In this document: piece after piece, positions 1-64,000 of the stretch
How the letters are laid out: each line of letters begins with the position of its first letter
How positions within the stretch are numbered: position 1 is the first letter of the stretch
DNA from: a bacterium
Lineage (GTDB): Bacteria; Patescibacteriota; Minisyncoccia; UBA6257; JAUSGH01
Direction: 5' to 3'
Assembly (NCBI GenBank): GCA_030649055.1
Contig: JAUSGH010000003.1
Location: forward strand, 354 to 64,353
Length of the DNA stretch: 64,000 nucleotides
The notes under the pieces: generated by a model
What the model was told of the DNA's origin: nothing
Database searches by the model: none
Seen by the model: only the letters and a program-made list of their open reading frames with translations
Program-made: the position numbers and the translations under genes

Positions 1-9996: not shown

Positions 9997-10121
9997 TGTC
10001 CCTCCTGAAAGGAAATTTTACACTCTACTGATAAGTATACCAATAGATGTGGTAAATTCCGGATATAATCAAAAACCAGTCGCCTAAGGCGACTGGTTTT
10101 TGATTCATTCCACATACTCGT

Positions 10122-12161
10122 CTACACAAACAGCGGAGCAAGTACAAGCGACAGTGTCGCGAGTAATTTAATCAGCACGTGCAATGACGGACCTGCGGTG
10201 TCTTTGAACGGATCGCCAACCGTGTCGCCGGTGACCGCCGCTTTGTGCGCATCAGAGCCCTTGCCGCCGTAATTTCCTTCCTCAATCCACTTCTTCGCGT
10301 TGTCCCACGCGCCACCGGCGTTGTTCAGCGTTGTTGCAAGCAAGATACCGGCAATGGTCGCGACCATCAAAAACCCGGCTTCAGCTTCGGCTTTGAGGGT
10401 CAGACCCACGACAATCGGCATCACAATAACAAGTACACCCGGAAGTACCATTTCCTTTAACGCGCCGCGCGTCGTGATATCAATCGCGGTTGAATAATCC
10501 GGCTTCTCCGTGCCCTGCATAATGCCCGGGTGTTCGCGGAACTGCCGGCGTACTTCGTTGATGATGTAGTACGCAGCTTTGCCGACAGCTCTAATGTTGA
10601 GCGCCGAGAACAAGAATACTAACATTGCGCCAAGCATCGCGCCGACGAACACATCTACCTTTGCAAGATCAACAACTTCCAGACGCACCTCCGTAAGATA
10701 CGCAGAGAACAGCAGGAACGCGGCAAGCGCGGCAGAACCGATGGCGTAGCCCTTTGTTAATGCCTTTGTGGTGTTGCCCGCCGTGTCCAGCTTATCCATC
10801 ACTTTGCGGAAATCACCGGACTCGCCGGAGAGCTCCACAATACCCGCGCCATTGTCGGTGATGGGACCAAAGGTATCCATCGCAAGAATATACGCTGCAG
10901 TCGCGAGCATTCCCATAGTGGCCGCGGCCGTGCCATAAAGCCCGCCGCCGGGAATACCGGACTGTTCACCCAACCAATACGCGCCAAGCAACGCGGAAAC
11001 AATCGCCACAACCGTCATGCCGGTTGACTCCAAACCGACGGAGAAGCCCATAATCACGTTCGTGCCGGAACCGGTCTTTGACGCATCAGCAATGGAAGAA
11101 ACAGGCCGAAAACGCGACTCGGTGTAGTACTGCGTAATGTAGACAAATGCCAAGCTGGTCAAGATTCCCACCATGCCGGCGCCAAAGAACCACAAATACG
11201 ACGCGCCCAAAAGCATTTTCGCCGTAAAGTAAAATGCGATTGCCGCGAGCACCAATGTTACATAGTATCCACGATTTAAGGCCGCCATCGGACTTTCATT
11301 TTCTTTTGCCTTCACCGCGAATATGCCGACAATCGTCGCGATTAAACCGAAGGCGCGAAGCACCAGCGGGAAAATAACACCGCCGACGCCAAAATATGGG
11401 AAGAGCGCCGCGCCAAGAATCATCGCGCCGATATTTTCCGCCGCGGTGGATTCAAAAAGGTCCGCGCCACGTCCGGCGCAGTCACCCACATTGTCACCAA
11501 CGAGGTCCGCGATGACCGCAGGGTTCCTCGGGTCATCTTCCGGAATGCCCGCTTCAACCTTACCCACCAAATCCGCGCCCACATCAGCCGCTTTGGTGTA
11601 AATGCCTCCACCGAGTTGCGCGAAGAGCGCCACGAGCGACGCGCCAAAGCCATAGCCCACAAGCATCGTCGGAATCTTCACTAATTCGTATCCCAAATAT
11701 TTATAAATAAGAAACAATCCGGAAATGCCGAGTAGCGACAAACTCACCACAATCAATCCGGTAATTGCTCCGCCCTTGAACGCCACCTGAAGCGCAGCGT
11801 TAAAACCGTTTTTAGAGGCAGCCGCCGAACGCACATTCGCAGTCGTAGACATCGCCATACCCACGATACCCGCGACGCCCGAAGAAACCGCGCCGAGCGT
11901 AAACGCCAGCAAGGTCTGCCAGCCCGTGGTCACATCCCCATTCACGGCGTAGATAGTAAAAAGGCCGAGTCCCAACGCGACCGAAATCCAGAAAATGGTC
12001 TTATATTGCCGCTTCACGAAAGCATTCGATCCTTCCTTAATAGCAGACGAAATCTTCTGCATGCTCTCCGATCCGGTCGGCTGACGCTTGATCCACACGA
12101 TAAGATACGCGACGAAGATTAACGATAATACGGAAATACCGATTGGCAGGTACTCAATCAT
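10122..12161 (-). CDS. hppA: membrane-bound proton-translocating pyrophosphatase
   Basis: About 16 TM helices; GDNVGDCAGRGADLFES and other H+-PPase signatures. Confidence 0.95.
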   Translation of the reverse strand: MIEYLPIGISVLSLIFVAYLIVWIKRQPTGSESMQKISSAIKEGSNAFVKRQYKTIFWISVALGLGLFTIYAVNGDVTTGWQTLLAFTLGAVSSGVAGIVGMAMSTTANVRSAAASKNGFNAALQVAFKGGAITGLIVVSLSLLGISGLFLIYKYLGYELVKIPTMLVGYGFGASLVALFAQLGGGIYTKAADVGADLVGKVEAGIPEDDPRNPAVIADLVGDNVGDCAGRGADLFESTAAENIGAMILGAALFPYFGVGGVIFPLVLRAFGLIATIVGIFAVKAKENESPMAALNRGYYVTLVLAAIAFYFTAKMLLGASYLWFFGAGMVGILTSLAFVYITQYYTESRFRPVSSIADASKTGSGTNVIMGFSVGLESTGMTVVAIVSALLGAYWLGEQSGIPGGGLYGTAAATMGMLATAAYILAMDTFGPITDNGAGIVELSGESGDFRKVMDKLDTAGNTTKALTKGYAIGSAALAAFLLFSAYLTEVRLEVVDLAKVDVFVGAMLGAMLVFLFSALNIRAVGKAAYYIINEVRRQFREHPGIMQGTEKPDYSTAIDITTRGALKEMVLPGVLVIVMPIVVGLTLKAEAEAGFLMVATIAGILLATTLNNAGGAWDNAKKWIEEGNYGGKGSDAHKAAVTGDTVGDPFKDTAGPSLHVLIKLLATLSLVLAPLFV

Positions 12162-12185
12162 AATTTTTTAATAATTAATAATAAC

Positions 12186-13460
12186 CTATTCTTCTTTTTT
12201 CTCTTCCGTCTTCGTGGGAGCAGCTTCCCCGCTCACGCCTTCCGCAACGCCCCCGACGAGCGCCTCGTCCGGTTTTGCTTCCGAACGCACATCGATCTTC
12301 CAGCCCGTCAGTTTTGCCGCGAGCCGCACATTTTGTCCGCCTTTACCGATAGCCAAACTCAACTGGTCATCGGACACATACACGCGCGCCTCATGCCGGT
12401 CATTCACCTCCGCGCGTTGCGCTTTTGCGGGAGAGAGCGCGTTACCGACAAACGTCGCCGCATCTTCAGACCACTCAATGATATCCAATTTTTCCTGTCC
12501 AAGTTCATTAGAAAGCGCCATCACGCGTGTGCCGCGTTGGCCAACGCACGAACCCACCGGATCAACGCCTTGCGCTTTTGACGCAACAGCGACTTTAGTT
12601 CGGCTCCCCGGTTCCCGCGCGATGCCTTTAATCTCCACACTACCATCGGCAACTTCGGGAACTTCAATCGCGAACAACTTGCTGATAAATTTCGGATGCG
12701 CGCGCGAAAGAATAATGCCGGGAAGACGCGCGTCATCTTGCACCGCCAAGACGTAGAAACGGAGCCGCTCGCCGATGCGATAATGCTCATACGGAATCAT
12801 CTCGGCTTGAAACATAACGCCGGTCGTGCGGCCCAAATCCACATATACATTACCGTGCTCCATGCGCTGAACGATACCGCTCACAATTTCACCTTCGCGA
12901 TTCTGAAACTCCTTCAAAATCGAATCTCGCTCCGCTTCCCGCAAGCGCTGTAAAATAACCTGCTTCGCGGTTTGCGCGGCAATGCGGCCGAAGTCCTCGT
13001 GCGGCTCCAATGGAAACAACATTTCCTCGCCTAACTGGATGTCTTTGTTAATTTTCTTCGCCTCATCAATCAAAATGTGTCGGTCGGAATTATAGCGCGG
13101 AAGTTTTTCTTCTTCACCTTCCACGGGCATCTCTACCGGAACTTCGACGGCTTTTACCGCTGCGCCTCTTTCTTTTTTGACTTCGCTCGACTCCTCTAAT
13201 TGCGCCTCATCGTACTTCGTCGTATCAACGGTTGTTTCATCAGCAACGATTTTCACCTGCCAAAACTTCAGGGCGCCGCTCTTGAAATCCAATTTCGCGC
13301 GGACAACTTCCCCGCGCTTTTCGTATTCCTTTTTATATGCCGCGGCGATGGACGATTCAATCGCCTCAATAACACGGGTGGCATCAATGCCTTTTTCCGT
13401 GGATACCTGTTCTACCGCCCTCGCTAAATTTTTTAGATCAATCATACGTGTAGTAATCAC
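12186..13460 (-). CDS. nusA: transcription termination/antitermination factor NusA
   Basis: N-terminal MIDLKNLARAVEQVSTEKGI...; S1 and KH regions. Confidence 0.9.
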   Translation of the reverse strand: MITTRMIDLKNLARAVEQVSTEKGIDATRVIEAIESSIAAAYKKEYEKRGEVVRAKLDFKSGALKFWQVKIVADETTVDTTKYDEAQLEESSEVKKERGAAVKAVEVPVEMPVEGEEEKLPRYNSDRHILIDEAKKINKDIQLGEEMLFPLEPHEDFGRIAAQTAKQVILQRLREAERDSILKEFQNREGEIVSGIVQRMEHGNVYVDLGRTTGVMFQAEMIPYEHYRIGERLRFYVLAVQDDARLPGIILSRAHPKFISKLFAIEVPEVADGSVEIKGIAREPGSRTKVAVASKAQGVDPVGSCVGQRGTRVMALSNELGQEKLDIIEWSEDAATFVGNALSPAKAQRAEVNDRHEARVYVSDDQLSLAIGKGGQNVRLAAKLTGWKIDVRSEAKPDEALVGGVAEGVSGEAAPTKTEEKKEE

Positions 13461-13693
13461 TAATATCGCGAATCGTTCGGCTTAATAACGCGAATAGAAC
13501 GCGCCTGCCGGTATTCGCATTATTTTTAGATCCTCATTTGCGATATTCGTGAACGCTATAATTCGTAAAAAGGGGCGCTCACGCGACCCTCAATAGATTC
13601 AACGTAGCATATCAGGTTCTTTTCCGTCAATACAGCGAATACAAAATGAGATCGGGGTTCACGCGCGTGCGTGAACCCCGTCGTTCGCTTGGT

Positions 13694-14017
13694 CTACTCG
13701 CTTTCCGGCTCTGGCTCGTCCGCAGGAACGACCTCCTCGCAGCACTCGGCGACCGCGTCCACATCCTCGCAGTGGTCGGGATGAAAGGATCCGTTCATGA
13801 GAGCGCACTTCGGTGCTCGCGTCTTCACGGGAAAGCACGCGCTCGGAGTCGTGGAGTAGCGAGACTCCTGGAACCACGATCCCTCGCCGTTGAGACGCTT
13901 CCATGCGTTCCTTGTGATGTAGATCTCGGCCATCGGCTCCTCGTCTACCTGGTCCGAATCCGGAACGTAGCCTCCCCGAGGCATCCGCTTCTTCATCGCC
14001 ATCTGACGTACCTCCAA
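13694..14017 (-). CDS. hypothetical Cys-rich acidic protein
   Basis: ORF followed, on the minus strand, by an 11-bp-stem hairpin at 13665..13690; overlapping opposite-strand ORFs make the call uncertain. Confidence 0.35.
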   Translation of the reverse strand: MEVRQMAMKKRMPRGGYVPDSDQVDEEPMAEIYITRNAWKRLNGEGSWFQESRYSTTPSACFPVKTRAPKCALMNGSFHPDHCEDVDAVAECCEEVVPADEPEPESE

Positions 14018-14251
14018 TGAACGACAAATCTGTGCTTATAGTATCAACTAAAGCGCCAAACAGTCAACATCGCCACCCTCCTCTGCATCACAACGCCATG
14101 CATAGTGTTGTGAGCGGGTTTGTCGGAGGCGATTCGGCATGGTGTCCCGCTTTTTTTGCGGGACCGAATCGCCGAGACATTGAGGCCTCGCGCGCGCTGG
14201 AGCGCGAGAGTCGGACCCGCGAACAATGCTATGCCGGGCGTTGTGTTACAT

Positions 14252-14932
14252 CTACTCCTTCTCTCCGCTAGTCGCTTTCACAAACTCCATAATAAGACCT
14301 GTCAACTTCGGCTCTTTGCCCAACATATTCGTCCCATGACCCGCATGTTCATAGATATGCAAACGCTTTTCTACATCTTTAGGTATTGAAGAAAAAATCT
14401 TCTGGGTCTCGTCGCTATTGCTGTTGTCATCACGCGACGTCACAAAAAACATTCGCGCGGCCGGCTTCAATGCCTCCGCCGCCGGCAGCGTCATAATGCC
14501 GCGATAGTTTGAACCGGCAGAAAGCAGAATTGCCGTCTTGAAGTCCGGATGATCCGCGATGTACTTCAACGCCAAGTTTGCGCCGATGGAAGCACCCATG
14601 AGCACAACCCTATCCACCGCCACACCTTTCGCCAGCAAGTATTTCACCGCCGCGTCCACATCCAAAATACTTTTTTGATGCTCCTCATCAGTATATTTTG
14701 TATAGCCGTTCGGACCGCCTTCCGATTCGCCGTGGCCGCGCAAATCAATGGCGAGTGCGAGATATCCTTCACCGGCAAACCGGAGCGCCAGCTCATCCCA
14801 AGAATCTTTCACCGCCGGCATCATATGCAAAAAAACCACGCCTCCTTTGGGATCAGGAACATCGTAAAATGTCCCGGCGATATCAATGCCGTCCAGCGTC
14901 TTTATGGTCACTGCGACGGGTGTAATGTCCAT
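14252..14932 (-). CDS. alpha/beta hydrolase (dienelactone hydrolase-like)
   Basis: GASIG nucleophile elbow; HGxxE; overall fold-typical sequence. Confidence 0.8.
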   Translation of the reverse strand: MDITPVAVTIKTLDGIDIAGTFYDVPDPKGGVVFLHMMPAVKDSWDELALRFAGEGYLALAIDLRGHGESEGGPNGYTKYTDEEHQKSILDVDAAVKYLLAKGVAVDRVVLMGASIGANLALKYIADHPDFKTAILLSAGSNYRGIMTLPAAEALKPAARMFFVTSRDDNSNSDETQKIFSSIPKDVEKRLHIYEHAGHGTNMLGKEPKLTGLIMEFVKATSGEKE

Positions 14933-14939
14933 ACGGGTG

Positions 14940-15695
14940 CTACCGGAGCTCGTACGTCACGCTCACATTTACTCTAACCTCCTCACTCCCCGGCTCAATC
15001 GTCGGCGCGGGAGCGCCACCATCCGACTTCATTGCCATCGCCTCAAATGAACGAAGATAGATCGGGCCGCCTTGGGACCCTTCGCTAAAGGTGACCACGC
15101 GCCCGATACGGACGCCGTTCTGTCTTGCCATAGCTGCGGCTTTGGAGTACGCGCGATCAAACGCTTCTTCACGCGCCATCACCAGATATTTCTCCGGGTC
15201 TTCAACTTCAAAATTGACGCCTTGGATTTGATTAATGCCAAGAGATGGAAGCTGTCCCAGTATCGGCGATATTTTCGCAAAGTCGCGCAGCTGTACCGAA
15301 ACGGTCTGCGTCAGTGTGTAGCCGGAAATGTAACTCGTACGCTTTTTTTCGTCATAATCATAACGCGGTGAAAGGTTGTACCCGGATGTTTTTATATCTT
15401 TCGCGTCAACATCCTGCGCTTTAATGAAAGCTATCGCGTCATTCATCTTCACCGTGTTGTCGCGCTGAATTACCTCCGGATCCTTGCCTTCAGAAACAAC
15501 AGAAAAGGAAAGTTTTGCGATATCCGGTTCAGCAACAATTTTACCTTCCGCCGAAATAGTTATCGTTCGCGTGATGGGAAGCGAAGCGGTATAACGCCCG
15601 ACGTAATACACCGCGCACCATGTGCCGAACACGATCGTGACAATAAGCGCGACGTCAATCAACACCCAGAAATAATTTTTTGCTTCCTTGATCAT
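14940..15695 (-). CDS. SIMPL/DUF541 (YggE-like) periplasmic protein
   Basis: Characteristic DUF541 sequence; start chosen at MIKEAK, since the upstream extension is a repeat copy (LSLSKDY). Confidence 0.75.
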   Translation of the reverse strand: MIKEAKNYFWVLIDVALIVTIVFGTWCAVYYVGRYTASLPITRTITISAEGKIVAEPDIAKLSFSVVSEGKDPEVIQRDNTVKMNDAIAFIKAQDVDAKDIKTSGYNLSPRYDYDEKKRTSYISGYTLTQTVSVQLRDFAKISPILGQLPSLGINQIQGVNFEVEDPEKYLVMAREEAFDRAYSKAAAMARQNGVRIGRVVTFSEGSQGGPIYLRSFEAMAMKSDGGAPAPTIEPGSEEVRVNVSVTYELR

Positions 15696-15764
15696 GTAAT
15701 CCTTCGACAGGCTCAGGATATAAATATAATAGTTGGTGAGCTTGTCGAACCACAACGTAAAACA

Positions 15765-16463
15765 TCAACGATCGGCGGCAATCCCAACGATTGCTTTAAT
15801 TTCCTCCGGTTTCAAACTCGCGCCGCCAACGAGCGCTCCGCCAATTGTTTTTTCCTTTAAAAATCCTGCGGCGTTCGCGGCATTGACCGAACCGCCGTAG
15901 AGTACGGGAATCGGCACAGTGATGCCAAGCCGTTGAATCTCCTCTCCTATATATAGTACCATGTTTACCGCATTTTCCGGAGTATCGGCTGCGGCATTTT
16001 TGTTTGTGCTGATGGCCCAGATGGGCTCATATGCTATAACAATTGACATTTGACTATTAACATTTGACTGGCCCACTCGAGATAAACCGATGCGAAGCTC
16101 GCGGGCGACGACTTCTTTCGCCTGACCGGCATCATGTTCCTCGCGCGATTCGCCGACGCAGAGTACCGGAATAAGTCCGGCATCCACCGCCGTCTTCATT
16201 TTATTCGCAATCATCTCGTCGGTTTCACCGAGCCGCCGCCGATCGGAATGACCGACGATAACATACCGCGCACCAAGCGATGCAAGGTCATCCGAAACAT
16301 CCTGCGCACCGAGCTCCGCGTTTTTCAACTCCTTCCCGACGACTTCCAAAAACGTGGGTGGCGGCGCAATCACAAGCCCCTCAATATCCGTTGCGCGCGC
16401 CAACGCAACCGCTTCTTCAACGGTCGCTGGGTGCATTTTCCAGTTAGCAATTATTAGCTTCAT
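15765..16463 (-). CDS. tpiA: triosephosphate isomerase
   Basis: IANWKMH, VGHSDRR and AYEPIWAI motifs. Confidence 0.93.
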   Translation of the reverse strand: MKLIIANWKMHPATVEEAVALARATDIEGLVIAPPPTFLEVVGKELKNAELGAQDVSDDLASLGARYVIVGHSDRRRLGETDEMIANKMKTAVDAGLIPVLCVGESREEHDAGQAKEVVARELRIGLSRVGQSNVNSQMSIVIAYEPIWAISTNKNAAADTPENAVNMVLYIGEEIQRLGITVPIPVLYGGSVNAANAAGFLKEKTIGGALVGGASLKPEEIKAIVGIAADR

Positions 16464-16569
16464 TAGATTATTAGCTCCGTTAGCTTGTTAGCGCGATCCA
16501 TGCAGCTTTGTTGACCTCAATTATTCTCCATGATACCATGCGTACAGCTCTCGGACAAAGGAGGACACA

Positions 16570-17007
16570 ATGAGTAACTGGCTGAAGGACACAGCGAAGG
16601 AATCGGTGCAACTGGGCAAGTACCTCTCTCTCGGTAGCGCGCTTTTCATTCCCATCCTCCTTACTTATTGGTACTTCACCAACAAGCCCGGGATACGCAC
16701 GGAGGTGAATGAACAGCAACTCTTCGTCGTATGTCTCGCCGGTGTGATGGCCGTAGGCGCGATCCTTCTCACGATTCTGCACGACCTGCACTGGGAAGGG
16801 AGCCGCGCCAAGTACTGGCCGGTGCTTGTGTTCTACGGGAGCACCGTACTCGTGTGGACGGAAGGAGTCCACCTCGTTGCCATCATGCTCGGCGCAACGA
16901 TGACGATCGCACTGCTCTGCATGAAGCTCGACGACTACCTCGCCGCAAGGGGCTGGGGCAGCAAATCCCAGCCACTCGAAAGTCCGGCACACGACGAACT
17001 GCCATAA
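16570..17007 (+). CDS. hypothetical membrane protein (4 TM)
   Basis: aaaggaggacacaATG SD; followed by a Rho-independent terminator. Confidence 0.6.
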   Translation: MSNWLKDTAKESVQLGKYLSLGSALFIPILLTYWYFTNKPGIRTEVNEQQLFVVCLAGVMAVGAILLTILHDLHWEGSRAKYWPVLVFYGSTVLVWTEGVHLVAIMLGATMTIALLCMKLDDYLAARGWGSKSQPLESPAHDELP

Positions 17008-17056
17008 ACAGCACAACAAGCGAACCCGCCCCGAGTAGCCAACGGCTACAGGGGCG
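17006..17056 (+). terminator. Rho-independent terminator (GC hairpin plus T-run)
   Basis: gccccgagtagcc-aac-ggctacaggggcggc followed by ttcatttttatattttt. Confidence 0.7.
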
Positions 17057-17189
17057 GCTTCATTTTTATATTTTTACTCATCGCGTACCAATCCTTACTC
17101 TACTAATACGCGGCCGCGTAATAGTAGAGTAACTGATCTATACCTAATAGATTCCGGGTCAAGCCCGGAATGACAAAAGGTGGTTTATG

Positions 17190-17690
17190 GCGACGCATCG
17201 GAAGACGCCGCGTGTATTTTCCGCAACATATTGGAGCGATGCGTGAAATTCACGAGTAAAGAAATCGCGAAGTCGGAACAATGGCGCTGTGTGAATCCCG
17301 AAGGCCGCCCCGACCGCGGTCGGGGCGAGACAGAGGTTGAGTTCGCCTTATTCCAAGAACCCATCTCAAAAATCCCTCCCAGGCGCGTTTGTAGCGATTT
17401 CCTCGAATCCGCTAGGCGCGAGGAGGAGGTTGTAACCTCTGGGTTACGCCGACGACGAGCAACGCCGCGGGGCGAGGAAATCGCACGAACCCTTCGGGAT
17501 ACGGCCAATTCCAGCGATTCCTTTGTCGCAACTCCCTCGGAGTATCCAGAGGATACACCTTCGGTCGTCGCTCCTCGGACTCGCTGGAATTGACTCGTAT
17601 CGCGACGGGAGGGATTTTTGAGATGGGTTCCAACTTCGCGGTTTTTTACGAGAAAAATTTCCGCGAGCAGAAATCGTTGCGGAAAATACA
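17190..17690. repeat. large nested inverted-repeat (rod-like) element, most likely non-coding
   Basis: 21-bp perfect IR at 17197-17217 and 17667-17687; 24-bp perfect IR at 17358-17381 and 17607-17630; inner IRs at 17495-17520 and 17575-17600; lies between convergent gene ends. Confidence 0.45.
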
Positions 17691-17700
17691 CGCGGCGACT

Positions 17701-19608
17701 TCAACTGCCGGGAGCCATCCTGTGCTCGTAGTACCACTGCAATACATCCTTCACAATCGGAATCGTGTTCAAACTCCCCTCTTTTGCGTCTTCAATAAGT
17801 ACAAGGATCGCAAGCTCGGGATTTTCTGCCGGAGCGTAGCCAACAAAGAAGGCATTGGTTTTCGTGTTGTTCTGAATCTGCGCGCTGCCGGTTTTGCCCG
17901 CGACCGTCAATGGTAAATCAGCGAGTTTGTGCGCCGTGCCATAATCCTTTTGCACGGCGGCGTTCATTCCCTGCTGTACTTCGTGGATTTCCGAGACATA
18001 TTCAGAAAAATCCAAAATGTCGCGCGGATGCGCAGACTCCACAATTTCGCCCTTCGCGTCACGAACAGTCTGCATAAGGTATGGCTGTTTCTCGTGTCCG
18101 CCCGCGCCGATAGCACCGATAAAGGAAAGCAGGCGCAGCGGCGTCACCATCATGTCACCCTGGCCGATGCTCACGTTGTACGTATCGCCCACTCTCCACG
18201 GCCTGCCGGTGCGCCGCTCGTGTTCTTCTGGTCCGTAAAAAATGCCGGATGCCTCTCCGGGTAAATCAACGCCGGTGCGGTCGGCAAAACCAAAGTCGCG
18301 CCAATACGATTCAATGCGCGCTACCCCCAATCCCTTCTTGTCACCAAAGCCACCGCCCAGCACATAAAAATAAATGTTACTGGAACGCGCGAGTGCCGAG
18401 TACAAATTCACCCAGCCGTGCGCCTTCCAGTCCAAAAACTTACTCGGATGCGCGGGATCATACGGATTCGCGAGCTCCAAAACGCCGGAAGAAAAAACGG
18501 ATGTTGTGGGGTCAATCACGCCCTCGTGAAGTCCGGCAAGCGCCATCATCGGCTTGATGGTTGAACCCGGGCTATACACGCCGGAAACGGCGCGATTAAA
18601 CAGCGGATGCGCCGCGTCGCGGAGTAAGCGACCCCGCGCGTCATTTTTCCCGGAAAGCGTAAAGAGGTTATCATCATAACTCGGCAAATTCACGAGCGAT
18701 AAAATTTCTCCGGTTTTGGGATTGAGAATGATTCCGACGCCCGCGGTGCGTCCGAGCAGGCGTAAGCCATCACGCATACGACCGTAAAAATATTGCTGCA
18801 GTTCGCCGTCAATCGTTGTTTCCAGCGTATTGCCGGGCGTCGGCTCCATGCTCACGCGCTTTTCAAGCACGTTCCCTCGCACATCGCGCATGATGCGCTC
18901 ATAGCCATCTTCGCCGCGAAGGAGTGTGTCATAAAACGCCTCAAGTCCGTCTTTGCCTTGAATGGTGCGGCCAATATCTCCGATGCCGGTGTAGCCCAGG
19001 AGGTGCGCGAAGGCGGGTCCGTAGAGGTAATTCCGGCGATAATCATTCGCGATCCCGACTGCCGGCTCATTTAATCCTTTAAGTGCGATCGCGGTTTCAA
19101 CCGAAACGCCCTGCTCCAGAAGCAGTTGCGCGCTTCGCTCCAAGTCCGCTAGGCGCACAATATCGCCAATGTCACCCCGAAGCTCATCCGCGGACAATAT
19201 ACCGCGCAAACGTTCAATGAACGTAAGTCTCGCCTCCGGATCCTTTTTTAAAAATTCGGGAACATTCAAAAAAACACTGAAAATCGGTTCGTTGCTAACA
19301 AGCGGAAGACCGGTCCGATCCACAATCACTCCGCGTTGTGCCGGTAATACGGTCTCCTTGCTCGCGTTCCCCGCCGCGCGCGCAACATAAAAATCTCCGC
19401 GCGTGATGTTCAAATAACCGACACGGATAAACATGGCTGTAACGGCAAAAAATGCGACTGCGACAGCGCCGACAAAAACAGAGCGATGCAACGGCAACTC
19501 TAATGACGCAGGACTTCGGCCAAGCCCGTCGAACATCGCTTCTTCAAAATGCAAATCATCGTTTTTCATTAAAATTTTGTATAAGCATCGTGAAAAACAG
19601 CGAAACAA
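17701..19608 (-). CDS. mrdA: penicillin-binding protein 2 (peptidoglycan D,D-transpeptidase)
   Basis: STIKP (SxxK), SxN and KTGS transpeptidase motifs; N-terminal TM. Confidence 0.9.
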   Translation of the reverse strand: MFRCFSRCLYKILMKNDDLHFEEAMFDGLGRSPASLELPLHRSVFVGAVAVAFFAVTAMFIRVGYLNITRGDFYVARAAGNASKETVLPAQRGVIVDRTGLPLVSNEPIFSVFLNVPEFLKKDPEARLTFIERLRGILSADELRGDIGDIVRLADLERSAQLLLEQGVSVETAIALKGLNEPAVGIANDYRRNYLYGPAFAHLLGYTGIGDIGRTIQGKDGLEAFYDTLLRGEDGYERIMRDVRGNVLEKRVSMEPTPGNTLETTIDGELQQYFYGRMRDGLRLLGRTAGVGIILNPKTGEILSLVNLPSYDDNLFTLSGKNDARGRLLRDAAHPLFNRAVSGVYSPGSTIKPMMALAGLHEGVIDPTTSVFSSGVLELANPYDPAHPSKFLDWKAHGWVNLYSALARSSNIYFYVLGGGFGDKKGLGVARIESYWRDFGFADRTGVDLPGEASGIFYGPEEHERRTGRPWRVGDTYNVSIGQGDMMVTPLRLLSFIGAIGAGGHEKQPYLMQTVRDAKGEIVESAHPRDILDFSEYVSEIHEVQQGMNAAVQKDYGTAHKLADLPLTVAGKTGSAQIQNNTKTNAFFVGYAPAENPELAILVLIEDAKEGSLNTIPIVKDVLQWYYEHRMAPGS

Positions 19609-20011
19609 ACGCTGTCGTAAGAAGCTCCGTGAGTAGCGCCGCGCGCGCGGAAAACATAACCCGATTCGTCAGCGCGTAAAATCCTGCAACCCCACCGGCA
19701 GAGAGCATCGGATTTAACAACGCCGGGTGCAGCGGCACAAATCGCCGGCCAAGAGAGACGAGGAACGCGACGAGCAACAGCGCAAGCGATGCGCCTTGAA
19801 GCACCGGGATGGTTTTGAGCATCGCCACGGCCGCGATCACCAAAAAACCAACCACCGACGCCGGCACGGCCATAAGCAGCGCCGGAAGTCCTGCCATAAA
19901 AAAGTTTATATTAGCGCCGAACACCGTGAACACATGCGACGATTGCGCGCCGATAGATATAAGGAACAGCGCCGAGAAAAGAATGGTGCGTAATGACGAT
20001 TGAGGGCGCAT
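19556..20011 (-). CDS. mreD: rod shape-determining protein MreD
   Basis: Small polytopic membrane protein between mreC and mrdA; its start overlaps mrdA. Confidence 0.65.
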   Translation of the reverse strand: MRPQSSLRTILFSALFLISIGAQSSHVFTVFGANINFFMAGLPALLMAVPASVVGFLVIAAVAMLKTIPVLQGASLALLLVAFLVSLGRRFVPLHPALLNPMLSAGGVAGFYALTNRVMFSARAALLTELLTTAFVSLFFTMLIQNFNEKR

Positions 20012-20015
20012 ATGA

Positions 20016-20720
20016 TTATCGGACAACAAATACTGTCGTCAAATCATGCAAACTGTACGGCAGCGTCAGTGGCGCCTCCACAAACGCGGCACCCGGGTTT
20101 TCCCGCACCTCGGAAACGCTTCCCACAACAAGGCCATAAGGCAAATCGCGGCTTGTTGCGTATACCGGATCACCGACCGCGACGGGTTTCCCTTTCGCGA
20201 TAAGCGTAATCACCGGCGTTGCTCCGCCACGTAAAAGACCGTTCGTCGCCGAAGAACCGATACGCACGGGAATGTCGTGCGTGAGGTCAAACACGGTCCG
20301 CGCTTCGCTCCAGTCGTTCTCCACGCGAATAACCTGCCCCAACAGAATTCCTTTCGCGGCGAGCACGGCCGCGCCTTCGCGGATTCCCGCGGAGGCACCA
20401 GAGGCAAGCGTCAGCACGGACTTATCATTCAGCGGATAGAGCGCGTAGACCTTCGCGGCGATGAGCGGCGCATCGCGGCGAGGAAAGTCATCCTTCCGCG
20501 CCAGAAGTTCCGCGCGCAAACTTTGGTTTTCCATCGCAAGGGCGCCAAACTCACGCGCGATATCAAGCCGCAAGAATGCACCTTTCACAAGAAGAAACGG
20601 CAATGCGAACACGCTTTTTACTTGTCCAACAAAAGAGTCGGACGCGCGAGCAAAAACACCGCCATAAAAAATAGACCCAAGGAAAAAGATAGTTGTGATG
20701 ACAAAAAAGAGGTAGCGCAT
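20016..20720 (-). CDS. mreC: rod shape-determining protein MreC
   Basis: N-terminal TM plus coiled-coil then beta-rich domain; start set at MRYLFFV, since the longer ORF overlaps mreB. Confidence 0.75.
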   Translation of the reverse strand: MRYLFFVITTIFFLGSIFYGGVFARASDSFVGQVKSVFALPFLLVKGAFLRLDIAREFGALAMENQSLRAELLARKDDFPRRDAPLIAAKVYALYPLNDKSVLTLASGASAGIREGAAVLAAKGILLGQVIRVENDWSEARTVFDLTHDIPVRIGSSATNGLLRGGATPVITLIAKGKPVAVGDPVYATSRDLPYGLVVGSVSEVRENPGAAFVEAPLTLPYSLHDLTTVFVVR

Positions 20721-20871
20721 AAAACGAGAGAACCCATCTAAAAAATAGACCCCGACGCGATACGAGTCAATTCCGGCGAGTTCTAGGAGCGACGACGAAA
20801 TCGTATCCACTGAGATACCTTGAGGAGGAGCGACAACGAAATCGCCGGAATTGGCCGTATCCCGGAGGGCT

Positions 20872-21915
20872 CTACAAGGTGATCTCCCGTGGCGTAAACG
20901 GATTGTGCAGAATCGCCATATATTTCTCAAAGTTTTCCACGGCAATGCCGGTCCCGCGCGCAACGCACGTCAGAGGGTCTTCCACAATCGTTGCCGCAAC
21001 CTGTAAATCCTTGCTGATGTATTGGTCAATGCCGCGCAGCAAACTTCCGCCGCCGCAGAGATAAATACCACGCCGCAAAATATCCCCTGCAAGCTCCGGG
21101 GGGGTCACCTCAATCACCTCTTTGATGGACTCGGTGATAATCTTCAACGACTTACTGATTGCCGCGCGTGCTTGCGCGTCACGCACCACAACCTCATTCG
21201 GAAGTCCGGTTGCCAAATCTCTTCCTCGCACCGTCATCTCCATTTTCTGCTCCAAAGGAATTGCGGAGCCGATGGTGACCTTGAGTTCCTCCGCCGTCGG
21301 GTCGCCGATCGCGAGACGAAATTCATCACGCACAAAACGGATAAGATCTTCGTTCAGCCGGTCACCCGCGATTTTCAGACTTTTCGCGACAACCGTTCCG
21401 CCCATGGAAATAACGGCGATCTCTGTTGTGCCTCCGCCAATGTCCACAATCAAGTTCGCGGTCGGTTCATCCACCGGCAACCGGGCGCCCAAGGCAGCGG
21501 CAATGGATTCTTCGATAATAAACGCCTTGTGTATTCCGGCACCCACCACCGCGTCCTCAACGGATTTTCGTTCCACTTCAGTCAAGTTGCTCGGCGCGCC
21601 AACAACCGCGCGGCGGTAATGCCACAACTTTCTAGTGTCCACGGTACGCATAAAATGGCGGAGCATTTCTTGTGTTGTTTCAAAATCCGAGATAACGCCG
21701 TTGGTGAGCGGCCGCACTACATTCACGTGTGCCGGCGTGCGGCCAATCATCTTGCGCGCTTCATCGCCCGCGGCAACCACGGCGCCGGTTTTATTATTTA
21801 TGGCAACCACCGACGGCTCATTCACCACAATGCCGCGCCCCGCGACGTATACAAGAGTATTCGCCGTGCCAAGGTCAATGCCGATATTTTTCGTGAAATA
21901 GTCTAAAAACTTCAT
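20872..21915 (-). CDS. mreB: rod shape-determining protein MreB (actin-like)
   Basis: GIDLGTANTLVY and the rest of the actin-fold motifs. Confidence 0.95.
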   Translation of the reverse strand: MKFLDYFTKNIGIDLGTANTLVYVAGRGIVVNEPSVVAINNKTGAVVAAGDEARKMIGRTPAHVNVVRPLTNGVISDFETTQEMLRHFMRTVDTRKLWHYRRAVVGAPSNLTEVERKSVEDAVVGAGIHKAFIIEESIAAALGARLPVDEPTANLIVDIGGGTTEIAVISMGGTVVAKSLKIAGDRLNEDLIRFVRDEFRLAIGDPTAEELKVTIGSAIPLEQKMEMTVRGRDLATGLPNEVVVRDAQARAAISKSLKIITESIKEVIEVTPPELAGDILRRGIYLCGGGSLLRGIDQYISKDLQVAATIVEDPLTCVARGTGIAVENFEKYMAILHNPFTPREITL

Positions 21916-21944
21916 AACATATTACGGTAATCCTTCGACGGTGC

Positions 21945-23204
21945 TCAGGAAATATTTATACGCTGAGCCTGTCGAAGCGCTACCATAGATGCAACAAGTT
22001 TCACCTTGCCGCTCGCGCGTTCCTTCACTTCAACTTTCTTCGCCGCGACGGTTTTTGCGCTCACGAGGCACCGCAACGGAACGCCGAGCAAATCCGCATC
22101 CGCGAATTTTTCTCCGGCGGAAACCTCGCGATCGTCAAAGAGCACCTCAACGCCGCGCTTTGTTAAATCCGCATACAGTTTTTTCGCCGCCGCACGCTCT
22201 TTCGCGCCGTCACCAAGAAGTACCAAATGCACGTCAAATGGAGCGATGGACTTCGGCCAAATAATACCGCGCTCATCGTGGCTCACTTCAACAACCGTCG
22301 CGACAATACGCGAAGGGCCGATGCCATACGAACCCATAACCACCGGCCGCGACACGCCGTCCTTATCCAAAAACTTTACGCCGAAGGCATCCGCGTAGCG
22401 CGTACCGAGCGGAAACACATTCGCAACCTCAATCGCATTGCCACTCAAAATTTTTCCTGCGCACTTCGGACACTTGCCGCTACCGGACATCATGTCGGGG
22501 CTCGCCACCTCTTTATTCTGCGCGTAGTGACATTTTTCACAATAATACACCGTGTCCTCGCCCGAAGGCGCGAGCACTTGAAACTCGTGCGTGTACTCTT
22601 TTGTGAAAGCGCCCCCCGCGGCTTCCGTAATGAGATACTTCAAACCGATGCGCTTCATAATTTTTTCATACGCTTTGATGACCGTCGCGTAATACGCATC
22701 CAAACCCGCTTTGTCGGCATGGAAACTGTAAAGGTCTTTCATCATAAACTCTCTGCCCCGAAGCAAACCATTTTTCGCGCGTGGTTCCGAACGGAACTTC
22801 GTCTGAATCTGGTACACCGCCTTCGGCAAATCTTTATATGATTGGATGAAATGCTGGGCGATTGCAGTGATGACCTCCTCGTGCGTCCAGCCCAAACCAA
22901 ACTCTTCGCCGGCTTGCGTCTTCAATTTATAGATCACGTCAACATCCCAGCGCTTGGATTTCTCCCAATACTCTTTCGCAACCAGCGCATTCATAAGCAA
23001 CTCCTCCGCGCCAATGGCGTTCATTTCTTCACGAACGATGTTGACCACCTTCTGCAACACGCGAAATCCCAACGGCAGAAACGTAAATACGCCCGCCGAC
23101 ATTTTGCGGATAAATCCCCCGCGCAAAAGATACTTCGCGTTCACCGCCTCCTCATCCTTCGGGAAGGTCTTTGTTGTTTTTGAAAAAAGTTGAGAGAATA
23201 ACAT
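21945..23204 (-). CDS. proS: prolyl-tRNA synthetase (short form lacking the editing domain)
   Basis: Class II motifs (FRSEPRAKNGLLRGREFMMKD); C-terminal VALRQAQ comes from a repeat copy. Confidence 0.88.
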   Translation of the reverse strand: MLFSQLFSKTTKTFPKDEEAVNAKYLLRGGFIRKMSAGVFTFLPLGFRVLQKVVNIVREEMNAIGAEELLMNALVAKEYWEKSKRWDVDVIYKLKTQAGEEFGLGWTHEEVITAIAQHFIQSYKDLPKAVYQIQTKFRSEPRAKNGLLRGREFMMKDLYSFHADKAGLDAYYATVIKAYEKIMKRIGLKYLITEAAGGAFTKEYTHEFQVLAPSGEDTVYYCEKCHYAQNKEVASPDMMSGSGKCPKCAGKILSGNAIEVANVFPLGTRYADAFGVKFLDKDGVSRPVVMGSYGIGPSRIVATVVEVSHDERGIIWPKSIAPFDVHLVLLGDGAKERAAAKKLYADLTKRGVEVLFDDREVSAGEKFADADLLGVPLRCLVSAKTVAAKKVEVKERASGKVKLVASMVALRQAQRINIS

Positions 23205-23379
23205 CGCGGCACAAACGATTAAAATATTGCCTGAGCCTGTCGAAGGCCTTACCTAGTCCCTGCTCCGATTGTAGCAATATCAAAAAGAAAAGCAAATGAG
23301 ATAAAGTGTCTGAAAAATGTAACAGCTCGCATCGGTATGAACCCGATGCGAGCCGTAACGCTGAACTTGTCCCGAGACC

Positions 23380-23808
23380 CTACCACAAGTTGTTGACTCG
23401 CATGTACTCGCCGATCTTCCTGCGGACCTCCGCGTTCTCCCCACGCACGGCGTTCCGCGTGAAGTTCTCCTTCGTGCTCTTGCCGGAATGGTTCAGAAGC
23501 TCCTGAATGAACAAATCGGTGACACGGTAGATGCTCCCACGACGCTCCAGAAGCCCGGCGGCGGCGAGGGCGCCCCACCAATCCTTACGCTGGGGAACCC
23601 GGAAGGTCACCCAGCGCCTCTCCTTCACGCACTTGCGGAGAATCTCCACGGCGACCAACTCGGGCTCAGTCTTCCCGAAGAGCGAGTTGAAAGAGATGCC
23701 ACGATTCACAATAAACTGCGGCGTCACCTTCGTACGGTCCACCTTGGTCATGAGCGCGCTCATGATTCGTACCTCCACGAAGCCGGAGCAGCTTTGCGCC
23801 ATCACCAC
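23380..23808 (-). CDS. hypothetical protein
   Basis: ORF in a GC-rich segment; start uncertain (MSALMTKVDR is likely). Confidence 0.4.
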   Translation of the reverse strand: MVMAQSCSGFVEVRIMSALMTKVDRTKVTPQFIVNRGISFNSLFGKTEPELVAVEILRKCVKERRWVTFRVPQRKDWWGALAAAGLLERRGSIYRVTDLFIQELLNHSGKSTKENFTRNAVRGENAEVRRKIGEYMRVNNLW

Positions 23809-24072
23809 GACAGCGCGTCAGCCATTCCGTGACTACGCAACATCTTAACAAATCTAGTACGTCATGTCAAGTGCGGTGAACCAGCGCGCCCCGCAGACAC
23901 TCAAACTCCCACTCACGTTTGCCCTGATGCCTGCTTGGATCTCTCCATCAACACACTGCGCAGCTTTGCGGCGTTTTCGGCGCCAACGCCGTCAATGTGC
24001 GCCTGCATGCCGGAAGAAAAGCCCGCGGTTTCCAAATGCACGTCATAGAGGGCGAGCGACCGGTCAATGACA

Positions 24073-25086
24073 TTAGAACAGTCGCACCACGTCCCTCGCC
24101 GTCACCATCACAATCAGCGCCAAAAGAATTGCAAAGCCGGTCGCATTCGCAATCATCTCAAACCGCGGAGAAAGGCGTGAACCTTTGATTTTTTCAAATA
24201 CCAGAAACAGCAACCGCCCGCCGTCCAAGGCAGGGAACGGCATAATGTTTAACACTGCGAGGTTTAGTGAAATCGCGCCGATAAGCTGAAACAGAAACGC
24301 GAGTCCCAACGATCCGGTTTGTTGGGCAACGGAAAAAATGCCGACGGGCCCGACAAATCCTTCAAGCAACTTGCCCTGCGTGAACAACGACACGAGGATG
24401 CTCCACAGCCCCACAACAACCGACGCCATCATAATTGCCGACTGCACAAATCCTTCGCGGAGCGCGGCAAATAGCGGCAACGGCGCCGCTCCCGCCTCGG
24501 CAACAACGACGCCCAACACTCCTCCGCCACCGTTCGCCGGTTTTGGTGCCGCGCTAACTGCGATACGCCGCCCCTCGCGCACAATGTTTAACACGATGAC
24601 TTCCTCAACATGCGCGCGGATGTAACTCGTGAAGGCGCTCCCTTCCGTAAAGCCGGTAATAAAATCTCCCGCAAGAAGTCCTGCTTCAGCGGCGCCAGAA
24701 TCAGGCAGCACGCGGTCAACGAGCAACCCCCGCGGCGTACCGATAAAAAGCACTGCGGAAACAATCAGCCAACCGAGCACGACATTCATCGCAACTCCGG
24801 CCGCAATCACAACCAAGCGTTTCCACGCCGGCTGGGCAATAAAACTCCGCGCGTCATTCATGTCAGCCGTACCTGCCGTCTCGCCGTGCAAGCGCACAAA
24901 TCCGCCAAGCGGCAAGAGATTGACGCTGTACATGGTCTCTCCTTTTATTTTTCCGAACAGCCGCGGCGGAAACCCAATGCCGAACTCATCTACGCGCACG
25001 CCGAACGCCTTTGCGCAAATAAAATGCCCGAACTCATGGGCGAGAATGAGCAATGCGATGCCGAGGATAGTTAAGAAAATAATCAT
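24073..25086 (-). CDS. rseP: RIP metalloprotease RseP (site-2 protease)
   Basis: HEFGHF zinc motif in TM1; PDZ; LDG motif. Confidence 0.92.
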   Translation of the reverse strand: MIIFLTILGIALLILAHEFGHFICAKAFGVRVDEFGIGFPPRLFGKIKGETMYSVNLLPLGGFVRLHGETAGTADMNDARSFIAQPAWKRLVVIAAGVAMNVVLGWLIVSAVLFIGTPRGLLVDRVLPDSGAAEAGLLAGDFITGFTEGSAFTSYIRAHVEEVIVLNIVREGRRIAVSAAPKPANGGGGVLGVVVAEAGAAPLPLFAALREGFVQSAIMMASVVVGLWSILVSLFTQGKLLEGFVGPVGIFSVAQQTGSLGLAFLFQLIGAISLNLAVLNIMPFPALDGGRLLFLVFEKIKGSRLSPRFEMIANATGFAILLALIVMVTARDVVRLF

Positions 25087-25178
25087 GGCTCAAGATTTAT
25101 TAGCTTCGTTAGCTTTTTAGCTTCATTAGAGGAAAGCCTGTTGCCTAACGAAGCTAACCATCTAATGAAGCTGACCGC

Positions 25179-25724
25179 CTATTCCTGAATCTCCTTCACC
25201 TTCGCCGCCAAATGCTCCTCAATGCTTTTATTCGCCTTATCCACCGCCTCCTGCGCTTTCTTTCTCAGCGCAAACTTTTCATTTTCCGAAATCGCTTTTT
25301 CCTTTTCGGCGCGCTCTATTTTTTTCATCTCCTCGTCGCGCGCTCCGCGGATGCTGATGCGATGTTCTTCACAAACTTTTTTCGCGAGCTTTTCTATTTC
25401 AGATCTTCGTTCGCCGGTCATCGCAGGCAGCGTGACCCGCACAATTGTTCCCTGCACCGCGACTGAAAGTCCCAAGTTCGCCGCCTCAATGCCTTTCGCA
25501 ATTGCCGCGAGTGAATGCTGATCCCACGCGTTGACCAACAAGTCGCGCGGCGGAGCGATGGTGATGGACCCGAGCTGCTTCACCGACATGTGCGCGTCCA
25601 TATACTCCACCGCGACATCTTCGATCATTTTCGGCGACGGACGATTGGTGCGCAACCCCGAAAGTTCATTCTTCAAATTCTCCCCGATACGTTTTAATTT
25701 TTCCTCAAAATCTTTGATGTCCAT
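25179..25724 (-). CDS. frr: ribosome recycling factor
   Basis: Full-length RRF similarity. Confidence 0.93.
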   Translation of the reverse strand: MDIKDFEEKLKRIGENLKNELSGLRTNRPSPKMIEDVAVEYMDAHMSVKQLGSITIAPPRDLLVNAWDQHSLAAIAKGIEAANLGLSVAVQGTIVRVTLPAMTGERRSEIEKLAKKVCEEHRISIRGARDEEMKKIERAEKEKAISENEKFALRKKAQEAVDKANKSIEEHLAAKVKEIQE

Positions 25725-25813
25725 ATATATGGATAGTAACGGATGATCGCCCGCGGCGCAATTTCAAAAATCCGCTATACTAAAAACAGTGATTGTTTGT
25801 AAGGAGTACTGCT

Positions 25814-26443
25814 GTGTTTGATTTGCCGTATGCAGCACCGACGCTCTGGCCGAAATTCGAGCATATGCTCGGCTCTTACACGCCGGCAGAAATGATCCAA
25901 GCCTGCCTCTGCCACACAGGCCTTGGCGCGTGGATCGCGGTGTTCGTCACCGTCGCCACCATCGTCATGCTCCGCTGGGCGTGGAAGCGCGCCGCACCGG
26001 TCGAGACGGTGATCGCGCTGACCGAGGAGGGGCGAACGCGCGAGTACTACGCGCAGTGCGTCAAACACGTCGCGATAATGGCGCTACTTGGCGGCCTCGC
26101 AGGAAACGCCGTGGATATTGACCACATCATCGCCAAACTCCTCTTCCCTTGGTATACCTGCGGAAGACTCTTGCACACGGCGGGGTTTCACATCGGCGCG
26201 TTCTTCCTCGTCGTTATCTACGCTCGGCTCGCGGCTTTCGTTATGGGAGGCGTGCTTGCGCACTTCCGCTGGTCGCCGATCGCAAGCATCGGCGACGGAA
26301 TCATCGGCCTTGCGGCGCATGGATGGGACATAAAGGATCCACGATTCCTGTGGAAATTCACCACGTACTACACGTGGCGCACCGTCGCTGCGTGGGTAGT
26401 CGTGACACACGTCTTAGAGGACTACGCATGGAACTTGTTCTAG
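25814..26443 (+). CDS. hypothetical polytopic membrane protein
   Basis: aaggag then a 7-nt spacer then GTG; followed by a terminator of the gggctcttcactttttag type. Confidence 0.55.
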   Translation: MFDLPYAAPTLWPKFEHMLGSYTPAEMIQACLCHTGLGAWIAVFVTVATIVMLRWAWKRAAPVETVIALTEEGRTREYYAQCVKHVAIMALLGGLAGNAVDIDHIIAKLLFPWYTCGRLLHTAGFHIGAFFLVVIYARLAAFVMGGVLAHFRWSPIASIGDGIIGLAAHGWDIKDPRFLWKFTTYYTWRTVAAWVVVTHVLEDYAWNLF

Positions 26444-26880
26444 CGACTCGCGAGAGCCCGGTCTGCCTCGGCAGCCGGGCTCTTCACTTTTTAGAATCAA
26501 AGGGCGTGAAACGCCTACATTATCATCACTTCACCACCTCCCTAATACGACGCAGGAAGCGTAGGCGTGCTTTCGAGCGAGCATGTTGGAGCGATACTAT
26601 ACACGACTGATACATTCCGCCGCGCTATTCTTTTTCGTAACCTAAGTGCAGCCGAGTCAGAAAACCGTGAGTGAAGGGCGGATTTTTTGACCATGCACGA
26701 ATGAGACGGAAAATCCTCCCGCCTGCGGGCGGGAGGAGGAACGCGAGCCTCGTTCGTGCATTCAAAAAATCAACCGCAGCGAACGGGCTTTCTCGAGGCG
26801 GAGCGGGTAAGAAAAAGAATGGAGCGGCGGAATGAGCCGGACCCGTGAACAATACTATGCAGGGCTTTCGCGAGGTGGAT

Positions 26881-27624
26881 TCACGCATCCAACAACGTCT
26901 CCAACTGCAACTTCCTGTTCGTATTAAAATCCTGCATCTTCGCCCACCTCTCCGTCAGCCGCCCCATGAGCCGCACATGTTTCACCGGATCCTTGCGGCA
27001 CTCTATCAACACATGCCGCACGAAATGCGCGAGTAGCTGTTCGACGCGCGAAAGCTCCTCGGCTTCCAGCACATCCGCAATAATAACTCTCCGCTCCGCG
27101 ACAGCGCCCGCAACAAATTTCTTTGCCAACTGCGCCGCTGTTTTTTCGGCGCCCGAAAGCTCCTCCTCTCCCTCGCTCCCCACATATATTTTTTGGAAAC
27201 GCGAAGCAAGTGGCGCCACAATTACCCTCGGGTCAAGCGCACTCATCAAAATTAGTCCGTGCTCCGGCGGCTCCTCAACGGTTTTCAAAAACGCGTGCTG
27301 CGCCTCGGTAGACAGCGCATCCGCGCCATTCACAAAAACCGTTTTCCGCGCCGCGCGCAGCGGTTTTTGCCACAAAAAAGTAATTGCCTCCCGCACACTT
27401 CCGATGCTGATAGTTCCGCCGTCACCGGCCCCAAATTCACGGCTATCAATACACAAGCCATCGCACGAGGTCTTTCCGCATTCAAGGAGCGCGATAATCG
27501 CGCGGCAGACATTAGCAATCGCGGTCGGCGATTCGCCCCAAAAAAGATACGCGTGGCCCAACCGCCCTTCCGCAATATGGACCTTAAAATCGCTTATTAA
27601 GGAGTGTGCGCTTGTAGACATCAA
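26881..27624 (-). CDS. holB: DNA polymerase III delta' subunit
   Basis: GHAYLFWG and FLKTVEEPPEHGLILM motifs. Confidence 0.82.
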   Translation of the reverse strand: MMSTSAHSLISDFKVHIAEGRLGHAYLFWGESPTAIANVCRAIIALLECGKTSCDGLCIDSREFGAGDGGTISIGSVREAITFLWQKPLRAARKTVFVNGADALSTEAQHAFLKTVEEPPEHGLILMSALDPRVIVAPLASRFQKIYVGSEGEEELSGAEKTAAQLAKKFVAGAVAERRVIIADVLEAEELSRVEQLLAHFVRHVLIECRKDPVKHVRLMGRLTERWAKMQDFNTNRKLQLETLLDA

Positions 27625-28594
27625 GGTGGTTCAAAATAAGTCCGGCGCCTTTGGCAACGCAGAATAACGGCTCCTCCGCGATATACGTTTCCACTCCGGT
27701 CATACGCTTAAAGAAGTCATCGATGCCACGCAAATGTCCGCCGCCGCCCGAAACGAGAATACCCTGCTCCATAATATCCGCCACAAGTTCCGGTGGAGTG
27801 CTATTAAACACATTCTGCACCGTAGTTGCGATTTCGATAAGCAACGGATTCAAACTTTCGGCGATTTCATTGGAATTCAGCACGATGTCGCGCGGCAATC
27901 CGTACACCAAGTCACGGCCGCGAATCTGATATTCCAATTTTTCCTTTGACGGCAGCGCCGCCCCGATTTGAATTTTCACCGCCTCCGCGGTTTGCTCACC
28001 GATGGAAAGCGAATACTTGCGTTTCACGTAATCAATGATGGCCTGGTCAAACTTATTTCCCGCGACTTTTAAGCTCGCCCACGACACAATGCCGCCGAGT
28101 GAAATCACCGCGACCTCGGAGGTACCACCGCCGATGTTGATAATCATATTGCCGGAGTGATGATTGATGGTGATACCCGCGCCTAAGGCGGCCAAAATCG
28201 GCTCTTTCACAATATAGACTTCTTTCGCTCCGGCCTCACGTCCGGCGTTGATCACCGCGCGACGCTCAACCGAAGACACGCCCGCGGGAACGGAAAGCAC
28301 GACTTCCGGTTTGACGATATTAAATGAGCCTGTTGCTTTCGCGATAAAATACTTGAGCATCGCGCGCGTAATGTAGTAGTCGGCAATGACGCCGTCTTTC
28401 ATCGGACGGTACGCGACAATATCATCCGGCGTGCGGCCAATCATATCTTTTGCTTCGCGGCCAACGGCAAGCACGGTATTATCCGGCACGCTCATCGCGA
28501 CGATCGTCGGCTCATTGATGACAAACCCTTTGCCCGGCACAAACACGATGGTGTTCACCGTGCCGAGGTCAATACCTATTTTCCGTGTAAACAT
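27584..28594 (-). CDS. MreB/Mbl-like actin homolog (second paralog)
   Basis: GIDLGTVNTIVF and full actin-fold motifs; paralogous to the mreB at 20872..21915. Confidence 0.9.
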   Translation of the reverse strand: MFTRKIGIDLGTVNTIVFVPGKGFVINEPTIVAMSVPDNTVLAVGREAKDMIGRTPDDIVAYRPMKDGVIADYYITRAMLKYFIAKATGSFNIVKPEVVLSVPAGVSSVERRAVINAGREAGAKEVYIVKEPILAALGAGITINHHSGNMIINIGGGTSEVAVISLGGIVSWASLKVAGNKFDQAIIDYVKRKYSLSIGEQTAEAVKIQIGAALPSKEKLEYQIRGRDLVYGLPRDIVLNSNEIAESLNPLLIEIATTVQNVFNSTPPELVADIMEQGILVSGGGGHLRGIDDFFKRMTGVETYIAEEPLFCVAKGAGLILNHLDVYKRTLLNKRF

Positions 28595-28597
28595 AGT

Positions 28598-28636
28598 TCA
28601 ATAAAACAATAAAGCAATAAAGCAATAAAGCAAAGC
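28598..28636. repeat. tandem 8-bp repeat (GCAATAAA)n
   Basis: Seen directly; inverted relative to the array at 29015..29090. Confidence 0.8.
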
Positions 28637-28641
28637 GTTCG

Positions 28642-29004
28642 TTACCGTTCTATCCTTTGGTCCAGTCCACGTATTTCCGCCCAAAGCATCGCGCCAATTT
28701 CATCCGCAATGACAGCGCCGCGTTCGTAGTCTTTAGCAGAAATGTACTTTTCAACAAAAGCAAAATGAAGAAGGTACCGGGATTCTTTGAAAGAACCGAA
28801 TGCTATTTCAAGAAAATTCAGACGTACGAGAGGTTTCCGCCGGGCATATCCCTCAATATAATTTAAAACAACAGAAAGGGTGGCACGCCGAAACTGCGAC
28901 GTAACACCGAAAAGCTCTTCTCTAGGAAAGTTTTTTGTAATTGCGTAAACAAGGTGAGTATAGTCATCCATTTTACCTTTAAGTTTTTCCTGAAAATCAT
29001 TCAT
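28642..29004 (-). CDS. four-helix-bundle protein (TIGR02436-like; the family encoded by 23S rRNA intervening sequences)
   Basis: ITKNFPREELFGVTSQFRRATLSVVLNYIEGYAR matches the family hallmark. Confidence 0.8.
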   Translation of the reverse strand: MNDFQEKLKGKMDDYTHLVYAITKNFPREELFGVTSQFRRATLSVVLNYIEGYARRKPLVRLNFLEIAFGSFKESRYLLHFAFVEKYISAKDYERGAVIADEIGAMLWAEIRGLDQRIER

Positions 29005-29014
29005 CGTCTTGCAT

Positions 29015-29090
29015 GATTGTTTTTGTATTTTTGTTTCGTTGTTTTGATGCTCTGATGCTTTATTGCTTCGTTGTTTTATTGCTTTTATGC
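29015..29090. repeat. degenerate tandem 8-bp repeat (TTGCTTTN)n
   Basis: Seen directly. Confidence 0.75.
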
Positions 29091-30380
29091 CTTCCGCACA
29101 ATGTCCGCGCCAAGCAGCCGCAACCTTTCCTCAATCCGTTCATACCCGCGGTCAATTTCTTCAATGCCGGAAATAACCGACTCGCCCGTGGCGGTCAATG
29201 CCGCGATGATGTGCGCGATGCCGCTCCGCAAATCACGCACCGTAACATTCGCCCCGTGAAGCGGCGTCGGCCCGTTGATCACCGCGCTGTGATTAAAACC
29301 TTTGCCATTAAACCGGCACGTCAGTTCACCGAGACACTTGGAAAAAACAGTGATGTACGCGCCCATGGCATTCAAGTCCGCGGTGTAACCAAAACGATCG
29401 TCATACACGGTTTCATGAATAATTGAGGCACCCATCGCCTGCGTCAAAAGCACCGCGAACGGCTGCTGCCAATCGGTCATAAATCCCGGGTGCGGATCGG
29501 TTTCAATTTCGGCGGCTTTAAGTTCGCTGGAGCGCCAAAAACGGATGCCACCATCTTTCACTTCATATTCCCCGCCGACCCTGCGCAACGTACTTAAAAA
29601 TGTACTCAGGTGATCTTGCACCGCTCCGCGCACGAACACGTCACCATCGGTCGCAACCGCAAGGCACGCGAACGACACCGCTTCGTTCCGATCCGGAATC
29701 ACGGCGTGAGTAACGCCGCGGAGTTTTTTGACGCCGTCAATATGAAACGCGCGATTGGCGCCAAGTTCAATGATGGCTCCCATTTTTTGGAGCATCTTCA
29801 CCAGCTCCTTCACCTCCGGCTCACGCGCGGCATTATAAATGCTCGTTCTCCCCTCGGCCAGCACCGCCGCTAATATGATGTTCTCCGTCGCGCCGACCGA
29901 TGGATAGCGCAGCCGGATTTTTGTCCCATGCAAACCGCCTTTCGCCGTAGCAACATAACGCTCCCCCGCAATTTCAATTGAGGCACCCATCGCGCGAAGC
30001 GCCTCAAGGTGAATATCCACCGGCCGCGCGCCGATTTTATCTCCCCCTAAAAACGGGATCTCGGCCTCGCCAACGCGCGCAAGCAAAGGACCAAGCGCAA
30101 GTATCGGAATGCGATTTTTTCTTGAAAGCGAGCCGACGCGAGAGTTTTTAATCTCCGGCGTTTTAATGCGAAGCGTTTTTCCTTCACGCACAATTTCGCT
30201 TCCGATCATGCGACAAAGCTCTTCGGTAATCTCAAGCTCACCGATGTCCGGCACATTGGAAAACACGCATTCCTCGTCGGTAAGAAGCGACGCGATGAGC
30301 ACTTTGCTCGCGCCGTTTTTCGCGCCCGAAAGCGCAATTTCTCCTTTCAATTTTTTCCCGCCGTGGATGATGAATTGCAT
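29085..30380 (-). CDS. murA: UDP-N-acetylglucosamine 1-carboxyvinyltransferase
   Basis: Full-length MurA similarity; start set at MQFIIHGG, since the upstream ORF extension is repeat-derived. Confidence 0.93.
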   Translation of the reverse strand: MQFIIHGGKKLKGEIALSGAKNGASKVLIASLLTDEECVFSNVPDIGELEITEELCRMIGSEIVREGKTLRIKTPEIKNSRVGSLSRKNRIPILALGPLLARVGEAEIPFLGGDKIGARPVDIHLEALRAMGASIEIAGERYVATAKGGLHGTKIRLRYPSVGATENIILAAVLAEGRTSIYNAAREPEVKELVKMLQKMGAIIELGANRAFHIDGVKKLRGVTHAVIPDRNEAVSFACLAVATDGDVFVRGAVQDHLSTFLSTLRRVGGEYEVKDGGIRFWRSSELKAAEIETDPHPGFMTDWQQPFAVLLTQAMGASIIHETVYDDRFGYTADLNAMGAYITVFSKCLGELTCRFNGKGFNHSAVINGPTPLHGANVTVRDLRSGIAHIIAALTATGESVISGIEEIDRGYERIEERLRLLGADIVRKA

Positions 30381-30384
30381 AGCA

Positions 30385-30469
30385 ACGCAATAAAGCAACA
30401 AAGCAATAAAACAATGAATCAAGGCTCCCACTCTTGCTTTCTTGCTTCTTTGTTTTTTTGCTTTTTTAG
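30385..30469. repeat. inverted pair of 8-bp tandem repeat arrays, (GCAATAAA)n then (TTGCTTT)n
   Basis: Seen directly. Confidence 0.75.
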
Positions 30470-30600
30470 TTTACGTGGTCATTCGCCGTTCTCCGCCTCC
30501 AGCATACAACGCAAAGGTAAAAAATACCACCCCAGCAATTGTTCTTTTTATTCAACCTCTTTATAATAAAGTCAGCATTGAACTTATAGGAGACGCTCGC

Positions 30601-31104
30601 ATGAGCAAGACGAAAGTCCCGTTCCTTGTCCAGTCGGGCCCGGTGAGAAAAATGATTCTCGCGAGTACAAAGACCGCGACGATTCGCGTTGGCGACCGTG
30701 CGTGTTTGGCGGGCGATGAGCTCGTGCTCTACTGCCACATCGAGCCATGGGTGGTCATGGCGGATGTCGTGAGCGTCCGCCGCTGCAAGCTCTCCGAAGT
30801 GACTCCGCAGGAGTTCAAGGATGAAGGGTATGACGACCCCGCGACCGCGATGGACCAATACATCGCGAACCTCAAGCCGTACCATTCCGGCGTCTGCCCG
30901 GACTCCATCGTCACCGTCATCTACTTCACGAACGTCCGCGGCAAGCTCGTGGACGAATGCAAGGCGGCAGCAGAAGAGAAGAACCTCTGCTCAGAATGTA
31001 GGTCGAACGGTCGCAGCTACGAAACCGCCTTTACCCTGGGCGTACGCGATGGCAAGGTCTACTGCAAGAAGTGCGGCGCCTACGTGCGCATATCCGACCC
31101 CTAG
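30601..31104 (+). CDS. ASCH (PUA-like) domain protein with a C-terminal zinc ribbon
   Basis: KMILASTKTATIRVGDRA...GDELVLY ASCH-like core; CSEC...CKKC; aggagacg SD. Confidence 0.55.
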   Translation: MSKTKVPFLVQSGPVRKMILASTKTATIRVGDRACLAGDELVLYCHIEPWVVMADVVSVRRCKLSEVTPQEFKDEGYDDPATAMDQYIANLKPYHSGVCPDSIVTVIYFTNVRGKLVDECKAAAEEKNLCSECRSNGRSYETAFTLGVRDGKVYCKKCGAYVRISDP

Positions 31105-31200
31105 CCCTCACGCCAGAATCCCAGCCCCATATCGAGGAAAGCTCGGTATGGGGTCTGTCTTTTAATAAAACCTTTGTAAATGCTGAGTTTTTCATTGCTA

Positions 31201-31229
31201 TTGACAGAACTCAAAATATCTGCTATATT
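31201..31229 (+). promoter_or_regulatory. sigma70-type promoter TTGACA-N17-TATATT
   Basis: Near-consensus hexamers with 17-bp spacing upstream of the nucleotidyltransferase gene; preceded by a terminator hairpin at 31117..31160. Confidence 0.6.
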
Positions 31230-31303
31230 GCTATAAGCACTGACTGAACTGGTGTAGCGCAGTCTGCGAATCAAGAGTCAACACGTATGAAGGAGGACTG
31301 GTC

Positions 31304-31909
31304 ATGAAGCACTCCGCTTCGTTGAAGAACGCTGTCGAGATTGCCAGGATCATCACCATCGGACAGCGCAAGCTGGGCATGACTGCCGTCAAGGATTTGT
31401 CGCTGTTCGCGATGCTACCGCTGCTCACCCTCAAGGAGAACGTGAGCGACATCAACACGCTGGATCCCAGGATCAACGAGATCCTGCTCTTCGGTTCTGT
31501 CGCGCGGGGCGAGGGCGAAGTCGGCGACATCGACCTCATGGTTTTCGACGGCGGCTTCTACAGCAACTTCTTCCTGTCACGGGGCGAAGACGAAAAGAAG
31601 GATGCGTACGGCTGCCTCCGCGGGAACCTCGAACTGCTGTTGACCGGATGGTTCGACCTCAACGCCGACGATCCGGATGTCGTGACCGCACTCAAGCATC
31701 CGGTGGATCTCCACGTCCTGCCGATCAGCATTCTCACGAGCCGTGCGAAGCGCGGGGAGGTCGGACGGATGCACAAGGATCCCAAGTTCTTCCAGCACGC
31801 CTTCGCGCACGTCCTGCGATACGACGAGCGGACGAACGCTTTCGTCCGGATCGACATCGCAGATCTCGAGAAGAAGTACAAGCGTGATCTCTCGGATCTG
31901 CGTAGCTAG
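31304..31909 (+). CDS. nucleotidyltransferase (Pol-beta superfamily) domain protein with intact GS..D.D motif
   Basis: LLFGSVARGEGEVGDIDLMVF matches hG[GS]x9-13DhD; aggagg SD; terminator hairpin at 31912..31958. Confidence 0.7.
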   Translation: MKHSASLKNAVEIARIITIGQRKLGMTAVKDLSLFAMLPLLTLKENVSDINTLDPRINEILLFGSVARGEGEVGDIDLMVFDGGFYSNFFLSRGEDEKKDAYGCLRGNLELLLTGWFDLNADDPDVVTALKHPVDLHVLPISILTSRAKRGEVGRMHKDPKFFQHAFAHVLRYDERTNAFVRIDIADLEKKYKRDLSDLRS

Positions 31910-32044
31910 CGCACGCGAGAGGGAGCGAGCCGATACCCGTCGGCTCGCTCCCCTCCTCAATTAAGTCCCTAACTCCGTTGGTGGCTTTGAGAGGAAACAA
32001 ATCGCTTGCTCATATCAAAAAGTTTGGTTATAGTACAAAATATC

Positions 32045-32251
32045 ATGACCGTTGTCACAGAAAAAAGATTGCTACGAGAAATGAGTATATTGAAACGCGA
32101 TGTTGCGGCACTCAAAACCGTTATTTTAGCGCAAACAAAAGATCCCGAGGGTGAGTATCGCGCAAGTTTCGTGAAAGAGGTATTGAAAGCCGCGAAAGGG
32201 AAAGCGCGCCATGTCTACGACCCAAAAACCTTCCTGAAATTGATTTCGTAG
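32045..32251 (+). CDS. putative antitoxin (small, partner of downstream RelE/ParE)
   Basis: 69-aa ORF 18 nt upstream of the toxin; TTGCTC-N17-TATAGT promoter at 32006..32034. Confidence 0.5.
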   Translation: MTVVTEKRLLREMSILKRDVAALKTVILAQTKDPEGEYRASFVKEVLKAAKGKARHVYDPKTFLKLIS

Positions 32252-32269
32252 GGCACGGATTTTCCGCGA

Positions 32270-32533
32270 ATGTATACACTTCTTCTGAGAGATAGCTTTG
32301 TCGCATCGGCAAAGCGGCTTGATATAAAGACGAAAGTACGGCTCAACGCCAAACTGCGTGAGCTCACCAGCGACCCTTTTCACCCGACGCTACACACAAA
32401 ACCGCTGCATGGAAAGTTTGCCGACTTCCACTCGTTCCGCATCGGCCGCGACCACAGAGTCATTTTTCAATTTTTGTCGAACACTACCATTGCGCTCATC
32501 GATGTCGCACGCAGGGATAAGGTCTATCAATAA
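32270..32533 (+). CDS. type II toxin RelE/ParE family
   Basis: LHGKFADFHSFRIGRDHRVIFQF...IALIDVARRDKVY is typical RelE/ParE. Confidence 0.78.
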   Translation: MYTLLLRDSFVASAKRLDIKTKVRLNAKLRELTSDPFHPTLHTKPLHGKFADFHSFRIGRDHRVIFQFLSNTTIALIDVARRDKVYQ

Positions 32534-32687
32534 GCTGCGCTTGCATTCTTTTGACGGCTTTGCTACAGTATAAATAACGTTAAGTCCTCCTCGTATCTTT
32601 GACCTGCAAATGGCACGTTTCTTCCTGACTTCTCTGCGCCAATAAATGGGACAAATTCCCGGTTGTTTCTATTAAGTTTGTAGAATT

Positions 32688-32769
32688 GCCGAGGTGGCGA
32701 AATGGCAGACGCACTGGCTTCAGGTGCCAGCGATCGCAAGGTCATGGGGGTTCGACTCCCCCCCTCGGC
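32688..32769 (+). tRNA. tRNA-Leu (anticodon CAG), long variable arm
   Basis: gccgagg acceptor; anticodon stem ctggc/gccag with loop ttCAGgt; T-arm ggggg-ttcgact-ccccc; no encoded CCA. Confidence 0.9.
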
Positions 32770-32930
32770 ACAGAGTTACTCACAAATTAACAAATGCGCA
32801 GGAAAAAATAATTAACCAACGTCAAACAGGTCGGGAGTCGAACGGGAAAGGGGTCGGGGAAACGGGAGTTTCCCCGTGGCGGAAATACTAAAACCGATGG
32901 GTTTTAGAGCGCAGCGAAGCGAGCAGTGAG

Positions 32931-32949
32931 ATTCCCCCCCCTCGGCACA
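32931..32949 (+). repeat. direct repeat of the tRNA-Leu 3' end (attcccccccctcggcaca)
   Basis: Matches 32752..32771 with one change. Confidence 0.55.
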
Positions 32950-33016
32950 ACAATAAAAAACATTACAAACTTATTCGCATTATTAAAATTAAATTCGCAT
33001 TATTCGCGATTACTCC

Positions 33017-34798
33017 ATGATCAGAAACCCAAACCAAATTAAACGTCAGCAGTCCAAATTCTCCGGTGTCGTCCGGGCGCACGATTTTCACACGCATCGC
33101 GCCGCGGCGGCAAAAATCGCGCCGGTCGCGGGCGCCGAAGACGTCCTTCGCATCGCGCCACTCGGCGGCCTTGAAGAAATCGGCCGCAACTCCATGTTCC
33201 TTGAGTACAAAAACGAAATCGTCATCATTGACATGGGTATTCAATTTCCGGAAGAAGCAACTCCGGGCATTGACTACATTTTGCCGAACGTCTCGTATCT
33301 GGAAAAAAAGAAACAAAACATCAAAGCCGTCATCATCACGCACGGTCACTATGACCACATCGGCGCCATCCCCTACCTGATGGATAAGCTCGGCAATCCG
33401 CCGATCTACACGACCGCGCTCACAAAAGAAATCATCTCGAAGCGCCAAGAGGAGTTTCCGAACGCGCCACGGCTGCGCTTTGTCATCGTGAAAGGTGAAG
33501 ACAAAACCGTCATCTCGCGCTACTTCTCCGCGGAATTTTTCGGCGTGGATCACACCATTCCGGACACCACCGGCGTACTCTTGAAAACTCCGGCGGGGAA
33601 TATCGCGAACTGCGCGGACTTCCGCATCAACTACGACGCCGTGGGCGGACCGCTTTCACTCGGCGAGTTTGAACGCATCGGAAAACTGGGCGTGGACGTC
33701 CTCATGTTGGACAGTACCAACGCCGACGAAGAAGGCCGCTCCGTTTCCGAACGCGAAGTGGAAAAGAATATTGAGAAGTTGTTTAAGAGCACACAAGGCC
33801 GCATCATCCTCGCGACATTTTCCTCCATGCTTACCCGCATCGCGGAAATCTTAAAAATCGCCGAGAAAGTCGGTCGCCATGTGGCGATCAGCGGCTTCTC
33901 TATGAAGTCCAACATCCAAATCGCCCAAAATCTAGGCTACATCAAAGTGAAGAAAGGGCTTATCATTCCGCTTGAAGAAATACACAAGCACAAAGATGAC
34001 AAAATTCTCGTACTCTCTACCGGCGCGCAGGGCGAGTCCAACGCCTCGCTCATGAAAATTGTGACGGGCGAAAACCGCTTCGTGCGCATCAAGCCGGGCG
34101 ACATGGTGATTTTCTCCTCATCCGTCATTCCGGGAAACGAACGGAGCGTCCAAACCCTGAAGGACAACCTCTCACGGCAGGGCGCGAAAGTGTTCACGTC
34201 AAAAATCATGGACATCCATTCTTCCGGACACGCGCCGCAGGAAGAACTGAAGGACGTCATCCGCGCGATGAAGCCGAAATATCTCATGCCGATTCACGGC
34301 TACTATTATATGCGCTCGGTTTCGGCCGAGTTGGGACAAAGCGTGGGACTCAAAAAAGAGCAGACCATCGTCATTGATAACGGCGAAGTGTTGGAGCTCG
34401 GTAAAAAAGGATTGCGCGTTTCAGGAGAACGCGTGGACACCTTCTACGTGATGGTGGACGGGCTCGGCGTCGGCGACGTGGAAGAAGTGGTGCTCCGCGA
34501 CCGGAAAATCCTGTCACAGGAAGGCATGGTCGTCATCATCATGACGATGGCGAAAGAAGGCAACCGGATGGTCAAAAATCCGGACATCATTTCGCGCGGC
34601 TTCATCTACCTTAAAGAAAATCAGACAATGCTTGAAGAAATCCGGAAGCGCTTGCGCAACATCACGAGCCGCATCCCCTCCGACCACGCCATTGACCCGG
34701 AATACCTGAAGGGCATGATCCGCGACCAGATCGGCCAATACCTCTACACCAAAACCAAGCGCCGCCCGATGGTGCTGCCGGTGATTATTGAAATCTAG
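33017..34798 (+). CDS. rnj: ribonuclease J (metallo-beta-lactamase/beta-CASP)
   Basis: ITHGHYDHIGAIPYL plus beta-CASP motifs; start codon uncertain. Confidence 0.88.
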   Translation: MIRNPNQIKRQQSKFSGVVRAHDFHTHRAAAAKIAPVAGAEDVLRIAPLGGLEEIGRNSMFLEYKNEIVIIDMGIQFPEEATPGIDYILPNVSYLEKKKQNIKAVIITHGHYDHIGAIPYLMDKLGNPPIYTTALTKEIISKRQEEFPNAPRLRFVIVKGEDKTVISRYFSAEFFGVDHTIPDTTGVLLKTPAGNIANCADFRINYDAVGGPLSLGEFERIGKLGVDVLMLDSTNADEEGRSVSEREVEKNIEKLFKSTQGRIILATFSSMLTRIAEILKIAEKVGRHVAISGFSMKSNIQIAQNLGYIKVKKGLIIPLEEIHKHKDDKILVLSTGAQGESNASLMKIVTGENRFVRIKPGDMVIFSSSVIPGNERSVQTLKDNLSRQGAKVFTSKIMDIHSSGHAPQEELKDVIRAMKPKYLMPIHGYYYMRSVSAELGQSVGLKKEQTIVIDNGEVLELGKKGLRVSGERVDTFYVMVDGLGVGDVEEVVLRDRKILSQEGMVVIIMTMAKEGNRMVKNPDIISRGFIYLKENQTMLEEIRKRLRNITSRIPSDHAIDPEYLKGMIRDQIGQYLYTKTKRRPMVLPVIIEI

Positions 34799-34840
34799 GT
34801 TGTCATTGCGAGCGAAGCGTGGCAATCTTACAATAACGTT

Positions 34841-35827
34841 ATGACCAAGCCCATCTTAATCTCCGGGATTCAGCCGAGCGGAAAACTCCACCTCGGAAAT
34901 TACCTCGGCGCCCTCAAGAACTTCGTTGAGCTGCAAGCCTCCGGCAAATACAACTGCTTATTCTTTATTGCCGACCTGCACTCACTCACAGAAACCTACG
35001 ATCCGGAGATGAAACCCGAACAGATTCTTGACCTCGCGGCGAGCTATCTTGCGTTGGGCATAGACCCTAGAAAATCAACGGTCTTTGTCCAATCGCAGGT
35101 GCCACAGTCAACCGAGCTTGCGTGGATTTTGGGAACACTCACGCCGTTCGGCGAATTGCGCCGGATGACACAATTCAAGGACAAGGCGGAATCACAGGAA
35201 GAAAACGTGAACGTCGGCCTCTTCACCTACCCCGTGCTGATGGCGGCGGATATTTTGCTCTACAACGCCGCATTCGTCCCCGTGGGCGAAGACCAACTCC
35301 AGCACTTGGAACTCACGCGCACCCTGGCACGGAAATTCAACAGCCGCTATGGCGAAACATTTATGGAACCAAAACCGCTCATGACTTCTGTCCCCCGCTT
35401 GATGAGCTTGAGTGACCCGACAAAGAAAATGTCCAAGTCACAGCCGGACGGCTGCCTTTTCATTGACGATGAACCTGCGACAATTGAAGTAAAACTGAAG
35501 CGCGCAGTGACAGACTCCGGAAGCGAGGTGAAGTATGACGAGCAAAACAAACCGGGTGTTTCAAATCTCTTGCGCATCATGAACGCGCTCTCGGGAAAAT
35601 CCGTTCCCGAGCTTGTTAAGGCGTTCGCCGGAGAAAACTACAGTGAATTCAAACACGCGCTTGCCGATCTTGTCAGCGACCACTTCGTGGCGTACCGCAA
35701 AAAGTACGCAGCACTCATCAAGAACCCTGCGCCGATAAAACGCGCCCTCGCCGCCGGCCAGAAGAAAGCCGCGAAACTCGCCACCACGAAACTCGCTGAA
35801 GTGAAAAAGAAAATCGGCCTCGTTTAG
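34841..35827 (+). CDS. trpS: tryptophanyl-tRNA synthetase
   Basis: HLGNYLGA (HIGH) and KMSKS. Confidence 0.95.
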   Translation: MTKPILISGIQPSGKLHLGNYLGALKNFVELQASGKYNCLFFIADLHSLTETYDPEMKPEQILDLAASYLALGIDPRKSTVFVQSQVPQSTELAWILGTLTPFGELRRMTQFKDKAESQEENVNVGLFTYPVLMAADILLYNAAFVPVGEDQLQHLELTRTLARKFNSRYGETFMEPKPLMTSVPRLMSLSDPTKKMSKSQPDGCLFIDDEPATIEVKLKRAVTDSGSEVKYDEQNKPGVSNLLRIMNALSGKSVPELVKAFAGENYSEFKHALADLVSDHFVAYRKKYAALIKNPAPIKRALAAGQKKAAKLATTKLAEVKKKIGLV

Positions 35828-35906
35828 TTCCTGAGCTTGTCGAAGGACTACCTTATCCCAAGCCGCGCTTGACACACGCGAGCCGGCTTTGTTAAAGTTT
35901 TTTTAC

Positions 35907-36300
35907 GTGGGGTTGGTAAGGAGGAAAGCGAAAAGCGACTCCCTGGAGCGAGCAGCACTTCGGTGCAAGCCAGCGAACGGGATCAACCTAAAACCCCATG
36001 TCATCCGGAAACGGGTGTAGTGGGGGGACGGAGGGACTCGCAATGCAGCGCAAGCTGCGAGGAGTTACAAAGCTCGATGGTTGGGAGGTAGCGAACCCAA
36101 TCTGTACAGCCTCCTCTTGCATGCTCCCAAGTAGGACCAAATTACTCCACCCAGCTTCTGGCGCAAGTCGGGAACGGACGGAGCGTACGGTCCGAATCCG
36201 GGCGATCTCTCTGCGATAAGAACATTCCTTTAAGGTCCCGCAGGACTGGAGAGGGATTTCTGCAAAGTTATCGTCCAAGGCTAAGCCGAGCCAACCCCAC
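35907..36300 (+). ncRNA. candidate structured RNA (~394 nt), ends paired by a 10-bp perfect helix; class unassigned
   Basis: gtggggttgg at 35907-35916 pairs with ccaaccccac at 36291-36300; an internal GCAA-tetraloop hairpin; no credible ORF; terminator follows. Confidence 0.4.
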
Positions 36301-36318
36301 TTTTTCCCGCGATCAAGG

Positions 36319-36356
36319 AGCAGTCCGACATTCGGCTGCTCCTTTGTCATTTTCAA
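36319..36356 (+). terminator. Rho-independent terminator (aaggagcag...ctgctcctt plus tgtcattttc)
   Basis: 9-bp perfect stem followed by a T-rich tract. Confidence 0.65.
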
Positions 36357-36526
36357 CGCACAACAACCAGATCGCCGCCCCCTTATTCGCTCATTCGCGC
36401 GCCTGCCCGCCTCTGGAGGGAATGAGCGAATAAGTAACGAAACGGCTTGCAAACGCCGCTCGCATCCTCTACCGTAGAATGCAGTGGAGTTATGTGTTTT
36501 TGTCCTTCGGGACAGAAAGAGGATGC

Positions 36527-36989
36527 CGTGAAGAAGTCGGATTGGGTTCTCCTCGTCGCTGGAATCGCATTTCTTGCGCTACTGATTCCGCCTCTGGTCA
36601 GACAAACAAATGCGACTCGGGAAAAGGTGCAAGCCTACGACGCACTGATGGCGCAGGCGTCCAGCGGAGCTCCTCCCGACGCGATACTTGCCGTGGCATA
36701 CGAAGAGCTGAACCGCGGCATGACCGAAGACCAAGTGCGGAAAGCTGTAGAGAAGCGCATCAAGAGCTGGGTGGTGAGCAGCAGCCGCACGAAACCGCCC
36801 GACAACGTAGAGGCTGAAGTGCGGCTCATATGGCGCCGATACGGGGAACACGCGCAGAAGAACCATTCCTGTGAAGAACTCAACGTCGATCTCGGTGCCG
36901 ACGGATTGGTAACACCAGGGGGCGTTATCTACGTTGGCAATTACACGCTCAACGGAAAGAGTAAGCCCCAACTCTGGAAACAGAAGTAG
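36527..36989 (+). CDS. small membrane-anchored/secreted protein with a BamE/SmpA_OmlA-like GMT motif, array member 1
   Basis: GTG start after an agagga SD; NRGMTEDQVRKAV motif; terminator at 37011..37048. Confidence 0.55.
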
Positions 36990-37187
36990 TCCTGCGCGCA
37001 CGATCGTAACAAGGAGCCCCGCCCTGCGGGACTCCTTTGTCATTTTCAGCGCGCATCCCTTATGCTGGTGTTCTTGAGAACACCAGCATAAGGGATGCAT
37101 CCTCACTATGTACAAACACACCGCGTTCGTATATAATATAAAGCGTTCGTGTAGGTTTTTGTTGGTTCCCTGTTGAGGAGGACTCGC

Positions 37188-38012
37188 ATGAGTCGCACCC
37201 TGTACCTCGTCGCGATGTGCGCCTTGGCGCTCGTCGTGGTGGCCCAGTTTGTGATGGCCGACGAGGAGACCGCGACCTGCAAGACCAAGGTCGTGCCGAG
37301 CACGTCGTACGTCCCGCCCGAGAACGGGGTGACGAATCTCTACGGAGCAATGACGCCCAACGGCACCTCTCCCGACATGACGAAGGAGGAGCTCATTGCG
37401 CTCGCGGAGAAGAACTTCGCGGGCGAGCCGGAGAAAACATCTCGCGTCATGGACGACGGCGCCCATGAGTACTGGACGTACATCTGGAACGCGAAGGGAC
37501 GGGAAGACGAATGCCACGTCACACTCGTCGTGACGCTCGTGAAGGACAAGGACGAGGTGTACAAGGTGCGCGGCACCATGTACACGGCACAAGGGAACAA
37601 GCAGGGCCACTCGGTGAGCGACGGGCTACCCGTCCCGCCCGCGAAGGATGGTGAGTCGAAGATGAACGAACCCGAGAACCCGTGTCATCAGGCCTTCGCC
37701 GACATCAAGCTCGGCATGACCGCGGACGAGCTGGACGCGCTCTACCAGAAGTACGTTCTGGAGGGCGGCCATCACCCGATCATGGCAAGCACCGAGAAGA
37801 AAGTCTGGAAAGGAAGGTGCGGCAACGACAAGGAGAGCGGTGAGGTCTGGGAGACACACTGGCAGGAATGTGGCGAGCTCAGGCCGTTCCCCTACGGTCC
37901 CCCAATCTGGATGGCGGACCTCACGGTTCACCTCTGGGATGGTAAGGTCGTGGACGCCACCTACAAGCCGATGCAGGTGCGCGTGGAAATGAAGGATGAG
38001 CACTGGAAGTAG
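37188..38012 (+). CDS. secreted protein with BamE-like motif, array member 2
   Basis: ggagga SD; signal peptide; KLGMTADELDALY; terminator at 38013..38056. Confidence 0.6.
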   Translation: MSRTLYLVAMCALALVVVAQFVMADEETATCKTKVVPSTSYVPPENGVTNLYGAMTPNGTSPDMTKEELIALAEKNFAGEPEKTSRVMDDGAHEYWTYIWNAKGREDECHVTLVVTLVKDKDEVYKVRGTMYTAQGNKQGHSVSDGLPVPPAKDGESKMNEPENPCHQAFADIKLGMTADELDALYQKYVLEGGHHPIMASTEKKVWKGRCGNDKESGEVWETHWQECGELRPFPYGPPIWMADLTVHLWDGKVVDATYKPMQVRVEMKDEHWK

Positions 38013-38160
38013 CGGCAACGCATACAGCCCGGGAGGTTATGAACCTCCCGGGCTGTTCACTTTTTTACAACAGCAAGACGTCTTGTTAAAGCCGCGTAGG
38101 GATGCTACAGTGTAGCCAGCTTGTGACAGGAAATTCGAACGTCTTTTGTAGGAGGCACGA

Positions 38161-38845
38161 GATGCGCAAGTACCAATGGACACTGGTTCTCCTCGTGGTC
38201 GGCAGCATGGCGGCGTCCATGCTCTGGCTGCAAAGACCGACGCTGAAACCCCCGCACTCCCCAGCCGCCGACGCAGCCGCAATGATGCCGGCGCACAACG
38301 GCGAGCAATCTCATGCACCGCAGGTCACGCCGACGACTGCATCAACGCTTCAGTTGCCAACGGAAGCGCACCAGAAATCAGCGACAAAAGACGCAGGAAG
38401 TCAGGAGGTTCAGCAACTGCGCCAGGAAATCACCCGACTCAAGGAGCAAATCGCGCCAGTGCCGGCGCTTCCCAACACGAGATACGGAGATGCTCTCAGC
38501 AAGATGCGTCGGGGCATGAGCCAGGATGAGGTACTCGACATCGCAAGCGCTTGCAACCTTAAAAACCCAGACGCATCCACCACCTGGATCAACGATGACA
38601 GAAAAAAGGGCGATTGCAGGCAACTCCGTTGGCAACTCACATGGCGGTGCAATTACAACTGCGGCAAAACCGAGAAGTACCTCCCCTGCGACGCGGACGA
38701 GAGCCAAAAAGCGCACTGGGACATATACATGTGCCTCGAATTCATCAACGGAAGGCTGGAGGATGGGTACTGCTCGTACGGTTACGAAGTCAAACGGGAC
38801 AATCTCCCCGGAGACTCGACGCTAACCGATTCCGAAAGCAAGTAA
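38161..38845 (+). CDS. secreted/anchored protein with BamE-like motif, array member 3
   Basis: ggaggcacgag SD; RRGMSQDEVLDIA; terminator at 38850..38890. Confidence 0.6.
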
Positions 38846-38955
38846 CAGACGCAAACGACAGCCCGAGGGGTTCCATACCTCCCGGGCTGTTCACTTTTTC
38901 ACCGGCTTTTGTTACTATAGTTACAGTTCGCAAATTCGTAGTCCACTTTTTTAAG

Positions 38956-39459
38956 GAGTCCGTCGTGAAACAGCGCACAGGAGTGATAGCGGTGGCAGGA
39001 CTTGTCATCCTCATCACTATGGTCATCCTGACCTTCCCGAAGTTCAAACGGGACGTGGAGAGTCTCGGTGAGCCACAACGGAAAATTCAGCAGGAGCTCG
39101 CGGAACTGAAAAAGCTGGTCGCGCCCGAACCGCCGCACTGCGTGTTCGATGATGTCCCTGCGAAGCTCCAGAAGGGTATGACCGAAGACGAAGCGCTCGC
39201 GGCAGTCAAGTCCTGCAACGTCCCAGGAAAGCCGAAGCAGGACTTCTCCCGCGACGAGGTGAACCCCTTGACGGGAGAGAACATCCGCAGCAGAGAGATC
39301 CTCTATGGAATGTACATCATCAGCGGACGGAACGACTGGATGATGGAGCTTGGCCTCTACTTCGCCGACGGCAAACTCTACGACGTGGCCCGCAGGAGTT
39401 GGCGCAGCATGGAATGGAAGCGGACCCATTGGCAACCGGAGATTCCGAAGAACAAGTGA
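38956..39459 (+). CDS. membrane-anchored protein with BamE-like motif, array member 4
   Basis: aaggagtccgtcGTG; QKGMTEDEALAAV; terminator at 39469..39509. Confidence 0.6.
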   Translation, partial: ESVVKQRTGVIAVAGLVILITMVILTFPKFKRDVESLGEPQRKIQQELAELKKLVAPEPPHCVFDDVPAKLQKGMTEDEALAAVKSCNVPGKPKQDFSRDEVNPLTGENIRSREILYGMYIISGRNDWMMELGLYFADGKLYDVARRSWRSMEWKRTHWQPEIPKNK

Positions 39460-39574
39460 TGCACGCAACAGCCCGAGAGGTATGGAACCTCTCGGGCTGT
39501 TCACTTTTTTACAAGCTCTGTTACGATAGTTATAGTTCGCAATTTGCGACCTCTCTCCAAACGGAGGACTGACC

Positions 39575-40159
39575 ATGAAAGAGTTTCAGAAGGTCGCTGT
39601 GCCGCAGGGACCCCTTTTAGCGCTGGCTTTCGGCACGGTGATGTTCGCCATTGGAGTCATCGCCGACATCGCGCAAGAACGATACGCGAGAAAACAAAGC
39701 ACGAGCAAGCAAAACGCTCAACCGCAGATGACATCCCCGACCGATGAGGCGAAGCTGCCGATCACAGACGCTCCGAAAGAGCCGAGTCCCAAGACGGACG
39801 AGCGGGATGAGGCAAAGCCGCCACAAAACGTCCTCGGCGACATCTTTGCGGACTTGCGAAGCGGCATGCCCTCCGCAGAACTCGACGCAGTTATCGCGAA
39901 GCATACGCTTGGCCCCGATAACTTGAGATTCTACGTCAAAAAAGAGCATCGCCCCGCCGAGGAAGGCCTCCCGAATGGAGTGGATGTCGAGACGAGATTA
40001 TGGCAATGGTGCCAAGACGAAGGATATCTGCTACGACTAGGCCACGACGACGACTACAGCTGGGTCACAACGCTCAGCGTAACGCTCTACAACAACACGG
40101 TCGCTCACTACATCTACAGATGGCACCGCGAAGTCGATTACGGTTGCACCACGGAGTAG
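39575..40159 (+). CDS. membrane-anchored protein with BamE-like motif, array member 5
   Basis: ggaggactgaccATG; RSGMPSAELDAVI; terminator at 40177..40216. Confidence 0.6.
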   Translation: MKEFQKVAVPQGPLLALAFGTVMFAIGVIADIAQERYARKQSTSKQNAQPQMTSPTDEAKLPITDAPKEPSPKTDERDEAKPPQNVLGDIFADLRSGMPSAELDAVIAKHTLGPDNLRFYVKKEHRPAEEGLPNGVDVETRLWQWCQDEGYLLRLGHDDDYSWVTTLSVTLYNNTVAHYIYRWHREVDYGCTTE

Positions 40160-40264
40160 TGCTGTCGAAGCACAAACAGCCCGCAGGCATTTCGCCTCGG
40201 GCTGTTCACGTTTTCACCCGCACCCCACACTTTGCGCCACGCTTCTCCTCCACTAATCGCACAC

Positions 40265-40306
40265 AACTGCTTCCTAACTTCACGATCGTGAAGTTAGGAA
40301 GCAGTT
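40265..40306. repeat. 42-bp perfect palindrome aactgcttcctaacttcacgatcgtgaagttaggaagcagtt (copy 1)
   Basis: Seen directly; identical copy at 40946..40987. Confidence 0.9.
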
Positions 40307-40342
40307 TATGCACGCAAAACGAAATCCAGCATCTATACAAAC

Positions 40343-40927
40343 TCAAATCACTTGCCGCAATGTACCGCTCTTGCTGATTTCGAAAATCTCAACGAGCCGA
40401 AGAAGGCCAAGTTTTTCAAGCTCGCCGATGAATGACTCGGGTAACAGCACCTTCCCCACCCAAACGCTCTTCTGTAACATGATAAATCCCAACGTACGCA
40501 GCACATCGCGCAGCCAATCGCGTTTCCGACGTTCGCGTTCCGGAATATCAAAAACGACAATGTTCAGACGAGGGGCTGCTTTGACCACCGCGGAATCAGC
40601 TAAACGTTGCTTCGCGGTACGAAATTGAAGCGCCACCTTACGTTGTAGCCCTTTTTCTGTTGTATGCCACCGCGTATGCGCTTGTGATACGTCGCTTACA
40701 ATGAGTCCCTGTTGCCGCAATTTACAGACGGCATTATAGATCTGACGGCGCGAGAAATCTTTCACGGCGCGCATTTCACGCTCCGCGACACGCTTCCCGA
40801 GCTCGCGCCGCATGCGGCCATATGAGGCACCATAACCAGCGGACAAAAAGGCGCCGGCAAAATCACCGATGCCTCCGACAAATCCGGTGATACTCTCTAA
40901 AATTTTTAACGTGATATCCCCGTTCAT
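40343..40927 (-). CDS. putative transcriptional regulator: N-terminal winged-helix, C-terminal PaaX_C/Cas2-like fold
   Basis: RQIYNAVCKLRQQGLIV wHTH-like; IVVFDIPERERRKRDWLRDVLRTLGFIMLQKSVWVGK. Confidence 0.5.
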   Translation of the reverse strand: MNGDITLKILESITGFVGGIGDFAGAFLSAGYGASYGRMRRELGKRVAEREMRAVKDFSRRQIYNAVCKLRQQGLIVSDVSQAHTRWHTTEKGLQRKVALQFRTAKQRLADSAVVKAAPRLNIVVFDIPERERRKRDWLRDVLRTLGFIMLQKSVWVGKVLLPESFIGELEKLGLLRLVEIFEISKSGTLRQVI

Positions 40928-40945
40928 TGTTTTTCATCCTACCAC

Positions 40946-40987
40946 AACTGCTTCCTAACTTCACGATCGTGAAGTTAGGAAGCAGTT
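40946..40987. repeat. 42-bp perfect palindrome (copy 2)
   Basis: Identical to 40265..40306. Confidence 0.9.
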
Positions 40988-41019
40988 CCAAAATAAAAAC
41001 TCATAGGAGAGCATGGCGC

Positions 41020-41490
41020 TCACTGCGCCTCCACAACGCTCGATCTCAGTTTCGCAACGATTTCTTTGCGGACATTAGCGGGAACTTCCTGCATACGATC
41101 TCTATTATAGTGCTGGCCGAATTCCGGGTCGGTAAACCGCGTACGGGAAATCTCAACGGTATGGTTATAGCGCGGACGCGCGTGCCAGTGGACATGCGGG
41201 TTAGGAATCGCCGCGCGGAAAGAGTCGTTCATCATGCACGTCCAGTTAAACATAGTGGCGTCGAATGATTTCTTCGCCGCCGCTTCAAACTTTTTCACGA
41301 TGCTTCCGAAATCCGCAACCTCCTCCGCGGTTACGTCCGACAAACTCGCCGCGTGACGCTTTAACGCCACAATACTCCGCCCGACGTATGATTGCTCTGT
41401 TGCCAACCACACCATCCAAAACGGCGTTTCAAAAATAAGATTTTCATCTTTCGCGGAAAACTGACAGAATTTGCATTCGTTGTTTGCCAT
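41020..41490 (-). CDS. HIT family hydrolase
   Basis: Histidine triad NPHVHWHARP. Confidence 0.82.
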   Translation of the reverse strand: MANNECKFCQFSAKDENLIFETPFWMVWLATEQSYVGRSIVALKRHAASLSDVTAEEVADFGSIVKKFEAAAKKSFDATMFNWTCMMNDSFRAAIPNPHVHWHARPRYNHTVEISRTRFTDPEFGQHYNRDRMQEVPANVRKEIVAKLRSSVVEAQ

Positions 41491-41558
41491 AAATGTATTC
41501 CTTCGACAGGCTCAGGAAATAATTTTATTATGCGCTGAGCTTGTCGAAGCGCTACCTT

Positions 41559-44500
41559 TTACTTCTTCCGTATCCCCAGCCATACCTCATTTTCTTCGAC
41601 TTTAGTTGAAATCTCGGCATCAAACTTTTCGCTCTTCTTAAATTCAACTTCCGACAAGCTGGTTTCGTTTTTGAAATCCTTAAGGCGCGCCTCAATAACG
41701 GCCTTAAGCGCCGGCGGAAACATTACCGAAAGAATGGCGCGCTCGCCCGGCTTGTAGTCCGCTGTCTGACGCAACTCCTGCACCATGCGCACGAGCTCAC
41801 GGAAAAGTCCCTCATTGCGCAACTCCGGCGTAATTTTTGTATCAAGCTCCACGTCCCCCGCCATGCTTGAATCAATAACAATTTCTTTCACGTTCACCTC
41901 ATCTTTGAGAATATCCAGAAGTTCGCTTGCTTTCTTGCTTTCTTGCTTTATTGCTTTATTGATTCTGAGCGCCGCCAGCGGTTGCCGCACCTTAATCCCC
42001 GCCTCCGCCCGTTTTGCCAAACCGATACTCGCGAGCTTACGTACCTCCTCCATCGCGGCAACAAGCGCGTCGTCCGAAAGTTTTGCATCCGTCTCCGGCC
42101 AATCCGTGAGATGAACCGAGCTTTGTTTTTTTGCTTTATTGCTTTCTTGATTCATTGAAGCATACAGCGCCTCCCCAAAAAACGGCGTAAATGGCGCGAT
42201 AAGCTTAGAGAGGGTACCGAGCACCTCGCGCAGCGTAGCGGAGGCGGCTTCATAGTCGCCTTTTTCCGGACGTTGAAATCTGCGCCGCGAACGCCGGATG
42301 TACCACCGCGAAAGATCGTCAACAAACAATTCAATCGCCCGCGCCGCCTCGTTCATTTCATAGGAGTCAAGTTTTGCGGTCACGACACCGATAAGCGACT
42401 GGAGCTTCGCCAAAATCCAGCGATCTAGCACATTAACAGATGACAATTGACCTTCGACAATTGACTTAGCCCCATACGTGTCTAAAAATACGAACGAGTT
42501 ATATAAAATCGCGAAAAATCGCCGGTAGGTTTTCAATAAGTCATTCTCATCGTACCGCTTCGGCTCACCCGCGGGATTCACGGTATAGAAATACCAACGC
42601 ACAACATCCGCACCGTATTTCTGAATCATCGCCATCGGTTCCACGACGTTGCCTTTGGATTTGGACATTTTGAGCCCGTTTTTATCCAGCACGTGTCCCA
42701 GCGAAACCACATTTTTATAGGGCGCGCCGCGTCCCAAAAGCACCGACACGGCAAGGAGCGTGTAAAACCAGCCACGCGTCTGGTCAATTCCTTCAGTAAT
42801 GTAATCCGCCGGAAACAGCGTGCCGTTGTCCACTTCTTTTTTATGCTCAAACGGATAATGCCACTGCGCATAGGGCATCGCTCCCGAGTCAAACCACACA
42901 TCCGCCACTTCTTTCACTCTTGTCATGCGCGATTTGCACTTCGCACAACGCAAATACAGCTCGTCCACATACGGCCGGTGCACATCAAGATTCCCCGCCG
43001 CGTCATATGGATAGTTACGCAACACAAGCGACCGATAATTGCCGGGTTGGATGTAGTCAAGCGCTAAGACTTCCTCATCAGAGAGTCCGTTCAGTTTTCC
43101 TTCAAGTACCCACAACGGATCACCGTGGCTTACCACCACAATACGCTTACCTACATACTTCGCATTCAACTCCCGCAAAAATGCGAGCATGCGCGCTTGT
43201 ACCTCGTGGAGATTTTCACCTCCTTCGGGCGTTTGTGTAAATTCCAATACCGATCTCCCACCAAAAATCGCCCGATACTCCTCAACGGTTTTGCCGTTAT
43301 AGACGCCGGTATTTATTTCACCGAGACGATCATCGTAGATGACAGGAATCTTGCCGAGCGTAGCTAAAAGCACCTGCACCGTTTGCCTAGTACGGTGATA
43401 GGGCGAGGCAACAATAAGGTCAATTTTTTCTTTCTTTAATTTCTTCGCGACACCTTCAACGTCCGCAATACCGCGCTTCGTAAGCTCTGATTTCTTTTCT
43501 ATTTTAGTACCTGAAGCAATCCACCCTTCTACGTTATGCGTCGCCTCGCCATGCCGCACGGCAAAAAATGTATTTCTATTAAATGCGAATTCATCCAAGT
43601 CGGCAAACGAAGAAATCACGCGCGTTGCGTCGCATTTTTCGCACTCCCAGATCGGCAAGGGAGTCCCCCAATACCGCTCGCGCGAAATCGCCCAATCTTT
43701 CACCTCGCGGATCCACTCGCCAAAACGCCCTTCCTTCAAATGCGCCGGCACCCAATTGATTTCTTTATTCGCCGCGAGAAGTTTTGCGCGCATCTTGCTC
43801 ATCTCAATAAACCAGGAGGTCCGCGCGAAGTAGATCAAAGGGCTTGAACAGCGCCAGCAAAACGGATAGTCGTGCTCCACGCTCCCCTCGGAATACATAA
43901 GACCACGCGACACTAAGTCCACGACGATGTCTTTGTCGGCCGATTTAATAAACCGCCCGCTGCCCGGAAGGTTGCCCAGTACCATACCGCGCTCGTCAAT
44001 GGTGCGCGGGATTTCATCGGTGGTCAGTTTCCACGTTTCGGAAATAAGCCGATAGTCATCTTCGCCGAACGCCGGGGCAATGTGCACCAATCCCGTTCCC
44101 TCGCCGGTTTGCACGAAATCGGCAGAAAGAACGGCATAAAATTGCTTTGTTGCTTTGTTGCTTTGTTGCTTTATCGGATAGAGCCCTTCATACCGAAGTC
44201 CCACCAACTTTTTCCCCAAAAGCTGTTCCACGGCCTCCGGTACCATGCCATTGACCGTCGGCGGCGCGTTGTACGACCAAAGATATTCATCACCGACTTT
44301 ATATTTGGTGTAGGTCAGTTTCGGATTGACTGCCACCGCGACATTCGACGGCAGTGTCCACGGAGTGGTGGTCCATACTAATAGAAATTCTTTATTCGCT
44401 GAGCTTGTCGAAGCGCTACCTTTATTTCTGATTTTAAACTTCACATACACCGACGGATCCTTCGTCAGCTTATATGCTTGCGCAAGCTCGTGGCTGGAAA

Positions 44501-45098
44501 GCGAAGTTTGACACCGCGGGCACCACGGCACAACTTTGTACAACTTCTTCAATAAACCTTTTTTCGCAATCTGCGCCATCACCCACCAAAGCGATTCCAC
44601 AAAATCATTCGCGTAGGTAATATACGGATGCTCGGAATCAATCCAAAAACCGATACGGTCACTGAACCGCTCCCATTCATTTTTATATTTCCAGATTGAC
44701 TCCTTTGCCCGCGCGTTAAACGCCGCGATACCAAACGTTTCAATCTCTTGTTTGTTTTTTAATCCAAGCGCTTTTTCCACCTCAATCTCAACGGGAAGAC
44801 CATGCGTGTCCCACCCCGCGCGCCGAGGAACATAAAACCCGCGCATGGTTTTGTAGCGCAGAATAATATCCTTAAACGTCCGCGTTTCCGCGTGCCCGAT
44901 GTGCGGCAAACCATTCGCCGTCGGCGGTCCTTCAAAAAACACGAAGTGTTTTTTACCCTGCCTGCCCGCCGAAGCCTTGGCGGAGGCGGGAGCCTGTCGA
45001 AGGGCTACCGATTTTTTGAAAATCTCATTCTCCGCCCAAAACTTAAGGACTTTCTCTTCCAACTCGGGCAGATTGAATTGCTTGAGACCTCTTAGCAT
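41559..45098 (-). CDS. ileS: isoleucyl-tRNA synthetase with an inserted histidine-phosphatase (PGAM-like) domain and in-frame repeat insertions
   Basis: PPTANGLPHIGHA, GWDTHGLPVE and KMSKS; RHGEATHN...VSHGD domain between the zinc knuckle and WFDSG; VALRQAPASAKASAGRQG insert. Confidence 0.88.
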   Translation of the reverse strand: MLRGLKQFNLPELEEKVLKFWAENEIFKKSVALRQAPASAKASAGRQGKKHFVFFEGPPTANGLPHIGHAETRTFKDIILRYKTMRGFYVPRRAGWDTHGLPVEIEVEKALGLKNKQEIETFGIAAFNARAKESIWKYKNEWERFSDRIGFWIDSEHPYITYANDFVESLWWVMAQIAKKGLLKKLYKVVPWCPRCQTSLSSHELAQAYKLTKDPSVYVKFKIRNKGSASTSSANKEFLLVWTTTPWTLPSNVAVAVNPKLTYTKYKVGDEYLWSYNAPPTVNGMVPEAVEQLLGKKLVGLRYEGLYPIKQQSNKATKQFYAVLSADFVQTGEGTGLVHIAPAFGEDDYRLISETWKLTTDEIPRTIDERGMVLGNLPGSGRFIKSADKDIVVDLVSRGLMYSEGSVEHDYPFCWRCSSPLIYFARTSWFIEMSKMRAKLLAANKEINWVPAHLKEGRFGEWIREVKDWAISRERYWGTPLPIWECEKCDATRVISSFADLDEFAFNRNTFFAVRHGEATHNVEGWIASGTKIEKKSELTKRGIADVEGVAKKLKKEKIDLIVASPYHRTRQTVQVLLATLGKIPVIYDDRLGEINTGVYNGKTVEEYRAIFGGRSVLEFTQTPEGGENLHEVQARMLAFLRELNAKYVGKRIVVVSHGDPLWVLEGKLNGLSDEEVLALDYIQPGNYRSLVLRNYPYDAAGNLDVHRPYVDELYLRCAKCKSRMTRVKEVADVWFDSGAMPYAQWHYPFEHKKEVDNGTLFPADYITEGIDQTRGWFYTLLAVSVLLGRGAPYKNVVSLGHVLDKNGLKMSKSKGNVVEPMAMIQKYGADVVRWYFYTVNPAGEPKRYDENDLLKTYRRFFAILYNSFVFLDTYGAKSIVEGQLSSVNVLDRWILAKLQSLIGVVTAKLDSYEMNEAARAIELFVDDLSRWYIRRSRRRFQRPEKGDYEAASATLREVLGTLSKLIAPFTPFFGEALYASMNQESNKAKKQSSVHLTDWPETDAKLSDDALVAAMEEVRKLASIGLAKRAEAGIKVRQPLAALRINKAIKQESKKASELLDILKDEVNVKEIVIDSSMAGDVELDTKITPELRNEGLFRELVRMVQELRQTADYKPGERAILSVMFPPALKAVIEARLKDFKNETSLSEVEFKKSEKFDAEISTKVEENEVWLGIRKK

Positions 45099-45246
45099 AC
45101 TCTCTATCGTATACGGAAAATCTCAATTTTTCAAGAAAAAACCACAAAAGAATTTTGTGACTTTAGCTACAAGTTCTCCGAAAAAGAATAGGAGGTCTCG
45201 TCGAGACCTCCTCCAAGCTCCTAGAGAACGATAATTAGTGTTGGGT

Positions 45247-45564
45247 CTACGGAGCGATTCCGGTATCCCAATCGTAGGTTTTCGGACCATCTTCTCCTTC
45301 GCGCGCCTCGCGTACAAGCTTAAGATACTCCTTAGATTCGCCCAAGGTATCAATGACGTGCTTCTTGCCGTCAGCCCATGGGAAAGGACTTTTTCGCTGA
45401 ACAGTCGGGCATCCGGTCAACTCACGAACCATCTGATCAATCACCCACGCCTTGTGATGCTCTCCGTCGACCCCACCAGACTCTACGGCGATTTTTAAGG
45501 CCTTATCAATCCGAGCTTGCAGCGCCTCCTGATTTTCTTTCCCTTCAGGACTATTCTCAGTCAT
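45247..45564 (-). CDS. hypothetical protein
   Basis: gaggagg SD before MTENSPEG; TTGACT-N17-TATAAT promoter further upstream on the minus strand (about 45618..45646). Confidence 0.5.
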   Translation of the reverse strand: MTENSPEGKENQEALQARIDKALKIAVESGGVDGEHHKAWVIDQMVRELTGCPTVQRKSPFPWADGKKHVIDTLGESKEYLKLVREAREGEDGPKTYDWDTGIAP

Positions 45565-45763
45565 CGGCTTTACCTCCTCGTTTGGTTGTTGTTCTGGTGA
45601 TTTCATTACAAATTGAATTATAAAAAAGTCTTCACTTAAAGTCAATAGCTCGGCTTAAGCAGCCGCAACTCAATATCGTTCAGTTTTAACTGTAGAATTT
45701 CAATATGCCTTTTTCCATTCGCATTATTACCGAGCCAAATTCGCGTTATTCGCGATTACTCCC

Positions 45764-47356
45764 CTACATCTTCTCCGGCGCGCTCACGCCAAGCACGCGC
45801 AAGACATTTTCCAACACCATGCGCGCCGCCTCAACCAATTGCAATCGTTCAGTAACCACCGCGCCACTGGAGTCAATCACGCGTTCTTTCTCATAAAAGT
45901 CGTGGAATGCGCGTGCAAGATCCGTCGCGTACCGTGTCAGTCGATGTACTTCGTAATCCGCCGCGGTTTGCGCAATGACATCCGGAAACTCCGCCATTGT
46001 TTTAAGGAGTTTCAGCTCGCTTTCTTCCTTGAGCCCCGTTATGTTTGCTTCTTTGTTTCTTTGCTTCTTTGCTTTCTCCAAAACGCTCCCCGCCCGAACG
46101 TACGCGTACTGCACATAATATACCGGATTTTTCACCGAGCGCTCTTTCGCAAGGTCAAGATCAAAGTCCATGTGACTGCCGGCGGAGTTCATCAAAAAGA
46201 AAAACCGCGCGGCATCTGCCCCCACTTCCTCCAACAGCTCATCCATCGTCACAAACTCGCCCTTGCGTTTGGACATGCGCACCTCTTTACCGCCGGAAAC
46301 AAGCCGCACCAGCTGCGTGATAATAATCTTCAGTCGCTCCGGCGCAACACCAAGCGCTGCGACACCTTTTTTTATTTGCTCGGCGTAGCCGTGGTGATCC
46401 GCGCCCCAAATATCAATCGCAACGTCAAATTTACGCTTAAAAAGCTTATCGTAGTGATACGCGAGATCAGGAAGAAAATATGTGGGGGTATTATCTGACT
46501 TAATCAAAACTTTATCGCCAAACCAGACCGCGCCCTCTTTCCGCTCCACGAGTCCTTTCTGTTCTAAGAACGCAAGCATTTTTTCCAATTCGCCGCCGGC
46601 GCGCAAATTTTCTTCCTCCGAAAAGAACACGTCATATATAATTCCCGCTTTTTTTAATGACGCCTTGATAGATTTCAACAACAACGCAACCGCTTGTTTG
46701 CCGGTTTTGCCTTTCAATTCTTTGATGTATTCTCCTTTATAATATTCCTCTTTTTCCGGCAACTTCCCTTCGGCGGCTTGGATGCTTTCGCCCAACAGCC
46801 GCACTTGGTTACCGGCATCGTTCACGTAATACTCGCGTGTTACCTTGTGTCCCGCGCACTCTAAAACATTAGCAAGCACGTCACCCAAAAATCCTCCGCG
46901 TCCGTTCGCCATCGTCAAAGGGCCCGTCGGATTTGCCGAAACAAACTCAACGTTTATTTTTAGTCCCTGCCTGCCCGCCGAAGCCTTGGCGGAGGAGGGA
47001 GCCTGTCGAAGGGCTACCGCTCCATATTTTGCTTTTTGTTTTAACACCGCCAGAAGTTCCTCGCGAAGCACATCCGGCGCAAGTGTAAAATTGATAAATC
47101 CCGGCGCGGCAGCAACCACCTGCGTGAAAAACTTTCCTTTATCTTTCTCCGCTATTTCTTTTGCTAAACTTTCCGCAACCGCCATCGGCGGCATTTTTCG
47201 CTCTTTTGCCAATCGAAACGCAACGTTTGACGAATAATCGCCGAACTTCGCATCCGCGGTTTTCTCCAACGGCCAGTCGTTCCCAGTTAATTCCTTGAGA
47301 TGCTGTTGAATTTTGGTAAGCATGAAATAAAATTTATCTGTATAAATCGTGATCAT
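45764..47356 (-). CDS. argS: arginyl-tRNA synthetase
   Basis: ANPTGPL...YVNDAGNQ hallmark; carries the same 54-nt in-frame insert (VALRQAPSSAKASAGRQG). Confidence 0.92.
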   Translation of the reverse strand: MITIYTDKFYFMLTKIQQHLKELTGNDWPLEKTADAKFGDYSSNVAFRLAKERKMPPMAVAESLAKEIAEKDKGKFFTQVVAAAPGFINFTLAPDVLREELLAVLKQKAKYGAVALRQAPSSAKASAGRQGLKINVEFVSANPTGPLTMANGRGGFLGDVLANVLECAGHKVTREYYVNDAGNQVRLLGESIQAAEGKLPEKEEYYKGEYIKELKGKTGKQAVALLLKSIKASLKKAGIIYDVFFSEEENLRAGGELEKMLAFLEQKGLVERKEGAVWFGDKVLIKSDNTPTYFLPDLAYHYDKLFKRKFDVAIDIWGADHHGYAEQIKKGVAALGVAPERLKIIITQLVRLVSGGKEVRMSKRKGEFVTMDELLEEVGADAARFFFLMNSAGSHMDFDLDLAKERSVKNPVYYVQYAYVRAGSVLEKAKKQRNKEANITGLKEESELKLLKTMAEFPDVIAQTAADYEVHRLTRYATDLARAFHDFYEKERVIDSSGAVVTERLQLVEAARMVLENVLRVLGVSAPEKM

Positions 47357-47603
47357 CTACGTCCAACAAAATAGCCGATTTCCGAAACAGTTGAAAAAGA
47401 ATTCTGTACTTGGCATCCACAGAAAACGCGTAAAAGCCGGTGAGTCGACCCTTCAACTTATGTGTTCGGAGCAGGGGGTGAAAAACATCCTCTCGAAACA
47501 ACGCCTCTTTTGCTAATGCTTTTTCCTGAATCGCAGGAGACAAGCTTCGAAACGCGGCCTTAAAATTCGGGTGATAAAGAACGTGATCAATCTTTTGTGT
47601 CAT
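47334..47603 (-). CDS. type II toxin RelE/ParE family
   Basis: Homologous to the 32270..32533 product (FHPLLRTHKLKG...YRILFQ...LLDVDDHDLY). Confidence 0.72.
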   Translation of the reverse strand: MTQKIDHVLYHPNFKAAFRSLSPAIQEKALAKEALFREDVFHPLLRTHKLKGRLTGFYAFSVDAKYRILFQLFRKSAILLDVDDHDLYR

Positions 47604-47622
47604 GGAAGCAACGAGGGAGCAT

Positions 47623-47814
47623 CTATCGAAGATCACGCAAGGAGCGAAGCGTGGGCAAGACGCCTTTCCGCGCAAGGCGTACTGCCTCTTTGGAGATACG
47701 CAGTATGTCGTCCTCGGTCAAATGCCGTTTGAATCCCAAATCGTCCGCCATTTTTCTAGGCATTTTTACCACGACGTAATCCTTTGATTCTTTTAATATC
47801 GAGATGCTAATCAT
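47623..47814 (-). CDS. putative antitoxin (AbrB/MazE-like)
   Basis: 63-aa ORF immediately upstream of the toxin; YVVVKMPRKMADDLG. Confidence 0.45.
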   Translation of the reverse strand: MISISILKESKDYVVVKMPRKMADDLGFKRHLTEDDILRISKEAVRLARKGVLPTLRSLRDLR

Positions 47815-47899
47815 ACATATACAATACTCAAATAACTGCGTTTGCGCAAATAAAAAGGAAAGGAGCGGTCGCCCAAGGGCGCCCGCTCCCGAATCTCCG

Positions 47900-48382
47900 C
47901 TAGCGAGCATGCACTCCGGCGTTCCGCTCAAAAGAGATGCAGTTATCGATGAGAACCTTCGTGGTCCACAACTGCTTCACGCCCTTCCCGACACGCAAGC
48001 CGCCGATGCACAGCCACTTGAGCGAGACGCGGACGAGGAATACCGCATAGCCGCCGCAATTCGCTCCCGTGACACTGGCGCGTCGCAAGAAGAGGGAGAA
48101 CCCATGCTCACCCAACGTGTTGAGCGAGATCTTCCCCTTCACCCTGGCGTCGTCGAGATCGATGTAGTCGCCCGTGAACTTCCCGTCCGCAATGTTGACA
48201 TTTCCCCGAATCACCGACCCGTTGAGGTCGAGATTCATCGGGATGTCGAAGCCACTAAACTCGATAGACTGGATGGTGCGCCCGCTCAAGTCGACCTTCT
48301 CCTCACCCCGCGCCGCCGCCTTCTCAATCATGCGACGCACGTCGTCGCTCGTGAGGACTTCCTGCTTCGTGCCGGTCTTCAT
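47900..48382 (-). CDS. pentapeptide-repeat protein
   Basis: Consecutive A(D/N)LxG-type pentapeptides. Confidence 0.72.
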   Translation of the reverse strand: MKTGTKQEVLTSDDVRRMIEKAAARGEEKVDLSGRTIQSIEFSGFDIPMNLDLNGSVIRGNVNIADGKFTGDYIDLDDARVKGKISLNTLGEHGFSLFLRRASVTGANCGGYAVFLVRVSLKWLCIGGLRVGKGVKQLWTTKVLIDNCISFERNAGVHAR

Positions 48383-48508
48383 AGAAACCTCCCATAAGAG
48401 AGACCGGGAAACTTAGACTGACTCCCAGCGTAGCGTAACCTTTCCGCAAAAGCAAAGTCCAAAATGGTAATGGGACTGCTCGCGGCACGCACGAGCAGTC
48501 CCATTCGT

Positions 48509-49198
48509 CTATACCTGAACCGGCACCAGTACCGGCGTCAGCTCGCGAACCCGAAGGTCAGCGAGGTCGCAATTGTACTTCTCCTCCAAGCATGCGATGT
48601 CAGCAGGCATGAACTCGCAGCGTTCTGCGTCGTAACGCAGGAACGAATCCAGCACGCAAGGAAAGAGTCGCGGATTCCAGCCCCTCCCCTTCACCTCCCG
48701 CTTCCTCCCTCTCCGCAACTCCATCCTCACCGCTCCCTTCACCATCCGGCGCATGGAGTCGTTGGTCAGGAAATCAATCGGCAGGACGTGAAGGTTGACC
48801 GGCTCGTCAAATGCGCCTACGAACTCGGACTCCCGATCGTCGAACCCGAACCAGTACTTAAACAGCACGCGCAGGTTGCCGTGAAGCAACGCAGTGCGCG
48901 TCGTGGCGTCCTCCACCCGCTTGATGCGATCCCAGAACACGCGGCTATAGAAGCCGTAGTCGAAGATCGCCAGGTTGAGACGCTTCACGTCCTTCCCTCG
49001 CGCGACCCCGCCAAGCAGCAAGATCTCACTGATCGCGGGATTGAAGTGCTCATCGGAGATTTCGGGAGAAACGGCACGAAGCGGCCTCACACCAATCGCC
49101 GGCAGCTTCCCGGTAGGCCGTCTGCACAGAAACCCGGCGCCCAACATGACGAGTTGGGCAATCCGAGTCGCCAACTTGAGCGCAACCTTGTTCGTCAT
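48509..49198 (-). CDS. nucleotidyltransferase-like paralog with degenerate active site (D.D replaced by N-L-A)
   Basis: Alignable over its whole length to the 31304..31909 product (ILLLGGVARG...HVLPIDFLT...LRYDAERCEF...LEEKYNCDLADLR). Confidence 0.65.
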   Translation of the reverse strand: MTNKVALKLATRIAQLVMLGAGFLCRRPTGKLPAIGVRPLRAVSPEISDEHFNPAISEILLLGGVARGKDVKRLNLAIFDYGFYSRVFWDRIKRVEDATTRTALLHGNLRVLFKYWFGFDDRESEFVGAFDEPVNLHVLPIDFLTNDSMRRMVKGAVRMELRRGRKREVKGRGWNPRLFPCVLDSFLRYDAERCEFMPADIACLEEKYNCDLADLRVRELTPVLVPVQV

Positions 49199-49322
49199 GC
49201 GTCACCTCCCTCTTAAAATCTTCTCACAGCATAATCCTGCCCGGCGAGAAAGTCAAAGCGCTTGTATTCCGCTGATGCGTTTGATACATTTGCTATATAT
49301 AAGTAATAAATATTAAAAACTC

Positions 49323-50114
49323 ATGTCGTTAAGAAAAATAACAATAACAGCGGGATTACTTCTTGCGGTCGGAATCGTTACCTCTGTCGCGAACGCAACT
49401 CATTCATGGAACGGCTTCCACTGGGGACGCACGGCAAATCCGTTCACGCTTCAGCTTGGCGACAATATGTCGTCTACGTGGGACGCGTATCTCGGAACCG
49501 CGGCAACAAATTGGAGCGCCTCAAACGTACTGGATACGGTTGTCGTCAGCGGTAAAACAAAACCGCGCGTCTGTAAGCCAACAAATGGCCGCGTTGAAGT
49601 GTGCAACGAGCGGTATGGCGCCAACGGCTGGCTCGGCATTGCGCAGGTATGGGTAAGTGGCGAACACATCGTACAAGGGGCGGTGAAAATGAACGATTCA
49701 TACTTCCGGACGTCCACCTACAACACGCCGGCGTGGAAGAATCTCGTCGTCTGCCAGGAAATCGGCCACACGCTCGGTCTTGACCATCAGGACGAAATTT
49801 TTGACAATGCGAACCTCGGCACGTGCATGGACTACACCAATAACCCCTCGGCGAATCAATTCCCGAACCTGCACGACTACGAGCAACTTGAAGCGATTTA
49901 CACGCATCTTGATACCGTGAACACCGTGCTTTCGTCGGGAAGCGCAACCGCCGGACAGGGCAAACCGGAAGGTGTTGGACGGGATATTGATGAAAGCGAC
50001 CCCTCGGCATGGGGCCAAGTGGTGCGGCGCGATGCAAAAGGCAATGCTTCGCTCTATGCGCGCGATCTCAGCAACGGCGAAAAACTATTCACCTTTGTCA
50101 CCTGGGCACAGTAA
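49323..50114 (+). CDS. secreted metzincin-like zinc metalloprotease
   Basis: Signal peptide; QEIGHTLGLDH = HExxHxxGxxH. Confidence 0.72.
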   Translation: MSLRKITITAGLLLAVGIVTSVANATHSWNGFHWGRTANPFTLQLGDNMSSTWDAYLGTAATNWSASNVLDTVVVSGKTKPRVCKPTNGRVEVCNERYGANGWLGIAQVWVSGEHIVQGAVKMNDSYFRTSTYNTPAWKNLVVCQEIGHTLGLDHQDEIFDNANLGTCMDYTNNPSANQFPNLHDYEQLEAIYTHLDTVNTVLSSGSATAGQGKPEGVGRDIDESDPSAWGQVVRRDAKGNASLYARDLSNGEKLFTFVTWAQ

Positions 50115-50250
50115 ACAAATATAAAAGCACCCGAAAGCGGGTGCTTTTATATTGTGGAGATGGTGAAAGATTTCACTGCTCGCCGGCCTTCAGCCGCTGA
50201 TCCATGAAACTCGGCAAAGTTTAAATGTCAAAAACTGCCGCTATAGCCTT

Positions 50251-50829
50251 TTACCGCAGCTTATGCAAAACCTCGTCCCAAGAAAACACTCGCTCCACGT
50301 TTTTGGGAAATTCATGCCGTCGGTTCCAGGGCTGATCAAAAAGAAATATCTTCACGCCTACGGCGGCGCAGTCAAACGCATTTTCTGGGCTATCATCAAT
50401 CAGTACCTCTATCCCTAACGCCTCGCATATTTCAGACTTTTTGCGGGGCTCTTCTTTTAACCGAGAAGGACTTGCGTAATGGACGCCGGTAAAGACATCC
50501 GGAAAATGCTTCTCTATCCACAACTCCGTTTGCGTAATATGTTTATTTCGCCGCGCTGTAATAATGTAAAGTTCGTGCCCAGCCGCCTTAAGTGCTTGGA
50601 TTGCTTTTAAAGATCCGACCATCGGGCTGACCTTTTTTGATCGGTTAGTTGTTAAAAACTCATCTATTTCTTTTCTGTTTTCATCGCGTTCGCCACCCCA
50701 GATTTCCTCGAAAAGGTAACTATAAAAATCATCCTTTTTATAATGCGTCCCGTGTTTCTTATTGTGCATCTCTATAATAGCGATGCCCGTATTCGCCACC
50801 ACGTCGTCAAAATCAATTCCGATACGCAT
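50251..50829 (-). CDS. HAD-family 5'(3')-deoxyribonucleotidase (YorS-like)
   Basis: IGIDFDDVV motif I; lies between direct repeats of the ssrA 3' end. Confidence 0.75.
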   Translation of the reverse strand: MRIGIDFDDVVANTGIAIIEMHNKKHGTHYKKDDFYSYLFEEIWGGERDENRKEIDEFLTTNRSKKVSPMVGSLKAIQALKAAGHELYIITARRNKHITQTELWIEKHFPDVFTGVHYASPSRLKEEPRKKSEICEALGIEVLIDDSPENAFDCAAVGVKIFLFDQPWNRRHEFPKNVERVFSWDEVLHKLR

Positions 50830-50930
50830 ACATGTAGTATAATTTTTATTTCTCGTCTTTTCCATGCCCCTTCCCCGTTCAACTCTCGCAAACAAAAAGA
50901 AAACCGCCTGCTCAGGCGGTTTTCTTTTTG

Positions 50931-51241
50931 TGGAGATGGTGAGAGTTGAACTCACATCCGAATATTTTCTTCGAAAACGTCTACAAGCATAGTTCTAGAA
51001 AATCTAGGACGATTTGCTCTTGTGTTTAATGTTGCCTACCAGAACGTCTCAGCAACACGGTCCCTGTGTATAACACCGGTGATGCGCCGCAAGGGCATTG
51101 GCGCGCCGATGGCATTCGCCTATTAGGCGTATGCTAACGCAACATTTCTGTTGGCAGTTATAGATTTTGACACAGTTCACGAGTGTGCCTCCTCGGCTTG
51201 CAATTTTTGAAGAGCGATATCCGTCGAAGCCCGTCATCCCC
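50931..51241 (-). ncRNA. ssrA: tmRNA (SsrA)
   Basis: 5' GGGGAUGACGGGCUUCGACGG; 3' T-arm gugag-UUCAACU-cucac then CAUCUCC-A with a G3-U70 pair; tag frame GCC AAC AGA AAT GTT GCG TTA GCA TAC GCC TAA TAG (ANRNVALAYA); terminator at 50899..50922. Confidence 0.85.
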
Positions 51242-51282
51242 AAAATGCGCAGGGCGCATTTTGCCCTGAGCCTGTCGAAGGG

Positions 51283-51726
51283 CTACATTTTTAATGTTCG
51301 CCCTATTTCCCTCTGCGTCTCCCGTTTTTTGATTGCCTCGCGCTTATCGGGCCCGCGTTTGCCGCGTCCCAAGCCAAGCTCAATCTTTACGAGATTACCT
51401 TTAGTATAAGCACGGAGAGGTAGCAATGTCAACCCCCGTTCTTTCATCTTTCCGATGAGTTCGCGGATCTCTGATGCACGCAGAAGCAGCCGTCGCGGCC
51501 GCGATGACTCATACTCTTTCGGTGTATTGCCCGGCTGATATGGCGAAACATCCGCGTTTAAGAGCCAAATCTCATTTCCACGCACAATGCCAAAAGCCCC
51601 GCCAAGATTCATCCTGCCGGCCTTCACCGCTTTAACCTCATATCCCTTGAGCTCAATCCCCGCCTCGTATGCTCCAAGAATCGTGTAGTTAAACCGCGCT
51701 TTGCGATGTTCGGCCAATGTCGCCAT
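51283..51726 (-). CDS. smpB: SsrA-binding protein
   Basis: Full-length SmpB similarity. Confidence 0.93.
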   Translation of the reverse strand: MATLAEHRKARFNYTILGAYEAGIELKGYEVKAVKAGRMNLGGAFGIVRGNEIWLLNADVSPYQPGNTPKEYESSRPRRLLLRASEIRELIGKMKERGLTLLPLRAYTKGNLVKIELGLGRGKRGPDKREAIKKRETQREIGRTLKM

Positions 51727-51854
51727 ACGGAGAATATAGCACAATGACTAACTATTGACAAGCATCGCATAGTATGCTATATTGTGCTTAGTTTCCGCTA
51801 ATGTTCGGCGGAGTTCAGAAGTCACCGGAGTTTCTCTGTTCGGAGGTCCGACCA

Positions 51855-52237
51855 TGTACGAGATGATCATGATTCTCCTCGCTGCCGCCTTCGTCGCACT
51901 CATCACTGGCTGTCTGTACCACAAGCACCTCGCGAAGGTCGCGAAGATGCGCGCGGAGAAGCTGGCGCGGATCCGAACCACAACGGCTTGGCTCCGTCAG
52001 AACGTCCACCTCCCCAAGTTCGTCGCGCGGCGCAAGGAACAGCAGGAGGCGCGCACGAAGAAGTGGGCGCGTCAGGCGGAAGAACGGGGGCGTCAGCGCG
52101 AACTCGGGAAGAGGGTGAAGCGCATCCTGGATCCGTACTGGAATCTGGATGTCGAAGTTCGGGATGAGGCGCGCAAGCTCGGGAAGCTTCCGAAGGCGTA
52201 CCCCCTCACAAGCGACGAGAATCTCGTACGCAAGTAG
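51855..52237 (+). CDS. hypothetical membrane-anchored basic protein
   Basis: ggagg SD; hairpin terminator at 52262..52298. Confidence 0.5.
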
Positions 52238-52414
52238 TCTCACGCAGTCGCGCCGCGGCTGCTGTTCACAAGACAGCAGCCGCGACTCATTTCTCTATAC
52301 CATTTGCATAAATAAAGATTTCTGCTATGCTTTGTAGCAGCACTGACGGCTCGCGGCCATCACATTGATGTACGCGCTGTCGGAAGAAGGCGCTACTACT
52401 AAGGAGGTAGCAAC

Positions 52415-52924
52415 ATGACCAGGAAGAGGTTCAACGCACTGCTCGTCGCGCTTGCGATAATCGCAACCATGGCACTCGTCGGTGCATATCCGACGACCGT
52501 CGCCGCGGAGGACGAGAAGAAGCCTGTGGCTGAGGCGCCGCTCAGCCCGAAGGACAACTACCCCGTCTCCGTCACGTACTCCACCGTCGATGACGACCCA
52601 TGCGTCACGATTGACGTGATCAACGGCGGAGCGACGCAGATGATGATCGTTTTCGGGGAGTGGAAGCAGACGGTGAGCTTCCGGCTGCGCACCGACAAGG
52701 AGCCGTTTGCGGAAAAGGGGGCGACATGGGCGGAGTTCTTCGGAAATCCCCACAAGTTGTGCAATAACGCATTCGCATCGGCAGTCATCGTCTGCCCGGA
52801 CGAGGAGTGTTTGAGGGCGTGGACGGACTGGTACCCAAAGGCGTGCCAGGAGGCATGGGATCGCGCGCACCCCAAGCTGGAGCCCGCGCGCATCTTCCCC
52901 GATGGTCCGCACCCGCCGAAGTAG
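52415..52924 (+). CDS. secreted hypothetical protein
   Basis: aaggaggtagcaacATG; signal peptide; hairpin terminator at 52940..52975. Confidence 0.6.
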   Translation: MTRKRFNALLVALAIIATMALVGAYPTTVAAEDEKKPVAEAPLSPKDNYPVSVTYSTVDDDPCVTIDVINGGATQMMIVFGEWKQTVSFRLRTDKEPFAEKGATWAEFFGNPHKLCNNAFASAVIVCPDEECLRAWTDWYPKACQEAWDRAHPKLEPARIFPDGPHPPK

Positions 52925-53223
52925 AAGTTCGCACCGCGGCCGTCCCGATGTTCATCATCGAGGACGGCCGCACACATTTTCATCACCCGACGAAAGAAGG
53001 CTGGCAAGGCGCTGAAAACCGAAAACGTAAGGGTCGCCATTGTTGCGCAGCAAACCGTCGCGCAGGCCAAGCGGGCATGGTTCCCGCCAACCTTTGAATA
53101 AAAATTATGGGCGGGAGAGCGAGGCCGAGCGCGAGCGCAATTTCCTCGCCGGGGAAATTGATAGCGTGTTTGTCGCGCAATAAGGGCGGCCCGAACAAAC
53201 ATTTGACTATTTTAAAAGCCTCT

Positions 53224-53745
53224 GCTAACCTGATGAGTATTCAATATACACGCACCAACAATCAAATAACCGCTCCGGAACTACGCGTAGTCGGCGCTGA
53301 AGGCGAAAATCTCGGCGTCATGAAAAAGGAGGACGCTTTGAAACTCGCGACAGATCAAGGGCTGGACCTTATTGAAGTCGCACCGCTTGCAAAGCCGCCG
53401 GTCGCGCGCATCATGAGCTTTGACAAGTTCCGCTACGAGGAGTCCAAGCGCATCAAGAAACAGCGCGCGATGCAGAAAACCGATGGGATGCGTAGAGTGC
53501 AGGTTGGCGTGAAAACCGCGACGAACGACCTGAATATTAAAGCGAAAAAGGTGAATGAATTCCTGACGGAAAACGGCAAAGTGGAAATTATGCTTGTCGT
53601 CCGCGGCAGAGAAAAATCGCATAAGGACTTCGCGCTCGCCAAACTCAAACACTTCTTAACCCTCATTGATCCGAAGCATAAAGTTGTCGCCCCGCCGAAG
53701 TTCATCATGCGCGGCATCGTGGTGCATATCATGAAGGTCACCTAA
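53224..53745 (+). CDS. infC: translation initiation factor IF-3
   Basis: LDLIEVAPLAKPPVARIM and the C-domain. Confidence 0.88.
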   Translation, partial: ANLMSIQYTRTNNQITAPELRVVGAEGENLGVMKKEDALKLATDQGLDLIEVAPLAKPPVARIMSFDKFRYEESKRIKKQRAMQKTDGMRRVQVGVKTATNDLNIKAKKVNEFLTENGKVEIMLVVRGREKSHKDFALAKLKHFLTLIDPKHKVVAPPKFIMRGIVVHIMKVT

Positions 53746-53810
53746 ACACTAAATCCGCTTCCCATTCGCATTATTACCGAGCCCAATTCGCATCATTCGC
53801 GATTACTCCA

Positions 53811-54005
53811 ATGAAAAAGAGTGTTTCAAAAAGAATAAAAGTCACGAAATCCGGAAAATTGGTCCGCCGCGTGATGGCGCAGGATCATTTTAAGTCCAAG
53901 CATCCGGGTTCGCGCACGCGCAAAAAGCGGCAGACATCTTTCCTCACGGGGAAATTCGCAAAGATTTTCATGCGATATTTAAAAACAAAAGCGTCTACAC
54001 TCTAA
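53811..54005 (+). CDS. rpmI: ribosomal protein L35
   Basis: Basic 64-aa protein in the infC-rpmI-rplT context. Confidence 0.88.
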   Translation: MKKSVSKRIKVTKSGKLVRRVMAQDHFKSKHPGSRTRKKRQTSFLTGKFAKIFMRYLKTKASTL

Positions 54006-54008
54006 TAT

Positions 54009-54353
54009 ATGGCAAGAGTCAAAGGTGGCGTCCGCGCCCACAAACAGCGCGAAAAAGTGCTCCACTACACCAAGGGTTTCCGGTGGGGCAGAAAGTCAAA
54101 GAAAAAAGCGGCGCAAGAAGCGCTTGTGCACGCGTGGGACCATGCCTTCCATGGACGCAAAGAACGCAAACGCAATTTCCGCGCGCTCTGGCAGGTGAAG
54201 ATGTCCATTGCCTCCACTGCAGACGGCATAAGCTACAGCAAGCTCATCGGAGCGCTTAAAAAAGCAAAGATTGCGCTGAATCGCAAAATGCTCGCGCACC
54301 TCGCCGAACACGAACCGGCGGCCTGGAAAGCAGTAATGGCAAAAGTCAAATAA
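54009..54353 (+). CDS. rplT: ribosomal protein L20
   Basis: MARVKGGVRAHKQREKVL... Confidence 0.95.
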   Translation: MARVKGGVRAHKQREKVLHYTKGFRWGRKSKKKAAQEALVHAWDHAFHGRKERKRNFRALWQVKMSIASTADGISYSKLIGALKKAKIALNRKMLAHLAEHEPAAWKAVMAKVK

Positions 54354-54355
54354 CT

Positions 54356-54395
54356 AAAAATCCCTCCGATAGCCATCGGAGGGATTTTTAGTTAT
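54356..54395 (+). terminator. perfect hairpin terminator
   Basis: aaaaatccctccgatagccatcggagggattttt. Confidence 0.7.
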
Positions 54396-54889
54396 TGCTT
54401 CTCCTCCCCTCCCATAATAATCGCCGGCATAGGTGCCTGCGGCGCGTGTCGCCGCTCCTTATTTTCCCCGGCAATGAACCGGTGCGCCCGCCGCAAAATC
54501 TCCATTGTATCCTTATGCTTCGTAAGCACCTTCTGCGCCTCGCCGAACGTGAACCAACCGAACCCCTCGTGCTCTTCCGCGCTGATAGTAATGCGCGCTT
54601 GCGTTGTTTCGGCAAGATACAAAATCACCACGCGAAAAATCTTCTCTTTTTCGTGTTGAAAAATAAACTTCTCAAACGCTTTAAAGTTCTGGCGAAATTT
54701 CAGCTCGCTCGGCCGCAAACCGGTTTCCTCCTTGATTTCGCGCAACGCCGTTTCCCAGCTCCGCTCCGCTTTCTCAATTTTCCCTTTCGGAAAATTCCAA
54801 TATCCCCGCCCCGCGTAAAGCAGGAGGTATTTCAACCCATCTTCGGTCCTCCGGAAAATAATAATACCCGCCGATACTGTTTTCTTCAT
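54392..54889 (-). CDS. NUDIX hydrolase
   Basis: Nudix box GKIEKAERSWETALREIKEETGL. Confidence 0.82.
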   Translation of the reverse strand: MKKTVSAGIIIFRRTEDGLKYLLLYAGRGYWNFPKGKIEKAERSWETALREIKEETGLRPSELKFRQNFKAFEKFIFQHEKEKIFRVVILYLAETTQARITISAEEHEGFGWFTFGEAQKVLTKHKDTMEILRRAHRFIAGENKERRHAPQAPMPAIIMGGEEKQ

Positions 54890-54930
54890 GGTGTTACCAA
54901 TGTACAAATGACTGAGATGTTGAGTTTGTT

Positions 54931-56724
54931 TTATTGCTTCTTTGCTTCATTGCTTTTTGCGCGTCCTTTCAGCATACCAAGCATTTTCTCAACCGGCCAA
55001 GCATTGATGATGTCTTCACGAGTCGCCCAGCCGCGCCGCGCCTGCGCGATGCCATACTCCAGCACATAAAAATGCGTGGCTGAGTGGGCATCGGAATCAA
55101 TAGACATTTTTACGCCAGCTTCAACGCACTTCCGGATATGTTCATCCTTCAAGTCCAACCTATCCGGAAACGCGTCAATTTCCAGGACGGTTCCCGTTTC
55201 TTTCGCCACCGTAATAATCGCGTCCATATCAACCTCATACGGAGGCCGCTTGCCGATGAGCCGCCCAGTGGGATGGAACAAAATGTCCACGTTCGGGTTT
55301 TGCATCGCGCGGATGATACGCTCGGTTTGTTTTGATTTCGGCAAATTAAACAGCGAATGTACCGAGGCGCCCACGACATCGAGCGTTTGTAATGCCTCAT
55401 CGGAAAGATCCATAGTACCGTCCGCTAAAATATCGCACTCTGTACCCTTCAAAATCCGGAATCCTCTTTTGTTGAACTTTTTATTCAGCTCGTCAATTTC
55501 CTTTCCTTGTTCCAAAAGACGTTTTTCGTTTAAACCATTAGTCATCGCAAGCCGTTTGGTGTGGTCTGTAACAACAATATAATGCAAACCTACCTCTATG
55601 GCCGCTTCCGCCATTTGCTCAATGGAATCCGCGCCATCGGTCCAGCTCGTCTGCGTCTGGAGATCGCCCTGAAGGTCACCGTAGTTGATAAGCTTGGGCA
55701 GTCCATGCTTTTCCGCAGCCGCTATCTCCCCCGTCATCTCCCGCATCTCGGGCTCAATGTAGCCCAAGCCCAATTTCTCGTAAATCTCCTCTTCTGTTTT
55801 CCCCGCGACCCGAATCCATTCTCCGTCTCCTTTGCTTCTTTGTTTTCTTGCTTTTTTGCTTTCTTGAAACAGCCCATATTCATTCAACTTGTATCCTTTT
55901 TTGATAGCGAGCTGGCGCAACGCGACATTGTGATCTTTAGAACCGGTAAAGTAATTCAGCGCCGCGCCATAGGATTTCTTCGGCACCACGCGCAAATCCA
56001 CATCCAGCCCATTCTGCAATTTAATCGCGGATTTCGTTTCCCCGTGCGCGAACACTTTCACGACATCCGGCATTGAAACGAAAAAATCCATCACCGGTTT
56101 CGGGTTGTCGGAAATCGCGAGAATATCAACGTCGCCAATGGTTTCTTTGCGGCGACGAAACGACCCCGCAACCTCCAGCCGTTCCACACCCTTCAAGCCT
56201 TCTAAGCGCCGCAGAATATCACGCGCGATAGGGAGTACAACACCGAGCGGTTTCCGCCCGCCGAAGCTTTTCAGAAATGCGATACCTTGTAAAATGTTTT
56301 GCTCGCTTTTTTCACCAAATCCCTTCAACTGCTTAATTTTTCCGGCCAAGGCAACAGCTTCAAGCTCCGCGAGATTCGTAACGCCGAGTTCCTTGTACAA
56401 TGCCCCGATCTTCCGCGGCCCTAAACCCTGAATCCCGGAAAGCTCCGCGAGATTCACGGGTGTTTTCTTTTTCAGCTCTTCGTAATACTTCGATTTTCCG
56501 GTTTTTAATAACTCCTCGATTTTTTCGGCAATGGATAACCCCACGCCCGGAATATCTTCAACGGCTTTTAAACCCCCTTCGCGATACACGTCGGAAATTT
56601 CGCCGTCCAATGCTTCAACAACCTCCGCGACTTTTTCGTACGCGCGCGGCTTGAAAGGCACGCCCTGCATATCGAGGTATTCACCGATCTCCCGCAACAC
56701 TTTTGCAATCTCCTGATTGGTCAC
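54931..56724 (-). CDS. DNA polymerase X family with C-terminal PHP domain
   Basis: Pol-beta-like N-terminus; PHP histidines; contains an in-frame 8-bp-repeat insertion. Confidence 0.88.
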   Translation of the reverse strand: MTNQEIAKVLREIGEYLDMQGVPFKPRAYEKVAEVVEALDGEISDVYREGGLKAVEDIPGVGLSIAEKIEELLKTGKSKYYEELKKKTPVNLAELSGIQGLGPRKIGALYKELGVTNLAELEAVALAGKIKQLKGFGEKSEQNILQGIAFLKSFGGRKPLGVVLPIARDILRRLEGLKGVERLEVAGSFRRRKETIGDVDILAISDNPKPVMDFFVSMPDVVKVFAHGETKSAIKLQNGLDVDLRVVPKKSYGAALNYFTGSKDHNVALRQLAIKKGYKLNEYGLFQESKKARKQRSKGDGEWIRVAGKTEEEIYEKLGLGYIEPEMREMTGEIAAAEKHGLPKLINYGDLQGDLQTQTSWTDGADSIEQMAEAAIEVGLHYIVVTDHTKRLAMTNGLNEKRLLEQGKEIDELNKKFNKRGFRILKGTECDILADGTMDLSDEALQTLDVVGASVHSLFNLPKSKQTERIIRAMQNPNVDILFHPTGRLIGKRPPYEVDMDAIITVAKETGTVLEIDAFPDRLDLKDEHIRKCVEAGVKMSIDSDAHSATHFYVLEYGIAQARRGWATREDIINAWPVEKMLGMLKGRAKSNEAKKQ

Positions 56725-56837
56725 GTTGGCTTGGACAGCTTTATTAGGACGCTGGCGTAGTTACATCCACAAGTACTTCCCCGCTAATGAAGCTAAAAAG
56801 CTCGCAGACTAAAGAAGCTCGTCTACTCCACCGTCGT

Positions 56838-57482
56838 TTACTCGCGATCCTTCAAAATCGGTGCGACAGCTCCTCGGCGTGAAGGTGGCAATACAAGATT
56901 CGGGACGCTCAATAACAACGCCGCGGAAAGTAACGCGAAAATACCCGCGAAAATAAACACCGAGCTATAGCCGATCCACGTTGCCATGATGCCCCCAATC
57001 AATCCCGTGGTACCCACGGCAAAACCGACGGCGGTACTATCCAGCGCGTAATCCAATGAGCGATGTTTTTTGTCCAAATGTCCGGCGAAGAGTGACGAGA
57101 ATGACGGCACATAGAGCGCGAACCCGACTGCCTTCAGCAGTTGCACGGCATAAACGTGCCATACACTCGTCGCCAAGGAAAATCCGAATGCTGAAACGCC
57201 AATAACAATAAGAGAAAGAATCAACGCGTAAAAATCATCCCGTTCCCCATCCGTCTTATCAAGAAACAACGCAATAGGTATTTGCAGTACCGATTTAAAT
57301 ATCCAATAAATCGCCACCGCGATACCCACGGTGACCAGCGTCGCTCCCGCGATATTTCGCACAATGAACACCGAAAATATCGGGTCCAAAAAACCCCAAC
57401 CCGCCCACAAAAATACATCGGCAAGAATAAAGCGCTTGATGAACCTGCTGATGTTGAAATTAAAGGAAAGACCAAACCGCAT
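56838..57482 (-). CDS. polytopic membrane protein (half-MFS-like)
   Basis: 6 TM segments. Confidence 0.5.
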   Translation of the reverse strand: MRFGLSFNFNISRFIKRFILADVFLWAGWGFLDPIFSVFIVRNIAGATLVTVGIAVAIYWIFKSVLQIPIALFLDKTDGERDDFYALILSLIVIGVSAFGFSLATSVWHVYAVQLLKAVGFALYVPSFSSLFAGHLDKKHRSLDYALDSTAVGFAVGTTGLIGGIMATWIGYSSVFIFAGIFALLSAALLLSVPNLVLPPSRRGAVAPILKDRE

Positions 57483-57487
57483 AAGGC

Positions 57488-64000: not shown

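Follow-up and report, generated by a model that had tools for sequence, protein, structure and literature searches.

The region studied here, positions 17190-17705 of a 64,000-nucleotide stretch of bacterial DNA (hereafter the window), lies between two convergent genes, as the initial annotation had described: a PBP2 gene on the minus strand (17701..19608) and a 145-aa ORF on the plus strand (16570..17007). A repeat search of the window found concentric inverted repeats across this region. The outermost arms (17201-17227/17676-17702) measure 27 nt and match at 96%, and those of an inner element (17357-17380/17607-17630) measure 24 nt and match at 100%. Further in lie the arms of a short hairpin (17394-17405/17473-17484; 12 nt, 100%) and of a long hairpin (17506-17521/17577-17592; 16 nt, 94%), and a perfect 22-nt GC palindrome occupies 17306-17327. 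The earlier arm lengths of 24 and 12 nt are borne out, while the outermost pair is 27 nt rather than the 21 first given. Complementarity of 76% is maintained between the outer arms over 79 nt. The left arm does carry an extra piece with a GC hairpin, at 77 nt (17280-17356) instead of about 100 and with hairpin arms of 11 bp instead of 9.

The 516-nt stretch is predicted to fold at -264.9 kcal/mol on the plus strand and -274.8 kcal/mol on the minus strand, against about -179 +/- 6 kcal/mol for dinucleotide shuffles (z = -13.8 and -16.1, respectively), and none of the 100 shuffles folds as well, so that the nested inverted repeats reported at the outset form a structure far beyond chance. In place of the one long bulged hairpin described earlier, the outer arms pair with each other; the inner part is not a continuation of a single rod and instead forms two side-by-side hairpins shut by the 24-bp helix. 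An independent short-read Logan contig (L001, from SRR13727527) equals window positions 17419-29801 exactly; it ends within the element and reproduces 17419-17703 of the rod without change. An assembly artefact is ruled out by the imperfect arms and by the agreement of independent assemblies, both for this pair (window and L001) and for a homologous composite discussed below (L051 and L029).

Further palindromes lie beside the rod. A REP-like hairpin at 17151..17177 (GATTCCGGGTCAAGCCCGGAATGAC) adjoins it, and the same hairpin type, GTCATTCC-loop-GGAATC, stands beside the outer repeat here and in two other genomes (17151-17177 in the window, 5686-5712 in L051 and about 8905-8950 in L061); it translates to peptides of the ...IPAQAGIQ... 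/ ...WIPACAGMT... type. A 38-nt palindrome at 17095..17132, centred on GCGGCCGC, is kept at the orthologous place in two Candidatus Harrisonbacteria MAGs (about 4302-4340 in L065, and L066). Since these MAGs have no composite, we assign this palindrome to the ancestral intergenic region, outside the composite. Several other hairpin repeat families occur in the same genome. One of them, TTCGACAGGCTCAG ... CTGAGCYTGTCGAAG, precedes several genes including mreB, with copies at 15690-15755, 21920-21990, 41490-41560, 44380-44425, 44950-45010 and 46957-47019; one copy of this family falls within the called start of a SIMPL-domain ORF (MWFDKLTN...). At 40265-40306 and 40946-40987, separated by 680 nt, stand two perfect 42-nt palindromes of the same sequence, ACAACTGCTTCCTAACTTCACGATCGTGAAGTTAGGAAGCAGTT.

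Alignment of homologous copies separates the rod into two repeats, one interrupted by the other. The outer repeat of ~235 bp comprises 17196-17356 and 17631-17703, and an nhmmer profile of it covers 17196-17360 in the window. Its left arm (17196..17279) pairs with its right arm (17631..17703), as seen from the inverted repeats and from covariation in the alignment, and the final bases of the right arm overlap the TGA stop of PBP2 (17701-17703). The 77-nt piece (17280..17356) is, from the copy alignments, an asymmetric apical domain whose flanks, GGAAYAAGGCGAACTCAACCT ... GGGATTCAYRCAGCGCCATTGTTCC, are almost invariant among the outer copies, while its central GC hairpin (17306-17327) differs in sequence and length in every one of them. 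These copies occupy non-orthologous intergenic sites: after PBP2 in the window, at two sites 2.6 kb apart in L061, and upstream of typA in L051. Their available flanks contain no associated transposase gene of the RAYT kind that accompanies REP.

The initial annotation had proposed a comparison of the tpiA-to-PBP2 interval, and among relatives the insertion states of this interval do differ. The closest relatives by PBP2 were MAGs at 88% and 74% identity, followed by Candidatus Harrisonbacteria at 72%. The 88% relative (L061) carries an outer copy at this orthologous site (8965-9203, after PBP2), where a different 25-nt palindrome, CCTGCCTGCCGGTAGGCAGGTTACC, occupies the exact insertion point of the inner element. 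A second outer copy in L061 (11568-11775), between a hydrolase gene and nusA, has its right arm joined straight to the apical domain and carries its own perfect 24-bp terminal repeat. The other relatives are empty: in L064 (74%) merely 164 nt separate PBP2 from tpiA, and in L065 and L066 (72%) the composite is missing and a palindrome and a terminator, orthologous to window 17095-17132 and 17022-17061, come 45 nt after the PBP2 stop. Since L061 has an outer repeat at the orthologous place after PBP2, the outer repeat at this locus is older than the split between the window lineage and L061, and its internal loop has been a repeated target of insertion. In 16 kb of L061 we also noted at least four copies of a short palindrome family, ACCTGCCTGCCGGCAGGCAGGT (5795-5816, 9035-9059, about 9380-9410 and 11830-11880); those in the mreB-mreC gap and at the outer-repeat apex sit in the same two places as the window copies of the inner element, described next.

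The inner element (17357..17630) is 274 bp long and bounded by perfect 24-bp terminal inverted repeats, GAACCCATCTCAAAAATCCCTCCC (17357-17380 and 17607-17630), so that its ends read GAACCCATCTCAAAAAT ... ATTTTTGAGATGGGTTC. Within it are two hairpin units, one short (about 17381-17486) and one long (about 17487-17606). Self-comparison showed that its left half (17357-17452) is a diverged copy matching the reverse complement of 17537-17630, the repeated unit being the long hairpin with a 24-nt tail, GGGAGGGATTTTTGAGATGGGTTC. Of the two strands, the one starting GAACCC gives the long unit its better fold (z about -7). In size and content it resembles a miniature inverted-repeat transposable element (MITE): it holds no transposase gene, and the ORFs that cross it are without homologues. 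At 92% identity it matches 5235-5510 of L051, in another genomic context, and it is missing from both outer copies in L061 (L061a and L061b). Filled and empty sites are thus available twice, in the outer repeat (window and L051 versus L061a and L061b) and at infA (L014 and L035 versus L016-L021, below). The two terminal repeats, perfect in the window, differ at 2 of 24 positions in L051 and at 4 of 24 in L014. The flanking bases are TTG/TTG in the window (TG/TT as dinucleotides), TTA/TTG in L051 (TA/TT) and CG/TA in L014; target-site duplications at the Paceibacterota inner copies are degraded.

The 64-kb window holds one full copy of the inner element and one half copy. The latter, a solo long hairpin unit of 143 bp at 20730..20872, is 82% identical to 17487-17630 over 145 nt, lies in the opposite orientation and fills the gap from the mreB stop TAG (20872-20874, minus strand) to the likely mreC start, ATG 20720. 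L061 and L065 have no copy at this place and L064 has a degenerate one. On the minus strand the copy contains TTGACT, 17 nt and TATTTT (20742-20770) directed toward mreC, a weak promoter-like site of a kind found at chance frequency, and in L001 the MreC call takes a GTG within the repeat as its start, which brings the protein to 264 aa against about 233. For the two copies, a diversity-generating retroelement (DGR) with its template and variable repeats was considered on account of a bAvd-like gene 11 kb off and rejected, as the copies are inverted and their differences are of all kinds, including compensatory pairs. The protein bAvd is an accessory protein of diversity-generating retroelements. 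The gene in question, of 120 aa (window about 28642-29004, minus strand; L001 798-1160), has precomputed Pfam matches to the 23S rRNA intervening-sequence protein and bAvd; it adjoins a second MreB-like gene, and the 12-kb contig L001 shows no reverse transcriptase.

One genome-collection scan with the tail motif led to a homologue in a Candidatus Paceibacterota MAG (L014 1279-1557), about 66% identical to the inner element and with the same two-hairpin arrangement. Its right-hand tail provides the ribosome-binding site and ATG of infA, downstream of which follow rpmJ, rpsM, rpsK, rpsD and rpoA. A metagenome contig orthologous to it (L035; flanks 90% identical) has kept the insertion, with infA in frame from the element ATG (MGSTESKK). 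Loci from five relatives retrieved via IF-1 (L016, L017/L018, L019/L020, L021) have a TTGACA...TACAAT promoter, a leader of ~20 nt and the infA ATG with no element between, and in L016, which has an IF-1 of 97% identity, the two flanks of the L014 element directly adjoin each other. Because these infA sites are empty and the L014 flanks are contiguous in L016, the element of 274-279 bp is a discrete insertion, and in the lineage of L014 and L035 it appears to have replaced the start of the essential gene infA. In these two loci (L014 1279-1777; L035 about 670-1178, reverse strand) the 279-bp element separates the infA promoter from the coding sequence, and its terminal GGGAG...ATG is the sole available infA start, so that IF-1 begins Met-Gly-Ser; paired termini would sequester the ribosome-binding site and AUG, and three of the four mismatches between the termini are G.U on the mRNA strand. 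A cis-regulatory infA leader acting by such sequestration, which L014 had brought to mind, was rejected: the sequence lies upstream of infA in L014 and L035 only and is missing in the five other relatives, and the window has no infA.

One metagenome scan yielded a second composite (L051) together with an identical one (L029) from another sample. These share only the composite of roughly 500 bp with the window; on one side stand obgE and typA, and on the other an Ala/Lys/Glu-rich protein and a DsbA-like protein. As L051 and the window have no genes in common, the divergence of the inner and outer parts has no gene calibration. The outer arms and 77-nt piece of L051 match the window in reverse at 74%, while the inner 274 bp matches directly at 92%, and the inner segment is therefore flipped relative to its outer frame between the two genomes.

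Beyond Paceibacterota, scans for the terminal motif gave 36 distinct matches. The free positions of the pattern are strongly biased among them (G in 28/36, T in 22/36), and the two bases following GGGTTC are TA in 9. Groups of these loci share the 50 nt before the motif and diverge right after it. An inverted partner lies 20-315 nt off in at least nine distinct loci, delimiting elements of 46-340 bp whose interiors are unrelated to the Paceibacterota copies, on contigs that otherwise share no sequence with the window. Four such loci (L030, L039, L041, L034) have TA on both sides in CTAG-like targets, and two further motif elements are flanked by other identical dinucleotides. The motif-bearing MAGs are labelled Anaerolineales, Desulfobacterales, Burkholderiales, Sphingomonadaceae and Eubacteriales. 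From these shared ends, the inner termini would define a wider MITE family. The sharp conservation boundary had also brought to mind an IS200/IS605 right end bearing a TnpB guide-RNA scaffold, a candidate rejected on account of the housekeeping neighbours, inverted partners and TA duplications. In about 50 terminal-motif loci, whose neighbours are housekeeping genes, and in plasmid records we found no transposase with matching ends; the plasmid records gave no match, and four scans of viral contigs gave chance matches only. Literature searched for the terminal sequence returned unrelated papers, mostly on eukaryotes, and none on bacterial repeats or transposons. The inner element may be mobilised in trans, by a TA-duplicating DDE transposase specific to its termini; the candidates, we presume, are of the IS630/Tc1-mariner or IS5/IS427 types.

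Taken together, the rod is probably a composite of non-autonomous palindromic repeats, one nested in the other, carried by an uncultured, ultra-small bacterium of Paceibacteria type (CPR, Harrisonbacteria-like). Two different repeat families are nested, with a third, REP-like hairpin adjoining; both nested types have copies at non-orthologous loci, show filled as well as empty sites and lack a transposase gene. In this reading the older extragenic palindromic repeat of ~235 bp fills the gap after PBP2, the 274-bp MITE interrupts it at an internal loop close to the apex, and mreB and mreC are separated by a half-length MITE copy. By analogy with ERIC and Correia repeats, the outer repeat, when transcribed in neighbouring mRNAs, would act only as a long RNA hairpin, either a transcript-end stabiliser or an RNase target. 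A foldback-type non-autonomous element, one of the two interpretations offered by the initial annotation, finds its mobility backed by the filled and empty sites and the unrelated contexts, although it has to be divided into two nested families instead of one element. The composite belongs among MITEs and extragenic palindromic repeats, ordinary genomic parasites of kinds already known, and would be no surprise to a specialist in bacterial repeats.

Several observations sit less easily with nested mobile repeats and have to be weighed against other explanations. Entry of the inner element at the same outer-repeat point in two genomes, in opposite orientations, needs either a strong target preference or a later inversion, and the second option leads to a reading in which the inner 274 bp is an invertible DNA switch whose recombination at the 24-bp repeats swaps the hairpin placed before an outward ribosome-binding site and ATG. 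The opposite orientation of the segment in L051 and the window, relative to the outer arms and 77-nt piece, agrees with it, as do the perfect 24-bp repeats of the window and the junction on the side of the 77-nt piece, which is identical in both (GGGTTC followed directly by TTGGAA), as expected of one insertion later inverted. Yet each assembly shows a single orientation (the window with L001, L051 with L029), L001 breaks at 17419, away from any repeat boundary, and the neighbours (PBP2, mreD, mreC, mreB, the 145-aa ORF and tpiA) include no recombinase. The inner segment has no promoter-like site within it and stands alone, as a plain insertion with no outer frame, in L014 and L035, and its identity of 92% between the two genomes, versus 74% for the outer parts, better fits separate, later insertions; we regard the switch as improbable. 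The outward ATG also raises the question of small proteins, either from the terminal ATG (MGS...) or from the ORFs through the rod. Each terminus has GGGAGG and then, 11 nt on, ATG, which resembles a ribosome-binding site and start codon, and in L014 and L035 this same ATG is the sole possible infA start. A 59-aa minus-strand ORF (17364..17185) and its L051 counterpart have MGSWNKANSTS...SGFTQRHCSD in common, with a length difference that stays in frame, and the plus-strand ORF and L051 have MGSN..F.E..F.E.K.L.KI.A..S in common without indels. Against this, a 168-aa ORF had no match among 5.8 billion proteins, the uninterrupted outer copies L061a and L061b have no ATG before the same sequence, and the bases of the ORFs are wholly accounted for by conserved helices. 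Two long overlapping ORFs do exist, Arg/Ser/Glu-rich in composition and mirror images of each other on the two strands; the earlier view that they are not genes agrees with the lack of homologues and with starts that come from the inner-element termini, so that real small proteins seem extremely improbable here. That protein search was also a way to reach further copies through spuriously called proteins, and it brought up none. The PBP2 frame itself stays open for 169 codons past its TGA, through the whole composite (17185-17703, minus strand), probably by chance, as one frame in three; a gene caller or stop-codon read-through would lengthen PBP2 through the composite.

The nested-repeat reading must also contend with outer terminal arms that vary in sequence yet covary, which fits selection on pairing better than fixed recognition by a transposase, and this points to an explanation at the RNA level, also raised by the initial annotation: the outer repeat, or the whole rod, would be an undescribed structured RNA, either a multi-copy small RNA gene or a cis-acting transcript hairpin, in which the inner MITE is tolerated as self-closing. 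In an alignment of four outer copies with inserts excised, 61 pairs are formed and 94.7% of cells are paired; 14 pairs have changed on both sides, where shuffles give 6.1 +/- 1.7 (0/500) and slid partners no more than 5, and 9 of the 18 terminal-stem pairs covary, although this covariation rests on four sequences from related genomes. The apical domain hardly varies, except for its central hairpin, which changes in sequence and still pairs in every copy; in the inner long hairpin, 10 of 34 pairs are compensatory among six long units. On the strand co-directional with neighbouring genes, cells of G.U versus A.C number 5:0 in the window, 2:0 in L061a and 4:0 in L061b; neighbouring genes have the other direction in L051, and the count there is 1:4. 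This polarity suggests either selection on pairing in transcripts or a transcription-linked C-to-T mutation bias. Set against the RNA explanation are the varied contexts and orientations of the copies, the apical domain in L051 being read opposite relative to local transcription, and the better-folding strand of the mreB-mreC copy, which is antisense to the operon; promoter and terminator signals in the region are no higher than chance. An Rfam family that explained the structure would have been the natural counter-evidence to the initial annotation, and none was found: a scan of the window gave a tmRNA and two tRNAs only, with nothing in the rod, a permissive scan of the region gave as its best match the S15 leader (E = 0.09; 18.6 bits against a threshold of 39.5), and 40 homologous or motif loci gave nothing relevant at gathering or permissive thresholds. 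The earlier proposal of a structured non-coding RNA keeps some plausibility for the outer part, whose stems covary past both controls with wobbles on the locally transcribed strand, and fares less well in its varied settings and its lack of an own promoter, terminator or Rfam match. As an explanation of the locus in its own right we judge it unlikely. It is in part compatible with nested mobile repeats, in our analysis, because ERIC and Correia repeats are likewise both mobile and RNA hairpins. A bolder reading, which we also hold to be unlikely, would make the outer repeat a structured RNA element of Paceibacteria, multi-copy and as yet undescribed, with pairing selected on whichever strand is transcribed and with an internal loop that other repeats prefer as a landing site. 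The inner-MITE termini may in addition have become portable translation-start modules (GGGAG, 11 nt, ATG) in this lineage, one of which now provides the sole infA start codon in another Paceibacterota species.

Read as a nested composite of mobile palindromic repeats, the locus bears on how genomes of this group are assembled and annotated. CPR/Patescibacteria have small genomes with a high coding density, and few studies have dealt with the repeats in them; the present locus shows that such genomes hold several hairpin-forming repeat families, nested at gene boundaries. Repeats of this kind break short-read assemblies, as in SRR13727527, where the contigs L001 (ending at 17419) and L020 (starting 76 nt before infA) end in repeats, and they mislead gene callers, which then predict spurious ORFs or wrongly extended N termini, the 264-aa MreC of L001 being one such call. 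That TA-flanked elements elsewhere have the terminal motif in common points to a transposase family of wide distribution, and a catalogue of its non-autonomous derivatives could be drawn up. Among the side results, the more interesting are the donation of a start codon to infA, a clear example of a mobile repeat in place of the start of an essential gene, together with the reused insertion point, the wobble polarity and the presence of the motif in several bacterial orders. No paper linking MITEs with CPR/Patescibacteria was among the top-ranked results of a full-text literature search, and by those results this is the first MITE case found in this bacterial group.

The outer repeat recalls the ERIC/IRU repeats of enterobacteria, which are likewise imperfect palindromes in transcribed intergenic DNA, found at non-orthologous loci in either orientation, and which likewise have extra DNA inserted at a fixed internal point. 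Some ERIC copies reportedly carry inserts at specific internal sites, as Hulton in 1991, Sharples and Lloyd in 1990 and Wilson and Sharp in 2006 are said to have described. The outer repeat differs in its length, about 235 bp versus 127 bp, and in terminal arms that covary while their sequence is not fixed. ERIC RNA hairpins influence the stability of flanking transcripts (PMC2229807).

For the inner element, the RUP repeat of Streptococcus pneumoniae offers a parallel in its proposed mobilisation: this MITE uses TA as its insertion site and is presumably mobilised by the transposase of IS630-Spn1, an element with similar ends (PMC2229807), whereas no parent insertion sequence with GAACCCATCTCAAAAAT termini was found in the motif loci or plasmid records. 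Open frames run through the repeat here as they do in the RPE of Rickettsia and in MITEs that fuse in frame (PMC2229807). In L014 and L035 the likeness to RPE extends to an element end fused in frame to infA, which adds Met-Gly-Ser to IF-1, while the window has no fused gene, its elements abutting stop codons (PBP2, mreB) outside coding sequence. Further counterparts are the Correia/NEMIS elements of Neisseria. The likeness is one of features, in a different host phylum (CPR/Paceibacteria); the target duplications at Paceibacterota copies are degraded, and an IHF site and RNase III processing are not among the shared features. Like the inner element, Correia/NEMIS elements are small, lack autonomy and end in inverted repeats of ~24 bp with TA at the termini; they come in a long and a short form, of 274 and 143 bp in the present case, and are found at gene boundaries, where they form long stem-loops within neighbouring mRNAs, as is predicted here (PMC2229807). 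Bacterial MITEs in general are described as small, bounded by terminal inverted repeats with TA at their ends, able to form long stem-loops and crossed by open frames (PMC2229807), and in our comparison the features of the inner element and of the terminal-motif family match that published description.

Follow-up and report, generated by a model that had tools for sequence, protein, structure and literature searches.

Octamer arrays around a four-helix-bundle gene between murA and mreB: a probable intervening sequence-type cassette in a Parcubacteria-group bacterium

Described systems and their relation to the locus

Intervening sequences (IVSs) that carry an S23p open reading frame are found within the 23S rRNA of Coxiella burnetii, Leptospira, Xanthomonas and Brucella (PMC4990558). 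The Coxiella IVS is excised by RNase III and is built on a 28-bp terminal inverted repeat stem with three tandem heptamers (GACAGAT) directly 5' of the S23p ORF, an ORF reported to be decaying and probably untranslated (PMC4990558). The locus described here shares with these elements a PF05635 four-helix-bundle (4HB) ORF placed in sense orientation in the loop of a terminal inverted repeat stem. However, it differs in lying between murA and mreB, outside rRNA; in having arms of tandem octamers with an A-N-C-A core instead of heptamers; in belonging to a 4HB family under strong purifying selection, unlike the decaying Coxiella ORF; and in a genome with dispersed gene-less arms, some of them inside coding sequences. 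A true 23S IVS of Azospirillum has inverted (GGACAGA)n arrays around its ORF, and 4HB genes on cyanobacterial plasmids are flanked by heptamer arrays, which at one locus (L169) are direct rather than inverted. Decades after they were first recognised, neither the IVS elements nor the very large PF05635 family have, to our knowledge, an assigned function or a known mode of spread.

The arrays on the cyanobacterial plasmids are STRR-like. STRRs are genome-specific families of short tandem units, described in the literature as intergenic, that form hairpins of unknown function between co-transcribed genes and have been proposed to stabilise transcripts or couple translation (PMC2670836). Their unit is 7 nt and their hosts are heterocystous cyanobacteria, whereas the window (the whole stretch of 64,000 nucleotides that was analysed) has an 8-nt unit and comes from a Parcubacteria-group bacterium. 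In the full-text literature, a scope that leaves most subscription journals outside, neither an STRR-S23p link nor array-flanked 4HB cassettes in Patescibacteria were found.

REP/REPIN-RAYT systems consist of a lone gene between inverted short repeats together with gene-less hairpin doublets dispersed in intergenic regions, and the window likewise combines a single gene flanked by inverted repeats with dispersed gene-less hairpins. RAYTs are HUH/Y1 transposases of known catalytic mechanism; in contrast, the window gene encodes a 120-aa helical bundle with no known catalytic motif and matches PF05635 and PF22296 rather than an HUH/Y1 (IS200/IS605-like) transposase, and its arms are internally tandem, which REPs are not. 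The RPEs of Rickettsia are short selfish repeats, palindromes of ~100-150 bp inserted whole and in frame at surface-exposed sites of essential protein genes, and we know of no gene associated with them. The window arms are similarly tolerated in frame within essential proteins, but in this genome they are mostly single 32-nt arms, with whole hairpins in the same IleS loop of other lineages. Finally, the tandem repeats of Borgs are described as fast-evolving and as forming both low-complexity or disordered protein stretches and intergenic arrays (PMC9879509), the same two settings as in the window. Borg repeats arise independently at each site, whereas the window has at ten sites a fixed module of four units, each of 8 nt and so not divisible into codons, and this module is tied to a cassette gene.

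The cassette between murA and mreB and its relatives

Tandem Repeats Finder (TRF) detects ten (TTGCTTTN)n arrays in the 64-kb window, all of period 8: six in coding sequence (ileS, argS, polX), two around the 4HB gene, and two in a hairpin 5' of murA (Table 1). The pattern TTGCTTTNTTGCTTT, allowing up to two mismatches, has 33 matches in the window; in 100 dinucleotide-preserving shuffles the average is 0.90 and the highest count 4. Each solo array contains on its A-rich strand exactly four A-N-C-A units in phase, and 42 of the 46 units across the arrays fit this core. A solo array thus has a set size, with four A-N-C-A motifs at 8-nt spacing, unlike a free-running microsatellite, and the gene-less copies of the module are 32 nt long. 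The first-pass annotation had allowed that the arrays might be assembly artefacts; the independent Logan assembly SRR13727527, which is 100% identical across 25642-29801, shows that they are not. Look-up of the exact MurA protein gave no record, and that of the 4HB protein gave the identical contig only and so no variation.

Table 1. Coordinates of genes, arrays and hairpins in the window
Feature	Position (TRF call)	Strand	Remarks
Hairpin of another unit family, gene-less	25097..25172	.	arms are TTAGCTNN arrays; between frr and M50 peptidase genes; z -4.0 and -4.7
mreB	27584-28594	-	
Downstream arm	28598..28636 (28599-28633)	-	U-rich on gene strand, (UUGCUUUA)x4
4HB / S23p gene	28642-29004	-	120 aa, pI 8.9; loop cargo of stem; PF05635 23S_rRNA_IVP
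Upstream arm	29015..29090 (29023-29085)	-	A-rich on gene strand, (AUAAAGCA)n; ~7 in-phase A-N-C-A units, double length
murA	29085-30380	-	
Hairpin left arm	30383..30414 (30383-30415)	+	A-rich; divergent murA / ASCH-gene spacer
Hairpin right arm	30434..30472	+	T-rich; 19-nt loop between arms
ileS	41559-45098	-	
ileS solo arm, INKAIKQESKKAS	41926..41962 (41926-41961)	-	closest relative has (GAAGTAA)n heptamers at this place, over almost the same length
ileS solo arm, NQESNKAKKQ	42118..42157 (42123-42157)	-	array common to closest relative, with point mutations
ileS solo arm, QQSNKATKQ	44138..44176 (44142-44172)	-	four ACAAAGCA units; hypervariable loop
argS	45764-47356	-	
argS solo arm, EKAKKQRNKEAN	46044..46078 (46044-46077)	-	counterpart in closest relative of equal length, array less regular
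polX	54931-56724	-	
polX 3'-end solo arm, AKSNEAKKQ*	54925..54960	-	last 9 codons plus stop codon; other arrays there in closest relative
polX thumb-subdomain solo arm, ESKKARKQRSKG	55831..55866	-	in frame

The 4HB protein matches PF05635 (80.7 bits, with the cutoff at 33.8; E 1.1e-22; positions 10-105 covered in a profile of 106) and PF22296 (bAvd; E 6e-10, exactly at the 40-bit cutoff) and no other Pfam family; it has 510 homologues at E<=1e-5, and phmmer pairs it with PDB 2GSC, the XCC0516 protein of Xanthomonas campestris, at E 2.3e-9. XCC0516 is an S23p protein that forms a pentameric toroid (PMC4990558, after Lin et al. 2006). The earlier assignment of the gene to a family typical of 23S rRNA intervening sequences is borne out by the PF05635 and 2GSC matches and needs one correction: the element is not in rRNA here. 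An IVS lies within the 23S rRNA gene, in helix 9, 25 or 45, whereas here the murA stop is on one side of the element and the mreB start on the other. Rfam finds a tmRNA and two tRNAs in the window and no rRNA, and an rRNA context was seen at 0 of the 40 related loci scanned (of 80).

The 4HB gene shares its strand with murA and mreB, and the arrays that had been noted in opposite orientation on its two sides are indeed an inverted pair. The upstream arm extends from the murA stop codon to ~10-40 nt 5' of the 4HB ATG, and the downstream arm begins 7 nt past the 4HB stop and finishes 4 nt short of the mreB ATG; the two align over 34 nt, and they pair around the ORF in both the MFE and the centroid folds of 29120->28570. 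The fold of that whole region is no more stable than shuffles (z -1.3), the long-range stem alone being distinctive. The spacers around the 4HB gene contain no promoter- or terminator-like site, and none coincides with the arrays. Pfam searches of window ORFs of at least 70 aa, covering 64 kb of the genome, gave no match for RNase III (rnc), transposase, integrase or reverse transcriptase.

The closest relative (L002) is syntenic, with IleS 89% identical and murA at 86.5% nucleotide identity; there murA is followed by mreB across a 189-nt spacer that holds no 4HB gene, and the arrays upstream of murA and of mreB are absent. The 4HB gene is likewise found in none of ~35 metagenomic relatives with murA-mreB synteny, in which the spacers are mostly 9-100 nt. 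Judged by this comparison, the 4HB cassette at murA-mreB is an insertion.

Homologous loci were fetched with two peptide patterns, which gave 80 loci and thereby sampled one PF05635 subfamily; family statistics refer to 77 homologous 4HB cassettes from diverse Patescibacteria. The flanks of these cassettes have a self-identity of 0.60 at lag 8 as against 0.48 at lag 7 and 0.38-0.41 at most other lags (0.38-0.39 for control ORFs), which, with the Parcubacteria-group host of the window, sets the window arrays apart from STRRs. The inverted repeat score, ungapped and compared against control ORFs, exceeds the control 95th percentile in 63 of the 77 and the 99th percentile in 53; inverted arms of period 8 adjoin the ORF in 63 of the cassettes, and a clear inverted repeat is missing in 14. 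The arms are 30 nt long at the median and 87% complementary, and the gap that separates them from the ORF has a median of 7 nt on the ATG side and of 6 nt on the stop side; A exceeds T upstream of the ORF in 71 of 77. Iterative rotation alignment of the units with a shuffled-unit control, which replaced canonical-rotation naming, yields the consensus nnnnA[A/G/T]CA at 7.71 bits (6.12 +/- 0.03 in the shuffled controls). The cassettes are wedged between housekeeping genes ~40 nt away on either side, in the orientation of the upstream gene in 73 of 76 cases (p 2e-18 against 0.5) and of both neighbours in 63 of 72. With dN/dS of 0.03-0.16 and a median pI of 9.2, the 4HB proteins are evidently functional and under strong purifying selection. 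RNAduplex energies between flanks were tried as a discriminator and rejected (median -46 kcal/mol versus -34 for mismatched loci), the poor discrimination being due to all flanks being A-rich or U-rich.

Two paralogues on one contig (L047 and L073) encode proteins that are 97% identical in unrelated flanks; their homology is bounded exactly by the outer ends of the arrays, and their arm copy number differs. In three pairs from unrelated surroundings, synonymous sites have diverged faster than the arms. Presence or absence between relatives, together with paralogues in unrelated contexts, shows that array-ORF-array moves as a single unit, and the suggestion that a small cassette has the arrays as its terminal inverted repeats is supported by the absence of the gene from the relatives, by the arms of most homologues and by the array-to-array paralogue homology.

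Gene-less arrays in spacers and coding sequences

A second inverted pair beyond murA had also been reported, and it is confirmed as 30383-30414 against 30434-30472 (-23.5 kcal/mol, z -1.9). On the minus strand its left arm is a U-rich leader directly 5' of the murA ATG (30380), and this arm has no counterpart at the L002 site. MITE-type non-autonomous elements are marked by terminal inverted repeats, a target-site duplication and descent from an autonomous element that has the same ends. The arms of the gene-less hairpin belong to the unit family of the cassette arms, and a target-site duplication is undefinable because the element ends are themselves tandem repeats. Derivation of 30410-30433 from an internally deleted cassette, with ATGAAT kept after the A-rich arm, was considered and judged too weak. 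Besides the hairpin of the other unit family listed in Table 1, a lone TTAGCTNN-family array occurs at 16450-16500.

The first-pass annotation was right that ileS, argS and polX contain in-frame 8-mer arrays encoding low-complexity peptides: the six coding arrays all lie within intact ORFs, and their translations match (QQSNKATKQ, NQESNKAKKQ, INKAIKQESKKAS, EKAKKQRNKEAN, QESKKARKQRSK and AKSNEAKKQ*). Its further statement that they were inserted in frame into essential genes stands for some of them and not for others. The polX array at 55831-55866 accounts for ~14 residues that are extra relative to the Thermus PolX 3AU2, in a thumb of 75 residues as against a thumb profile of 63 positions; elsewhere a variable linker was already there and the array makes no net change in length. 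The arrays at ileS 41927-58 and argS 46045-76 are equal in length to their counterparts in the 89%-identical relative, and these two seem to have replaced or converted a segment that was already present rather than to have been inserted. The copy-number variation of the ileS and argS arrays that might have been expected between relatives is not seen at these two shared sites. At the counterpart of ileS 44138-44176 the conserved flanks are kept in the closest relative but enclose another element, of 44 nt, and the ileS loop of 42118-42157 holds full hairpins in two other lineages.

The coding arrays are seen in one orientation only, with the A-rich strand read in mRNA, which yields K/Q/S/N/A peptides; the other strand would yield L/F/C-rich ones. 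It is proposed that the K/Q/S/N/A peptides are harmless and that the six solo arms persist at places in IleS, ArgS and PolX that are linkers or loops on the surface.

Origin of the arrays

The reading preferred here, with a probability of about 0.7, is that 28598-29090 is an IVS-type selfish cassette in a protein-coding operon, with arm pairing, RNase III processing, mobility as a unit, and the other arrays as its gene-less copies. The cassette would be transcribed by read-through from murA, and its arms are predicted to pair across ~420 nt into a ~30-bp stem that encloses the whole ORF. By analogy with the Coxiella IVS, for which experiments have shown such a stem to be an RNase III substrate, this arm duplex in the transcript is probably cut by RNase III; the cut would free the 4HB mRNA, which is presumably translated, and would separate the murA and mreB messages, so that the insertion may be tolerated. 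Array-ORF-array moves as one unit, and the other eight arrays would be gene-less copies of the 32-nt module, namely one empty hairpin pair 5' of murA and six single coding arms; solo arms and hairpins alike are probably gene-less derivatives of the cassette.

The order of events could be reversed, with REP- or STRR-like intergenic hairpins pre-existing host-wide and the 4HB ORF alone being mobile and homing into the loop, so that the arms are its target. Gene-less array hairpins are common enough to suggest this: they occur in the window at 30383-30472 and 25097-25172 and, with other unit types, in the murA-mreB spacers of L002, L154, L087 and L084, while 29 arrays in the 80 loci, several of them paired, are not next to a 4HB gene; moreover, different cassettes of one genome have different arms. 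This order is nevertheless unlikely, since paralogues and cross-genome pairs in unrelated contexts have both the arm sequence and the arm-to-ATG leader in common, arm similarity follows protein identity (Mantel r 0.31, reached by 0 of 2000 permutations), and the close median spacing of 6-7 nt between arms and ORF on both sides is more in keeping with a fixed unit than with insertion at variable places in a loop. Another alternative is ordinary slippage, in which simple sequence repeats of independent origin at each site would serve contingency or phase variation, or would form disordered linkers as in Borgs. Local birth and turnover are suggested by the (GAAGTAA)n, (CCCTAAA)n and AGCGGTT repeats that L002 has at corresponding places, by the different 8-mer hairpins in the same IleS loop of other lineages, and by the differing arm copy number of L047 and L073. 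Slippage is very improbable, however, in view of one unit at ten sites in 64 kb that matches the 4HB cassette arms, of exactly four units in every solo array, and of a terminal motif, CAATGAATCAAG, common to the hairpin (30410-30425) and an ileS array (42146-57). In addition, a change by one 8-nt unit would shift the frame in essential genes, and array lengths are identical in L002 at the two shared sites and in the independent assembly.

The arrays might instead regulate the genes beside them, whether as U-rich leaders that enhance translation, as UP-like promoter elements or as terminators/attenuators, as one U-rich array ends 4 nt before the mreB ATG and another immediately precedes that of murA with no Shine-Dalgarno visible, a T-rich array lies 5' of the ASCH gene, and the proposed role of STRRs in transcript stability or translational coupling would be a precedent (PMC2670836). 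Against a regulatory origin, which would be surprising, stand the presence of the module inside coding sequences and, oppositely oriented, 5' of the 4HB gene, the lack of upstream arrays at murA and mreB of the closest relative, and the failure of any promoter- or terminator-like site to coincide with the arrays. Nor is the missing Shine-Dalgarno tetramer distinctive: with crude start-codon calls it is found in 5 of 77 cassettes versus 24 of 258 neighbouring ORFs, and its lack was for that reason dropped as a hallmark of the 4HB gene. Diversity-generating retroelements are common in Patescibacteria, and the borderline bAvd-like match (PF22296) would allow the 4HB gene to be an Avd accessory subunit with arrays related to template/variable repeats. 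This is scarcely credible, as Pfam scans of window ORFs of at least 70 aa gave no reverse transcriptase, no template/variable repeat pair stood out in the window repeat scan, and the homologous cassettes are wedged so tightly between housekeeping genes that there is no room for a reverse transcriptase.

On the preferred IVS-type cassette reading, this locus and the 77 relatives examined show that such elements live also outside rRNA, within ordinary operons, and that they are strictly organised: the gene is in sense orientation, its start and stop codons adjoin the arms, and the arms have a 7-8-nt tandem structure with a conserved core. Gene-less copies of the arms would be spread through intergenic spacers and would occur even within loops of essential enzymes, and K/Q/S/N/A-rich patches in housekeeping proteins of Patescibacteria can accordingly be repeat-derived, a caution for annotation. 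The same reading would explain "23S rRNA IVP" genes inside cas operons, as at two of the cyanobacterial plasmid loci considered here, and it suggests where the STRR repeats of cyanobacteria may have come from.

A wider proposal, tentative and rather doubtful, is that the S23p/4HB protein is a sequence-specific binder of A-N-C-A motifs that recur at intervals of 7-8 nt in RNA or DNA when single-stranded, in the way that TRAP takes up spaced triplets along its ring, and that it governs or promotes the copying of its own arms. Array-ORF-array would then be a phylum-spanning mobile class without a canonical transposase, which would include the 23S IVSs and would be the source of gene-less hairpins, in-frame arms and STRR hairpins. 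Binding of the protein to (AUAAAGCA)4 or (UGCUUUAU)4 and RNase III cutting of the arm duplex are testable handles. The idea that the protein is specific for the unit's variable half was rejected: the nearest homologues of the window protein in the set of 77 carry other unit types, and for this reason the A-N-C-A core alone was kept as the candidate recognition motif.

Octamer arrays and the cassette between murA and mreB

Tandem Repeats Finder recovered the 8-bp arrays described by the first-pass annotation, with a period of 8 at each of ten sites in the window. The pattern TTGCTTTNTTGCTTT, allowed up to two mismatches, matches 33 times; dinucleotide-preserving shuffles of the window average 0.90 matches and never exceed 4. 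Chaining of these units yields ten arrays, with the T-rich strand on the forward strand in eight and on the reverse strand in two. Since each solo array carries exactly four A-N-C-A motifs on its A-rich strand, in phase and 8 nt apart, the solo arrays are modules of fixed size (~32 nt) and not microsatellites of open length; seven such motifs lie in the arm that precedes the four-helix-bundle (4HB) gene, and 42 of the 46 units fit A-N-C-A overall. Positions 25642-29801 are identical in an independent Logan assembly, which argues against the assembly artefact that had been considered as a source of the arrays.

Positions of the cassette parts, chained arrays and one further repeat family
Feature	Position	Strand	Remark
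A-rich arm	29090->29015	-	immediately after murA stop codon
4HB ORF	29004->28642	-	between both arms
U-rich arm	28636->28598	-	7 nt past 4HB ORF; mreB ATG 4 nt further
Chained TTGCTTTNTTGCTTT units	28602-28633	T-rich strand -	
Chained TTGCTTTNTTGCTTT units	29039-29086	T-rich strand +	
Chained TTGCTTTNTTGCTTT units	30383-30414	T-rich strand -	
Chained TTGCTTTNTTGCTTT units	30434-30465	T-rich strand +	
Chained TTGCTTTNTTGCTTT units	41927-41958	T-rich strand +	
Chained TTGCTTTNTTGCTTT units	42123-42146	T-rich strand +	
Chained TTGCTTTNTTGCTTT units	44142-44173	T-rich strand +	
Chained TTGCTTTNTTGCTTT units	46045-46076	T-rich strand +	
Chained TTGCTTTNTTGCTTT units	54926-54957	T-rich strand +	
Chained TTGCTTTNTTGCTTT units	55832-55863	T-rich strand +	
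CTGAGCCTGTCGAAGGGCTAC copy	15722-15760		
CTGAGCCTGTCGAAGGGCTAC copy	21949-21987		
CTGAGCCTGTCGAAGGGCTAC copy	23217-23255		
CTGAGCCTGTCGAAGGGCTAC copy	35817-35855		
CTGAGCCTGTCGAAGGGCTAC copy	41521-41559		
CTGAGCCTGTCGAAGGGCTAC copy	44385-44423		
CTGAGCCTGTCGAAGGGCTAC copy	51252-51290		
CTGAGCCTGTCGAAGGGCTAC copy	61743-61781		

Pfam bears out the earlier gene calls (4HB, murA, mreB, ileS, argS, polX), and the 4HB protein matches PF05635 (S23p; E 1e-22) and the solved Xanthomonas S23p structure 2GSC (E 2e-9). The other genes have ordinary housekeeping functions; scans of the ORFs of 70 aa or more in the 64 kb gave no match to a transposase, integrase, reverse transcriptase or RNase III, and the Rfam hits in the window are limited to tmRNA and two tRNAs. 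By its IleS homologues the organism belongs to the Parcubacteria/Patescibacteria, close to Candidatus Harrisonbacteria. A histidine-phosphatase domain (His_Phos_1) is inserted in IleS (41559-45098, residues about 512-681); judged from its presence in nearly all of the 120 Parcubacteria IleS homologues listed, it is a widespread clade trait, not specific to this genome.

Read along the minus strand, the cassette lies in the order murA stop, A-rich arm, 4HB ORF, U-rich arm, mreB ATG, and the best ungapped alignment of its two arms covers 34 nt. A scan of the spacers around the 4HB gene found no promoter-like or terminator-like sites. When the RNA of 29120->28570 is folded, the arms pair with each other, the complete ORF lying between them, in the MFE as well as the centroid structure, so that a long-range arm duplex is predicted in the transcript; the stability of the fold as a whole is unremarkable (z -1.3). 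A second arm pair (30383-30414 / 30434-30472) folds into a hairpin with a loop of just 19 nt.

Comparison with relatives points firmly to an insertion between murA and mreB that is polymorphic. In the closest relative found (locus L002; IleS 89% identical, synteny over 23.5 kb) the murA-mreB spacer is 189 nt, has no 4HB gene and carries a hairpin whose short unit, AAATCCNA, is another one; L002 is also without the hairpin that precedes murA in the window. The 4HB gene was found at none of ~35 metagenomic loci with murA-mreB synteny (MurA 57-69% identical), whose spacers are mostly 9-100 nt, a few of them (L154, L087, L084) holding other gene-less array hairpins.

In all six arrays within coding sequence the A-rich strand is the sense strand. 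The simplest explanation of this orientation is selection on the peptide, because the complementary reading would yield L/F/C-rich peptides (cf. spurious ORFs). The ileS array at 44142-73 lies in a hypervariable loop; with the conserved flanks retained, another element, 44 nt long, occupies this place in L002. The array at 42123-46 is common to L002, with point changes, and that at 41927-58 has as its L002 counterpart an array of a 7-mer, (GAAGTAA)n, that is nearly as long. The argS array is of equal length and less regular in L002, and the polX array at 55831-66 forms a 14-residue thumb-loop insertion relative to Thermus PolX 3AU2. At the IleS loop of window 42118-42157, two other Parcubacteria lineages carry complete in-frame 8-mer hairpins (L178, aa 974-997; L179, aa 986-1009) with units of the GAATCAAG / GAATTAGG type, which encode ...ELNKKHNSSFMIRNS and ELGITNKGNKKSHDSKFMIHNS. 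The motif CAATGAATCAAG occurs both in the hairpin at 30410-25 and in the array at 42146-57, and this sharing argues for copies of one element over independent slippage.

The cassette family and its counterparts in other bacteria

An alignment of 30 close homologues, searched against 185,579 species genomes, gave 80 loci, which represent one PF05635 subfamily picked by two peptide patterns and are mostly labelled as Patescibacteria lineages, the labels of some third-party metagenome-assembled genomes being as deposited. With ORF starts called mechanically, 77 loci had enough flank for analysis, and almost all of these show by eye an A-rich period-8 array that reaches the ATG, with the reverse complement of that array beginning at the stop codon. 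The units vary by cassette (e.g. CTTGAAAC, CATGTAAC, AAGAAAGC, AAGAAATC, ACATAACA, CAATTAAG). Flank self-identity in the 77 cassettes is 0.60 at lag 8, 0.48 at lag 7 and 0.38-0.41 at most other lags, against 0.38-0.39 in the flanks of 180 control ORFs. In 63/77 the inverted-repeat score is above the 95th percentile of the controls, and in 53/77 above the 99th; in those 63 the arms have a median of 30 nt and 87% complementarity, four units being the commonest size, with median gaps of 7 nt to the ATG and 6 nt to the stop. A exceeds T upstream of the ORF in 71 of 77. Rotation alignment of the units gives the consensus nnnnA[A/G/T]CA, with a total information content of 7.71 bits versus 6.12 +/- 0.03 in shuffled units and 1.6-1.8 bits at the second and third best positions versus <=1.0 in controls. 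These data establish the cassette anatomy and its conserved A-N-C-A core. The cassettes are wedged into operons in sense orientation, the upstream neighbour being co-oriented in 73/76 (median distance 38 nt), the downstream neighbour in 66/73 and both in 63/72, relative to a same-strand baseline of 0.80 for adjacent ORF pairs. An rRNA context was found at none of the 40 loci scanned.

A tblastn search of plasmids returned 26 records, mostly Nostocales, and many of the 14 fetched have the cassette anatomy but with heptamer arrays: (GGGAACA)n in L165, (GGGTGTA)n in L166, (AGTCAGG)n in L164 and L167, (GGGGAAA)n in L171 and (GGCAGAG)n in L176 and L177. The two genes next to the 4HB gene share its orientation in most fetched copies; L169 is an exception in that its arrays are direct, not inverted. 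Two 4HB genes lie inside cas operons (L169, Pseudanabaena plasmid pPg_01; L175, a Picosynechococcus plasmid), one between cas6 and cas4, the other between cas10 and cmr3. Such genes may account for the "23S rRNA IVP" that a figure legend names among CRISPR-linked genes (PMC10910872). An Azospirillum locus (L173) with inverted (GGACAGA/GGACGGA)n arrays looks by eye, from its rRNA-like flanks, like a real 23S rRNA intervening sequence (IVS).

The Coxiella IVS is reported to have a 28-bp terminal-inverted-repeat stem and 2-3 tandem GACAGAT heptamers of strain-variable copy number just upstream of its S23p ORF, and to be excised by RNase III; the S23p structure is described as a pentameric toroid (PMC4990558). 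It resembles the cassette in its S23p ORF and terminal inverted repeats, with heptamers there and octamers here. Heptamer hairpins between co-transcribed genes are also known in cyanobacteria as short tandemly repeated repetitive (STRR) sequences, their function described as unknown (PMC2670836). As a class of element, the IVS that combines an S23p ORF with terminal inverted repeats and heptamers is known. What appears to be new is the placement in operons outside rRNA, the octamer arms with their conserved core, the strong selection acting on the 4HB protein and the dispersal of gene-less arms, in-frame copies included; in full-text literature searches, S23p cassettes flanked by arrays were nowhere described for Patescibacteria, nor was a link of STRR sequences to them.

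Duplication, selection and possible mechanism

Two cassette copies (L047, L073) with 97% identical proteins lie on one Moraniibacteriota contig, separated by 12 kb, among neighbours that share no homology. Their DNA homology is bounded by the outer ends of the A-rich and T-rich arrays, and the upstream arrays differ in copy number; the unit of duplication is, on this alignment, evidently array-ORF-array. The same arm type recurs in unrelated contexts in L021/L032 (91% identical) and L048/L067 (86%), and arm 6-mer similarity correlates with protein identity (Mantel r 0.31, reached by 0 of 2000 permutations). A dN/dS of 0.03-0.16 in 30 pairs, where synonymous sites are unsaturated, places the 4HB protein under purifying selection. 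In three context-unrelated pairs the 45-nt flanks are less diverged (p 0.07-0.41) than synonymous sites (pS 0.25-0.61), and the sequence beyond is unrelated. Because of the low dN/dS and these conserved flanks, protein and arms both look functional.

By analogy with experimentally studied IVSs, the cassette would be transcribed by read-through, and RNase III would cut the arm duplex to release the 4HB mRNA and uncouple the flanking cistrons, which would make insertion nearly neutral. The 4HB proteins are basic (median pI 9.2), and the basic S23p toroid may be a candidate binder of the periodic A-N-C-A arrays.

A plausible alternative is that hairpins came first and the ORF homed into them. Other readings take the arrays as independent simple-sequence repeats or contingency loci, or as regulatory leaders or terminators, or take the 4HB protein, which also matches the bAvd-like PF22296, as the Avd subunit of a diversity-generating retroelement. 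All three conflict with the evidence taken jointly: fixed four-unit modules, one unit at ten sites, arrays inside ORFs, absence in the closest relative and no reverse transcriptase among the window's ORFs of 70 aa or more.

Other repeats of the window

Array families turn over quickly, the genes of the window and L002 being about 77-92% identical in nucleotides. Between polX and a NUDIX gene, L002 carries CCCTAAA, a unit identical to that of plant telomeres, in 8.6 copies (176-235), and inverted (GAAGTAA)n / (CTTACTT)n arrays lie around its NUDIX-rplT terminator (735-772 and about 850-880); the window terminator between these genes is without arrays.

A 62-nt in-frame element in ileS (44949-45010) and argS (46958-47019), 94% identical, encodes VALRQAP(A/S)SAKASAGRQG; L002 lacks the ileS copy (30-nt gap) and has a different sequence of the same length at the argS site (VALRPASPELQRGEQAQG). 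Its family overlaps that with the core CTGAGCCTGTCGAAGGGCTAC, of which the window holds eight copies, some as inverted pairs beside gene ends. A ~51-nt element, CCATTCGCATTATTACCGAGCC.AATTCGC.T.ATTCGCGATTACTCC, occurs three times at 92-96% identity (32971-33016, 45712-45762, 53759-53809): one copy ends at the RNase J ATG, one lies just past the argS stop codon, and one between infC and rpmI ends at the rpmI ATG and is conserved in L002.

A PaaX_M / Cas2-like gene, 40343-40927(-), lies between two 100% identical 45-nt sequences (40262-40306, 40943-40987), each a perfect palindrome (AACTGCTTCCTAACTTCACGATCGTGAAGTTAGGAAGCAGTT). A G+C-rich terminator-like hairpin, ACAGCCCGGGAGG...CCTCCCGGGCTGTTCACTTTTTT, recurs (38014-38073, 38848-38907, 39458-39517, 40198-40221) after each of a run of small ORFs without Pfam match. 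An inverted repeat of ~140 nt (17487-17630 vs 20730-20872; 86-87% complementary, 3.1 kb apart) surrounds the PBP2-mreC region, and four tandem paralogous ORFs without Pfam match (6983-9996) share a conserved 73-nt segment at ~790-nt spacing. The N-terminal domain of NusA (12186-13460) has 168 residues against a 119-position Pfam profile, which suggests an insertion of ~50 residues, possibly another repeat-derived segment.

What the first reader, a model, noticed from the sequence alone, without database searches (positions are those of the whole stretch)
42300..43250. IleRS carries an inserted, apparently intact histidine-phosphatase (PGAM-like) domain
Between the IleRS zinc knuckle (PIWECEKCDATRV) and the WFDSG segment, the single ORF contains about 180 aa with both catalytic signatures of histidine phosphatase branch 1: RHGEATHN at the start and VVVSHGDP about 150 aa later. 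Canonical IleRS has only about 60-90 aa here. There are no stop codons or intein splicing motifs, so this is a domain insertion within an essential aminoacyl-tRNA synthetase. A phosphatase embedded in IleRS could act on a nucleotide or tRNA-end substrate.
Basis: partly seen in the sequence, partly recalled or inferred. Interest (0 to 1): 0.65.

Follow-up and report, generated by a model that had tools for sequence, protein, structure and literature searches.

The report
Active phosphatase domain nested inside IleRS
The essential enzyme that loads isoleucine onto tRNA in this tiny-genome (CPR/Patescibacteria) bacterium carries a complete, apparently working phosphatase inserted in one of its surface loops. 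The same phosphatase is either a separate gene directly upstream of this enzyme's gene or is inserted at other positions in it across related lineages, a partnership I found described nowhere and whose purpose is unknown.

Summary
One 1179-aa ORF (window 41559-45098, minus strand) is a full type-2 IleRS. A histidine-phosphatase branch-1 domain (Pfam E 6e-34) occupies residues ~507-693 (window ~43020-43580). It sits at the tip of the CP3 zinc hairpin, where T. thermophilus IleRS has 10 residues.

- **Domain integrity:** the catalytic residues R515, H516, R569 and H658 are invariant in 119 orthologs, and E594 is E or D in all. The AlphaFold model is confident (pLDDT 94).
- **Type of enzyme:** it resembles the PhoE/PspA phosphatases. 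The substrate-binding residues of cofactor-dependent phosphoglycerate mutase are absent.
- **Distribution:** the insert is present in at least 186 species genomes of Paceibacteria.
- **Split form:** in the Nealsonbacteria-like lineage, IleRS lacks the insert. The orthologous 190-aa phosphatase is a separate gene immediately upstream of ileS in 6 of 6 loci.
- **Other CPR lineages:** in Gracilibacteria and Peregrinibacteria, phosphatase domains sit at two other IleRS loops, with up to 4 copies. They sometimes occur with GNAT or kinase domains. In one case an unrelated HAD phosphatase takes the place.
- **Other fusion partners:** ArgRS, Sua5 and ATP sulfurylase, all enzymes that form adenylates and release PPi.

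My conclusion is that this is a dedicated phosphohydrolase partner of IleRS. The substrate is unknown, and PPi or an adenosine-phosphate species are the leading guesses. Ten full-text searches found no published description.

The parts
41559..45098 (-). ileS ORF, 1179 aa: type-2 (eukaryote/archaea-like) isoleucyl-tRNA synthetase carrying the insert
   Evidence: ORF list. NCBIfam TIGR00392 ileS scores 864.7 bits against a cutoff of 621.4. Pfam finds tRNA-synt_1, Anticodon_1 and DUF5915. The full-length AF2 model has pLDDT 90.3 and pTM 0.85. Its best PDB matches are IleRS2 8C8V and T. thermophilus 1ILE (TM 0.94 normalised to the target).
43656..45098 (-). IleRS N-terminal part: first half of the Rossmann fold (HIGH at 44892-44903), CP core, CP1 editing domain, CP2
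   Evidence: Pfam tRNA-synt_1 covers residues 17-504. The HIGH, CPRC and CWRC motifs are located. The editing-domain motifs WTTTPWT and GTGxVHxAP are invariant in 119 orthologs.
43569..43655 (-). N-terminal arm of the CP3 zinc hairpin (PIWECEKC...; Cys486 and Cys489 at 43632-43643)
   Evidence: Aligns to T. thermophilus IleRS residues 414-477, including Cys461 and Cys464. Coordinates verified.
43020..43580 (-). Inserted histidine-phosphatase (His_Phos_1) module, residues ~507-693. The Pfam core is 512-681. The clean natural deletion in P0106 removes residues 511-687 (window 43038-43568).
   Evidence: Pfam E 6.1e-34. The stand-alone 193-aa ortholog P0141 aligns end to end with residues 509-691. 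AF2 domain model: pLDDT 93.8, pTM 0.90. Foldseek top hits are PhoE 1H2E and PspA 4IJ5/4IJ6. Deletion boundaries come from P0106.
43533..43556 (-). RHGEATHN motif: Arg515, nucleophile His516 (43551-43553), His521, Asn522
   Evidence: R515 and H516 are present in 119/119 orthologs, H521 in 115/119 and N522 in 96/119.
43392..43394 (-). Arg569, the second phosphate-pocket arginine (SPYxRT motif)
   Evidence: 119/119 orthologs. Conserved in all site-A, site-B, site-C and stand-alone groups.
43317..43319 (-). Glu594, the predicted general acid (RLxE motif). It aligns with Glu89 of E. coli dPGM (Met1 numbering).
   Evidence: E in 116 and D in 3 of 119 orthologs. Alignment to E. coli GpmA.
43116..43139 (-). 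VVVSHGDP motif with the second catalytic His658 (43125-43127)
   Evidence: H658 in 119/119 and P661 in 119/119 orthologs.
42897..43037 (-). C-terminal arm of the CP3 zinc hairpin (NYPYD..DVHRPYVD..CAKC; Cys718 and Cys721 at 42936-42947)
   Evidence: Aligns to T. thermophilus IleRS from residue 488, including Cys502 and Cys504. C718 and C721 are present in 120/120 sequences.
42657..42896 (-). Second half of the Rossmann fold, from WFDSG (42882-42896) to KMSKS (42657-42671). It contains the loop HYPFEHKKEVDNGTLFPADY (42801-42860), which is 'site B' for phosphatase insertions in other CPR IleRS.
   Evidence: Motif positions. Site mapping by E-INS-i alignment.
42423..42479 (-). Variable loop TYGAKSIVEGQLSSVNVLD before the anticodon-binding domain. 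This is 'site C', where Gracilibacteria-type IleRS carry their phosphatase domain. It is empty here.
41565..42425 (-). Anticodon-binding domain (41973-42425) and type-2 C-terminal domain DUF5915 (41565-41852)
   Evidence: Pfam Anticodon_1 covers residues 892-1042 and DUF5915 covers 1083-1178.
45764..47356 (-). argS (ArgRS), the conserved upstream neighbour. In the split lineage the phosphatase gene sits between argS and ileS.
   Evidence: Pfam. argS lies upstream and co-oriented in 48/80 related loci. The order argS-HP-ileS is seen in L088, L091, L093, L094 and L095; L092 holds only HP followed by ileS.

Best explanation
**What it is (shown).** The gene encodes the organism's housekeeping type-2 isoleucyl-tRNA synthetase. 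A complete ~187-residue histidine phosphatase of the short PhoE/PspA-like kind is nested at the tip of its CP3 zinc hairpin, a peripheral and structurally variable loop of the catalytic domain. The phosphatase keeps the full catalytic set: Arg515 and His516 of the RHG motif, Arg569, Glu594 and His658. It folds as an autonomous domain.

It is the fused form of a stand-alone phosphatase gene. In the Nealsonbacteria-like sister lineage that gene lies immediately upstream of an insert-less ileS, in the order argS-phosphatase-ileS.

**How it works (inferred).** It should hydrolyse a phosphate ester or anhydride through a phospho-His516 intermediate. The two arginines and His658 would hold the phosphoryl group, and Glu594 would protonate the leaving group. 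It is a phosphatase rather than a phosphoglycerate mutase. IleRS does not need it for aminoacylation as such, because one close relative has lost it cleanly.

**Why it is there (inferred).** The phosphatase-IleRS pairing recurs in three forms: as a neighbouring gene, as one to four inserted copies at three different loops, and once with a HAD phosphatase in the same place. The phosphatase is therefore most likely a dedicated accessory activity of the synthetase, not a passenger. Position does not matter, and the same subfamily is also fused to ArgRS, Sua5/TsaC and ATP sulfurylase. All of these make an adenylate from ATP and release pyrophosphate. I therefore favour a small diffusible substrate tied to adenylate chemistry.

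My rough odds for the substrate, all unproven:
- pyrophosphate removal: about 0.25
- an adenosine-phosphate species such as AMP, or a 3'-phosphoadenosine moiety: about 0.2
For: **Domain identity and integrity**
- Pfam E 6.1e-34.
- Catalytic residues are invariant in 119 orthologs and kept in all 181 domains from every architecture class.
- AF2 model: pLDDT 93.8. It matches PhoE, PspA and dPGM folds at TM ~0.79.
- Profile versus PDB: PspA 8.5e-27, PhoE 5e-25.

**Insertion site**
- T. thermophilus IleRS residues 477 to 488 correspond to query residues 502 to 704.
- The Nealsonbacteria-like IleRS P0293 has 7 residues where the query has 199.
- CP3 is peripheral and variable according to PMC7191050 and PMC7955072.

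**Not a mutase**
- The E. coli dPGM residues R90, Y92, K100, R116, R117 and N186 are not conserved (reference sequence verified).

**Dispensable for the host fold**
- P0106 is a clean in-frame loss nested among insert-bearing relatives.

**Split and fused pair**
- The stand-alone 188-199-aa phosphatase lies 1-20 nt upstream of, or overlaps, an insert-less ileS in 6/6 loci examined from either side.
- It aligns end to end with the insert.
- Its nearest relatives are inserted domains, at 55-61% identity.

**Recurrence**
- Site classes among the 238 classifiable of 292 long proteins: A 157, C 39, B+C 12, B 6, A+A 5, A+C 2, A+B+C 2, A+B 1, none 14.
- A HAD_2/Put_Phosphatase domain sits at site B instead of the histidine phosphatase in P0357.

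**Other partners**
- ArgRS, Sua5 and ATP sulfurylase.

**Chemical precedent for P-O-P cleavage in this superfamily**
- PMC7926622 and PMC11836120.
Against: - No enzymology exists for any member, and no branch-1 histidine phosphatase that I know of is a physiological pyrophosphatase.
- I could not test whether these genomes lack canonical pyrophosphatases. At least one Parcubacterium has an H+-PPase (PMC5220378).
- The ArgRS and IleRS fusions could follow simply from gene adjacency. Only two proteins (the Sua5 and ATP-sulfurylase fusions) support the 'adenylate-forming partner' pattern independently.
- CPR IleRS also accepts clearly unrelated inserts: DUF559 endonuclease, a Y1 transposase domain, GNAT and P-loop kinases. 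The host loops may therefore just be permissive landing sites.
- The insert evolves faster than the synthetase core: 46% identity to the query against 68-70%.
Confidence: 0.55

Rival explanations
1. tRNA-end healing. [quoted passage not shown] Damaged or toxin-modified tRNA could then be charged. This would be a repair counterpart of the CP1 editing domain.
For: - The host binds tRNA, and a hydrolase nested in the Rossmann fold that acts on the tRNA 3' end has a precedent in CP1 (established knowledge).
- Some relatives combine the phosphatase with a P-loop AAA_33/Zeta-toxin-like kinase, a kinase-plus-phosphatase pairing reminiscent of polynucleotide kinase-phosphatase end-healing enzymes.
- The ATP-sulfurylase fusion sits next to a sulfotransferase, where a 3'-phosphoadenosine (PAP) phosphatase would make sense. 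PAP chemically resembles a 3'-phosphorylated A76.
- The subfamily ends right after the last strand and so seems to lack a C-terminal tail, which would suggest an open active site. The stand-alone forms are 188-195 aa, against 207-211 aa for PhoE/PspA.
Against: - The phosphatase works as a separate protein in one lineage and sits at three different loops in others, including site C next to the anticodon-binding domain. That is hard to reconcile with a fixed geometry at the acceptor end.
- CP3 is not reported to contact tRNA in IleRS-tRNA complexes: the acceptor stem makes only a few contacts, and those are with the catalytic domain (PMC11685878).
- Site-B and site-C domains are mildly acidic (pI 6.2-6.7) and the query's insert is neutral (pI 7.2).
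- I know of no histidine-phosphatase family member that acts as an RNA 3'-phosphatase.
Confidence: 0.15
2. Passenger enzyme. This would be an ordinary housekeeping small-molecule phosphatase that became embedded in IleRS only because its gene lay next to ileS and the CP3 loop tolerates insertions. Fusion would give co-expression and nothing more.
For: - The argS-phosphatase-ileS adjacency provides a trivial route to fusion, and an ArgRS-phosphatase read-through fusion also exists.
- CPR IleRS loops accept unrelated domains such as DUF559, a transposase-like domain and GNAT.
- One stand-alone ortholog, P0160, sits next to secA rather than ileS.
- The insert can be lost.
- The insert is less conserved than the synthetase core.
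Against: - Three sequence-distinct phosphatase lineages occupy three different IleRS loops in different CPR classes, with up to 4 copies per protein.
- A non-homologous HAD phosphatase occupies the same loop in one relative.
- Tight linkage or overlap with ileS was found in 6/6 split loci.
- Such recurrence with one host protein is not expected for an unrelated passenger.
Confidence: 0.2
3. Countermeasure module. The phosphatase would protect IleRS from attack. It might reverse inhibitory phosphorylation of the synthetase by HipA/HipT-like kinases, or it might destroy a phosphorylated IleRS inhibitor. The GNAT and kinase inserts seen in relatives would work alongside it.
For: - IleRS is a classic antibiotic target.
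- 97 of 119 orthologs carry a [GA]xHH motif instead of HIGH. I recall that motif as the one linked to mupirocin hyper-resistance in IleRS2; the title of PDB entry 8C8W names a mupirocin hyper-resistant HIGH-motif mutant.
- GNAT and P-loop kinase domains, typical drug-modifying enzymes, are co-inserted in relatives.
- Parcubacterial HIT proteins tested elsewhere detoxify aminoacyl-adenylate antibiotics (bioRxiv 10.1101/2020.03.04.977132).
- Protein phosphatases such as SixA, Sts-1 and PGAM5 exist in this superfamily (established knowledge).
Against: - I know of no IleRS inhibitor that carries a phosphomonoester.
- There is no evidence for such kinases in these genomes.
- The HIT gene next to ileS in the window is not a conserved neighbour (0/80 loci).
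- The Sua5 and ATP-sulfurylase fusions are not explained.
Confidence: 0.07
4. Hidden glycolytic enzyme. The insert would be the cofactor-dependent phosphoglycerate mutase of these bacteria, filling the PGM gap reported for some Parcubacteria clades.
For: - The best NCBIfam hit is the short archaeal dPGM model NF038349 (83.9 bits).
- Jaffe et al. 2020 report that PGM is absent in several shallow Parcubacteria clades and raise the possibility of divergent enzymes (PMC7304191).
Against: - The NCBIfam score is far below the 225-bit cutoff. The RNase H/acid-phosphatase and PspA models score almost the same.
- The mutase-specific substrate residues are replaced or deleted: R90 by L/I/V, Y92 by T/C/G, K100 by V/I, R116 and R117 by a gap, and N186 by D.
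- The closest solved relatives are phosphatases.
Confidence: 0.03
5. Not a real or functional feature. It would be an assembly chimera, a frameshifted pair of genes, an intein-like selfish element, or a decayed and inert domain.
For: The sequence comes from a metagenome-assembled genome. One fetched locus (L036) shows a broken ORF.
Against: - The break in L036 is a run of 100 N.
- 119 of 120 homologs and at least 186 species genomes share the same in-frame architecture.
- The module length is constant, with the 505-700 region spanning 193-209 aa.
- The catalytic residues are invariant.
- There is no intein Pfam hit, and the junctions (..NRNT|FFAV.. and ..QPGN|YRSL..) lack splicing residues.
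Confidence: 0.01

Closest known systems
PhoE (Geobacillus stearothermophilus broad-specificity phosphatase, PDB 1H2E/1EBB) and PspA (metal-independent phosphoserine phosphatase of Hydrogenobacter thermophilus, PDB 4IJ5)
   Same: - Same short (~200 aa) branch-1 histidine-phosphatase fold.
- Same catalytic core: RHG, the second Arg, Glu, and the His of the xHG motif.
- These are the best sequence matches (E 8.5e-27 and 5e-25 with the family profile) and the best fold matches (TM ~0.77-0.80).
   Different: - Only ~25% identity.
- No NCBIfam equivalog cutoff is reached: PspA model 73 bits against 350.
- The domain is nested inside another enzyme.
- About 15-20 residues shorter at the C-terminus, so it seems to lack a C-terminal tail.
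- His replaces the usual Trp before the conserved Asn (RHGEAxHN against RHxExxWN).
- There is an extra loop (ASGPEKGKxxS) after the first helix.
Type-2 IleRS (Priestia megaterium IleRS2, PDB 8C8U/8C8V; Thermus thermophilus IleRS, PDB 1ILE)
   Same: - The host protein is an ordinary member. It has the same domain order, zinc ligands (T. thermophilus Cys461/464/502/504 correspond to Cys486/489/718/721), editing motifs, KMSKS and DUF5915 C-terminal domain.
- TM 0.82-0.94 normalised to the target.
   Different: About 200 residues at the CP3 hairpin tip, where those enzymes have 5-10.
CP1 editing domain of class Ia synthetases
   Same: It is a hydrolytic domain inserted into the Rossmann fold of the same enzyme. 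This is the only well-understood case of a second catalytic domain nested in IleRS (established knowledge).
   Different: - Different fold and chemistry: aminoacyl-ester hydrolysis against phosphoryl transfer.
- CP1 is universal and its substrate is known. The phosphatase is lineage-specific, movable between loops, and can be a separate gene.
NCBIfam NF040702 'ileS_w_GNAT' (IleRS containing an N-acetyltransferase domain)
   Same: - A curated precedent for IleRS with an extra enzymatic domain.
- Relatives found here (for example P0297 and P0308, from Gracilibacteria and Peregrinibacteria) combine GNAT with the histidine phosphatase in one IleRS.
   Different: - The window protein has no GNAT domain and scores 303 bits against a cutoff of 1999.
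- No curated model exists for the phosphatase-bearing form.
Bifunctional RNase H/acid phosphatase (Mycobacterium tuberculosis Rv2228c type, NCBIfam NF005567)
   Same: - A branch-1 histidine phosphatase fused to an enzyme of nucleic-acid metabolism.
- It is the second-best NCBIfam hit for the insert (77 bits).
   Different: - It is a terminal fusion, not a nested insertion.
- The score is far below the cutoff of 326.
- As far as I know, the reason for that fusion is also unresolved.
ATP sulfurylase-pyrophosphatase fusion proteins of some eukaryotes (recalled from the literature, not checked here)
   Same: - An adenylate-forming, PPi-releasing enzyme physically joined to an enzyme that removes a phosphate-containing by-product.
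- One member of this phosphatase subfamily is itself fused to ATP sulfurylase (P0147).
   Different: - There the partner is a canonical family I pyrophosphatase.
- Here it is a histidine phosphatase whose PPase activity is only a hypothesis.

Membership tests
Histidine phosphatase superfamily, branch 1 (Pfam PF00300 His_Phos_1) | Profile match above the curated threshold | tested here: met
   117.8 bits against a cutoff of 21.7, E 6.1e-34, residues 512-681 covering profile positions 2-170 of 194.
Histidine phosphatase superfamily, branch 1 (Pfam PF00300 His_Phos_1) | RHG motif with the nucleophilic His and its preceding Arg at the end of the first strand | tested here: met
   R515 and H516 are present in 119/119 orthologs and conserved in all 181 domains of every architecture apart from a single R-to-K change at position 515.
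Histidine phosphatase superfamily, branch 1 (Pfam PF00300 His_Phos_1) | Second Arg, second His and an acidic proton donor completing the phosphate pocket | tested here: met
   R569 in 119/119, H658 in 119/119, and E594 as E in 116 plus D in 3. The correspondence to E. coli dPGM R62, H184 and E89 comes from the alignment.
Histidine phosphatase superfamily, branch 1 (Pfam PF00300 His_Phos_1) | Alpha/beta fold of the family | tested here: met
   AF2 model pLDDT 93.8. Foldseek probability is 1.00 and TM 0.72-0.80 to PhoE, PspA, dPGM, CobC and GpgP.
Histidine phosphatase superfamily, branch 1 (Pfam PF00300 His_Phos_1) | Phosphohydrolase or phosphotransfer activity through a phospho-histidine intermediate | not testable with these tools
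   Needs enzymology and an H516A control.
Cofactor-dependent phosphoglycerate mutase (dPGM, GpmA type) | Substrate-binding residues for the glycerate carboxylate and second phosphate (E. coli R90, Y92, K100, R116, R117, N186; Met1 numbering) | tested here: not met
   These positions are L/I/V, T/C/G, V/I, gap, gap and D in the family. The reference sequence was verified as identical to PDB 1E58.
Cofactor-dependent phosphoglycerate mutase (dPGM, GpmA type) | Score above a curated dPGM model cutoff | tested here: not met
   NF038349 dPGM_arch scores 83.9 against 225, and TIGR01258 scores 43.5 against 81.7. All other dPGM equivalog models are far below cutoff.
Named short phosphatases (PspA, PhoE-like phosphoserine phosphatase 1, CobC alpha-ribazole phosphatase, SixA) | Score above the NCBIfam equivalog cutoff | tested here: not met
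   PspA 73 against 350, PRK13463 64 against 277, CobC TIGR03162 64.2 against 162.9, SixA 29.8 against 74.5. The insert resembles them but belongs to none.
Isoleucyl-tRNA synthetase (TIGR00392 ileS), type 2 | Equivalog-level profile score | tested here: met
   864.7 bits against a cutoff of 621.4, in two stretches interrupted by the insert.
Isoleucyl-tRNA synthetase (TIGR00392 ileS), type 2 | Class I signature motifs, the CP1 editing motifs and the type-2 C-terminal domain | tested here: met
   HIGH at residues 66-69 and KMSKS at 810-814. WTTTPWT and GTGxVHxAP are invariant. DUF5915 is present. The best folds are IleRS2 and T. thermophilus IleRS.
Isoleucyl-tRNA synthetase (TIGR00392 ileS), type 2 | Aminoacylation of tRNA(Ile), and being the only ileS copy in the genome | not testable with these tools
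   Only a 64-kb window is available, and there is no biochemistry.
NF040702 ileS_w_GNAT | GNAT domain present and score above cutoff | tested here: not met
   303 bits against 1999, and Pfam finds no GNAT domain.
Intein or other protein-splicing insertion | Hint/intein domain and splice-junction residues (Cys/Ser at the N-junction; His-Asn followed by Cys/Ser/Thr at the C-junction) | tested here: not met
   No intein family appears in the Pfam scan. The junctions read NRNT|FFAV and QPGN|YRSL.

The most novel reading that the evidence does not exclude
IleRS of CPR bacteria would be a modular platform whose embedded phosphatase(s) act directly on the tRNA(Ile) 3' end. Examples would be removing a 3'-phosphate, or the pyrophosphate added by toxic alarmone-synthetase-type enzymes, or otherwise undoing an attack on isoleucine charging. 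This would be a new, synthetase-resident repair and defence layer comparable in concept to CP1 editing. The GNAT, kinase and HAD inserts seen in sister lineages would be variations on the same theme.
Probability: 0.15. Interest if true: 0.92.

Novelty: new variant of a known kind. Interest (0 to 1): 0.75.

Why it matters
Aminoacyl-tRNA synthetases are among the most conserved enzymes, and a second catalytic domain inside the catalytic core is known essentially only for editing. Here a whole class of bacteria carries an apparently active phosphatase inside IleRS, in at least 186 species-level genomes.

Related lineages show the same partnership in three other forms:
- as a translationally coupled neighbour gene;
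- as multiple copies at other loops;
- with a non-homologous phosphatase in the same place.

Split, fused and displaced forms of one pairing are the strongest kind of genomic evidence for a functional link. Yet no function connecting a phosphatase to isoleucine charging is known.

Working it out could have several consequences:
- It could reveal a new requirement of translation in ultra-small, host-dependent bacteria, such as by-product removal, tRNA-end repair or resistance.
- It would correct annotation, because these proteins are labelled only 'class I tRNA ligase family protein'. They may also be miscounted as phosphoglycerate mutases in metabolic reconstructions.
- It would give protein engineers three natural permissive insertion sites in a class I synthetase.

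Tried and rejected
**Literature.** Ten full-text searches found no paper describing a phosphatase domain in IleRS. This is absence in the searched library only.

**3D geometry.** I predicted the full-length structure. Model coordinates are not exposed, so the distance between His516 and the synthetic or editing sites could not be measured. The afdb50 fold library was unavailable.

**dPGM hypothesis.** Considered because of the NCBIfam top hit and the reported PGM gap in Parcubacteria. Rejected on substrate-residue grounds.

**Intein or selfish element.** Rejected for the phosphatase.

**Assembly artefact.** Rejected.

**Paralog search.** I looked for a free-standing paralog near ileS in 747 kb of related flanks. 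None was found beyond the IleRS inserts. The later representative search did find the stand-alone orthologs.

**HIT gene downstream of ileS.** Tested as a possible functional neighbour. It is not conserved (0/80 loci), so it was dropped as evidence.

**Charge analysis for RNA binding.** Inconclusive. Site-A and stand-alone domains are basic, site-B and site-C domains are mildly acidic, and the query insert is neutral.

**Gene absence.** Whether the host genomes lack canonical pyrophosphatase or PGM genes could not be tested.

**Tree.** The neighbour-joining tree of phosphatase domains was not bootstrapped. I rely on the group-wise identities and not on individual branches.

Full report
**1. 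Observation**

The window has one uninterrupted ORF on the minus strand, 41559..45098, of 1179 aa.
- PIWECEKC, residues 482-489 (window 43632-43655)
- RHGEATHN, 515-522 (43533-43556)
- VVVSHGDP, 654-661 (43116-43139)
- CAKC, 718-721
- WFDSG, 735-739 (42882-42896)
- KMSKS, 810-814

Pfam finds tRNA-synt_1 split into two parts. Between them lies His_Phos_1 (PF00300) at residues 512-681, with E 6.1e-34. Anticodon_1 and the type-2 C-terminal domain DUF5915 follow.

The stated interval, 42300-43250, is shifted by about 350-400 nt and covers only the last third of the insert, which lies at ~43020-43580. GC content and skew show no break at the insert.

**2. The host protein is a normal housekeeping IleRS**

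- It passes the NCBIfam ileS equivalog threshold, 864.7 against 621.4 bits.
- It keeps HIGH, KMSKS and the editing-domain motifs, which are invariant across 119 orthologs.
- The full-length AlphaFold model is confident: pLDDT 90.3, pTM 0.85.
- That model superposes on Priestia megaterium IleRS2 (8C8V) and on T. thermophilus IleRS (1ILE, TM 0.94 normalised to the target).

**3. Insertion site**

- Sequence alignment to T. thermophilus IleRS runs to query residue 502 (T. thermophilus 477) and resumes at query 704 (T. thermophilus 488). Alignment to P. megaterium IleRS2 breaks between residues 477 and 483 of that protein.
- An insert-less relative, P0293, has 7 residues where the query has 199.
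- The flanking cysteines Cys486/489 and Cys718/721 correspond to the T. thermophilus zinc ligands Cys461/464 and Cys502/504.
- The insert therefore sits at the tip of the zinc hairpin of the CP3 subdomain.
- Published structures describe CP3 as a peripheral subdomain with a different topology in each IleRS studied, zinc-binding only in Thermus (PMC7191050, PMC7955072). In human IARS1 it serves as a protein-docking surface (PMC13439101).
- In the yeast IleRS-tRNA complex the acceptor stem makes only a few contacts, and those are with the catalytic domain. CP3 is not mentioned as a tRNA contact (PMC11685878).

**4. The insert is an intact phosphatase module**

*Conservation.* In a MAFFT alignment of the 120 best homologs:
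- R515, H516, R569, E628, R636 and H658 are present in 119/119 insert-bearing sequences.
- E594, the predicted general acid, is E in 116 and D in 3.
- N522 is present in 96.
- Module length is nearly constant: the 505-700 region spans 193-209 residues.
- Identity to the query is 46% in the insert, against 68-70% in the Rossmann halves. That is the same level as the C-terminal domain, so the insert is under purifying selection although it evolves faster than the core.

*Structure.* A domain-only AlphaFold model is very confident (pLDDT 93.8, pTM 0.90). Its best solved neighbours are PhoE, PspA, dPGMs, GpgP and CobC, at TM ~0.72-0.80. With a family profile, the best PDB sequence matches are PspA (8.5e-27) and PhoE (5e-25).

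*Family assignment.* No NCBIfam equivalog is reached. The top scores are archaeal short dPGM at 83.9 against 225, RNase H/acid phosphatase at 77 against 326, and PspA at 73 against 350.

*Mutase or phosphatase.* I aligned E. coli GpmA, whose sequence I verified as identical to PDB 1E58. The catalytic core aligns. The residues I recall as mutase-specific substrate binders (R90, Y92, K100, R116, R117, N186; Met1 numbering) are L/I/V, T/C/G, V/I, gap, gap and D. The module therefore looks like a phosphatase, not a mutase.

*Distinctive features:*
- His521 occupies the position where PhoE, PspA and dPGM have Trp.
- There is an extra ASGPEKGKxxS loop.
- The chain ends or leaves right after the last strand, so it seems to have no C-terminal tail.

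**5. Distribution and loss**

- 119 of the 120 best homologs (53-89% identity) carry PF00300. Source names include Harrisonbacteria, Zambryskibacteria, Liptonbacteria and Minisyncoccota/Paceibacterota.
- A scan of one genome per species with the family motif [SG]HGDPLW[VMI][LM] matched 198 stretches, of which 186 were confirmed. The named organisms include Harrison-, Colwell-, Lipton-, Azam-, Niyogi- and Ryanbacteria, Paceibacter and Tyrphobacter.
- In 67 of the 80 fetched loci the motif lies in an ORF longer than 1000 aa. The other 13 ORFs are shorter; most are flagged as cut by contig ends, and the two that were not (L036, L035) proved to be a run of N and a contig start.
- P0106 (1005 aa) lacks residues 511-687 precisely and in frame. 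In the rest of the protein it is closer to insert-bearing proteins (69%) than most insert-bearing proteins are to each other. It is therefore a secondary loss. This shows the synthetase fold tolerates removal of the module.

**6. The split form**

A full-library profile search with the domain found 273 cluster representatives at E<=1e-30. The top 150 include IleRS fusions and also dozens of complete 180-215-aa proteins. These start with Met at the domain's first strand and end after its last strand, and they share the family motifs.

Genomic contexts for the phosphatase proteins:
- P0141, P0149 and P0146: the phosphatase gene lies immediately upstream of an insert-less ileS of 938-955 aa. It either overlaps it by 10 nt or is separated by 8-10 nt. 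argS lies upstream of it in the first two.
- P0132: directly downstream of argS.
- P0126: near recO.
- P0160: elsewhere, next to secA.

I then started from the IleRS side. Three insert-less IleRS were chosen without reference to the phosphatase (P0420, P0432 and P0486, the last from a Nealsonbacteria MAG). All three have a 192-199-aa His_Phos_1 gene 1-20 nt upstream, in the order smpB / argS / phosphatase / ileS / small ORF / recO. The insert-less clade is named Nealsonbacteria/Paceibacterota where names exist.

Orthology of the split and fused forms:
- P0141 aligns end to end (residues 2-190) with query residues 509-691, at 37% identity and E 2e-42.
- The ileS-adjacent stand-alone proteins have inserted domains as nearest relatives, at 55-61% identity.
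- The two kinds interleave in a neighbour-joining tree (not bootstrapped).
- The window keeps the same argS-ileS synteny, and argS is upstream and co-oriented in 48/80 related loci.

Split and fused forms therefore carry orthologous phosphatases. This is a classic Rosetta-stone pair. I could not determine which state is ancestral.

**7. The same partnership elsewhere in the CPR, at other positions**

Some representatives contain two to four His_Phos_1 domains. A search with one of them, P0199, found more than a hundred IleRS carrying PF00300 from Gracilibacteria, Peregrinibacteria and Peribacteria.

I classified sites using the landmarks RYWGxPxPxW, WFDSG and KMSKS and an E-INS-i alignment. 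The phosphatase occupies these sites, in query numbering:
- Site A: CP3 tip, after ~505.
- Site A2: just after the second CxxC, at ~723.
- Site B: the loop after WFDSG, at ~753-757.
- Site C: the loop before the anticodon-binding domain, at ~876-885.

Counts among the 292 long proteins in hand, of which 54 lacked recognisable landmarks:

| Sites occupied | Proteins |
|---|---|
| A only | 157 |
| C only | 39 |
| B+C | 12 |
| B only | 6 |
| A+A | 5 |
| A+C | 2 |
| A+B+C | 2 |
| A+B | 1 |
| none | 14 |

- Domains at each site form their own sequence group, with 37-42% identity within groups and 27-29% between them.
- All groups keep the catalytic residues.
- Relatives also carry GNAT, AAA_33/Zeta-toxin-like P-loop kinase and DUF559 domains. 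NCBI curates a model for the GNAT form, NF040702.
- In P0357 a HAD-superfamily phosphatase occupies site B instead of the histidine phosphatase. It matches HAD_2 and also PF06888, and has the FDFDG motif.

**8. Other partners of this phosphatase subfamily**

Among the top hits, six proteins longer than 260 aa have no IleRS similarity. Pfam shows:
- one ArgRS with a C-terminal phosphatase (P0197);
- one Sua5/YrdC (TsaC) plus phosphatase (P0171);
- one phosphatase-PUA-ATP sulfurylase (P0147), encoded next to a sulfotransferase in a polysaccharide cluster;
- three double-phosphatase proteins.

IleRS, ArgRS, TsaC and ATP sulfurylase all transfer AMP from ATP and release pyrophosphate. That last statement is established biochemistry, not something tested here.

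**9. Mechanistic reading**

*Shown:*
- An intact, autonomous phosphatase module under selection.
- Orthology between the fused and split forms.
- Recurrent and position-independent association with IleRS.
- Occupation of the same loop by a non-homologous HAD phosphatase in one relative.

*Inferred:*
- The phosphatase is a dedicated accessory of the synthetase.
- Its substrate is probably small and diffusible, because geometry is not conserved.
- The substrate is probably connected to adenylate chemistry.

*Candidate substrates:*
- Pyrophosphate is my leading candidate. It is a product shared by all partners. Fusion of ATP sulfurylase to a pyrophosphatase is known in some eukaryotes (recalled, not checked). 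HAD enzymes include PPi-specific phosphatases (BT2127, AtPPsPase1), and a histidine-phosphatase-superfamily protein with PPase activity has been reported (PMC7926622). The superfamily also cleaves the beta-phosphate of inositol pyrophosphates (PMC11836120).
- An adenosine-phosphate substrate (AMP, PAP-like 3'-phosphoadenosine) is the next candidate.

None of this is demonstrated. I could not test whether these genomes lack canonical pyrophosphatases.

**10. Rivals**

- *tRNA-end healing* remains possible. It is disfavoured by the position independence, by the lack of reported CP3-tRNA contacts, and by the non-basic charge of many domains.
- *A pure passenger* is disfavoured by the recurrence at three loops and by the HAD phosphatase at site B. 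It is supported by the evident permissiveness of CPR IleRS loops and by the trivial adjacency route.
- *A resistance or counter-attack role* fits the GNAT and kinase co-inserts and the widespread [GA]xHH signature motif (97/119). No known IleRS inhibitor has a phosphomonoester.
- *dPGM* is rejected on residues.
- *Artefact and intein* are rejected.

**11. Novelty**

The architecture is visible in public databases. It appears in precomputed Pfam hits and in JGI's automatic name 'isoleucyl-tRNA synthetase/phosphohistidine phosphatase SixA/...GNAT' for P0297. Most records are simply called 'class I tRNA ligase family protein'.

Ten full-text searches found no description or functional study. I rate it a new variant of a known kind, namely a synthetase with an accessory domain. 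It has unusually strong comparative evidence for a functional link whose nature is unknown.

Noticed in passing
window 15703, 15738, 21965, 23233, 35833, 41502, 41537, 44401, 44990, 46999, 51268, 61759 (12-nt cores). Longer copies at 44385-44423 and 44949-45010 (inside ileS) and 46958-47019 (inside argS).: - A family of small hairpin repeats has a conserved 11-12-nt loop (GAGCYTGTCGAA) and covarying 4-5-bp stems (tcct/agga, cgct/agcg, ccct/aggg and others), usually followed by TAC.
- There are 12 exact cores against 1.8 expected by chance.
- Most copies are intergenic. Three are translated in frame inside aminoacyl-tRNA synthetase genes: IleRS residues ~30-50 (ALRQAPASAKASAGRQG) and ~226-238 (KGSASTSSANKEF), and ArgRS (ALRQAPSSAKASAGRQG, 94% DNA identity to the first IleRS copy).
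- The two IleRS copies coincide with the only segments of pLDDT below 50 in the model.
- The first copy is absent from the 89%-identical ortholog P0002, so it is a recent insertion.
- This is reminiscent of Rickettsia palindromic elements that insert into ORFs.
   Followed up: partly
window 44892-44903 (IleRS residues 66-69): - The query has a canonical HIGH motif, as do 22 of the 119 orthologs.
- The other 97 orthologs have [GA]xHH (consensus GIHH).
- I recall that motif as the altered signature linked to mupirocin hyper-resistance in type-2 IleRS. The titles of PDB entries 8C8W and 8C9F refer to HIGH-motif mutants.
- This suggests selection from IleRS-targeting antibiotics in this lineage.
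   Followed up: partly
window 40262-40306 and 40943-40987, flanking ORF 40343-40927 (-): - Two 100% identical 45-nt sequences, each itself a near-perfect palindrome (CACAACTGCTTCCTAACTTCACGATCGTGAAGTTAGGAAGCAGTT), bracket a 194-aa gene.
- That gene has a PaaX central/Cas2-like domain.
- This could be a small mobile or regulated cassette.
   Followed up: no
window 41020-41490 (-): - A 156-aa HIT-family protein (HVHWH motif) is encoded directly downstream of ileS, separated by two inverted copies of the hairpin repeat.
- Parcubacterial HIT proteins have been shown elsewhere to detoxify aminoacyl-adenylate antibiotics (bioRxiv 10.1101/2020.03.04.977132).
- The adjacency to ileS is not conserved (0/80 related loci).
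   Followed up: yes
Related proteins P0124, P0170, P0199, P0202, P0223, P0226, P0297, P0298, P0301, P0357, P0358, P0374, P0309, P0380: IleRS of Gracilibacteria, Peregrinibacteria and Peribacteria is a hotspot for nested domains, and proteins reach 1400-1860 aa. The nested domains include:
- up to four histidine-phosphatase copies;
- GNAT acetyltransferase;
- AAA_33/Zeta-toxin-like kinase;
- HAD phosphatase;
- an alpha/beta hydrolase;
- DUF559 (Vsr-like endonuclease), in one case inside the CP1 region;
- a Y1 transposase-like domain.
   Followed up: partly
Related proteins P0197, P0171, P0147; locus L097 5001-6707: - The same phosphatase subfamily is also fused to ArgRS (at the C-terminus), to Sua5/YrdC (the tRNA t6A pathway) and to ATP sulfurylase.
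- The ATP-sulfurylase fusion is followed by a sulfotransferase gene, with no APS kinase visible nearby.
   Followed up: partly
locus L081 355-3372 (protein P0106, assembly GCA_964361805.1): One close relative has lost the phosphatase module by a clean in-frame deletion of the equivalent of residues 511-687. No phosphatase gene is visible on its 6.6-kb contig.
   Followed up: yes
window 38014-38073, 38848-38907, 39458-39517: Three copies of a ~60-nt GC-rich hairpin followed by a T-run (CAGCCCGGGAGG...CCTCCCGGGCTGTTCACTTTTTT). They look like a shared intrinsic terminator after three consecutive small genes of unknown function.
   Followed up: no
window 50928-51241 (-): tmRNA gene (Rfam RF00023, 147 bits). 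tRNA genes lie at 2293-2364 and 32688-32770. In the split-lineage loci smpB lies next to argS.
   Followed up: no
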